DNA from: Armatimonadota bacterium
GTDB lineage: Bacteria; Armatimonadota; UBA5829; DTLH01
Direction of reading: 5' to 3'
Assembly: GCA_039680575.1 (NCBI GenBank)
Contig: JBDKSP010000042.1
Coordinates: forward strand, 1-42,392
Length of the DNA: 42,392 bases
Notes under the pieces: generated by a model
Told to the model about the DNA's origin: nothing
The model's database searches: none
What the model saw: only the letters and a program-made list of their open reading frames with translations
Shown: positions 1 through 42,392 of the stretch, piece after piece
Layout: the number at the start of each line of letters is the position of its first letter
How positions within the stretch are numbered: position 1 is the first letter of the stretch
Position numbers and translations under genes: made by a program

Positions 1-125
1 GTTTGCATTCCGCTTCCTCCAGACATCACCTCACAATGATGCCCTTGCGGTTCCGCTAGTGGTTCCTGTCACCAAGGCCCACAGGGGTCTCTCACCCCTT
101 AGTTACTGCGCCCTGCCGGGCGCAC
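1..125 (-). mobile_element. 5' end (domain I start) of a group II intron, class IIC-like; continues beyond the window start
   Basis: Minus strand begins GTGCGCCCGGCAGGGCGCAG at 125 (canonical GUGCG 5' end), followed by GGGGTGAGAGACCCC and CGCAAGG motifs. It starts 7 nt downstream of an intrinsic terminator, the target preference of class IIC introns. Confidence 0.85.
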
Positions 126-132
126 AATATTC

Positions 133-165
133 AAAAGGGCACTCTCAATGAGAGCGCCCTTTTTT
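133..165 (-). terminator. Rho-independent terminator of the recA operon; intron target hairpin
   Basis: Minus strand reads AAAGGGCGCTCTC-ATT-GAGAGTGCCCTTTT. The single non-Watson-Crick pair is a G.U wobble on the minus strand. It lies just after the stop codon at 175. Confidence 0.85.
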
Positions 166-174
166 GATTCTCAC

Positions 175-729
175 TTATTCGTTTAGTGAAAGAAAGCCCT
201 TCGAAACGCCGGAACGCTGTCTCTGACAGCTTGGACAGAGCGGCTCTCCAAAGGCCTTCTTGCTGTATTCATACTGTCCTTTTGTTATTTCGCGGCCGCA
301 CTCTTCATTCGAGCAATGGTAACTGGCGGATTGCCCGCTTTTAGAGCCTGATTCTGCCTTTACCGGCCTTCCGGTCATCGGCTGCGGGCTATCGACTATC
401 CTTTCGCCCTCTTCCAGTTCCGGAGCGAACTGAGTACCATAACCGCAAACAGCCAACGCCCGGCCTATAGCCCCAGTTTCGGCTTTTTCAACGAAGTCCG
501 CAAACCCTCGCGCGGTCTCCATCTTCGTTCCCGATCCTATGGGCTTACCGTCTGCGTTGTGGACCATTGCCTTGAATACAGCATGCCCTTTTTCAAGCTC
601 GATAGATACCGGTTCCGTCACTATAGCCCAGTCCGGGTGCTCTTCTCTGAACCACACCAGCCTGGATGCCACCGGCAGGTAATCCTTGCCGCCCTGGACT
701 TTAATCAACGCCTTTTTAATATCGAACAT
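175..729 (-). CDS. Rad52/Rad22 (Sak)-like single-strand annealing protein with C-terminal Cys4 zinc ribbon
   Basis: YLPVASRLVWFREEHP ... EKAETGAIGRALA resembles the Rad52 core helix (K.A.T.A..RA). The C-terminus carries CSNEECG...LCPSCQ. Family assignment is from motif recall. Confidence 0.6.
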   Translation of the reverse strand: MFDIKKALIKVQGGKDYLPVASRLVWFREEHPDWAIVTEPVSIELEKGHAVFKAMVHNADGKPIGSGTKMETARGFADFVEKAETGAIGRALAVCGYGTQFAPELEEGERIVDSPQPMTGRPVKAESGSKSGQSASYHCSNEECGREITKGQYEYSKKAFGEPLCPSCQRQRSGVSKGFLSLNE

Positions 730-783
730 AATATGTAAAGAGTCGAACGAATCGACCTGTTCGACTCGAAACCTCCTTCAATC

Positions 784-1812
784 TTACGCCGCGGTCTTTA
801 CCCCGGTTTCTTCGTCTGCGGTTATTGCCTTTATTTGTCCCGACTGCTCACGGATCTTCTTTTCGATCTCCTCCGCGACACCAGGATTTGCCTCCAGGAA
901 TGCCTTGGCGTTCTCACGGCCCTGAGCCAGGCGCTGGTCGCCGTATGTGAACCATGTGCCGGACTTTTCGACCAGTCCCACTTCGACCGCCATATCGAGG
1001 ACCGCGCCGGACCTGGAGATACCACGCCCAAACATAATGTCGAACTCAGCCTGCCTAAACGGCGGCGCAACCTTATTCTTCACTATCTTGGCTCTGGTCC
1101 TGTTACCAACGAGCTCCGCGCCAAGCTTGAGGCTGTCGACCCTCCGAACCTCGATCCGCACCGATGCCCAGAATTTGAGCGCTCTTCCTCCCGGTGTGGT
1201 CTCCGGGTTACCGAACATAACACCGATCTTTTCTCTGATCTGGTTGATGAATACGATTGCGGTCTTGGATTTAGCCGCTGACGACGCAAGTTTTCTCAGT
1301 GCCTGTGACATGAGTCTCGCCTGAAGCCCTACATGCGAATCGCCCATATCACCTTCCACTTCGGCTTTGGGGACAAGCGCGGCTACCGAGTCGACCACGA
1401 TTACATCCACTGCCCCGCTTCGAACAAGGCTGTCGACTATCTCTAGAGCCTCTTCACCTGTACCGGGCTGAGCTACCAGAAGATCGTCTACCTTTACACC
1501 CAGGTTCCGCGCGTATTCAGGATCGACGGCATGCTCCGCGTCTATAAATGCCGCGATACCGCCTGCGCGCTGAGCTTCGGCGATTATATGAAGGCCAAGA
1601 GTTGTCTTGCCCGACGCCTCAGGCCCATATATTTCAATCATTCGCCCACGTGGGATGCCTCCCACTCCGAGAGCTATATCAACAGGCAGCGCTCCGGTCG
1701 AAATGACCTCGACATTCGCTCCTGTCGATTCTCCAAGTTTCATTATGGAGCCCTTTCCAAACTGCTTCTCTATCTGAGATAGCGCCAGATCCAAGGCTTT
1801 CTGCTTATCCAC
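784..1812 (-). CDS. recA: Recombinase RecA
   Basis: GPEASGKTT Walker [37 protein letters not shown] start with GGAGG RBS. Confidence 0.99.
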
Positions 1813-1850
1813 GTTTCCTCCTATAGAGTTTCAGATGTAAAACTCTCTAC

Positions 1851-1877
1851 CATCGCACATTTGTTCGATGCTATAAT
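1851..1877. promoter_or_regulatory. Gram-positive-type LexA (Cheo) box with an adjacent plus-strand extended -10
   Basis: CATCGCACATTTGTTCGATG (minus strand CGAAC-AAAT-GTGCG), about 40 nt upstream of recA, followed by TGCTATAAT at 1869-1877. Confidence 0.7.
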
Positions 1878-2028
1878 GTAAGAAGCACTGTCCCTCAGGC
1901 ATTTAGAGCTGAATATGGGCATATAGGAAGGTATATCAGAGGACACAACCGTTAACATGTGTTAACAGTTCATATTTTAGCCAGATTGCAGGACTTACTT
2001 GTCGGGAACAGGATATTCCTACGCCATT

Positions 2029-2057
2029 ATTATAGCACAAATGTTCGATTATAACAA
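2029..2057 (-). promoter_or_regulatory. Putative recA promoter overlapped by a second LexA box
   Basis: Minus strand TTGTTA-N17-TATAAT with TG extension. CGAAC-ATTT-GTGCT (2047-2034) lies in the spacer. Confidence 0.7.
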
Positions 2058-2085
2058 CGATAATTAACTCGCTGCTCTCATCTGC

Positions 2086-2115
2086 TTGACACGGCACCTG
2101 AGCGGCACATATAAT
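2086..2115 (+). promoter_or_regulatory. sigma70 promoter of the nuoH-N operon
   Basis: Consensus TTGACA-N18-TATAAT upstream of nuoH. Confidence 0.75.
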
Positions 2116-2152
2116 TAACCCGGCAATATTGCGGTTATTTTTCAGCAAAACC

Positions 2153-3211
2153 ATGCCGGAATCCACACTTATGAATATTAATTTATTGCTTATACTGGGC
2201 AAGATGCTCCTTGTGGCCGTGGTTATCCTCGGTTTCATCCTCTTTGCGGTCCTATATATGATATGGGGGCTCAGGCGCGTCATGGGCTACATCCAGGCGA
2301 GGATCGGGCCGAACAGAGTCGGTCCTCAGGGACTGCTTCAGACAGTGGCCGACGCGCTCAAGCTGCTTCAAAAAGAAGATGTAATCCCGGAAGGCGCCGA
2401 CAAGTGGCTGTTCACCATCGCGCCGTTCATAGTCTTCGTCCCGGCTTACCTCGTTTATGTAGTAATGCCGTTCGGAAAAGGGCTGATCGCAAAAGACCTG
2501 AACATCGGGATAGTCTATGTAAGCGCAATTACGAGCATCTGCGTCATCGGGATAATCATCGGCGGTTGGGCGTCGAACAACAAATGGTCGCTCCTCGGAG
2601 CGTTCCGCGCGGCAGCGCAGCTTGTTGCTTATGAAGTCCCGATGGTTCTCGCGATCATCGTCCCGGTGATCTTCGCGGGAACACTCAGTATGCAGGGGAT
2701 AGTCGAAGCCCAGGGCGGCGGATGGTTTACCAACTGGTTCATATTCCGCGGCTGGGGAATCCCCGCGGTCGCGTTTATCATGTATTTCACTGCCGGACTT
2801 GCTGAAGTCAACCACACGCCTTTCGATATTATGGAAGCGGAATCTGAGCTCGTCGCCGGGTTCAACGTAGAGTACAGCGGAATGAAGTTCGCGCTCTTTT
2901 TCCTCGAGGAGTTCGCAGCATCGTTCACTGTCTCCGCCATAGCCGTGACGCTCTTCTTCGGCGGCTGGAACTCTCCAATTCCCTGTCTCGGCGGAAACTG
3001 GACGGGGATTGCAGGCCAGGCGGCATCGCTTTTCTGGTTCCTTGCAAAAAGCGTGGTCGGAGTCCTTGTTATGATGTGGATACGCTCCACATGGCCCAGA
3101 GTCCGCGTAGACCAGCTTATGAACCTGGGATGGAAAGTGATGATCCCGGCAGGCCTCGTTCTGCTTCTTGCCGCAGGGACTGTAGTAACGATGGGTTGGG
3201 TCAAGTTATGA
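2153..3211 (+). CDS. nuoH: NADH-quinone oxidoreductase subunit H (start ATG 2153 or 2171)
   Basis: QARIGPNRVGPQGLLQTVADALKLLQKE, PFDIMEAESELVAGFNVEYSG, PRVRVDQLM. Confidence 0.96.
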   Translation: MPESTLMNINLLLILGKMLLVAVVILGFILFAVLYMIWGLRRVMGYIQARIGPNRVGPQGLLQTVADALKLLQKEDVIPEGADKWLFTIAPFIVFVPAYLVYVVMPFGKGLIAKDLNIGIVYVSAITSICVIGIIIGGWASNNKWSLLGAFRAAAQLVAYEVPMVLAIIVPVIFAGTLSMQGIVEAQGGGWFTNWFIFRGWGIPAVAFIMYFTAGLAEVNHTPFDIMEAESELVAGFNVEYSGMKFALFFLEEFAASFTVSAIAVTLFFGGWNSPIPCLGGNWTGIAGQAASLFWFLAKSVVGVLVMMWIRSTWPRVRVDQLMNLGWKVMIPAGLVLLLAAGTVVTMGWVKL

Positions 3212-3702
3212 AGAAGCGTTGCTTGTGCAGCGAGATAATATATACGTTCGTCAGCCTTACAAAAGGGCTATACATCACTTTCATAAACTTCTGGCGAAAG
3301 AAAATAACCATGATGTATCCCGAGGAGCGCTGGGAACTGCCCGAAGGCTATCGCGGCATGCCAGTGCTTCCCGCTGACCCTGAAACCGGCAGGGAAAAGT
3401 GCCTTGCCTGCGGCTCGTGCGCTAGAATTTGCCCTGAGCACGTAATCACGATCAAGCATGAGGTCGGTGAGGACAAAAAACGGCGGTTAGTCGAGTTCAA
3501 TATCGACATGTCCCGCTGCATGTTCTGCGGCCTCTGTACCGAAGCCTGCCCTACCAAGGGACTCGTGATGAGTAAGCACTTCGAGCTTGCGAGTTTTAGC
3601 AGAAAAGATATGATTTACGGCATCGACGACCTCCGAAGGCTCGGAGGAGTCTTCCCGAAAGAACCGGCCAAAGAAGCAGCGGCAGACGGAGGTGAAGCAT
3701 AG
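3208..3702 (+). CDS. nuoI: NADH-quinone oxidoreductase subunit I (copy 1)
   Basis: TMMYPEE, two CxxCxxCxxxCP motifs (CLACGSCARICP, CMFCGLCTEACP). ATGA overlap with the nuoH stop. Confidence 0.93.
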   Translation: MKKRCLCSEIIYTFVSLTKGLYITFINFWRKKITMMYPEERWELPEGYRGMPVLPADPETGREKCLACGSCARICPEHVITIKHEVGEDKKRRLVEFNIDMSRCMFCGLCTEACPTKGLVMSKHFELASFSRKDMIYGIDDLRRLGGVFPKEPAKEAAADGGEA

Positions 3703-3703
3703 C

Positions 3704-4234
3704 ATGAGCTTGAGCATAACAGGTTATCAGATAGCTTTTATTACCATTGCGGCTATGACAGTCGGCTCCGCGGTTATGGTCGTGACACTTCCGAACATCC
3801 TGAGATCGGCGCTTTTCCTGGCGTTTACGTTCCTTGGTGTAGCAGGGCTCTATGTGTTAGCCAACGCGGAACTTCTTGCCGCGATGCAGGTGCTTATTTA
3901 TGTCGGCGCAATCACCGTGCTCATTATGTTCGCTTTGGTGCTCACTCAGCAGTTGATGGGAGCCAAGATCAGGCAGTCGAGCCGTGGATGGCTCCTTGCC
4001 GCTCCTGCCGCAGCGCTGATGTTTGCTTTTTTGCTAAAAGGGTTTATAGAGCCGTTCAACAAGGCCGCAAGCGGAGCGGTTGCAGCCGGACCAGCGCCAG
4101 CTGACGCAGGCACACTTGTTTCGATAGCGAAGCTGCTCCTCCAGCCCTATGTGCTGCCGTTCGAGCTCGCATCGCTCATCCTGCTTGCCGCGCTTGTCGG
4201 CGCTATAGTGATTGCAAAGGAGGATAAAGAGTAG
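3704..4234 (+). CDS. nuoJ: NADH-quinone oxidoreductase subunit J
   Basis: QVLIYVGAITVL, YVLPFELASLILLAALVGAI. GGAGGT RBS before ATG 3704. Confidence 0.95.
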   Translation: MSLSITGYQIAFITIAAMTVGSAVMVVTLPNILRSALFLAFTFLGVAGLYVLANAELLAAMQVLIYVGAITVLIMFALVLTQQLMGAKIRQSSRGWLLAAPAAALMFAFLLKGFIEPFNKAASGAVAAGPAPADAGTLVSIAKLLLQPYVLPFELASLILLAALVGAIVIAKEDKE

Positions 4235-4543
4235 ATGCCTCCCGTAACCTGGTATCTTTACGTCTCCGCAGCGCTTTTCGCCCTCGGGCTTTTCGGCATA
4301 ATGACAAGGCGAAACGCTATTGCGATGCTGATGTCCATTGAGCTTATGCTGAATGCCGCAAACATCAATTTAGTTGCATTTTCGGGATATTTGAGAGGGC
4401 ATACGCTCGTCGGCCAGATATTCGCACTCTTCGTGATTGCAATAGCAGCCGCCGAATCCGCCGTGGGACTTGCGATAATCATAAACGTTTACAGAACCGT
4501 TAAGCATATAGATGCTGACGATATCAATTTGATGAAGTGGTAG
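4235..4543 (+). CDS. nuoK: NADH-quinone oxidoreductase subunit K
   Basis: RRNAIAMLMSIELMLNA, AAAESAVGLAI. Confidence 0.97.
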   Translation: MPPVTWYLYVSAALFALGLFGIMTRRNAIAMLMSIELMLNAANINLVAFSGYLRGHTLVGQIFALFVIAIAAAESAVGLAIIINVYRTVKHIDADDINLMKW

Positions 4544-4547
4544 GCCG

Positions 4548-6653
4548 ATGATTCAGTTAGCCTGGTTAATACCTGTTATACCGCTCGCTGCATTCGCGGC
4601 GATCATATTTTTTGGGCCCAAGCTCAAGAGCAATGCCGCGTACGTCGCCATAGCTGCGATAGTGTCGTCGTTTTTGATCTCGGCGGGTATCGGCTATGAA
4701 TGGTTCTTCGTCCACCACGCACAAGCCGCTGCCAATTTCTACGCGGACTGGATCCCCACGGGGACGAGCGTGCTCAGGATAGGGTTCGGGGTCGATTCGC
4801 TCACGATTATGATGCTCTTCGTTGTCACAATCGTAAGCATGATGGTGCAGATATTCTCTATCGGTTATATGCACGGTGACCCGCGCTACCCCCGGTTCTT
4901 CGCATATCTCTCGCTTTTCACAGCTGCGATGCTCTCGCTTATAATCGCAAACACGATTCTCCTTATGTATATAAGCTGGGAGCTTGTAGGACTGACTTCG
5001 TATCTCCTGATCGGGTTCTGGTTCGAGAAACCTGAGGCAATGCGAGCCGCGAAGAAGGCGTTTTTAGTCACAAGAGTCGGTGATGTGGGTTTCTTCCTCG
5101 GTCTCTTGCTCCTTTATCTGAACACGGGTACAGTCGAGCTTGCCGGGATATTCAAACAGGTCGAACTTCTGAAGATACCGCAGGTCCATATCCCGGCGCT
5201 TGGGTTCGTCGCTTCGATAATTCTTGGAATTATGGCCTACGGGCTTGCAGGAGCGGTATTAAAAGGCACAAAACGGCTTCCAGTGGCGATTTTCGCAGGT
5301 CTTGCGATCTTCGGAGCGGCGTTTATGCTCATTCCGCACGGACCAGTGCAGATGTCGCTCGCAGCAGTAGCTTCGCTCCTTCTTTTCTGGGGAGCGGTCG
5401 GCAAATCAGCGCAGTTCCCGCTTCATGTCTGGCTTCCTGACGCTATGCAGGGACCTACTCCCGTGAGCGCCCTCATCCATGCAGCTACGATGGTCGCAGC
5501 CGGTGTCTATCTCGTTGCGAGGATGTATCCGCTCTTCCATGTCGATATGACCGCGCTCAATGTGGTCGCGGTCGTCGGAGCCTTTACAGCAGTATTCGCT
5601 GCGACGATGGGCATAGTGATGAACGACATCAAGCAGGTGCTCGCATACTCGACTATAAGTCAGCTCGGTTATATGATGATGGGGCTTGGGGTCGGCGGCT
5701 ACACCGCAGGGCTTTTCCACCTTATGACGCACGCTTATTTCAAGGCTAACCTGTTCCTCGGATCAGGAAGCGTCATCCATGGGACAGGCACGCAGGATAT
5801 GAGGCAGATGGGCGGCCTTTACAAGAAGATGCCTTACACCTTCTGGACGTTCGTCATAGCGACTGCCGCTCTTGCTGGGCTTCCGGGGTTCGCAGGCTTC
5901 TTCAGCAAGGATGAAATTCTTCTCGCTGCCTATCACTGGCACGGCGGTAAGATGGTTTTCTACGCCGGAGTTGCCGGTGCGTTCCTGACAGCGTTTTATA
6001 TGACCAGGCTCCTCGCGATGACCTTCTTCGGTGAGCCGAAGGATAAAGAGATCCACGCTCATGAGAGTTCGAAGGTGATGGTAATCCCGCTTATGGTGCT
6101 GGCGTCGCTTTCAATACTCGCGGGTTATGTGGGACTGCCCTGGAATAATATCTTTTCGCACTATATCAGCTTCGGGCACGGGGAGCATGAGTTCTCATGG
6201 GCTGTTGTGGCTATGGGAACCGGCGCAGGGTTGTTTGGAATTGCGTTTGCCTCGCTCATCTGGATCTGGCCAGTGTTCCGGTTCGCTTCGCTTAAGCCTG
6301 CGCTTGGATGGGTCCAGACGCTTCTTGCTAACAAGTATTATATGGATGATATCTACGACATCGTAATCATCCGCCCGCTGATGATCTCGACCAGAGCAAT
6401 GTTTGCGTTCGACAGGTGGGTCATAGACTACGTGATCGTAAACGGCACCGGCTGGATAACATTGCAGCTTTCAACTCTCTGGGCTATATTCGACCGCTAC
6501 GTAGTAGACGGTATCGTGAACCTCGTCGGAGAGCTTACGAAACGCGGTGGATACGCGCTTCGATATGTTCAGACAGGGATAGTGCAGCAGTATGCGCTGA
6601 TTCTTGTTGTTTGCGTTGTTCTTATTGGTTGGTATTTCGTTCTATTGAGGTAG
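4548..6653 (+). CDS. nuoL: NADH-quinone oxidoreductase subunit L
   Basis: WELVGLTSYLLIGFW, GKSAQFPLHVWLPDAMQGPTPVSALIHAATMV, HLMTHAYFKA, and a long C-terminal lateral helix region. Confidence 0.97.
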   Translation: MIQLAWLIPVIPLAAFAAIIFFGPKLKSNAAYVAIAAIVSSFLISAGIGYEWFFVHHAQAAANFYADWIPTGTSVLRIGFGVDSLTIMMLFVVTIVSMMVQIFSIGYMHGDPRYPRFFAYLSLFTAAMLSLIIANTILLMYISWELVGLTSYLLIGFWFEKPEAMRAAKKAFLVTRVGDVGFFLGLLLLYLNTGTVELAGIFKQVELLKIPQVHIPALGFVASIILGIMAYGLAGAVLKGTKRLPVAIFAGLAIFGAAFMLIPHGPVQMSLAAVASLLLFWGAVGKSAQFPLHVWLPDAMQGPTPVSALIHAATMVAAGVYLVARMYPLFHVDMTALNVVAVVGAFTAVFAATMGIVMNDIKQVLAYSTISQLGYMMMGLGVGGYTAGLFHLMTHAYFKANLFLGSGSVIHGTGTQDMRQMGGLYKKMPYTFWTFVIATAALAGLPGFAGFFSKDEILLAAYHWHGGKMVFYAGVAGAFLTAFYMTRLLAMTFFGEPKDKEIHAHESSKVMVIPLMVLASLSILAGYVGLPWNNIFSHYISFGHGEHEFSWAVVAMGTGAGLFGIAFASLIWIWPVFRFASLKPALGWVQTLLANKYYMDDIYDIVIIRPLMISTRAMFAFDRWVIDYVIVNGTGWITLQLSTLWAIFDRYVVDGIVNLVGELTKRGGYALRYVQTGIVQQYALILVVCVVLIGWYFVLLR

Positions 6654-6660
6654 GGACTTG

Positions 6661-8175
6661 ATGGATTCCTGGATTCTCACGTTAATAACGTTCATCCCGC
6701 TTTTAGGCGCGGCTATACTGATATTCATACCGAAGGAGCGTGCGCTTGGCATCAAGTGGACGGCTGTTATCATCAGCCTTATCCCGCTGGCGCTCTCCAT
6801 CTGGCTATGGATGCATTACGACTCGAACGGGGTACAGTTCCCGCAGGGCGCTCAGTTCCTTGTGGACCTCCCCTGGGTCAATCAGTTAGGTGTCCACTAT
6901 ATTCTCGGCGTTGACGGAGTCAGCGTCCCGATGGTCTTTCTGACCACGCTTCTTGTGACGCTCTCACTTATCTACTCGCTCTTCATCGAGACGCGGCCCA
7001 AGGAATATTTCAGCCTGTTCCTCCTGCTTGAGACCGGGTTGCTTGGGACGTTTATCGCTCTCGACTTTTTCCTGTTCTACGTCTTCTGGGAACTGACACT
7101 GGTGCCGATGTATTTCCTGATCGGTATCTGGGGCGGCCCAAGACGCGAATATGCGTCCATCAAGTTCTTCCTTTACACACTCGTCGGAAGCGTTGCCATG
7201 CTCCTTGCGATACTGGCAATGTATTTCAACACACAGCCGCATTCGTTCAGCATGCTGGCTATGGCCGATGCAGGGATGGACCTAAGACTGGGCGCCAGCG
7301 CGCCGCTTGTCTTCGCCGCGCTTTTCCTCGGTTTCGCGGTCAAGGTTCCGTTGTGGCCGTTCCACACATGGCTTCCTGATGCTCACGTCGAAGCACCGAC
7401 GGCTGGAAGCGTCATCCTGGCGGGCATAATGCTCAAGATGGGGACTTACGGGTTCATCCGCGTCCTTCTGCCGATACTGCCGCAGACCTCCAGACAGTTC
7501 TGGGTCCCAATAGCGGTCCTCGCGCTCATCTCGATCATTTACGGCGCGCTCGTCGCTATGGCACAGAAGGACCTGAAGAAGCTGATCGCCTACTCCAGCG
7601 TAAGCCATATGGGATATGTTATTCTGGGGATTGCCGCTGCCATGGGTGTTTCTCATGCTGTCACGATCGATGACCGCGCTATGGCGCTAAACGGCGCGAT
7701 GCTCCAGATGTTCAACCACGGGATCATCACAGGCGCGCTCTTCCTTCTGGTCGGCGTGATCTACGAACGGGCTCACACAAGAGACCTTGATTCCTTCGGC
7801 GGACTCGGTGCAAGAATACCGATATTCGCCGGGCTCTTCTGGGTTGCGTGCTTCGGTTCACTCGGCCTGCCAGGGCTTTCGGGGTTCTGGGGTGAGTTCT
7901 TCGTGCTGAGAGGCGTTTTTGCTGTGAATATTCTTATCACGGCGCTTGCAGGAATCGGTATAGTCGTGACCGCGGCTTACCTCCTCTGGACTGTCCAGAG
8001 AGTCCTGATGGGCACGCCTAACCCAAAGTATGCAAAGATGCCTGATGCGAATGCCCGTGAGATCGTAGCGCTTGCTCCGCTTATGGCGATCATGGTGGCC
8101 CTCGGCTTCTGGCCCAAACCTATTATCGATATACTGAATACAGCATCCGTTGCGATAGCTCGTATTTTTGGATAA
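6661..8175 (+). CDS. nuoM: NADH-quinone oxidoreductase subunit M
   Basis: FYVFWE, KVPLWPFHTWLPDAHVEAPTAGS, LIAYSSVSHMG. Confidence 0.97.
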   Translation: MDSWILTLITFIPLLGAAILIFIPKERALGIKWTAVIISLIPLALSIWLWMHYDSNGVQFPQGAQFLVDLPWVNQLGVHYILGVDGVSVPMVFLTTLLVTLSLIYSLFIETRPKEYFSLFLLLETGLLGTFIALDFFLFYVFWELTLVPMYFLIGIWGGPRREYASIKFFLYTLVGSVAMLLAILAMYFNTQPHSFSMLAMADAGMDLRLGASAPLVFAALFLGFAVKVPLWPFHTWLPDAHVEAPTAGSVILAGIMLKMGTYGFIRVLLPILPQTSRQFWVPIAVLALISIIYGALVAMAQKDLKKLIAYSSVSHMGYVILGIAAAMGVSHAVTIDDRAMALNGAMLQMFNHGIITGALFLLVGVIYERAHTRDLDSFGGLGARIPIFAGLFWVACFGSLGLPGLSGFWGEFFVLRGVFAVNILITALAGIGIVVTAAYLLWTVQRVLMGTPNPKYAKMPDANAREIVALAPLMAIMVALGFWPKPIIDILNTASVAIARIFG

Positions 8176-8187
8176 GGCATTCAACTG

Positions 8188-9762
8188 ATGACCAAGTTTG
8201 AGTTTATATGCGTTGCACCGATGATTATGCTCGCAGCACTGGGAATTATAGTGCTCCTCATCGGTACGATTACGGACAGGTTCCCAAAAGGACGGCTGAA
8301 CCACTGGTTCCCGCCCGAGTATTTCTCGGCGACTATGATGGTTCCCGTCATAATAATGGCAGGAGCTGCGCTCTGGTTCAGCATCTACCGCGGCACAGCA
8401 GAATTATTCTGTCTGAACGGCACGACCAATCCGCTTATCATGGTCGATCCTTTCGCCGCTTTTATGGGGCTCATCGCAATTGTCGGCACATTTGTCGTGA
8501 TGCTTATGTCGTGGGAATACTTCGGCGACCACAATACTAAGCACCGTGGCGAATATTTCGCGCTTCTTTTCTTTGCAACGACCGCGATTCTTCTTGTGAC
8601 GGCATCGACCGACCTTATAATGATCTACCTGTCGCTGGAGTTCTTGAGTCTGTCGTCTTATGTGCTCGCATCTTACTGGAAGAACGACCCTAAATCGAGC
8701 GAAGCCGGACTGAAGTATCTCATCTTCGGCGCAACTTCTTCCGCAGTAATGCTCTACGGTATGTCGATGCTCTATGGGCTTACTAATTCGACTAACCTGG
8801 GCACGATAGCATCGACTTTGAGCCGCGGCGAAGTGATGTCGCTTCCTGGAGCGCTCACTGCAGTCATAATGGTGCTGGTCGGACTAGGATTCAAGCTTGC
8901 GCTGGTCCCGTTCCACCTTTGGGCGCCGGATGTATACGAAGGAGCCCCCACCCCGATCACTGCGTGGCTCTCAGTCGCATCGAAAGCAGCCGGACTCGCG
9001 GTCGTGACCCGATTCCTGCTTGTTGCAGTCCCCGTCAGCTCCGGGGTCGATTGGTACACAATCGTTCTCATACTCGCAGGCGCCAGTATGACGCTTGGAA
9101 ACCTGGCAGCTATCCCGCAGAAGAATATCAAGCGTATGCTTGCTTATTCCAGCATAGCGCAGGTCGGCTATATGCTGATCGGTCTTCTCGCAGCAGCGGC
9201 GACTATATCTCCCAACTCACCGGATTCCGCCGTAAAAATGGGTTATATGGCCGTTTCGAACCAGAACATCGGCACGACGAACTACGGACTGGCCGGGCTT
9301 ATGATCTACGCCGCGAGCTACCTGGTTATGAACCTTGGAGTGTTCGCGGTAGTTATCGGGATCGAAAAGCGGACCGGGAACTCCGAAATAGAGTCTTTTG
9401 CAGGAATGGTGAAGCGGGCTCCGTTCTTTGCCTGGTCGCTCGTTTTATTCCTGCTTTCTCTTGCTGGAATCCCACCGACCGCCGGCTTCCTCGGTAAGGC
9501 GTATGTCTTTGCGGGAGCAATCCAGTCCGCACGGACCGACCTCCTGGTCCTTGCCATCATAGCGATAGCAAACAGCGTGGTTTCCATCTACTACTACTTC
9601 AACGTAGTCCGAGTGGTATTTATGAAGGACGCGGAGACGAAAACCCAGCTCCGACCGTCTGTATCCCTTACGGTTGCCGTATCTCTTATGCTTATCTTCA
9701 CATTCGGGATATTCGTCGCCGCCGGACCGCTTATCCAGTTGGTAAGAGCAGCTATTCTTTAG
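8188..9762 (+). CDS. nuoN: NADH-quinone oxidoreductase subunit N
   Basis: SSEAGLKY, FKLALVPFHLWAPDVYEGAPTP, KRMLAYSSIAQ, SLAGIPPTAGFLGK. Confidence 0.97.
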   Translation: MTKFEFICVAPMIMLAALGIIVLLIGTITDRFPKGRLNHWFPPEYFSATMMVPVIIMAGAALWFSIYRGTAELFCLNGTTNPLIMVDPFAAFMGLIAIVGTFVVMLMSWEYFGDHNTKHRGEYFALLFFATTAILLVTASTDLIMIYLSLEFLSLSSYVLASYWKNDPKSSEAGLKYLIFGATSSAVMLYGMSMLYGLTNSTNLGTIASTLSRGEVMSLPGALTAVIMVLVGLGFKLALVPFHLWAPDVYEGAPTPITAWLSVASKAAGLAVVTRFLLVAVPVSSGVDWYTIVLILAGASMTLGNLAAIPQKNIKRMLAYSSIAQVGYMLIGLLAAAATISPNSPDSAVKMGYMAVSNQNIGTTNYGLAGLMIYAASYLVMNLGVFAVVIGIEKRTGNSEIESFAGMVKRAPFFAWSLVLFLLSLAGIPPTAGFLGKAYVFAGAIQSARTDLLVLAIIAIANSVVSIYYYFNVVRVVFMKDAETKTQLRPSVSLTVAVSLMLIFTFGIFVAAGPLIQLVRAAIL

Positions 9763-9774
9763 AATCTGAAAATC

Positions 9775-9812
9775 AAAAGCTCCGGGTGCTTAGCACCTCG
9801 GAGCTTTTTTTT
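9775..9812 (+). terminator. Intrinsic terminator after nuoN (possibly bidirectional)
   Basis: AAAAGCTCCGGGTGCT-T-AGCACCTCGGAGC followed by T8. Confidence 0.85.
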
Positions 9813-9816
9813 GGAT

Positions 9817-9850
9817 AGTTCCCCGAGACTGGACGATTTTCGAGCTTTTC
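9817..9850. repeat. att-like site A (right half plus degenerate core)
   Basis: TTCCCCGAGACTGGACGATTTTCGAGCTTTTC versus CTCCCCTGGCTGGACGATTTTAGAACTTTTC in site B. Confidence 0.65.
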
Positions 9851-9874
9851 TGGCAATGACATCACACAAACCTC

Positions 9875-9922
9875 TTGACAAGTGGGTTCCCCTGTTTTAT
9901 TATTTAGATGTTAGACTAATTA
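9875..9922 (+). promoter_or_regulatory. sigma70 promoter and probable ArsR/SdpR auto-operator
   Basis: TTGACA-N17-TATTAT, followed by the imperfect inverted repeat ATTTAG-N8-CTAATT. Confidence 0.55.
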
Positions 9923-9937
9923 GCAAATAGGTGTGGC

Positions 9938-10288
9938 ATGAGCAAGGTGTTCCGAGCGCTTTCAGACCCTACTAGACGGAAGATCCTTCAGCTTCTGCGT
10001 AAGCGTGACATGACAGCCGGCGAGATCGCAAAGCATTTTGAGATCACAAAGCCCACGCTGTCGCGGCACTTTGCCATCCTGAAGGAGGCAGACCTGATCT
10101 ACGGCAATAGGGTACGTACTACCATCACTTATCACCTGAACGTCTCTGTGCTGGAAGATGCCTTAGTCACTCTACTTGATACCTTCGATCTCCTCAATGA
10201 AAGAGACCTTGGCAAACCTGAAAACCGAATGGCGTCTCCAAATCAAGAGTCATCTTGCACGGTACAACGAGTTGTGGAGGAAAAATAG
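9938..10288 (+). CDS. ArsR/SmtB family autorepressor, SdpR-like
   Basis: VFRALSDPTRRKILQLL...MTAGEIAKHFEITKPTLSRHFAILKEADL...YHLNVSVLED. Confidence 0.9.
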   Translation: MSKVFRALSDPTRRKILQLLRKRDMTAGEIAKHFEITKPTLSRHFAILKEADLIYGNRVRTTITYHLNVSVLEDALVTLLDTFDLLNERDLGKPENRMASPNQESSCTVQRVVEEK

Positions 10289-10290
10289 CA

Positions 10291-10962
10291 GTGGAAACTC
10301 AGTCGACATCCAGTATCAGACCGGTACTTATGGCGAGCGCCATCATTCTGGGAATAATGCTGATCCTCACCGTGGTGGCTTGGATCAAAATTCCTGCTGG
10401 GCAAATGATTGCCACGCACTCAAATCTGAGGGGTCAGCCTGACGCATATTCAAACAAGACGGTCGGGCTCTTAGGGCTTCCTATTGCCACTCTCATTTTA
10501 GCAGGGGTCTTCCTTCTGTTGGCTAAGATTCAGAACCTCTCTTCAGTCAAGACAATCATGTGGGTTGCAGCCCTGACACCCATGGTCGTGTTGCAGGTAA
10601 TCGGAATATGCAATGCCCTTGGTCGGAAGCTGAACGCTATTACTGTGATATGGGGAACGTTAGGATTGCTTCTCATCGTGGTCGGCAACTACTTCCCGAA
10701 GCTTCGTAGGAATCGCGTCTCAGGAATCAAGACTCCTTGGACACTTTCCAGTGAGCTTTCGTGGAACAAGACCCACCGGATTGGTGGGCCGCTCGTCATG
10801 CTGTACGGACTGATGACTCTGATGAGTGTGGTCTTCTGTGATCCCATCACTCTCTTTAAGCTCATCGTCGCTGGCGGAGTGCTTCTCGCCCTCTTTTTGA
10901 TTGTGTACTCATACATTGTCTGGAAAAGCGATCCGGGTCGCTCACCATGGCTTCGTATATAG
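10291..10962 (+). CDS. SdpI/YhfL family membrane immunity protein with DUF1648
   Basis: IATHSNLRGQPD (DUF1648-like) and GNYFPKLRRNRVSGIKTPWTLSSELSWNKTHRIGG (SdpI). GTG start after GGAGG. Confidence 0.9.
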   Translation: METQSTSSIRPVLMASAIILGIMLILTVVAWIKIPAGQMIATHSNLRGQPDAYSNKTVGLLGLPIATLILAGVFLLLAKIQNLSSVKTIMWVAALTPMVVLQVIGICNALGRKLNAITVIWGTLGLLLIVVGNYFPKLRRNRVSGIKTPWTLSSELSWNKTHRIGGPLVMLYGLMTLMSVVFCDPITLFKLIVAGGVLLALFLIVYSYIVWKSDPGRSPWLRI

Positions 10963-10995
10963 CTGTGTAGAGGTCGAAGGCAGCGTGAAACAAAC

Positions 10996-11074
10996 AGGCA
11001 GAGCAACTCTACAACTGACCTGCCTTGATCTTCAAATTTGCTGGCTCCCCTGGCTGGACGATTTTAGAACTTTT
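10996..11074. repeat. att-like site B (complete: hairpin, CTTCAAATTT, tRNA-3'-like core, right half)
   Basis: 11028-11074 matches 12015-12061 at 46/47 nt. The minus strand contains GTCCAGCCAGGGGAGCCA. Confidence 0.9.
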
Positions 11075-11150
11075 CGGTGGAAGCGGCGTAAAATATTAAA
11101 TGTAGCCTATCGCTCGCGGGTCAAATTCTACTACTGCTATTCCTCGGTCG

Positions 11151-11948
11151 TTATGAGCTGGACTGCAGCATGGCACAAACCTCTGCTGCCAACCAAAACA
11201 GTTTCTGGTTACCAGTAACCGGCTGATGCTCACAACGTGAATCCCATACCTCCCCACTCACGTCATCCGCAGAAGAGAGCAGTTGCCCGATGGTAATATT
11301 CCTGAAGTGCGCAACGGCAAAGAGTGCAGAAGCTTCCATTTCTACAGCCAAACAACCTTCGCTTCGACGGCGATTAACTTTTCTAGGTGTCTCCCTGAAG
11401 ATTGCATCCGTTGTCCACGTTTTTCCCATTAGATATCTGCATTTATGTGCAGTGAGTATATCAGCAATCATCGATATTGCTTCAGGAGATGGCTTTATTT
11501 CGCGCGCGGGTGGTAAATAATGATATGATGTTCCTTCATCTCTGATAGCGGCGGTTGGCACAATAATTGTTCCTTTTGTAATACTGCTATCAAGTACTCC
11601 GCAGGATCCACAAACTATGACTCTTCGACAACCTAAGGAAATGACTTCTTCGAGAAGTGCCGCAGCAAATGAAGCGCCAAGACCAAGCTGGAACACGGCC
11701 AATGTAGTACCAAAAGCCTGAATTTCGTATATTGGATGTTTCCCCATGCTGGAACTCAAATGGTGTATCTGTAACGCATGCCCATCCGCAACAAGCTGAT
11801 CAATGACAGTTTGATTAAAGCAGGCTACAGCGCGGTCATGCATCACTCCAGCCCTAGCTGTGTGGACAGGTTCTATGATTGCATGCGGCTTATCATCAAA
11901 TTCCAGAATAGGAAACTCATGCTCGATCATTTTTGCTGTTTCAGGCAA
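11151..11948 (-). CDS. Nucleoside (uridine/purine) phosphorylase family protein, PNP_UDP_1 (start TTG 11948 or ATG 11930)
   Basis: GSCG, AIRDEGTSYHYLPP, WTTDAIFRET, AVEMEASALFA. Confidence 0.9.
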   Translation of the reverse strand: MPETAKMIEHEFPILEFDDKPHAIIEPVHTARAGVMHDRAVACFNQTVIDQLVADGHALQIHHLSSSMGKHPIYEIQAFGTTLAVFQLGLGASFAAALLEEVISLGCRRVIVCGSCGVLDSSITKGTIIVPTAAIRDEGTSYHYLPPAREIKPSPEAISMIADILTAHKCRYLMGKTWTTDAIFRETPRKVNRRRSEGCLAVEMEASALFAVAHFRNITIGQLLSSADDVSGEVWDSRCEHQPVTGNQKLFWLAAEVCAMLQSSS

Positions 11949-11982
11949 CCATTCTCCTGAAGCCTCTCCCCTAAACGCACTA

Positions 11983-12061
11983 AAGCATCACAATTATACA
12001 ACTTCTCTGCCATAATCTTCAAATTTACTGGCTCCCCTGGCTGGACGATTTTAGAACTTTT
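11983..12061. repeat. att-like site C (complete; minus-strand promoter intact)
   Basis: Near-identical to site B. Minus strand TTGAAG-N18-TATAAT at 12022-11993. Confidence 0.9.
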
Positions 12062-12125
12062 TGGATCGATGGTGAGCAGCGGAATTGGACTACAGGTCAT
12101 CTCCACCACAGTATTAGCTGACGGG

Positions 12126-12407
12126 TTATGCTTTTATTTCGCTGTGTATCTGATCCAGTTTCTGCCGGTTCTCTGAACCCATCGGTGAACATCCATCAAT
12201 CGCATCACATGGATACTCATCACAGTAGCCACAATTCGCGACTTCCTTATCTACCACGCATTGTCTTATGTTGCAGCCTTCATTTTTGCTGTCGTTAATG
12301 CAGCCCTCGCACGGGTCCTCTATCTCTTTGATTGCATCTCTATTCTCAGCGCTCGTGAAACGAGAGCATTCGTTGCACAACATGCCGCACGCACCTATGT
12401 AATCCAT
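12126..12407 (-). CDS. DUF3795 cysteine-rich protein
   Basis: CGMLCNEC...CEGC...CNIRQC...CGYCDEYPC pattern. GAGGAGG RBS. Confidence 0.85.
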   Translation of the reverse strand: MDYIGACGMLCNECSRFTSAENRDAIKEIEDPCEGCINDSKNEGCNIRQCVVDKEVANCGYCDEYPCDAIDGCSPMGSENRQKLDQIHSEIKA

Positions 12408-12424
12408 TTGATGATGACCTCCTC

Positions 12425-13018
12425 TTACATGGGTTTCAGGTTGTTGTTCAGTCTTTCTATAATCCGCGCTAGGCGTCTTGCTCTAGCTTCTTCAGACACG
12501 GCGGCTAAGTACACTGCGGTGTAAGTTACCCTAACAGATTGGGACATGGCCAGGAAATTAGAATACGCCGGTTCCGTACCTTTTAGCAGTTCAACAAGAG
12601 TGTTAAGCTGTTCATCCGTGAATGGTACAGGCTTGGGGGTATCCCATGTGCCTCTTCTCTTTGCCTCTTCGACTTTAGCGCGGCCATGATCCGTCATTTT
12701 GCCTTGTGCTTCCAGGGAATCAATCAAGCCTTTATTCTTCTCGGACCATTTGCTCCCTTTTCGCCTTTGGGCAAAATACTTCTTGTAGGCAGTCTCATCA
12801 AGGCTATTCATCTGCCCATCGATCCAACCGAAGCAGAGCGCTTCTTCTAGAGCTTCACTTGCGGACAGTGTTTTGGGTCCACCCTTCTTGCCGATAACCA
12901 ACCAAATTCCCTGAACCGACTGGCAATTTTCGTTGAGCCACTCGCGGAATTCTTCTCTTGATGCAAACTGGTACATTGATGTAATCTGATATTGATCTCT
13001 GGCTTCAATTGCAGTCAT
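12425..13018 (-). CDS. YdeI/OmpD-associated (OmdA) family protein
   Basis: EALEEALCFGWIDG, FAQRRKGSKWSEKNK, RARRLARII. GGAGG RBS before ATG 13018. Confidence 0.9.
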   Translation of the reverse strand: MTAIEARDQYQITSMYQFASREEFREWLNENCQSVQGIWLVIGKKGGPKTLSASEALEEALCFGWIDGQMNSLDETAYKKYFAQRRKGSKWSEKNKGLIDSLEAQGKMTDHGRAKVEEAKRRGTWDTPKPVPFTDEQLNTLVELLKGTEPAYSNFLAMSQSVRVTYTAVYLAAVSEEARARRLARIIERLNNNLKPM

Positions 13019-13090
13019 GAATCCTCCGCTTCGCAGATGCTGAGTTTGGGAAGCCTTTTTCCTGAAACCTAACGCTCCCAGACGTACAAA

Positions 13091-13135
13091 AGGCAGGGCA
13101 ATTATACAACTGCTCTGCCTCAAACTTCAAATTTG
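13091..13135. repeat. att-like site D (hairpin/promoter half only)
   Basis: AGGCAGGGCA-ATTATACAAC-TGCTCTGCCT-CAAA-CTTCAAATTTG. Minus strand TTGAAG-N18-TATAAT, and the hairpin is followed by a short T run. Confidence 0.85.
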
Positions 13136-13221
13136 TGTAATAGTTCACTCTTGTAAGAATTATATATTATCCTGAACAACTAACTCGTCATTATGGAAGG
13201 ACGTCACCCTGGACGGCAAAC

Positions 13222-13355
13222 ACGTCACCCTGAGCTAAGGAGTTTCAGGTATTACCTGAAACTCTCCCCGGAAGATTTTCGGCTATAGCCGAAAATCCAT
13301 AGATTCAGGGTCCAGTTTTTCCTGGATTCCGAGTCAAGCTCGGAATGACGTTGTG
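13222..13355. repeat. REP-like GTCA...TGAC palindromic element with nested hairpins
   Basis: CGTCACCCTGAGCT ... GATTCAGGGTCC ... GGATTCCGAGTCAAGCTCGGAATGACG, enclosing GAGTTTCAGGTATTACCTGAAACTC and GATTTTCGGCTATAGCCGAAAATC. Homolog at 37487-37675. Confidence 0.75.
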
Positions 13356-13360
13356 GTAGT

Positions 13361-14515
13361 TCAGCATGATATTATACTCATCAACTCTGAACTCTTACAA
13401 ATTTGTTGGCTCCCCAGCGCTGACTCTGTCTCCCCTATTACCCGCTCATCCGTCTCCGACTTCAAAGCCTGCCGAAGCGCTTCGCAGGCGTCATTACCGC
13501 CGATTTGGCCGAGAGCCCACGCCGCATGGACTCGTATTACGGGTTCAGGATCATTAAGCGCCTCTATCAACACAGTTACAGCGGAAGGATCGCCGATATT
13601 ACCGAGCGCTACAGCAACATTTCGGCGAAATCTCGTTCTGCCTATCCATGCTATGGCCGTCGGGCCGATTATACGGTCGAATTCTTCCTGGCTGATGTTC
13701 AGGAGAGGTATCAGGGCTGGATGATGAAGAATAAGCGTCTCTTCGCCCTGTTTTGAGGAAATTCCGACGTTTTTCGGGCAGGACTCCTGGCAGATGTCGC
13801 AGCCATAGATGCTGTCACCGATGATCGGCCTAAGCTCACGCGGGATAATCCCTTTCATCTGAGTCAGATGGGATATACACCTCGTCTGGTCGATCACGAA
13901 CGGGCAGGCAATCGCACCGGAAGGACAGTTACGAACGCATATATCGCAGTCGCCGCACTCTTCCATCGGGGCAGGATCGTCATATTCGAGCTCGACATCC
14001 GTGACCATCTCGCCCAGGACAACCCATGAGCCCGATTTTTCGGTGATAATGGAGGCATTCTTTCCATAGGAGCCGATTCCGGCTGCGCGGGCTGCGGCGC
14101 GGTCGATCATCGAGCCGGTATCTACGCAAATCTTACATTTTGCGGAAGGGATCTGCTCGACCAGCCATTCCCCAAGCTCTTGAAGTCGCTCTGTGACGAC
14201 AACATGGTAATCTTGCCCCGTAGCGAACCTGGCAACCAGACCCTTTGGCCCCCTGCCCTCATCCACCTTCTCCGTGGCAAGGTAAGGCCATGCCACAACG
14301 ATCATCGATTTGGCTTCAGGGACAAGCGATTCCGGGTGGGTAAATCGTTCGGCAGGTTTTCGGCTAAACCCGTAGTCTTTCAGCCTGCCGGACTCGACTC
14401 TTTCTTTTAAGGCTTCTTCGGCAAAGTCGAGCGCGGCAGCCGGAGCGATTCCGACCGCTGATAAACCAAGCTCGAAAGCCCTCTTTTTCAGTTGAGCAGT
14501 GAGATTATCATTCAT
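13361..14515 (-). CDS. queG: tRNA epoxyqueuosine(34) reductase with C-terminal HEAT repeats
   Basis: ARFATGQDYH, VDTGSMIDR, GIGSYGKN, CGDCDICVRNCP, CISHLT, IYGCDICQESCP, RNVAVALGN. Start reassigned to ATG 14515. Confidence 0.95.
   Translation of the reverse strand: MNDNLTAQLKKRAFELGLSAVGIAPAAALDFAEEALKERVESGRLKDYGFSRKPAERFTHPESLVPEAKSMIVVAWPYLATEKVDEGRGPKGLVARFATGQDYHVVVTERLQELGEWLVEQIPSAKCKICVDTGSMIDRAAARAAGIGSYGKNASIITEKSGSWVVLGEMVTDVELEYDDPAPMEECGDCDICVRNCPSGAIACPFVIDQTRCISHLTQMKGIIPRELRPIIGDSIYGCDICQESCPKNVGISSKQGEETLILHHPALIPLLNISQEEFDRIIGPTAIAWIGRTRFRRNVAVALGNIGDPSAVTVLIEALNDPEPVIRVHAAWALGQIGGNDACEALRQALKSETDERVIGETESALGSQQICKSSELMSIISC
13371..13415. repeat. att-like site E (promoter half plus GGGGAGCCA core) inside the queG 3' end
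   Basis: Minus strand GGGGAGCCAACAAAT-TTGTAA-N18-TATAAT, the same architecture as sites B-D. Confidence 0.65.
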
Positions 14516-14629
14516 GCTATTAAAAGCTGCTAACACGTATATACACAGACTAGACGGATACTCACAATTAAAATTTTGGAGTGCGGAAGCGACAGCTTCC
14601 GCTTTTCTATCGACATCCACTCACATTGA

Positions 14630-14937
14630 TGGACCTGGGGATCCATGCCCAGGTCCCATTTCTCCGGGGCATCCGTGCCTCTGCTCTTTATGCTGCGGGA
14701 CAAAAAGTGGTCCTTCAGCACGATTTTGTACAGACTCGAAAGATTGGCTTCGGCGCAAAATACGTGCGCGAAGCATAAAATCTGCCCCTTCTCCCCTTGC
14801 AGGAGAAGGTTGGGATGAGGGGTATTTATGCTGCGGGAATGGCAGGTCTGTATAATCTACTGATTTACACAGATTTAATTCCCGCAGCATTGAGATATTT
14901 CACCCTAACCCTAGCCCTCTCCCGTCAAGGGAGAGAG
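14630..14937. repeat. Mosaic of palindromic repeats, including a 63-bp MITE-like element nested in a CCCTCTCCC-type REP pair
   Basis: Arms CCCCTTCTCCCCTTGCAGGAGAAGGTTGGGATGAGGGG and CACCCTAACCCTAGCCCTCTCCCGTCAAGGGAGAG enclose ATGCTGCGGGAAT...ATTCCCGCAGCAT (14828-14890). 14737-14776 matches the reverse complement of 39566-39605 at 35/40. Confidence 0.8.
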
Positions 14938-15037
14938 TATGTCCGGCAGCTTTGCTGCCTATGGCCGGCACGGAGACCGGCCACTACTTCTATTTCGTGT
15001 TTTCCTGGTTTCCTACTTTCGTGATAGAAAAAAGCCC

Positions 15038-15904
15038 CTACTTCATCTGCTCCGCCGCGTGGTAAGAGCTTCTGACGAGTGGGGCGGACTCCACATGGCG
15101 GAAGCCGAGCTCCAGACCGGTCTTTTTGAGCTCTTCGAACTCTTCGGGCGTGTAGTATCTGTCTATCGGGGCGTGATTGACGGACGGCCGCAGATACTGG
15201 CCGATTGTCAAAATATCACAGCAGTATTCCCTGAGGTCTTTCATCGTCTCGACGATCTCAGGAATGGTCTCCCCTACCCCGACCATAATCCCGGACTTCG
15301 TCAGGACCGTCGGGTCTATGTTTTTCGACCGTCGGAGAAGCTCCAGCGACCGTGTATATATCGCCTGCGGGCGGATATGCTGATACATCCGCTCCACCGT
15401 CTCTATATTGTGGTTCAGAATGTCCGGCCTTGCCTCGACGACTACTCTGAGCGGTTCTTCCGACCCTGCAAAGTCGGGAATCAGCACTTCTATGGAGCAA
15501 GTCGGATGAAGCCGCCTGATCGCTTTAATAGTTCCGGCAAATATAGATGCTCCGCCGTCCGGCAAGTCATCTCTCGTCACCGATGTAATGACCGAGTGCT
15601 TGAGCCCAAGGGTTTTGACCGCCTCGCCTACTCTTTCGGGCTCATTTTCGTCGACCGGCTCCGGGCAGCCGCTGTCGACCGCGCAGAACCGGCAGTTTCG
15701 CGTGCAGGTATTGCCCAGAATCATAAAGGTCGCCGTTTTTGCGTGCCAGCACTCCCCTATGTTCGGGCAGTGCGCGCTCTGGCAGACCGTGTGAAGCTCC
15801 ATTTTGTCGACCAATGCCCGTACGTGAGAATAGTTCTCACCAGCCGGAGCTTTGGCCTTAATCCAAGGCGGCTTCGGACCGCCCAATCTGTTGTCTTTAG
15901 CCAA
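15038..15904 (-). CDS. lipA: Lipoyl synthase
   Basis: CQSAHCPNIGEC, CTRNCRFC radical-SAM motif, TSVTRDDL, NHNIETV, PLVRSSYHA. Confidence 0.98.
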   Translation of the reverse strand: MAKDNRLGGPKPPWIKAKAPAGENYSHVRALVDKMELHTVCQSAHCPNIGECWHAKTATFMILGNTCTRNCRFCAVDSGCPEPVDENEPERVGEAVKTLGLKHSVITSVTRDDLPDGGASIFAGTIKAIRRLHPTCSIEVLIPDFAGSEEPLRVVVEARPDILNHNIETVERMYQHIRPQAIYTRSLELLRRSKNIDPTVLTKSGIMVGVGETIPEIVETMKDLREYCCDILTIGQYLRPSVNHAPIDRYYTPEEFEELKKTGLELGFRHVESAPLVRSSYHAAEQMK

Positions 15905-15931
15905 CTGTCTTCTAAATATTCCCCTCTATAG

Positions 15932-17464
15932 TTATGGATACCCGACTGCCGTCTTTGCGGACGGAGAAACCGGCCGCTCAAGCAGATACACGGATATCTC
16001 TTTGAATTCTCTGGACGCGAGCACTCTGCACCGGCTCTTAATCGCGGGTTTGATATACTCCATGGATTTTCGCGGCAGTCTCGATAACACCAGCCACTGC
16101 CTTTTCTCTGCCGGCATGGTCTCGATGAGTTTTATGGCTTTCTCTTCGTTCCATGGATCAAACTCAGCCGTACGGTCCTTTAGGAAATCTTCCGACCAGA
16201 CTGCATGCCACTTCGACTTGCCGTCATAGTAGTGATCGAATATATTCCCGACCGAATGGCGGTAAATCGCTATTGTGTCCGATGGACGCTCTCGTTCCTT
16301 TATGTATTCTACAGCTAATTTCCATTGAGGTCGATTGGTAATTAGATAATATCGCGCAAGTTTCCCGGCTGCAGGGATCAAAAGGAAGAGGCATAAGACT
16401 GCGAAGACCGTTTTGTTCCGAAATCTGGATACGGCGGCTCCGAGCAGCAGGAAGTATATGGGCGAAATGAACATAAGGTACCGGATCACCCAGATGTTGA
16501 CATCAACAACTGACATCAGAAACACTGCGACAGTAGGGGCGAGAAGCCATACTGCTGCCCACTTTGTCTCAGGCCTTTTCCTATCAGCCCACACGAGATA
16601 AGCGAGGAGTAACGCAGCGCCGACTGTGTACACATAGCATAGAGCGTTTATCAGCCTGCCGCCGCCTCCCCATTCGCTTATGCCGAACTTTCCCCAGATG
16701 ACCGGAATATCGAACAGTTTCGGTTTATACATCTGGTCCAGATAAGCCTGGCTGCTGTAACCTGTCCCGAAGCTGGCAACGTACGGCCACCTCGGAAACC
16801 AGATAGCCAGAACGACGAGTTCAAATACAACCCACGGAAGAAGCCGCTTCCAATCTCTGCGATAGGTCCAAAAGACTATAAGATTCATCGGGACCAACAG
16901 GACAATTGCGACCGCATGGGTGAGAAGCGCCATCAGGAAACACACAACACATCCAACGATATATATGGTCCGCCCGGATTTGAGCGCATTAACAAAGAAA
17001 TAGAACGTTCCGATGCCCGTCAGTGCAAGAAGCGTATACATCCGCACTTCCTGGGAGTGGTCTACATGAAGCGGCGACACTGCTATGAGCAGTCCGGCTA
17101 CGACGGCTGCCTTCATGCCCCATATCTTCCGCGCCAATAGAAAAATGACCGCTACGGTCACTAAATCAAAAATTACAGATGGGACTCTGAGCAGCCAATC
17201 CGACTGCCCAAGGTGCATCCACGGTGAAAGTATCCAAAAGTAAAGCGGCCTGCTCGCCTTCTGGACCGTAAAGCCTGCCGAAGCATCTTTCAGGCTCAGC
17301 CCCTCATCGATCCACATATTCTCCGTGCCGAGTTGATAAATCCTGAGTACGGCAGCCAGCGCCAACACCGCAAAAAGTGCGAACAGCCAGCGGTCACTGT
17401 AAACCCGGCGGATGCTACTCGTTCCGACTCTTTCATCGACTGCACTCTGTACGCTGGAATCCAA
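15932..17464 (-). CDS. GT-C fold glycosyltransferase (family 39/ArnT/PMT-like)
   Basis: LRIYQLGTENMWIDE, RPLYF, LRVPS, SQEVRMY, multiple TM helices. TTG start after AAGGAGG. Confidence 0.88.
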   Translation of the reverse strand: MDSSVQSAVDERVGTSSIRRVYSDRWLFALFAVLALAAVLRIYQLGTENMWIDEGLSLKDASAGFTVQKASRPLYFWILSPWMHLGQSDWLLRVPSVIFDLVTVAVIFLLARKIWGMKAAVVAGLLIAVSPLHVDHSQEVRMYTLLALTGIGTFYFFVNALKSGRTIYIVGCVVCFLMALLTHAVAIVLLVPMNLIVFWTYRRDWKRLLPWVVFELVVLAIWFPRWPYVASFGTGYSSQAYLDQMYKPKLFDIPVIWGKFGISEWGGGGRLINALCYVYTVGAALLLAYLVWADRKRPETKWAAVWLLAPTVAVFLMSVVDVNIWVIRYLMFISPIYFLLLGAAVSRFRNKTVFAVLCLFLLIPAAGKLARYYLITNRPQWKLAVEYIKERERPSDTIAIYRHSVGNIFDHYYDGKSKWHAVWSEDFLKDRTAEFDPWNEEKAIKLIETMPAEKRQWLVLSRLPRKSMEYIKPAIKSRCRVLASREFKEISVYLLERPVSPSAKTAVGYP

Positions 17465-17484
17465 TTAGTATACCTCCTTTACCG

Positions 17485-17910
17485 TTATGGATATGGGACC
17501 AGGAGCATATCTTTCGTATAAATCTCCGCATCCCTCGTATATTCGGAAATCTCATATATATCACGGAGGACGATTGCCTCCACAGGGCAGGCATCCTGGC
17601 AGTAACCGCAGAATATGCACCTAAGCATATTGATCTCGTATACCTGGGCGTAGCGCTCGCCGGGAGAATATCTCGCCCCATCACGGTTTTCGGCTGCGAC
17701 GACCAGTATGCAGTGTGCAGGACAGGCTCCGGCACAAAGCGAACACCCTATGCACCGCTCCAGGCCATCCTCATGCCGCAGGAGCACATGCCGCCACCTG
17801 GCGCGCGGAGGAAGTCTGCGTTTTACTTCCGGGTATTCCACCGTCACGCGCTTTTCCGCAAGCACATGCCTCATCGTGACTGCCAGACCTTCGAAGAGCT
17901 CCTTCAGCAT
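17485..17910 (-). CDS. nuoI: NADH-quinone oxidoreductase subunit I (copy 2)
   Basis: TVEYPE, CIGCSLCAGACP, YEINMLRCIFCGYCQDACP. TGATG coupling to nuoG. Confidence 0.95.
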   Translation of the reverse strand: MLKELFEGLAVTMRHVLAEKRVTVEYPEVKRRLPPRARWRHVLLRHEDGLERCIGCSLCAGACPAHCILVVAAENRDGARYSPGERYAQVYEINMLRCIFCGYCQDACPVEAIVLRDIYEISEYTRDAEIYTKDMLLVPYP

Positions 17911-20039
17911 CAGCGGACCTCCCACTGCCGGCCAAATGGACCCAGCGAGTCATAGGATATACCGTTGTAGCCCGGCATGATCTGCGATATTTCGTCGTAG
18001 ATATTCTCAACCCGCCCGAAATCAAAACCGGAGGTTCCGGTGAGAAACGCAGCCTTCAGGATAATATCCGTGTCCGGCAAAGAGTCGCCTATCGGTCTGA
18101 TAGCCGGGCTGATCCGTTGAATCCTGCGCTCAGTGTTCGTAAAAGTCCCTTTTGTCTCGGCAAATGTCGAACTCGGAAGGACCACATGAGCCATTTTGGC
18201 TGTCTCGGTAAGGAAATAGTCCTGAACGATCAATGCATCGAGCCTGCCGAGAGATTCCCTGGCGTCGTCGTCGTAAACCAGATGGCTCACAGGGTCGAGA
18301 CCCATAATCCAAAGAGCAAAGATGTCGCTTCCGGTTTTTGCAATAATCTCCCGTCCTGAAAATCCTCTTTCACTTGAAAGTTCGCCGCCCCAAAAGCCTT
18401 CCATCTCGGCGCGCGTGTCAGGCGATATCTTCCGATAGCCTGGATAATAACCCGGCAGTAGCCCCACATCCATAGCCCCCTGAGAGTTGCCATCCCGTGT
18501 GAGGAGCATTGCAGACACATTTGCGCCAAACCCATGTAAAGCATCGATGAGCCAGTTCAGCGAGTCCAGTATATCCAGTCCACGCTCGGCGGACCGAAGA
18601 AGCGGTTCCGAGACGAGAAGTGAGATTGATTTGGCGTCTTTCAGCGTTTTCGACGCGGACTCTATACTCTCTCTTTCAACACCGGCCATCGGCTGGCACG
18701 CCAGTCCCTTGACCGCGTTCGACAGTTCCGCAGCAAACTTCGCCTCTTTGCCTTCGTGGTACGGCAGGAACGCTGATGCGTATTTTGCAAGCTCCGCGGC
18801 GAGAGGATAGGCAAAAATGAGCTTGCTGCCATGCTTCCACACGGCTTTCTTTATCCAAAGGTCGATTAGCGGCAGGTCGAAGCTGATGTCCGAGCCAATT
18901 GAAAGAATAACTTCCGAGTTCGGGATGTCTCTGATCGAACCATTGAACATTCCACCGGATAACCCTGAGGCAAGAGCGTCCGCCCCATCGGCGCTTCTCG
19001 GCTCTATGGTAAAATCTATGTTGTTCGTCCTCAATACGCACCGTATGAACTTCTGGAAGAGGTAGTTTTGCTCGTTCGTGCGGTTCGGTGAGCCGAGTCC
19101 GGCCGTACGGGCTCCGGCTTTACGCATTAGGGAGATCGCAGTCGTGAGCGCTTCTTCCCATGTCGTTTCCTGAAACTCACCATTTTTTCTTACGAGTGGC
19201 TTTGTGAGACGCTCAGAATCGTTTATGAAGGTAGAATCGAACCGGCCGCGGTCGCAGAGCCAGTCTTCATTGACTTCATCATTATTCCGCGCCACAAAAC
19301 GAGCCACATGCCGCCCGCTGCGGTCGTGAATCTCCATATTACAGCCGACACCGCAGTCCGGGCAGATGCTCTCGGTGCTTGTCATCTCCCAGGGTCTTGC
19401 CCTGAACCTGAAAACGCTGGAAAGGAGCGCTCCGACAGGGCAGAGCTCTATGGTATTCCCTGAAAAGTTGGACTCGAACGGTTTTCCTGGGAAAATGTCG
19501 ATGTAGTCGCGGTATCCGCGATTGGAGACAAAAATCTGAGGATGGTCGACTATCTCCCTTTGGAACCTGACGCACCTGAAGCACAGGATGCACCGCTCCC
19601 TGTCCATAAGGACCAGTGCCGAAAGAGGAACAGGCTTCGCAAAATGGCGTTTTTCGTGCTCGAACCGGCTGTCGGTCGGGCCGTAAGCGAAAGTATTGTC
19701 CTGAAGAGGACATTCGCCTCCACGGTCGCACACAGGGCAGTCGAGCGGATGGTTGATAAGCAAAAATTCGAGCACACCCTTCCACATCTCCTTGACTTCG
19801 GGGGTATTGGTGCGGACTACCATCCCATCTGCTGCTTTGGTAGAGCATGATACCTGCGGCTTGCGGAACCCCTCTATATCCACCAGACACTGCCTGCAGG
19901 CGCCGACCGGCTCCAGCTTATGATGGTAGCAGAAAACGGGAATGTCTATCCCAAGCATCTTCGCCGCCTCAAGCACCAGCGTGTCCTTCGGCACAGTTAT
20001 CTTCTGCCCGTCTATTGTCAAAGTGACTTCATCGGCCAT
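17910..20039 (-). CDS. nuoG: NADH-quinone oxidoreductase subunit G
   Basis: N1b (FCYHHKL..GACRQC...SC), N5 (HPLDCPVCDRGGEC), N4 (CILCFRC...CPVG), N7 (CPDCGVGC...LCDRGRF), and a molybdopterin-oxidoreductase-like C-terminal domain. Confidence 0.95.
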   Translation of the reverse strand: MADEVTLTIDGQKITVPKDTLVLEAAKMLGIDIPVFCYHHKLEPVGACRQCLVDIEGFRKPQVSCSTKAADGMVVRTNTPEVKEMWKGVLEFLLINHPLDCPVCDRGGECPLQDNTFAYGPTDSRFEHEKRHFAKPVPLSALVLMDRERCILCFRCVRFQREIVDHPQIFVSNRGYRDYIDIFPGKPFESNFSGNTIELCPVGALLSSVFRFRARPWEMTSTESICPDCGVGCNMEIHDRSGRHVARFVARNNDEVNEDWLCDRGRFDSTFINDSERLTKPLVRKNGEFQETTWEEALTTAISLMRKAGARTAGLGSPNRTNEQNYLFQKFIRCVLRTNNIDFTIEPRSADGADALASGLSGGMFNGSIRDIPNSEVILSIGSDISFDLPLIDLWIKKAVWKHGSKLIFAYPLAAELAKYASAFLPYHEGKEAKFAAELSNAVKGLACQPMAGVERESIESASKTLKDAKSISLLVSEPLLRSAERGLDILDSLNWLIDALHGFGANVSAMLLTRDGNSQGAMDVGLLPGYYPGYRKISPDTRAEMEGFWGGELSSERGFSGREIIAKTGSDIFALWIMGLDPVSHLVYDDDARESLGRLDALIVQDYFLTETAKMAHVVLPSSTFAETKGTFTNTERRIQRISPAIRPIGDSLPDTDIILKAAFLTGTSGFDFGRVENIYDEISQIMPGYNGISYDSLGPFGRQWEVR

Positions 20040-20041
20040 TT

Positions 20042-21817
20042 TTACCTATCCACTTCGCCCATAATCATATCCACACTGCCGAGGACGGCTATTACGTCGG
20101 AAACGAGCCTGTTTTGAATCATAAGCGGCATACTCTGAAGCGTCGAAAACGTCGGGGAGCGCAGATGCATTCTGTAGGGCTTCGGGCTGCCGTCGCTTAC
20201 GATGTAGTATCCGGCCTCGCCGCGTGGACCTTCGTAGCTTACGTAGGAATCGCCCTTCGGCACATTGAACCCCTTTGTCGCCACGAGAAAATGATGGATC
20301 AGCGATTCCATGCTCACATCCAGCCGCTGTCTCGGCGGAAGGACTATCTTGTAATCCTCGATTCTATAGTCCCCATCGGGAAGGTTATCAAGCGCTTGTT
20401 CTATGATCCTCAGGCTCTGCCTCATCTCTTCCATCCGAACGAGATAACGGTCATACACATCGCTGTTTTCGCCGGTCGGAATATCGAAATCGAACTCATC
20501 GTAAGCCGAATAAGGCCAGACCTTGCGTACATCCCAGGCGAGCCCGGTTGCGCGGAGGACAGGACCGGAAACACCGTAGCTCAGGGCATCTTCCCTGCTT
20601 ATGCAGCCGATTCCCTTAGTCCGCTCTAGCCAGATCGGGTTTTTCGTAAGAAGCGAATGGTAATCATCCAGCCTGGCAGGGAAAGTGTCCAGAAAACGCC
20701 GGACTGCGGCGGTAAAACCTTCAGGAATATCGTCACGAAGGCCGCCGATATTGATCCAGCTCGTCATCATCCTCTGGCCGGAAAGGAGTTCGAAAATGTC
20801 GAGGATTGCTTCCCTGTCGCGGAACCCGTAGAGAAAGATCGTAACGGCTCCGATTTCTATCCCATGCGTCCCAAGCCAAAGCAGGTGGCTCGATATTCTT
20901 GTAAGCTCATTTAGAAGCACCCGCAGGTATTTCGCCCTCGGCGGGACTTCTATTCCCAAAAGTTTTTCGACAGAGAGCGCGTAGCCCAGGTTATTGATGA
21001 GCGGCGCAACATAGTCCATCCGGTCGGTAAGCGTCAAAGTCTGCTGGTAGAGAAGCTGCTCGGCCTGTTTTTCTATTCCGGTGTGGATGTAGCCGATGTC
21101 GAGGTCCGAATCGATGACCGTCTCCCCTTCGAGCGCGAGTATGACCCGAAGAACACCGTGCGTACTTGGGTGCTGTGGCCCCATATTGATGATGAGCTTT
21201 CCGTCTTTCTCATACTTCGCCATCCTCGATGCGCCGCAGGTGGTGTTCATCTCGTCTCCGCGCTCGATATAGGCTTTGAAGTCCATCCCCTCGAACTGTT
21301 CGTCATAGAACGCTGTCTGCGGGATAATGCTGCCCGTATTTTCAGTAAACTGGACTTCTTCACTCCCGATTGGGTGGTCTTTTCTTAAGGGATGGCCGAT
21401 CCAGTTGGACGGCATAAGTATTCTTCTTAAGTCCGGGTGGTCCGCGAACCGGATGCCGAACATGTCGTAGACTTCGCGCTCCATCCAGTTGGCGTTTTTC
21501 CAGACGGAGGTTACGGTCTCGACTTCCTCGCCTATCTCGACAGGCGCTTTTATCCACAAGCGGCGGCCATCAGGGACCGAATACATCCTGTAGACGGCCT
21601 CGAACCTCGGCCTTTTTCTATAGAAATCGACTGCCGTTATGTCCGAGAGAAAGTTGTAATTGAGGTTTGGATCATCGTGGAGTGCCCGGCAGAGCGGCAG
21701 GATGGCTTCGCGCTCGGCGCGGAGGAATATCTCCCGCCCTTCCGATGTCCGAGCCTTCTCGGAGACTTCCCTTAAAGCATCTTCCACTTTGTCTTTGGCG
21801 ATAACAGTGTCGATCAT
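20042..21817 (-). CDS. nuoCD: Fused NADH-quinone oxidoreductase subunit C/D
   Basis: [33 protein letters not shown] (NuoC) and [24 protein letters not shown] (NuoD). No NiFe CxxC ligands. Confidence 0.96.
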
Positions 21818-22305
21818 GGCTTTTGCCCAGACGGAATGCCCTTTTTGATCTTCTCCTGAATCATGATCAGCCCTTCAAGCAGCATCTCCGGGCTTGGCGG
21901 GCATCCGGGGATGTACACATCGACCGGCAGGATATTGTCCACGCCGTTTATGACCGCATAGTTACTGAAAACCCCTGAAGTCGAGGCGCATGCGCCCATC
22001 GAGATCACCCATTTGGGGTCCGGCATCTGGTCGTAGAGCCTTTTTGCGACCGGCATCATCTTGAGGCAGAGCCTGCCGGAGACGATCATCAAATCCGCCT
22101 GCCTGGGAGACGGCCTGAAGAGTTCTGCGCCGAACCGTGCCAGGTCGAAACGGGATGCAGCCGTCGCCATCATCTCTATGGCGCAGCAGGCAAGCCCCAT
22201 CATAAGCGGCCAGAGTGATGACCTCTCCGCCCATCTGACGAGATCATTTACACTGGCGAGAATTATCCCGCCCTCCCCGCTTCTCTTAAGGTCATTACCT
22301 TCCAT
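21814..22305 (-). CDS. nuoB: NADH-quinone oxidoreductase subunit B
   Basis: [33 protein letters not shown]. Confidence 0.97.
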
Positions 22306-22307
22306 CC

Positions 22308-23699
22308 TCAGCTCCCAGCCCTCCGCCCGGTCATCGTCCGAAGGTCCAGCACCCTGTCCAGCTCTTCTTCGTCCATCAGCTCATGCTCAAGCGCGATCTC
22401 TCGTATACTCTTATTCGAGCTTAATGCTTCTTTGGCGATATCCGCTGCCCTCAGATACCCGATATGCGGGGAAAGCGCTGTGACAATTGCCTCGCTTTCT
22501 TCCGCATACCGCTCAGCTGTCTCTCTATTCGCAGTTATCCCTTCGATGCATCGACTTGCAAGGACAAGCGCGGCACGCGAAAGAATCCTGATCGACTGGA
22601 GAAGGTTATAAGCCACAACCGGCAGCATGACATTCAGTTCCAACTGGCCTGCCTGCGCCGCGAGAGCTATGGTAGTATCATTCCCCACAACCTGAAAGCC
22701 GACCATATCGACCATCTCAGGAATCGATGGATTGACCTTCCCCGGCATGATCGACGACCCAGGCTGGACCGCAGGCAGCCTGATCTCCGCAAACCCCGTC
22801 TTCGGGCCGGAAGAAAGCAGCCTGAGATCATTCGATATCCTGATTATTTCGAGCGCAAGGAGCCTCAAGGTTAATGAAACAAGTGAAAAGTCCGCTGCGC
22901 TCTGCGTAATCTCGAAAAGGTTCTCTGCAGGCTTTAGTCCGAGCCCTGTCAGCTCCGAAAGCCGGTCTACAACGATTGCCTGGTACCCCGGCTGTGTGTT
23001 TATCCCCGTACCGACGGCTGTCGCTCCAAGGTTCACCCGTTTGAGCGCGTTTGACGACTCCCGTATTCTCTCGATAGCCCTTCCGATTGTGGCTGTGTAG
23101 CCGCCGAACTCCTGTCCGAGCGTAATCGGGACGGCATCCTGAAGGTGCGTCCGCCCAGCCGTCAGAATGTCGGCAAACTCCTCTGATTTCGCTGCAAAAG
23201 CGCCTCTCAGCCGTTCCAGAACGGGATAAAACTCATGTTCCAGCTTCCAGAGCGTCGCAATACGGAGCGTGGTCGGGAAAACATCGTTCGTAGACTGGGA
23301 CATGTTGACGTGGTCGTTCGGACTGATCTTTTTGTAGTTCCCTTTCGGCTCGTCCATAAGAGAGAGCGCCCGGTTCGCGATGACCTCGTTCGCGTTCATA
23401 TTAAACGATGTGCCGGCTCCCGCCTGGTAGACATCCACAGGAAACTGGTTATCGAATATCCCTTCCATCACCTCACGTGCGGCCTGTAGGATCGGGGTTC
23501 CGATCTCAGGGTCGAGCACTCCAAGTTCCATGTTGGCCTGCGCCGCAGCCGCTTTGACCGCGCCTATTGCGCGCGGCATCTCAGAGGGATAGCTGAGGCC
23601 GCTTATGGGGAAGTTTTCGATGGACCTTTCCGTATGAATGCCCCAATAGACATCTTCGGGGACCGTTCTCTCGCCAAGTGCGTCACGTTCCACACGCAT
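22308..23699 (-). CDS. aspA: Aspartate ammonia-lyase (fumarase/aspartase superfamily)
   Basis: [42 protein letters not shown] is AspA-like rather than FumC-like (QTGSGT). Confidence 0.8.
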
Positions 23700-23895
23700 C
23701 GTTATGCCTCTTTATTCAAGTTGGCTGCCTGAAGTATATACCCCGAATAACCGGCTCAAAACCATCCATTCCGTTTAATGCAACCGGCGCAGGGGTACAT
23801 CAATTGTGGTTGGATGCCGCTCGACTGATACTGCGATCGGTTGTGCTCTCAGTTGGCGCGGAGTCTGATCTTAAGCGCAAGGAGGGTTAAGCCAA

Positions 23896-24831
23896 ATGAG
23901 TTACAAACTACTGCTGGTCGGTCTGGTCTTCAGCATGGCTATGATCTCACTAGGAGCCTTCGCTGATGGGAAAACAGAGTCAAGCGCAGCCGGCTCGTCT
24001 GAGATGACCGTGACCGGGACTGTTACTGCGCGTACTGGAAACCTGGTAACTCTGGCGGCGGATGATGGGAAAACTTATAAAGTCGATGCCACAGGTGCAA
24101 TAGTCCTTCTGGACAGGCTGCCCGGAAACTGCTTGAGCCTGCGCATCGGTGATAAAATGCGTGTCTACGGCAAGCTGACCGGAAACAACAGCCTCAAAGC
24201 CTCTAGAGTGCATATATTCCTATCCGACACCGAAGCAGCCGCAACGGGCGTACCTACCGGAGCAGGCGCGGGAGCGAAGGGAGACGATTCGGATGTGAGA
24301 CTCCCGTCAGTTGGTGATACGCTCGGCAATTGGCGAAACAGGGGACTTGTTCTGGACGTCAGATATTCCGACAGGTTGGTGACCGTCGCAACATCGAAAG
24401 GTGAATACCTCATCGATGTGAGCGTAGCGACTATCGTCGATACAAACAAGACAGTCTCGATTGCCCGTATCGGACAAGGCGACGCGGTCAGAATATGGGG
24501 AGAGCTCAGTGGACTTAACAAAATCCGCGCAGACAGGATCGAGATACTGCGCGGAAGAGGAAACCAGGAAGCTTCGGTCCCGCTGAAGTCGGTCAGCATG
24601 AAAGGCCAGATAGTATATATTGATTATCCGTCGTTTACATTCAAGCTCAAGACCGATTCAGTAGATGTCAGTGTTCTTTCGGATGAGAACACTTTCATCC
24701 AACTGCAGTCGGAACGGAAAGCATTTCAGTACCTTGCTGTAGGACAAACAGTGAAGGTTGATGCTGTCGGCAGTCTGAACACAGGCTATGTCGCCAGCAG
24801 AATCCTGGTTATAGGAGACCCTGGAAGATAA
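23896..24831 (+). CDS. Secreted protein with three DUF5666-like beta-barrel repeats
   Basis: Signal peptide ending AFA; repeats LRIGDKMRVYG...ASRV, IGQGDAVRIWG...ADRI, LAVGQTVKV...ASRI. AAGGAGG RBS. Confidence 0.75.
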   Translation: MSYKLLLVGLVFSMAMISLGAFADGKTESSAAGSSEMTVTGTVTARTGNLVTLAADDGKTYKVDATGAIVLLDRLPGNCLSLRIGDKMRVYGKLTGNNSLKASRVHIFLSDTEAAATGVPTGAGAGAKGDDSDVRLPSVGDTLGNWRNRGLVLDVRYSDRLVTVATSKGEYLIDVSVATIVDTNKTVSIARIGQGDAVRIWGELSGLNKIRADRIEILRGRGNQEASVPLKSVSMKGQIVYIDYPSFTFKLKTDSVDVSVLSDENTFIQLQSERKAFQYLAVGQTVKVDAVGSLNTGYVASRILVIGDPGR

Positions 24832-24929
24832 AGATTGCTTAAATAGAAGATTACAGCACATGCTCTTCCGATTTTTGAAGGAACTCCACATCCGGTTGCT
24901 TAACTTCTCTTTATAGTGGAGAGGTTAAG

Positions 24930-25904
24930 ATGAAAAAAATAGCAGTTATGACGAGCGGGGGAGACGCCCCCGGTATGAATGCATGCGTGAGAGCTGTAGT
25001 CCGCTATGGTATGAACGCAGGAGTAAATGTACTCGGAATCCAGCGCGGTTTCTCAGGACTGATGAATAACGATATCATCGAGATGGACAGCCGCTCGGTC
25101 GGCGGGATCATCCGTCTTGGCGGAACCATCCTTATGAGCGCAAGAGCACTTGAGTTCAAGACGCCGGAAGGACAACAACGTGCGCTGGAGACACTCTCAG
25201 CCTGGGGGATCGAAGGTGTCGTTGTAATCGGCGGCGACGGGTCGCTCTGCGGCGCTCGGACGCTTTACGAGCTCGGAGTCCCTGTCATAGGAGTCCCGGC
25301 GTCCATAGATAACGACATCGGCTGCACGGAAATGTCGATAGGTGTCGATACGGCGCTCAACACTATCCTCGACGCGGTGGACAAGATCAAAGATACTGCA
25401 AGCGCGCACCAACGGGCGTTCATTATAGAAGTCATGGGACGCAGGCACGGCTATCTGGCACTTATGTCCGGTGTCGCAGGCGGAGCTGAACTTATCATCC
25501 TGCCGAACACTAAGATAGACCCGGTATACATAAGCAAGGAAGTCAAAACGGCGTCTCTCAGAGGAAAGCCACACTTCATCATCATTGTCGCCGAAGGAGC
25601 GGAGATGGAAGGGCAGGAAAGCGTAACGGCCAAGATTGCACATGTGGTGAAAGATGCGGGATTCGATCCGAGGGTTACTGTGCTTGGACATGTGCAGAGG
25701 GGCGGTTCTCCGACAGCATTCGACAGACTGCTCGGCACCCGCTTCGGAGCCAAGGCTGTAGAGAATCTGCTGGCAGGTGAGTCCGGTACTATGACATGTC
25801 TTCTTGCCGATCATATAATAACCAAACCTCTTGAGGAAGTCCTATCGACTAAAGTCCAATTGAGAGATGATATTTTAGCCCTGGTGCAGCCATTGGCCAG
25901 ATAA
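24930..25904 (+). CDS. pfkA: ATP-dependent 6-phosphofructokinase
   Basis: TSGGDAPGMN, IGGDGS, SIDND, EVMGR, LGHVQRGG. Confidence 0.97.
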   Translation: MKKIAVMTSGGDAPGMNACVRAVVRYGMNAGVNVLGIQRGFSGLMNNDIIEMDSRSVGGIIRLGGTILMSARALEFKTPEGQQRALETLSAWGIEGVVVIGGDGSLCGARTLYELGVPVIGVPASIDNDIGCTEMSIGVDTALNTILDAVDKIKDTASAHQRAFIIEVMGRRHGYLALMSGVAGGAELIILPNTKIDPVYISKEVKTASLRGKPHFIIIVAEGAEMEGQESVTAKIAHVVKDAGFDPRVTVLGHVQRGGSPTAFDRLLGTRFGAKAVENLLAGESGTMTCLLADHIITKPLEEVLSTKVQLRDDILALVQPLAR

Positions 25905-25934
25905 ATTCGAGCAGGAGAGAAGAATTTACAAGCT

Positions 25935-27233
25935 ATGCCTTATTATAAGGATTTAACTGAGAAGACCGAACAACTGCAGCTCTGGCTGGACCTTGCACAT
26001 GAGCATGGCGCTGACACAAGCGCCATCGAGTCCGAGATGCGTGAGACTATCGACCGGATGATAGAAAAATCGCGGAATCTCCCGCCGCAGCCCGGGTATC
26101 CATACGAGGAACCGGACGATCTCGAAGCGATCAAGGCACTCAGGCCAGACGGACCAAGGCGGTTGGAGCTCAACCTCACGGACGATGAGCTTCAAGACAG
26201 GATTCTCGGCGCATGGCTGGGACGCGCGGCGGGATGCACCCTCGGCGTGCCGGTCGAAGGGCAAAACCGCGCGTTCATAGAAGCGTGGGCGAACAAACTC
26301 GGCCAGCCTTATCCTCTCACAGAGTATTGGGACGACCATCCCGGCATTCAGCATCCTCATTATTCCGAGTTGATAAGAAACTACATCAAGGGGAATATCG
26401 ATCATGTAGGTCCGGATGATGACATAGTATATACAGTCCTCGGCATCCTGATCCTCGAAAAGTACGGGTCAGGTTTCACCACACAGGATGTCGGAAAAGC
26501 CTGGGCAGAATACCTGCCTACATCCTGTACCTGTACAGCGGAACTCGTAGCGCTGAAAAACCTGATAAATGGTCTCACGCCGCCAGAGACGGCGCTTGTG
26601 AACAATCCGTACTCCGAGTGGATAGGCGCGGACATCCGAAGCGACCCCTGGGCTTACGCCGCGCCGGGTATGCCGGAGCTTGCGGCTGAGTTTGGATGGC
26701 GCGATGCCCGCGTGAGTCACATCAGGAACGGAATCTACGGTGAAATGTTCTTCGCTGCAGCCATTTCGGCAGCTTTCGCGGTAAAATCGCCTCGTGAAGC
26801 GCTGCTCGTCGGGCTGACGGAGATACCGGCGAAGTGCAGAATGGCGGAAACAGTTACCGAAACGCTCGATTGGGTCGATAAAGACCGCGATTGGAGCCGG
26901 ACCTGGCAGCGGATCGAAGAGAAATATAAGGGAATGCACGCCGTTCATACGCTGAACAATGCCGCGATCACTATTTCCGCCCTGCTCTATGCTGAGGGAG
27001 ACTTCGAGCGTGCTATTTCTCTTGCTGTAATGGGCGGTATGGATACGGACTGCAACGGAGCTACCTCAGGGTCGCTCATGGGCGCGATGCTCGGCGCAAA
27101 GAGACTGCCGAAGAAGTGGACAGAGCCATTCGGCGACCGCCTGACCACTTACATCCATGGGCAGCCTGAGTTCAGTATCTCCGGCCTCGTGAAAAGAACA
27201 TTCGATGTGGCGAAGCGGGTAACAGGCCGCTGA
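25935..27233 (+). CDS. ADP-ribosylglycohydrolase family protein
   Basis: GAWLGRAAGCTLG, PDDDIVY, EWIGADIR, DARVSH, GGMDTDCNGAT. Confidence 0.9.
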   Translation: MPYYKDLTEKTEQLQLWLDLAHEHGADTSAIESEMRETIDRMIEKSRNLPPQPGYPYEEPDDLEAIKALRPDGPRRLELNLTDDELQDRILGAWLGRAAGCTLGVPVEGQNRAFIEAWANKLGQPYPLTEYWDDHPGIQHPHYSELIRNYIKGNIDHVGPDDDIVYTVLGILILEKYGSGFTTQDVGKAWAEYLPTSCTCTAELVALKNLINGLTPPETALVNNPYSEWIGADIRSDPWAYAAPGMPELAAEFGWRDARVSHIRNGIYGEMFFAAAISAAFAVKSPREALLVGLTEIPAKCRMAETVTETLDWVDKDRDWSRTWQRIEEKYKGMHAVHTLNNAAITISALLYAEGDFERAISLAVMGGMDTDCNGATSGSLMGAMLGAKRLPKKWTEPFGDRLTTYIHGQPEFSISGLVKRTFDVAKRVTGR

Positions 27234-27246
27234 CTTCGAGAGTTTT

Positions 27247-27434
27247 GTGCTTCAGGACCGCAGTTCGTCCTGAAGCACTGGATGCTGAGTCAAGCCCTGC
27301 TCGGTAGGGATTGCAAATCCCTACCGGAGCGGCAAATGAGGCATCTCTGATGCCGGGTGATCAATTAGAGTTGATTGACCGGGATCACAGATCCCTATCC
27401 GGTCAATCCGGGCTGCATTGCAAATACAGCCCGA
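27247..27434. repeat. Stack of palindromic repeats between convergent genes
   Basis: GTGCTTCAGGACCGCAGTTCGTCCTGAAGCAC (also at 37507 and 39622), truncated CTGGATGCTGAGTCAAGC, CGGTAGGGATTGCAAATCCCTACCG, CGGGCTGCATTGCAAATACAGCCCG. Confidence 0.75.
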
Positions 27435-27444
27435 GAGCGAAACC

Positions 27445-29892
27445 TCATACCTCATCCCTGCCCCTTTCCACGACCACTACGGCTGCGTCATCGCGCAGTT
27501 TTCCTCTGGACCAATTGGTAGCGCTATCGACAAGCGCACGTGCAAGCATATCAGCATGAAGAGCGAAGTTTTCGGATAAAATCTGCAGTATACCTTCGAA
27601 CCCAAGCAGTTCGACACTCTGTCGCGCTTCGTTGATCCCATCCGTATAGAGCACCAGTTTATCCCCAGGTTCCATATAGCTGCTGTATTCATTGTATTTT
27701 TGGCCTTCGAGCAGGGAAAGCGGCAACTGTCCAGACTTGAGCAGCTCGACTGAGCCATTAGCTCTGCAAATAGCAGCCGGAGGATGTCCGGCGTTTGAAT
27801 AAGTGATCTCACCGCTGTTCAAGTCGATTATCGCCAGAAAAACGGTCACGAACGGGCTGAAATCCGATTGTCTGAGCGCAAGAACGGAGTTTGCCTTTTC
27901 CAGCGATTCCGATGAGGATGCCATCTCATGCACAAATGCGTGTACCGTGCTCCGCGTAGTAGCAGCCATCGCAGCCGCTTCAAGCCCCTTGCCGGATACA
28001 TCACCGATCAAGACTCCCGCCTTGTCGTCTCCTATCTGAAACACATCGTAGAAGTCGCCGCCAATACTACGCCCAATGTAAACAGGCACATATTCGGCAG
28101 CGACACTGTAACCCGCGCCTATATCCGGGATACCTGGCAGAAGAGCTTTCTGCAGGAGAAGCGAAAAATGCCGTTCGTTGTTCAGCGCGTTTTCGAGATC
28201 GTTCCGGCTGCGGGTGAGAGCATCGTAGAGTTTGATATTATCAATGGCCTGAGCTGCTCTGGACGCCATCGCTTCGATCAGGCCGATTTCATCTTCAGTG
28301 AACTCCCTCGTCTCCGACATATCGACATGCGCCATCCCTATTACCCGGCCACGGGTAATAAGCGGCACGGCTATGAGCGACTTTGCGCCCTGTTTTTTGA
28401 TAATCTCACCTTTCACACGCGGATCATTTTCGGCATCAGGAGTAAAAACGAATTTTCTCTCATGGTATACAATACCGGCAACCCCATTGTCTACGTCGAG
28501 ACTTTCGCCAACTAAACCAGACGCTCCATACTCAGCCCTGGCTTCGAACTCATACCTTTCATCATCGAACATCCATATACTGCTCGAGTGAGCATGGAGA
28601 GTTTCCGCCATCCTCAGGACAAGTATATCCAAAAGCTCCTGCAAGTCTGTTGTAGCGATGCCGGCTTCCGCTATACCCTCAAGAGCACGGACGCGCTCGC
28701 CTTCCTGTCTGGCCTCATCCAGAGCTCGCTCCAGTTCCCGGCGGAGGGCTATCAACTCGCTTATATCCTGAACAACAGTAACAGCGCCGATAACTTCACC
28801 ACTTGCATCCCGTATCGGAGCGGCGGAGTTGAATACAGTTGCTTCTTTACCATCAACACGCTCGATTGAGATAATTTCCCCAACAGTGGTCTCGCCTCTA
28901 AGCGCTGCGGCCATAGGCCATTCATGAGAGGAAACAGGCTCACCAGTATCGGCCCACCAGGCTGGATAATTGCCGTAATCATCCACACTATTTGCCATAG
29001 GCGGTACCCCACCCCATATCACCGACACCTGATTGTTGGCCTGGAAAACCCGCCCATTTCTATCGGCTATAAATACACCCACCGGCAGCGCATCGAGTAC
29101 CGCCTGCAGCCGCCGCCTTTCAGCATCCAGTACATCCTCAACCTTCTTCCGTTCTGTGATGTCTGTAATCGCGATCAGCATCGATCTTCGGCCATGGAGC
29201 GAAATTATATCTCCCGAGAGGAGCCCGATCAACGGTTGTCCGGACTTGGTGCGAAATCTGGCTTCATAGTTTCTTACGCTTCCCTGCCGATCCAGTTCCT
29301 GCACCAGTTCGGCACGCTCCGATGGATCGTACCACATGTCTATATCCCAGGATGTTTTTCCAATAAGCTCATCACGGGAATAACCTATCAACCGCTCAAA
29401 AGTCTCATTGATGTCTGCGAATTGCCCCGTTTCCAGATCGCTGATGCTTATCATAACAGGAGCTGACCTAAACACTTTAGCAAATATCTCCTCTGTAAAC
29501 TTTTGCCTTCGGCGGAACTCCGCGTCGCGCAGTTCCCTCTCGACAGCCGGGACTAGCCTTACCAGGTTATCTTTGAGAACATAGTCATGTGCTCCGGCTC
29601 TCATGGCAGCGACCGCCGTATCTTCCGTTATCTGCCCGGAAATAATGATAAACGGAATATCAGGATCACGAGCACAGACAAGTTTCAGCGCATCCAGCCC
29701 GCTGAAATTGGGAAGCCTGTAGTCAGATATGATTACATCCCATCCCTTGGTTTCAAGCGCGGATACCATCTCTTCACGGGTCTCTACCCGCTGCCAGACA
29801 AGATCGTAGCCGCTGCTTCGGAGCGCATCGATGACGAGCAGCGCGTCATCTTCCGAGTCTTCCACAATCATGAGCCGAAGTGGAGTGCTCAT
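27445..29892 (-). CDS. REC-PAS-PAS-GAF-SpoIIE (PP2C/RsbU-like) phosphatase
   Basis: N-terminal receiver (VEDSEDD, IISDY), PAS/PAC motifs, GAF, GGDFYD, IGDVSGKG, NAGHPP, LYTDG, DD. Confidence 0.93.
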   Translation of the reverse strand: MSTPLRLMIVEDSEDDALLVIDALRSSGYDLVWQRVETREEMVSALETKGWDVIISDYRLPNFSGLDALKLVCARDPDIPFIIISGQITEDTAVAAMRAGAHDYVLKDNLVRLVPAVERELRDAEFRRRQKFTEEIFAKVFRSAPVMISISDLETGQFADINETFERLIGYSRDELIGKTSWDIDMWYDPSERAELVQELDRQGSVRNYEARFRTKSGQPLIGLLSGDIISLHGRRSMLIAITDITERKKVEDVLDAERRRLQAVLDALPVGVFIADRNGRVFQANNQVSVIWGGVPPMANSVDDYGNYPAWWADTGEPVSSHEWPMAAALRGETTVGEIISIERVDGKEATVFNSAAPIRDASGEVIGAVTVVQDISELIALRRELERALDEARQEGERVRALEGIAEAGIATTDLQELLDILVLRMAETLHAHSSSIWMFDDERYEFEARAEYGASGLVGESLDVDNGVAGIVYHERKFVFTPDAENDPRVKGEIIKKQGAKSLIAVPLITRGRVIGMAHVDMSETREFTEDEIGLIEAMASRAAQAIDNIKLYDALTRSRNDLENALNNERHFSLLLQKALLPGIPDIGAGYSVAAEYVPVYIGRSIGGDFYDVFQIGDDKAGVLIGDVSGKGLEAAAMAATTRSTVHAFVHEMASSSESLEKANSVLALRQSDFSPFVTVFLAIIDLNSGEITYSNAGHPPAAICRANGSVELLKSGQLPLSLLEGQKYNEYSSYMEPGDKLVLYTDGINEARQSVELLGFEGILQILSENFALHADMLARALVDSATNWSRGKLRDDAAVVVVERGRDEV

Positions 29893-30338
29893 ACACACGA
29901 CCGCCTCTCAGGAAGTGGTTCATTTATAGCAAGCCAGAACAATCCGAGTGCCTTTGCCGCCTGTACGAACTCATCATAGTCCACAGGTTTACGTACATAG
30001 GCATTAGCGCCCAGGCTGTAGCTTTCAACAACATCTTCGTCCTCTTTTGATGAGGTAAGGATAATTACCGGAACACAGCTTGTTTCCGGGTTGGAACGAA
30101 TAATCTTCAGCACATCGAGCCCGCCTATTCTTGGCAGCTTCAGGTCGAGCAGTATCACCGCTGGCAACTTGTGATCGCAGCCTTCATACTTACCCTTCTT
30201 GAAAACATAATCGAGGGCTTCTTCTCCATCATTAGCTATAACAATCCTGTCGCTAATGCCGCTTTCTTTAAAGGCAAGCAGCGTAAGCTCCACATCATCC
30301 GGGTTATCTTCAACAAGCAGTATCCCGTTATCTTTCAC
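29889..30338 (-). CDS. Single-domain response regulator (Rcp1-like)
   Basis: LLVEDNPDD, ILLDLKLP, ILTSS, GANAYVRKPV, FWL. Confidence 0.95.
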   Translation of the reverse strand: MKDNGILLVEDNPDDVELTLLAFKESGISDRIVIANDGEEALDYVFKKGKYEGCDHKLPAVILLDLKLPRIGGLDVLKIIRSNPETSCVPVIILTSSKEDEDVVESYSLGANAYVRKPVDYDEFVQAAKALGLFWLAINEPLPERRSCV

Positions 30339-31906
30339 TTAGCGGCCTCCCCAAGAGTAAAGTAGAATGCAGCGCCCTGGTCTACCGCGCCTTCCGCCCA
30401 AATGCGTCCTCCATGCCTGCGTATAATGCGTTGAACGAGAGCTAACCCGATACCTGTCCCGGGAAATTCACTTTCCGTATGCAGACGCTGGAATGGTGAG
30501 AACAGTTTGTCTTTGTATTCCGCATTGAAACCCGCGCCATTATCCCGGATGTAATATACCCGCTCTACATCTTGCTCAACTACTCCGACATCTATTCGAG
30601 TAATATGACGTTTGCTCGTAAACTTCCATGCGTTTCCAAGCAGATTATCAAGTGCAATTCGAAGCAGATGTGCATCGGCATTCACAATCATACCCTCCTC
30701 GACGGTAATTTCCGCTTTACGCTCCGGGCTGGACCTCCTGAACTCATCAAGAATTTCCTGCGCCATGGCACTCATGTCGATTCGCTGCAAGTGCATCTCG
30801 GCTCGTATAGCACGCGACAGGCCAAGAATATCGTCAATCAGTTGCCCCATCCGTTGTGCCGCATTCCGCACGCGATGGAGATAGTCCCGGCCTTTTTCAT
30901 CAATGGAATCCTTATAATCTTTGAGTAGTGTGCTGCTGAAGCCATCTATTGCCCTAAGAGGTGCGCGAAGGTCATGGGAAACGGAGTAGCTGAAGGCTTC
31001 GAGTTCCTTATTTGTGGCTTCGAGTTCCGATGTCCGGGCTGCCACCCGCTGTTCGAGTCCGGCATTCAGAGCTTTAATCTCCGCATCGGCTCGCTTTCGC
31101 TCAGTAATGTCGCGGACGTTAGCCATAATGGTATCCCGGCCGGATATCCTGAGCCTGCGCAGATACACTTCCACATCGAACTCATGACCATCATGCGGAC
31201 GCTTGGCTTTCCACTCGAAAAATTGGTGTTCTCCTTCCAGCGTTCTGTCCCAAATCGGCCTGAGCCAATCCATCGGAGTCTCGGCACCTGATATATCGGA
31301 TATACTCAGATTCTTGATTTCATCTATATCAACCCCGTACAGCTCAAGCGCCCGCGCATTTGCATCGATGATGGAACCATCGATGGTATGCAGCAAAATC
31401 CCGTCATAGACACTGTTGAAAATGGTGCGGAGCGCAGTCTCCGATTCCCGCAACTCGCCTCCGGTGCGTTTTCTTTCACGAATTTCGGCCTCCAACTGCG
31501 CGGACCGTTCCGCAATGCGTATTTTGGAATCGTGCAGGCTGGACATGGCGATTGTAGCAACCATGCTGGTGATTATGAAGACTATATACTCTATCCATAT
31601 ACCTTCGGCATATATAGTGGTGATTCCAGGGAAAATAAGCGGAGTGTATATTGCTATGAAACTGAACATCCCCAGCAGAAACGCCAGGGCTCCGGGACCT
31701 CTGCCGTAAAAATACGCAACCGCGCCCACCAGGAGAATATACGGCGACCTGAATGACACAATCGGGGCAAAAGGCTTTATCAAAAGCCCTGACGCAGTCA
31801 GTAATACAACCAGCACAACAGCAATTATATAACCGATTACCCAGCGGCCGGCAGATGCAGCATTATCAGACTCGACAGTGTTAAAAACCGGAGACTGTTC
31901 GTTCAT
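30335..31906 (-). CDS. Membrane PAS sensor histidine kinase (DUF4118-like N-terminal TMs)
   Basis: FSYSVSHDLRAPLR H-box, NAWKFT, DNGAGF, FQRLH, GTGIGL. Confidence 0.94.
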   Translation of the reverse strand: MNEQSPVFNTVESDNAASAGRWVIGYIIAVVLVVLLTASGLLIKPFAPIVSFRSPYILLVGAVAYFYGRGPGALAFLLGMFSFIAIYTPLIFPGITTIYAEGIWIEYIVFIITSMVATIAMSSLHDSKIRIAERSAQLEAEIRERKRTGGELRESETALRTIFNSVYDGILLHTIDGSIIDANARALELYGVDIDEIKNLSISDISGAETPMDWLRPIWDRTLEGEHQFFEWKAKRPHDGHEFDVEVYLRRLRISGRDTIMANVRDITERKRADAEIKALNAGLEQRVAARTSELEATNKELEAFSYSVSHDLRAPLRAIDGFSSTLLKDYKDSIDEKGRDYLHRVRNAAQRMGQLIDDILGLSRAIRAEMHLQRIDMSAMAQEILDEFRRSSPERKAEITVEEGMIVNADAHLLRIALDNLLGNAWKFTSKRHITRIDVGVVEQDVERVYYIRDNGAGFNAEYKDKLFSPFQRLHTESEFPGTGIGLALVQRIIRRHGGRIWAEGAVDQGAAFYFTLGEAAK

Positions 31907-31981
31907 TTATTCCATCCGGACATACAAACTATAATGCCGCTGTTAGTATGCCCGTCAGATGGGTTACTTCAACATTAGGAA

Positions 31982-34084
31982 CTACATTTTTCCACGACCG
32001 TTTTTATCGTTAAGCAGCCGCCGGACGGTTTCGAGCAGTACTGCCGGTTTATACGGTTTCTGCAGGAAGTCATTGGGCTGCTCGTTCTCTGGCAGTCTAT
32101 CAATACCAGTGTCGATTCCGGCAGTGACCAGGACTTTCATTGACGGTAAAATCCGACGGATAGCTGAAAGAGCCTTAAGTCCGTTCATTCCGGGCATATT
32201 GAGGTCCAGGAGAACGATTTCCACATCTTTACCTTGCGGAGACCCAAGGCAATTGAGCGCATCCTGCCCGTTTCCGGCGGTCAGGACCCTATATCCGTTG
32301 TGTTCCAACACTCGCTTGGTAAGCCGCTGGATATAATCCTCATCTTCGACCAGGAGGATTGTCTCTGTCCCCTTAACATCGCTCACCGGTCCGGCGGCGG
32401 GCTGAGATGCTTCCGCCACGGCTGCAACTGGAAGATAAACGCATACACTGGTCCCTTTGCCGGGTTCACTCTCGATATTGATCAATCCGTCATGTGTTTT
32501 GATAATCCCGTAACAGACGGAAAGCCCCAGCCCGGAACCCTTGCTCTTTGTTGTAAAAAACGGTTCAAAAGCGGCTTTTTTTGTTTCCTCATCCATTCCG
32601 CACCCGGTATCGGAGACTTTGCAGCGGGTAAACTCACCAGGACGCGCCCATGGGTTGGATTTCACAAACCTCTCCGTTAACCGAACGGGGTCTACCTTAA
32701 CCATAAGCTTTCCGCCATCAGGCATTGCAGCCTCAGCGTTTAAGCAAAGGTTCATCAACACCTGATGGACCTGAGAACTGTCTGCAAATACCGGCAAACA
32801 TTCAGTGGATGCTTTGCACACGACTTTGATCGTTTTCGGCAGAGTCTTGCATAGAAGCCCGGCGACTTCCTGCACAATTACGGGAACACTTACCGGCTCC
32901 ATGCGGTTTGGCGCCTGCTGCGAAAACGCGCGGATCTGCTGGACAAGATCAGCGGCGCGCTGCGAAGCCCGCTCTATCTCTATCAAATCGCTCCTGGTTT
33001 TCAGGTCCAGTTGGTCCGTATCGAGGATAACATGAGTGTAGCCTAAGATCGCCTGCAGCAGATTATTGAAGTCGTGAGCAATCCCTGCCGCAAGCATCCC
33101 GACAGTCTCCATTCTGCGGGTCTGCTGCAGCCTTTCCTCATACAGTTTTCTCTCTGTGATGTCACGCTGGATCAAGACTACATACTCAATGCATCCTGAT
33201 TCTTTTTCTACGGGCGTGACTGTGGCATCACTTATGTAAGTAGTCCCATCTTTCCGTCTGCGTGGAATCTCCCCCTGCCAGGTGTCACCGTTATATACCG
33301 TCTCCCATATCATCCTGTAGAAATCGCGGTCATAGCCTTCATTTCTAAGGATACTGATACTTTGATCGATGGCTTCCTCGAATGTATAGCCGTTGGCCTT
33401 AACAAACGCAGGGTTAACGAACTTGATCATGCGGGAGTAATCCGTAATTATAATCTGGTCACTCGCTGCGTTGATTGCCGACACCTGCATCTGAAGTTCA
33501 TCCCTGGTGCAGTACATAGCTTCTATCATTTTACTTCGCTCAAAATAGGCCGTCAGGCAATCCGCGGCAGTGCGAAGTAAATATTCATCGTACATAGACC
33601 ATGTTCTTGGATTGGTTGTGTCATCAAACCTGAGGCAGCTGATCAACTCGCCCTGCAAATACATGGGCACAACAATCAGGGCTTTTATATTATGCTTTAT
33701 CAGTACCTTCTGCTCATCGAATGCCTCTGGGGGCATCCTGGATGTATCTGAAATACCTATAACCCTGCCGGCAATCATATGATCCATCCACCATTGAGTA
33801 GTATATCCACAAAGGTTGTGGATTTCAGACATAGTGCCGGGGGAACACCATTCATAGGAGCAATCAAAATATTCCAGTCCATCTCTGTACCAGAATATGC
33901 ATACCCGGCTGACACGGACAGCCGTCCCGAGCACTTCCAGCACGGAATTGATGTCTACATTATCACCGGCGATCAGCATACCGGATACACGTGCAACAGC
34001 CTCCTGTATCTTTTGCTGCCTTAGCAGACGTTTTCTGCTGCACCGCTCAGGAAAACCCTGTTTATACAACCACCTATTTGGCAA
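31982..34084 (-). CDS. Hybrid GAF-PAS histidine kinase with receiver domain (CckA-like architecture)
   Basis: AGIAHDFNNLL, QVLMNLCLNA, DTGCGM, FEPFFTTK, GSGLGL, C-terminal REC. Confidence 0.92.
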   Translation of the reverse strand: MPNRWLYKQGFPERCSRKRLLRQQKIQEAVARVSGMLIAGDNVDINSVLEVLGTAVRVSRVCIFWYRDGLEYFDCSYEWCSPGTMSEIHNLCGYTTQWWMDHMIAGRVIGISDTSRMPPEAFDEQKVLIKHNIKALIVVPMYLQGELISCLRFDDTTNPRTWSMYDEYLLRTAADCLTAYFERSKMIEAMYCTRDELQMQVSAINAASDQIIITDYSRMIKFVNPAFVKANGYTFEEAIDQSISILRNEGYDRDFYRMIWETVYNGDTWQGEIPRRRKDGTTYISDATVTPVEKESGCIEYVVLIQRDITERKLYEERLQQTRRMETVGMLAAGIAHDFNNLLQAILGYTHVILDTDQLDLKTRSDLIEIERASQRAADLVQQIRAFSQQAPNRMEPVSVPVIVQEVAGLLCKTLPKTIKVVCKASTECLPVFADSSQVHQVLMNLCLNAEAAMPDGGKLMVKVDPVRLTERFVKSNPWARPGEFTRCKVSDTGCGMDEETKKAAFEPFFTTKSKGSGLGLSVCYGIIKTHDGLINIESEPGKGTSVCVYLPVAAVAEASQPAAGPVSDVKGTETILLVEDEDYIQRLTKRVLEHNGYRVLTAGNGQDALNCLGSPQGKDVEIVLLDLNMPGMNGLKALSAIRRILPSMKVLVTAGIDTGIDRLPENEQPNDFLQKPYKPAVLLETVRRLLNDKNGRGKM

Positions 34085-34180
34085 GCGATTACACCACCTT
34101 CACTGCTCTAATACCAGTTCATATAGTATGACTCAAAATACATTTTTAGTGAAGGTGGAATATTCACGAATACTAAGATT

Positions 34181-34978
34181 TTAGTAGCCTATCAATTTAT
34201 CCCCCCACATTTGAGGATTCCAATATGCGCCTTTGCTCGCTTTGCCAGCATTTGAGCCGGATTTGAAGTTATGGTTGAACCAGGCGGGTTCACCCACACC
34301 GCTTTTGGGAAGCGGCTCCGGCGGATTATCGGAAGCTGTATAGCCGCTGTTTGCTATTCTTTTGGGCGCAACATGGCTATCGATAAACACGCAGTTGATG
34401 GTAACTCCATCTACCAGACCTCTATTCTGCTCTGCCCAGTGCCAACCATTGTGCTCGTAGAGAATGATCTGGTCAGCCGGGAAGGCAAAATCATCGTATT
34501 TACGGGCTTTAAACTTATCATCACCGTACCACGCTCTGTCTATCGCAGCTTTCCAGTAGTATGAGACTGCTGCAGAGGGGTTATCGCTTCTGTTGGGATC
34601 GGACGGACACCAGAGAGCATCTTCGCGCTTATTTTTGATATACTGATAAAGCAGCATCGGCCATGTTGAGCTTTTAGCACCGGGTGGCGGCGGCAGAGTG
34701 CCTCTTTCCTTGGCGAAGTGCGTAAAATCACTTTTATCCCATGTCTTTCTGCCGCCGTAGAGAAAAGAACTGGGCATCATACCATTGTAATCACCCTGAT
34801 ATAACTGTACCGCTACTCCAAGCTCTTTCAGGTTGATTTGGCAAGAAGGTTTATAGCTCGGTTCACGAGCACGCATAAATACCGGAAGCAGTATAACTGC
34901 AATAACACATATAATTACAGCTATGGCAATGAAATTCCAAATGAATGAGCCCCCATCGTCATTCCGTCCATGACTCAT
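34181..34978 (-). CDS. DUF1559 / prepilin-like protein
   Basis: Hydrophobic IAVILLPVFMRARE...SCQINLKELGVAVQLY..DY, WCPSD, and C-terminal NCVFIDSHV (H-X9-DG-like). Confidence 0.8.
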   Translation of the reverse strand: MSHGRNDDGGSFIWNFIAIAVIICVIAVILLPVFMRAREPSYKPSCQINLKELGVAVQLYQGDYNGMMPSSFLYGGRKTWDKSDFTHFAKERGTLPPPPGAKSSTWPMLLYQYIKNKREDALWCPSDPNRSDNPSAAVSYYWKAAIDRAWYGDDKFKARKYDDFAFPADQIILYEHNGWHWAEQNRGLVDGVTINCVFIDSHVAPKRIANSGYTASDNPPEPLPKSGVGEPAWFNHNFKSGSNAGKASKGAYWNPQMWGDKLIGY

Positions 34979-35259
34979 AACTTACACCTCCCTCGCATTA
35001 TTTACATAGTGAGACAGACGGGCGTGACGGTTTGTTCCATACTATTTTGAACCGCGGAAACCGGAATGACTAGAGACGCGGAAGGTGGAAACTTAAGGCA
35101 TTTACTACTAAACCTTCAGATCTCCACCACCCAATTTCGCGTCTTACCTTGCTTCGGCTTGCTTGCCACCGAAGCCGACACCGTAGGTGTCGAGTTCTTT
35201 CGCGTCTTTCGTACTTCTTCGCGCATTTCGCGATTCAAAAGCTGACAGCTTCCCAGCTA

Positions 35260-36084
35260 CTAGAGCCCTTCGAATTTACCTGCTCTTGAAAGGGTGATGT
35301 AGTTCATAGAGAAGTCATCACGACCGAGCAGAGCTTCAGAAGCAGCGATGAGACCCATCAGGTAGCGGTCCATCGGGTCGATAATCCCCGCATCGAGGCC
35401 GCGGTCCATCGAAAGGACCGTCATCGCCTGGTTCAGGAGCTTTCTCGCGGGCATGCCGTGGCTCACGTTCGATATTCCGGCTATCGTATGCACGCCGGGG
35501 AACTCAGTCATGATCTTCGAGATGATCTCAAGCATCGATACGCCGACATTGGTCCCCGTCCCAATCGGGAAGGTAAGCGGGTCTACATAGATGTCATCGA
35601 GCGGTACACCTGCATCCGTCAGCTTGCGCACGAGGCCGCGGGCAACGGACAGCCGTTTTTCCGGGTCCTGCTGTATGCCTGTGTCGTCCATCGAAAGCGC
35701 GATTATCTTCGTCTTATACTTGAGCACGAACGGCAGGATGTTCTTGAACCTCCCGGTCTCGGCGGTGATCGAGTTGATCATCGGCTGGCCTTTGCTCATA
35801 TCATAGGCAGCAATAGCTCGGTCTATCGCCGCCGGGTTTGGCGAGTCAAACGATATCGGCGCATCGACCACTTCCTGAATGGTCTTTACGATCCACTCGA
35901 GCGCTTCCGGCTCACCGGAGGTCAGTGTGCCGCAGTTCGCGTCCACATAGGTCGCTCCGGCATCCACCTGGTCCTTCGCCAGCTTCTGAATATAGGCAGT
36001 GTCACGATTTACCACTGCCGCTTCAATTACGGCCTCACCTTTTATCTTTCTACTTGTATTAATGCGCTCTCCAACGATTAGCAT
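35260..36084 (-). CDS. Pterin-binding methyltetrahydrofolate:corrinoid methyltransferase (AcsE / MetH-Fol domain-like)
   Basis: MLIVGERIN, GATYVDAN, ISFDS, MINSIT, YVDP, GISNVSHGMP.R. AAGGAG RBS before ATG 36084. Confidence 0.9.
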   Translation of the reverse strand: MLIVGERINTSRKIKGEAVIEAAVVNRDTAYIQKLAKDQVDAGATYVDANCGTLTSGEPEALEWIVKTIQEVVDAPISFDSPNPAAIDRAIAAYDMSKGQPMINSITAETGRFKNILPFVLKYKTKIIALSMDDTGIQQDPEKRLSVARGLVRKLTDAGVPLDDIYVDPLTFPIGTGTNVGVSMLEIISKIMTEFPGVHTIAGISNVSHGMPARKLLNQAMTVLSMDRGLDAGIIDPMDRYLMGLIAASEALLGRDDFSMNYITLSRAGKFEGL

Positions 36085-36094
36085 TCGATTCTCC

Positions 36095-36493
36095 TTAGTC
36101 TTTTCTCCAAGATGGCGGGTCGATTTTTCCAGCAAAAACGTTCAACCATGCTGAAGTGTGCTCGAACCTTCGGTCTACCGGCTTCTGTATGCGCTTCAAC
36201 TTCTTCAGCCTGCCCATGCGTTTTGCGCGTTGATAGATCATCCACCAGATGCAGTTCCTGTCAGGATAGACCTCGCAGCGCCCGTTCTCGCGCGTACCGC
36301 CGCAGGGACCGTTTCTCATCTGCTTGGGGCATCTCATCGGGCACGTAAACGCGGTATAGCCTAAAACACACTGGCCGCAGTCATGGCACTTGAATATCGG
36401 CTTCTTGACCACGTTCTCCGCAAGCACCGCGCAGGCATAAAGCCTCGGGTGACTCTCACAAAACAATGCTATCTTCTCACTTAGTTTGCTCAT
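36095..36493 (-). CDS. MTHFR_C domain Fe-S protein (MetV-like, short)
   Basis: CHDCGQC...CPMRCPKQMRNGPCGG...CEV....CIW. Confidence 0.88.
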   Translation of the reverse strand: MSKLSEKIALFCESHPRLYACAVLAENVVKKPIFKCHDCGQCVLGYTAFTCPMRCPKQMRNGPCGGTRENGRCEVYPDRNCIWWMIYQRAKRMGRLKKLKRIQKPVDRRFEHTSAWLNVFAGKIDPPSWRKD

Positions 36494-36502
36494 ATCCTGC
36501 TC

Positions 36503-37432
36503 TCAATCAGCCGACGGTCTCGGCAAAAGCCCTGCCTCTTCGACTATTCGGGGAGTTATCGACTCCCACATAACCGGCATCAGGTGAACACCCGCGACTC
36601 CCGGGATACTCTTCAGCTCTTTTACTATTTCAACGGCGATTTTCACACCTTCCTCCATAGAAGCTTCTTTTTCTTTTATGGATTCCATCCGTTTTATGTA
36701 ATCGGGCGATATTCGCATTCCCGGAACGTTATCTCTCATGTGATAAAGCGCTTTGACGCTTCTTACCGGCATTACGCCTGCCAGAATAAATACATCCTTG
36801 TCCATCCCCTCGTCTCGGACGGCATCCATCCATTTTTTGAACCTGGGGACATCGAACACAGGCTGAGTCTGGATAAAATCAACCCCGGCGGCTATTTTCT
36901 TTGCAAGGTTTAAGACGCGCATCTCGAACGGTTCACCGAACGGGTTTGCAGCGCCGCCGATGAACATCCTGGGCTCCTGTTTGATGTCATCGCCCGACAG
37001 AAACTTCTTTTCATCCCTCATCTTCTTCACCATGCTGATGAGCTGCGTCGAATCGAGGTCGAATACCGGCTTCGCATCAGGATGGTTGCCGAATTTCTGG
37101 TGGTCACCCGTAAGGCAGAGGATATTTTTGATGCCTACTGCGCCAGCCGCAAGGATGTCGGACTGGATGGCGAGCCGGTTTCTGTCGCGGCAGGTCATCT
37201 GTATAATCGGTTCGACCCCGCCGGAAAGGGCGAAGTGGCCTGACATCACGCTCGACATTCTCACAATCGCCGTCTGATTATCCGTTAGGTTCACTGCGTC
37301 CACATAGCCTTTGAAGTAGCCGCACTTCTTGGCTATGGGAGACGCATCCGCTGACTGAGGCGGACTCATCTCCCCGCAGACGACAAATTGACCTGCGCGA
37401 AGCAGGCGTTCCAGGTTGCTGTCACTTTTCAC
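36503..37432 (-). CDS. metF: Methylenetetrahydrofolate reductase (acetogen MetF-type)
   Basis: NLTDNQTAIVRMSS, QMTCRDRNRLAIQSD, LCLTGDHQKFGNHP, FIQTQ. GTG start. Confidence 0.95.
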   Translation of the reverse strand: MKSDSNLERLLRAGQFVVCGEMSPPQSADASPIAKKCGYFKGYVDAVNLTDNQTAIVRMSSVMSGHFALSGGVEPIIQMTCRDRNRLAIQSDILAAGAVGIKNILCLTGDHQKFGNHPDAKPVFDLDSTQLISMVKKMRDEKKFLSGDDIKQEPRMFIGGAANPFGEPFEMRVLNLAKKIAAGVDFIQTQPVFDVPRFKKWMDAVRDEGMDKDVFILAGVMPVRSVKALYHMRDNVPGMRISPDYIKRMESIKEKEASMEEGVKIAVEIVKELKSIPGVAGVHLMPVMWESITPRIVEEAGLLPRPSAD

Positions 37433-37486
37433 TGTACTATCCTCTTAAACGTAACAGAGCATTATTACATATTACTCTGAGTAAAT

Positions 37487-37675
37487 ACGTCATCCTGAAC
37501 TCGATTTCGTATTCGGGACCGCAGTTCGTCCCGAAGCACGACATACGCCAATTTCCGTATGCTGCGGGAATTGATTCTGTGCATATTACACAATTATCCT
37601 AAACCTGCCATTCCCGCAGCATACAATTGAATAAGCTTTTTCTGGATGCTGAGTCAAGCTCAGCATGACGTTGTG
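37487..37675. repeat. REP-like GTCA...TGAC element with nested palindrome and MITE-like element
   Basis: ACGTCATCCTGAACTCGATT ... CTGGATGCTGAGTCAAGCTCAGCATGACGT encloses a repeat at 37507-37541 and ATGCTGCGGGAAT...ATTCCCGCAGCAT at 37559-37622. Confidence 0.8.
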
Positions 37676-37695
37676 CCATTCCGAATGATGCTGTA

Positions 37696-39372
37696 TCAGA
37701 AAAGCCCAACGATGCTGCCATCGTCGTCCAAGCCGATCTTTTCGGCAGCCGGGACTTTGGGAAGGCCGGGCATGGTCATTATGTTTCCCGTATACATGAC
37801 TACGAACCCCGCGCCAGCCGATACTTTGGCATCCCTGACCGTAATTTCAAAATTCCTCGGCCTGCCGACAACGGAGGCGTCATCTGAAAGGGAATTCTGG
37901 GTCTTTGCAGAGCAGACCGGCAGGTTCCCTAGCCCCAGTTTTTCGATCTGAGCGATCTTTTTCTCCGCTTCCGATGTATAGATTACGCCATCCGCGCCGT
38001 AAACCTCTCGTGCGATTGTGTCCATCTTCTCTTTGAGGCTCATATCGAGCGGATAAAGCTGATGGAACTTCGACGGTTTCTCTTCGATAGTCTTCATAAC
38101 GAGTTTGGCAAGCTCGACTCCGCCCTTACCGCCCTCAGCCCAGACATCTGAGAGCGCTACGGAATATCCCTTGTCCTCGCAAAGCGCATGAAGTTTTGCG
38201 ACCTCTTCAGCGGAGTCCGCTGGGAACTTATTGATCGCAATAACCGGATTGAGGCCATGCGCTTCCATATTCTCGCAGTGTTTCCACAGGTTTTCGATCC
38301 CTCTTTCGAGCGCTTCGGGGTCCGAAACTGTCAGGGCGTCCTTCTTGACGCCGCCGTGCATCTTGAGCGCGCGGATTGTGGCAACGACCACGGCACAGGC
38401 CGGAGTAAGACCGGCTGTACGGCACTTGATGTTCAAGAACTTCTCGGCGCCGAGGTCCGAGCCGAATCCTGCCTCCGTGACGACGTAATCCGCAAGCTTG
38501 AGCGCCATTTTCGTCGCGATAACGGAGTTGCATCCGTGCGCGATGTTTCCAAACGGGCCGCCGTGTACGAAAGCGGGCGTACCTTCCAGTGTCTGAACAA
38601 GGTTCGGCTTTATGGCATCCTTGAGAAGCACAGCCATCGCGCCGGACGCCTTCAAATCGGCAGCGGTCACAGGCTTGCCGTCTTTGTCGAAGGCGACGAT
38701 TATCGAAGCGAGCCGCCTCTCCAAGTCCGCCACGTCATTGGAGAGGCAAAGAAGCGCCATAACCTCGGAAGCCGCCGTAATATCGAACCCGGTCTCCCTC
38801 GGGACTCCGCCGGTCTTCCCGCCGAGCCCGATCACGACGCTTCTCAGTGCTCGCTCGTTCAAGTCCATTACCCGTTTCCAGGTAATGGAATATTGGTCGA
38901 TCTTCAGTGGATTGCCCTGATAAAGCGAATTGTCCAGCATTGCAGCAAGCAGGTTATGCGCTGACGTAATTGCATGGAAATCGCCGGTGAAATGCAGGTT
39001 GATGTCTTCCATCGGAATGACCTGCGCGTATCCGCCTCCGGCTGCGCCGCCTTTCACTCCGAAACACGGGCCAAGGCTCGGCTCCCTTATGGCGATTGCG
39101 ACGGACTGGCCGATCTGCTTCAACGCATCTCCGAGGCCGACTGTAGTAGTGGTCTTCCCCTCACCCGCTGAAGTCGGGGTAATCGCTGTAACGAGGATCA
39201 ACTTGCCGTCCGGCCTGCCGCTCGTCTTTTTCATCACTTCGAGCGACACTTTTGCCTTATACCGGCCGTAAAGCTCTAAATCTTCATCCGCCAAGCCGAG
39301 TGATTTTGCTATATCGGTTACAGGCTTCGGCTTTGCAGCCTGCGCTATTTCTACATCTGTTAAGTATGCCAT
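37696..39372 (-). CDS. fhs: Formate--tetrahydrofolate ligase
   Basis: [56 protein letters not shown]. Confidence 0.99.
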
Positions 39373-39565
39373 AATGCTCCCTACGATCTTTTCGAATCAT
39401 TCGATTAGACAATAGCAGTTTATCAGCTACGCTGCAAACAGTCTTGAAGTTTGGTGGCATTATGTTGGGAATATCGTAGCAGGATGTGGTTGTTTGGTAG
39501 CTTTTTGGTAGTTTGGTGCTTTTGGAGCGGGGAAGCTGTCAGCCGTCAGCGGTCAGGTTTTCGAA

Positions 39566-39653
39566 ATGCTTCGTGCGCGTCTTTTGCGCCGAAGCCCAAC
39601 TTTCGGGATTAGTGGAAATTCGTGCTTCGGGACGAACTGCGGTCCCGAAGCAT
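39566..39653. repeat. Two dispersed palindromic repeat copies
   Basis: 39566-39605 is the reverse complement of 14737-14776. 39622-39653 is the reverse complement of the 27247/37507 repeat. Confidence 0.75.
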
Positions 39654-39706
39654 AAAGGCAGATGCTTTATGTCTACTCCATTCGCGTAATTCGCGTTTCA
39701 AAAAAA

Positions 39707-40855
39707 CTATCTGAACGTCCCATGCACGTGCAATCTGTATTCGCGTGGAGTATATCCCGTAGAGCGCTGGAAAACCTTGGTGAAGTAGCTCTGGTCCTTA
39801 AAACCGCAGTCAAACGCAATGTTGATGATGCTTTGGTCCGAAAATTTGAGAAGCTCCTTGCTCTTATCGACCCTCATCTGGGTGAGAATCTCCGTAAATG
39901 AGCGTCCGAGCTTTTCCTTCATAAGTCTGGAGAAGTGAGAAGGTGACATTCCGGCGGCAGCGGCGGCATCATCGCGTGAAATATCTTCCGACATATTGGC
40001 CTCCATATACTGGAGCGCCGCAGTCAGAAGGACGGTGTTCGGATAGGCGCGCTGTTCCCGTATGGAGTCCATAATCCGCTCCAGCATGGATACGAGCCAG
40101 GCTGAAAGATCGGCTTCGTCGGAAATAGACGAAAGATCGACCAGTTGGGAGAAGTTCGTGCCGAGAAGTTCCGACGGTTCGGCTCCCGCCTCTACAGCGG
40201 TCCTGCTCATCATAACTACGAGTTCAAGCAGGAAACTCTTTAGGAGGCTCGGCCTGTCCCTGCCGAGGTAGTAGATGCCGACCAGGATTCTATTGAGGAT
40301 TTCGCGCGCTTGAAGGCGGTCTCCACGCTTCACCGCGGCTAGCAGCTCAGGCTCCTCCCTCAGATAAATGTCGCGGATGGAGTCGTAACACTTGCTTTTC
40401 AGCTCGTGTATGGCTTCCGCACGCCTGGATTCGCGCTCGGATGCGAGCCTTCTAAGCTCAAGAAGCGCCGAATTCGTGAGGTTGGCTTCACCGGCAAGTT
40501 GAAGAAGCCGGTCTGCGGCCTGCCTGATCCGTTCCGCGCTCCATTCACCATCGGCGCAGTCGTCTATCGGAATCCCACCGGCTGCGATGCCGCCTGTCAC
40601 CTGCGCGTTGTTCATAACAGGAACAGCCCAGATGATACAGTTGCCGCAGCAGAGGTGTAGATAGGGCTCGCCCCATTTCAGAGTCTCTTCAACGGCCCGT
40701 AACCTGGCTTCGCGGCAGTGGGCTTCCGAAGTGGGGTTTACGCAGCATGGCTTGCCCTCGATGACTCTGCCCTCGCGGTCCGTGAAAGCCAAAGTCAACT
40801 GAAAATCTTTATAATACCGGTCTGCTATCCGGCTTAAGCTGGACAGGTCTTTCAT
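39707..40855 (-). CDS. AraC family regulator with PocR-like sensor domain
   Basis: N-terminal C...C....EPYLHLC...AVPV PocR-like pattern; C-terminal MSPSHFSRL...IAFDCGFKDQSYFTKVF..STGYTPREYR. Confidence 0.92.
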   Translation of the reverse strand: MKDLSSLSRIADRYYKDFQLTLAFTDREGRVIEGKPCCVNPTSEAHCREARLRAVEETLKWGEPYLHLCCGNCIIWAVPVMNNAQVTGGIAAGGIPIDDCADGEWSAERIRQAADRLLQLAGEANLTNSALLELRRLASERESRRAEAIHELKSKCYDSIRDIYLREEPELLAAVKRGDRLQAREILNRILVGIYYLGRDRPSLLKSFLLELVVMMSRTAVEAGAEPSELLGTNFSQLVDLSSISDEADLSAWLVSMLERIMDSIREQRAYPNTVLLTAALQYMEANMSEDISRDDAAAAAGMSPSHFSRLMKEKLGRSFTEILTQMRVDKSKELLKFSDQSIINIAFDCGFKDQSYFTKVFQRSTGYTPREYRLHVHGTFR

Positions 40856-40909
40856 TTGTAATCACGAGTGGATTAGATACCACCAGACGACTGACCTTCT
40901 AAAATAAAA

Positions 40910-41096
40910 TTGCCCCGCATGTGCCGTGTGCCTACCGAGTTTTTGAACCCTTTCATTAGAAGGGCGGGTGCCCGGGTCAGAGTCTCGCGATTCCCTCAAA
41001 AGAGGGCTCCCACTTGAAAACTGAACCTTTCGGACTCCCTAAGATTTGAGTGTCGGCTCAAAACTTCCTCGGCTAATCACGTACACCGCAGGGCAA
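40910..41096 (-). ncRNA. ssrS: 6S RNA
   Basis: About 187 nt. Ends pair (TTGCCCTGC / GCGGGGCAA). Contains Firmicutes-type 6S motifs TGAGCCGACA..., GGGAG, GGCACCCGCC, GGGTTCAAAA, CGGCAC. A promoter lies directly upstream. Confidence 0.8.
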
Positions 41097-41122
41097 ATAT
41101 TGCCGTGTGATTTTCCACCAAT

Positions 41123-41151
41123 ATGTTACCACATTTGGGATGGTATAACAA
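41123..41151 (-). promoter_or_regulatory. Putative sigma70 promoter of the 6S RNA
   Basis: Minus strand TTGTTA-N17-TAACAT with TG extension. Confidence 0.55.
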
Positions 41152-41157
41152 TAAAAT

Positions 41158-42192
41158 TTACGGCATCTTGAACTCGTACGTCCGGCTTTCTTCTTCTTTG
41201 ATCGAGAGCGTTTGAGGAGTTGCATCTTTCGGTAGCTCGAAACATAACCGCACAGTCACTTCTTCACCGGGTTTCAGGTCTCTATCCATCCCACGGTTGG
41301 CTGATGCCAGGAGCATGTCCTTGTAATTCAATTCTTCACCATCCGTAGAGAGCAGGACGGGAATGATCGAGTCCCAGCGGAGATAAGTTTTTTCAGGAGA
41401 CTTGTTCTTCACAAGAACCGTTACCGTAAAGTAATGAATACCCTCCTCCAGCTCTTCTCCGTTTATACCTTCTTCGAGGTAACCGGATTTCTGGACCGTA
41501 ATGCCGAAATTGATACAAGGATAGGTAGTCCCTGACTCACCCGGGACTGTCTCCAATGCCGTACAGCCGCTTGCGTCGGATGGGTCTGCCACATATTTCT
41601 TCAGCGGAGCCACTGCATTCTTGGGATTCTTGAGGTCGTAGCGAAGTATCGGACCGTCGCCGTCATAATCGGACATAACCATCAGCTTAGGGATAATTCC
41701 CTTGGCGGAAACCATAATCCCGGCATAGATGTCGGCCTTTTGCGCAGGCTTTAGATACATGACTAAACTGCCCTGATTCATCTCATCACCCCAGTCCGAT
41801 CCCATTTCATGGTTTATATTCATGGAATCGACAGCAGTAAACCTGAGAGAGTCCCAACGAATATACTGCTCATCTTTCAGAGGGTTTTGAACCGTAAAAT
41901 GCAGCACCAGCAGTTTCTCGTCGGCCTTCGGCGCATACAGACGGTCGCCTATAACCATCTGATCAGTAGTGTACTCGGCGCTTTTCAGCCTGAAGTAGAT
42001 CGGGTAGCCTTTTCTTATTGAATAAACTGTCCCGAATACGCCGTTGTCACCTGCAAGCATCACCGATTGTGCCTTAGCCTTGGCTGGTTTTGGTGCGGGC
42101 TTTGGTTTTGCCTTTGCCTTTGCCGCAAAAACAGCCACGCTCGAGCATAATAACAGCAAAACAGTGAGAGCAAATAGAGAATTCTTACGCAT
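41158..42192 (-). CDS. Secreted protein with two DUF4352-like Ig-fold repeats
   Basis: Signal peptide plus Lys/Pro linker; internal duplication (FTVQNP...YIRWDS...YLKPAQ / VLVKNK...YLRWDS...DLKPGE). Confidence 0.65.
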   Translation of the reverse strand: MRKNSLFALTVLLLLCSSVAVFAAKAKAKPKPAPKPAKAKAQSVMLAGDNGVFGTVYSIRKGYPIYFRLKSAEYTTDQMVIGDRLYAPKADEKLLVLHFTVQNPLKDEQYIRWDSLRFTAVDSMNINHEMGSDWGDEMNQGSLVMYLKPAQKADIYAGIMVSAKGIIPKLMVMSDYDGDGPILRYDLKNPKNAVAPLKKYVADPSDASGCTALETVPGESGTTYPCINFGITVQKSGYLEEGINGEELEEGIHYFTVTVLVKNKSPEKTYLRWDSIIPVLLSTDGEELNYKDMLLASANRGMDRDLKPGEEVTVRLCFELPKDATPQTLSIKEEESRTYEFKMP

Positions 42193-42267
42193 GTGTTACA
42201 CCCCCAATAATATGTACGAAGCCATGAAGCCATTATAGCGGGTAAGCACGTGCGAATCAATCTTCCG

Positions 42268-42331
42268 CGTTGCCTCATCAAAAATCGTACCGAAAGTGAA
42301 TCGTTGCCTCATTTAAGAATCGTACCGAAAG
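42268..42331. repeat. Tandem direct repeat, 2 copies, 34-nt period
   Basis: CGTTGCCTCATCAAAAATCGTACCGAAAG and CGTTGCCTCATTTAAGAATCGTACCGAAAG. Confidence 0.8.
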
Positions 42332-42392
42332 GTTGATATGCCGATGCTGTTTTTGTAGGAGGAAACGCATCGATGACCCAGCAAGCAAAGGA

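Follow-up and report, generated by a model that had tools for sequence, protein, structure and literature searches.

The 3′ end of queG in this Armatimonadota bacterium carries three small cassettes in tandem, none of which encodes a recombinase. Among the 37 open reading frames scanned in the window (the whole 42,392-nt stretch of contig JBDKSP010000042.1), no recombinase family was detected, as expected from the original prediction, made from the DNA letters alone, which had described an integron-like array of tRNA-derived sites with no local integrase. That prediction had counted five related and co-oriented sites; their relatedness stands, whereas the count falls to four sites and three cassettes, because what had been called D and E are parts of one site that a MITE of 262 bp interrupts. 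The spacings it gave between successive sites (1225, 987, and 1108 bp) are borne out, and so is the identity of 46/47 nt between sites B (core 11042-11050) and C (core 12029-12037; BLAST E 4e-18). The features of the region are the following (window coordinates, strand):

9816-9856, plus: site A, the distal junction, TAGTTCCCC followed by a P-type right arm
9875-9903, plus: cassette 1, own predicted promoter, TTGACA-17-TATTAT
9938-10288, plus: cassette 1, SdpR-family repressor (NCBIfam NF033789, 116.5 bits, cut-off 100)
10291-10962, plus: cassette 1, SdpI-family membrane protein (PF13630 and PF07853, above the Pfam cut-off)
10992-11041, minus: site B left arm, hairpin, −10 box altered to TAGAGT
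11042-11092, plus: site B core TGGCTCCCC and P-type right arm
11151-11948, minus: cassette 2, nucleoside phosphorylase family (PF01048, PNP_UDP_1, 106.8 bits, above the Pfam cut-off)
11979-12079, plus: site C, with left arm, core 12029-12037, and right arm
12126-12407, minus: cassette 3, DUF3795 protein (PF12675, 46.3 bits, above the Pfam cut-off)
12425-13018, minus: cassette 3, YdeI/OmdA-like protein (PF13376, 22.3 bits, below the cut-off of 25.6)
13045-13067, no strand: IR2, a second palindrome, recurring with constant spacing inside the ends of many cassettes
13087-13136, minus: left arm of the proximal site (formerly D), with hairpin, T-run, and TTGAAG-18-TATAAT all intact
13137-13398, no strand: MITE (262 bp) splitting the proximal site, 8-bp duplication on either side
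13361-14515, minus: queG, the target gene (TIGR00276, above cut-off)
13399-13430, plus: remainder of the proximal site (formerly E), core 13407-13415 joined to tRNA-like queG sequence (pseudo-attB half)

The cargo had been predicted as sdpR, sdpI, a phosphorylase, and a DUF3795 gene, all of which score above their cut-offs, and ydeI, which is present as stated but with a profile score below the threshold. The promoter predicted for cassette 1 is the best match in a consensus scan (11/12), and the genes of this cassette, bounded by the left arm of site B, point the opposite way. The cargo of cassette 2 occurs in 2/53 genomes of the class, and homologs of sdpR/sdpI and ydeI in relatives are mostly not flanked by such sites, the 6 loci yielding a single weak left arm.

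There is no tRNA gene at the position of the array, which lies in the 3′ end of queG, and by alignment the array appears to have entered this end at a tRNA-like off-target site. The gene is intact in the same-genus genome G001 and cut within TCCCC here, where the pseudo-attB half is identical to the tRNA-Asn 3′ end at 14/20 positions and ranks in the top 15 of the 3,964 TCCCC places in the genome. The last codon and stop of queG are replaced by a tail that the site and the MITE encode, the protein ending in ESALGSQQICKSSELMSIISC and a stop here versus ESALGN and a stop in G001. The MITE, flanked by the duplication AAATTTGT at 13129-13136 and 13399-13406, gives 123 BLAST pieces over 59 contigs, and loose contig ends lie at 13398 in three sequencing runs. 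At the distal end, the right arm of site A is 1 nt longer than those of B and C (genome-wide profile match E 1e-4), and the 9 nt with which the site opens match the native 3′ end of queG in G001. Since the first 6 of them also equal a MITE end present at the same place in G001, this junction has two readings, the second being a microhomology deletion. Further copies of the site, which had been expected both in this genome and in relatives, are absent from the rest of the 2.97-Mb assembly, where the arm profiles match this contig alone (E<0.05), whereas relatives carry many.

An 18-letter sequence covering the core had been taken as a tRNA-Asn 3′ end, and this holds for its last 9 nt (GGGGAGCCA), the continuous part of a 15/18 match to the host tRNA-Asn; as a literal tRNA end the full 18-mer is rejected, since the tRNA-Asn 3′ ends that were read, from 44 genomes, never finish in CCAGCCAGGGGAGCCA. 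The letters outside these 9 belong to the arm of a mobile element. Genome G013 carries, on one contig, a 14.5-kb element at tRNA-Asn that holds a primase, cargo, and an intact large serine recombinase (LSR) of 534 aa with Resolvase, Recombinase, and Zn-ribbon domains. The LSR gene reads into the tRNA, in which the protein ends with NENWLPGLDSNQEPPG, and the far end of the element translates as WLPWLDDFRTFLAMAA and a stop. The right arms of sites B and C are identical to this far end over 33 nt, and the peptide WLPWLDDFRTF, a displaced LSR tail, is encoded in the core and right arm of site B. The suggested resemblance of this peptide to LSR C-termini thus proves correct, and the recombinase gene expected to end in the site exists. 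The earlier reading of the sites as att sites with hybrid ends, bounding non-autonomous units served by a recombinase in trans, is supported, the recombinase being a tRNA-Asn-targeting LSR.

With TC in TGGCTCCCC taken as the crossover point, the alignments put GACTCGAAC at positions 11-19 of the tRNA arm and TTTTAGAAC or ATATCGAAC at positions 16-24 of the right arm. The model of LI integrase assigns its zinc domain to these same positions in attB and attP (PMC3783163), the motif lying 5 bp further out in the P-type right arm than in the tRNA arm; the hairpin arm has no clear zinc-domain motif at either spacing. The same text states that classical serine integrases need a directionality factor to recombine hybrid sites (PMC3783163). 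The tRNA-Asn of the present genome has a different flank from the array arm and has been entered by a frameshifted LSR copy ~90% identical to that of G013. All three close LSR copies of this genome are broken, so that the array probably cannot move unless a helper enters the cell. Several genomes rich in cassettes (G006, G008, G030, and G031) yielded no close LSR.

The left arm is a conserved hairpin of ~50 nt with a T-run and a TTGAAG-18-TATAAT motif, best described from these signals as a predicted promoter/terminator module; the original prediction had rightly seen a left arm and missed the module in it. At the proximal site the hairpin has a z value of −2.83, with equal folding in 1/200 shuffles, and at site C it has decayed while the promoter motif remains intact on the minus strand. 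A compensatory C-G change in the hairpin is seen in two genomes only. As a remnant of the LSR gene the arm is rejected, having no tblastn match. By eye its hairpin lacks a GTTRRRY end. No Rfam family was found at the sites, the sole match (E 0.76, chance level) falling on the nuoN terminator. As for IR2, the idea that the tyrosine recombinase of the G013 element acts on it has no support, since the palindrome is absent from that element, and its absence upstream of recA rejects an SOS box.

The left arm occurs 48 times in 13 genomes or records, all in the class of this genome, with up to 10 copies per genome. It is joined to a P arm in 16 cases and to an intact tRNA-Asn in 8, relatives carrying arrays of these units behind that tRNA. 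The partners of the other 24 are decayed or unrecognizable and mostly not tRNA-like, so that off-target insertion does not generally involve a tRNA-like sequence. None of the 48 units has an LSR match. The 23 closed units, from 8 genomes, measure 667-4221 bp (median 1218) and carry varied cargo without an LSR; 14 of them match the far end of the G013 element at 79-100%. Their longest ORF faces the promoter motif in 18/23 (p 0.005; 17/19 for units under 2 kb), and the −10 box is exactly TATAAT in 18/23. No cassette recurred in identical form at a second position or in a second genome, the closest shared cargo being 78% identical. Phylum-wide, 21/401 genomes gave matches at E<=0.01; 15 of these, at E<1e-4, are without exception members of this class, and the remaining 6 (E 0.005-0.01) were counted as noise. 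A left-arm pattern hit 0 loci in viral contigs, 2 in metagenome contigs, and 6 in genome contigs, the form used on the genome contigs omitting one common variant.

A difference in cassette content between strains, for which a comparison had been suggested, is seen in run X4, from an independent study, where a 263-nt contig joins 11040 to 12028 and thus lacks exactly cassette 2 (11042-12028). As this joint is a single contig of depth 2 and falls within 34 identical letters, it could equally stem from homologous recombination or from an assembly error that joined the wrong pieces. In runs X2 and X3, from a third study, positions 11128-11903 have no cover and a different sequence precedes site C. 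Run X1 contains an additional contig bounded by att sites. No circle junction was seen among the assembled contigs of the runs examined; a joint in X3 reaching back 1100 nt was rejected as a circle, since 28 other letters intervene and the side measures 39 nt.

Taken together, we consider it probable that these units are LSR att cassettes with predicted promoter/terminator ends, which move as small circles by means of an LSR that an autonomous element passing through the cell provides in trans. The junction of such a circle (hairpin arm, core, P arm) would recombine with the tRNA-Asn 3′ end, or with a look-alike, and the insertion would keep the tRNA-side half intact, so that more units could stack and older ones would move outward. 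The hairpin would stop read-through from the tRNA and the embedded promoter would drive transcription of the cargo, so each unit should work whatever its position. The units probably originate as deletion derivatives of arrays, combining a captured tRNA terminator with P-proximal cargo.

A bolder version, which we hold only as a tentative possibility, is a purpose-built serine-recombinase cassette system of ~1.2-kb units, each with att arm, terminator, and inward promoter, circularizing singly and regenerating their target, with IR2 as the cargo loading site. Were this role of IR2 true, cassette genesis, still open for integrons, would become testable here.

On balance unlikely is a fossil accretion of the CIME type, in which decayed remains of larger LSR elements moved only with a neighboring autonomous element, came here all together, and nowadays disappear solely through homologous recombination between the 47-74-nt repeats. 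Such accretion is described for Streptococcus and Dehalococcoides (PMC5704250, PMC3146451); the decayed partners of half of the left arms fit it, the X4 joint is compatible with it, and the tyrosine recombinase that one 4.2-kb unit encodes is 81% identical to its counterpart in the G013 element, as expected of a deletion derivative. Against it, decayed elements should retain the 3′ end of the LSR gene, which overlaps the att site, and this end is found in 0/48 units, all having another arm of ~50 nt instead. Moreover, the left arm is joined straight to queG inside the core, so the hairpin-core junction has served as a recombination substrate, and unit size and gene orientation are uniform.

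The hairpin could also be the native terminator of tRNA-Asn (a B′ arm), with sites B and C as attR-type scars duplicated by unequal recombination. The arm indeed lies directly behind tRNA-Asn in 8/43 genomes, similar hairpins follow tRNA-Asn in three more families, and a second terminator-like arm found there in four genomes (G002, G003, G010, and G034) recurs inside an array of G018. Nevertheless, the arm occurs three times at a non-tRNA locus here, although the tRNA-Asn of this genome has a different flank, it is present up to 10 times per genome, and every copy heads unrelated cargo. This explanation is quite improbable; it may account for the origin of the arm, not for its spread.

The preferred reading, cassettes mobilized in trans, points to a second, serine-recombinase-based route to integron-like gene shuffling in a little-studied lineage, sampled here from wastewater, in which each cassette would carry its own expression signals. 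A candidate helper enzyme and its target have been identified, as have an off-target site and an apparent deletion strain in nature, so the system is directly testable. An LSR tolerant of many B′ flanks and able to stack cargo repeatedly at one site would be a useful gene-stacking tool.

A true integron array that has lost its integrase has a negligible chance of being correct: the units recall integron cassettes in their size, their content of one or two genes, and their co-orientation, but the assembly (96.8% complete) holds no IntI above cut-off (best TIGR02249 score 93.3 bits, cut-off 265), the sites are anchored on the tRNA CCA end, their arm is identical to that of an LSR element, and the cassettes bear their own promoter motif. 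The label "integron-like" therefore suits the array as a functional analogy and not as a class. Shared with integrons are small, mostly co-oriented, recombinase-less cassettes of varied cargo; in contrast, integrons rely on a tyrosine recombinase instead of a serine one, on attI and attC sites, which appear to be lacking here, and on promoterless cassettes read from one upstream Pc, where we find a putative promoter within each left arm; nor does a recombinase reside with the array here. Our literature search, mostly of openly readable texts, found no published description of this miniature form.

Several known systems share parts of it. The Dehalococcoides ssrA islands stack in tandem behind a tRNA-like gene, their att site overlaps with the 3′ end of an LSR gene (DsiB, ~540 aa), and 15 of them lack the integration module (PMC3146451); they target ssrA instead of tRNA-Asn and off-target sites, differ from the ~1.2-kb units of one or two genes seen here, and in the text at hand the module-less islands are not credited with a shared promoter/terminator end (PMC3146451). 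CIMEs and the site-specific accretion of ICEs and IMEs likewise involve elements that keep att sites without integration genes and lie in tandem at tRNA 3′ ends (PMC5704250), and our units do keep att sites at both ends without integration and transfer genes. CIMEs are described as individually decayed (PMC5704250), whereas here one dedicated left end spans genera and families; a single unit has a gene in common with the G013 element and none has an LSR remnant. Staphylococcal SCC composites are tandem arrays that an LSR builds, in which att sites lie internally, older units have moved outward, and some members are recombinase-less; they insert at rlmH (PMC13739063) and not at tRNA-Asn or queG. 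The LSR scores 92.5 bits against CcrB (cut-off 900), with the CcrA/B/C models all far below cut-off. Typical SCC elements are also far larger than these units. Tycheposons stack cargo at tRNAs with partial tRNA copies between them, and the G013 element resembles them in its primase and cargo, but 910/937 elements of the tycheposon study use their own tyrosine integrases (bioRxiv 10.1101/2020.12.28.424599), and the units here encode none. LSR integrative elements at tRNAs bring their own recombinase, absent from 48/48 units and present in the arm-sharing element of G013. By analogy, then, the array appears to work like an integron without being one, and its closest published kinds are the Dehalococcoides ssrA islands, the CIMEs, and the SCC composites.

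The repeated sites between nuoN and queG are real: sites B and C match at 46 of 47 nt (E 4e-18), and the spacings of 1225, 987 and 1108 reported in the original prediction were recovered in the window. Of the five sites proposed, D and E have to be counted as one because a 262-bp MITE (13137-13398), flanked on both sides by a copy of AAATTTGT, lies between them, leaving four sites and three cassettes. This MITE family, characterized by 11-bp terminal repeats and internal palindromes and also present in G001, a relative of the same genus, is abundant in the host genome (123 pieces on 59 contigs; 13 copies near-full-length, many partial). As predicted, there is no local integrase (none of the 37 window ORFs scanned encodes a recombinase), and the window holds no tRNA gene. 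The cargo annotation holds except for YdeI/OmdA, which scores under its cut-off, and the further site copies expected in the genome did not appear, arm profiles finding nothing besides the known sites in the assembly at E<0.05. Elsewhere in the window, Complex I genes form two opposed blocks (nuoH-N, 2129-9762; nuoB, CD, G, 17485-22305) with queG and lipA standing between them, and the region upstream of recA (1800-2130) contains two CGAAC-containing motifs next to TATAAT, which we take to be possible LexA boxes.

The relationship of the core, the 9-nt stretch between the hairpin (left) arm and the P-type (right) arm, to tRNA-Asn was only partly as proposed. The 18-mer described as a tRNA 3' end agrees with the host tRNA-Asn, located on another contig, in 15 of its 18 letters, of which GGGGAGCCA forms an unbroken stretch, but its letters past the core belong to the arm of the element. 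Across 44 genomes, no tRNA-Asn end that was read equals the 16-mer whose absence from tRNA ends was to refute the proposal; that condition was mis-set, since it included arm letters. A frameshifted large serine recombinase (LSR) gene runs into the host tRNA-Asn, and of two further close copies in the same genome, one is truncated at its 5' end and the other is an internal fragment. An intact 534-aa homolog, ~90% identical to the frameshifted copy and containing Resolvase, Recombinase, and Zn-ribbon domains, is found at tRNA-Asn in the related genome G013, within a satellite- or tycheposon-like element of 14.5 kb that also encodes a primase and a tyrosine recombinase.

Host genome (G000), C21:1-1890, C76:663-1751 and C43:16642-17001: three disrupted copies of the cognate LSR gene
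G013, L064:913-15509: intact tRNA-Asn element encoding an LSR, a Prim-Pol/D5 primase-helicase and a tyrosine recombinase besides its cargo

The far end of the G013 element is the same as sites B and C across 33 nt and translates as WLPWLDDFRTFLAMAA*, the tail that its LSR gene would have in a circle. This LSR type, which 8 of the 53 genomes in the class match at E<=1e-40, is distant from the A118 integrase (E 2.5e-6) and from CcrB (92.5 bits against a cut-off of 900), the latter score ruling out an SCC; an integron is ruled out by the lack of IntI in the assembly. In G034 and G026, two close LSRs (L114 and L117; 69-75% identity with the tRNA-Asn enzyme) run into tRNA-Gln instead. The C76 copy terminates in a variant arm that G006 and G008 also have next to hairpin arms. 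Three genomes (G031, G033, and G026; L035, L082, and L085) have 2-3 full tRNA-Asn copies each, ~9-10 kb apart and some with a hairpin arm behind them; a complete tRNA copy may thus be part of what elements carry.

Read in the tRNA sense, the ~50-nt left arm consists of the core, TTGAAG, 18 nt, and TATAAT within a 10-bp hairpin, followed by a T-run; its predicted folding is good in D (z -2.83), weak in B (z -1.14), and absent in C. We collected 48 left arms from 12 genomes and one named record, a set picked from matches and not a census, with overlapping loci removed and two metagenome loci excluded. Their partner is a P arm in 16 cases, an intact tRNA-Asn in 8 (one being G304), and decayed or other sequence in 24. 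The left arm lies directly behind tRNA-Asn in 8 of 43 genomes with readable flank, and its distribution suggests restriction to this class; a record with the arm bears the name Armatimonadetes bacterium UBA5829. A second terminator-like arm is found behind tRNA-Asn in several genomes and within an array (L059, L072, L073, L089, and L061), and heads a 1.35-kb unit in the G018 array (L059:8894-10280). The left arm may have originated as a native tRNA terminator. In G033 (L041:12846-14346), a group II intron reverse transcriptase starts immediately inside it.

None of the 48 units contains an LSR remnant. The 23 closed units (8 genomes) measure 667-4221 bp (median 1218) and carry varied cargo, including an acetyltransferase, methyltransferases, radical SAM, aldo-keto reductase, and PEP-CTERM proteins, and many unknowns. 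Exact TATAAT is present in 18, and in 18 the longest ORF is oriented to be read from the promoter motif (p 0.005, with kin not independent and ORFs called by length). The genes of cassette 1 have the opposite orientation and a promoter motif of their own, and the left arm of this cassette shows TAGAGT; this association is not a rule, since four other antisense units retain TATAAT. A second palindrome, IR2, lies at most 130 nt from the left end in 20 of the 48 units; in 3 it lies, in reversed orientation, 60-63 nt from the right end. Its rate in the genome is 0.0034 per 100 nt, and it is also dispersed there on its own.

Window 13045-13067; host contigs C78:3854, C115:18090, C116:16825 and others: IR2, inside cassette ends at constant spacing

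In G001, nuoN and queG keep the same order, separated by 1.7 kb of other DNA with none of these sites. There QueG ends in ESALGN*, whereas in the host ESALG is followed by a tail read from the site and the MITE. In the site E core, positions 2 and 4 derive from the cassette arm and everything from position 10 onward from queG, placing the crossover inside TCCCC. Compared with the tRNA-Asn end, the queG half-site agrees at 14 of 20 positions, which ranks it in the best 15 among the 3,964 TCCCC places of the host genome. Site A opens with the 9 nt found at the native end of queG, as expected if the target was split; it could alternatively stem from a microhomology deletion, because the first 6 nt also equal a MITE end found at this place in G001 and the arm is 1 nt longer than in B and C. 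The queG junction shows that a hairpin-core site acted as a recombination substrate at least once. In the variant arm next to the truncated LSR, TGGCTC is the only shared sequence, pointing to TC as the probable crossover dinucleotide. Counting from TC, GACTCGAAC of the tRNA falls at 11-19 and, in the right arm, TTTTAGAAC or ATATCGAAC at 16-24; the LI integrase model in the available part of PMC3783163 places the zinc domain at these positions in attB and attP, respectively. The left arm has no clear zinc-domain motif at either spacing. According to the same part of that source, hybrid sites recombine inefficiently without a directionality factor, so that a relaxed enzyme must be assumed; the varied flanks behind tRNA-Asn are consistent with one, short of proof.

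Assembled contigs from four sequencing runs revealed strain variation. In X4, from a different study, a single 263-nt contig of depth 2, possibly a mis-join, fuses 11040 to 12028, with cassette 2 exactly absent; the fusion falls in 34 identical letters, so site-specific and homologous recombination are not separable. In X2 and X3, from one further study and ~98% identical, 11128-11903 is uncovered and contigs reach site C from other sequence, suggesting that a different unit occupies this slot. X1, probably the source sample, yielded an additional att-bounded contig at genome depth 31.7, missing from the assembly and related to window 11034-11075 and 13093 onward, possibly a fourth cassette. 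Contigs of the four runs contained no circle junctions.

From these sequence comparisons, the units are probably non-autonomous cassettes mobilised in trans by this LSR family. The hairpin-core-P junction would recombine with the end of tRNA-Asn or a similar sequence; insertion would preserve the half on the tRNA side, allowing units to stack, and the hairpin with its predicted promoter would shield the cargo from its surroundings and drive its expression. The main rival, fossil CIME-type accretion, in which the block arrived together and lost units through homologous recombination, appears unlikely; it draws on the many decayed sites, on a tyrosine recombinase in the 4.2-kb unit 81% identical to that of the G013 element, and on our finding no identical cassette in two places.

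Among known systems, as described in the available parts of the sources, the array comes closest to Dehalococcoides ssrA islands (PMC3146451), CIME accretion (PMC5704250), SCC composites (PMC13739063), and tycheposons (10.1101/2020.12.28.424599). The literature searched held no account of the miniature cassette form. To these systems the array adds a predicted promoter/terminator end common to the units, an off-target insertion that could be mapped, an intact LSR as candidate helper, and the strain-level loss of one unit.
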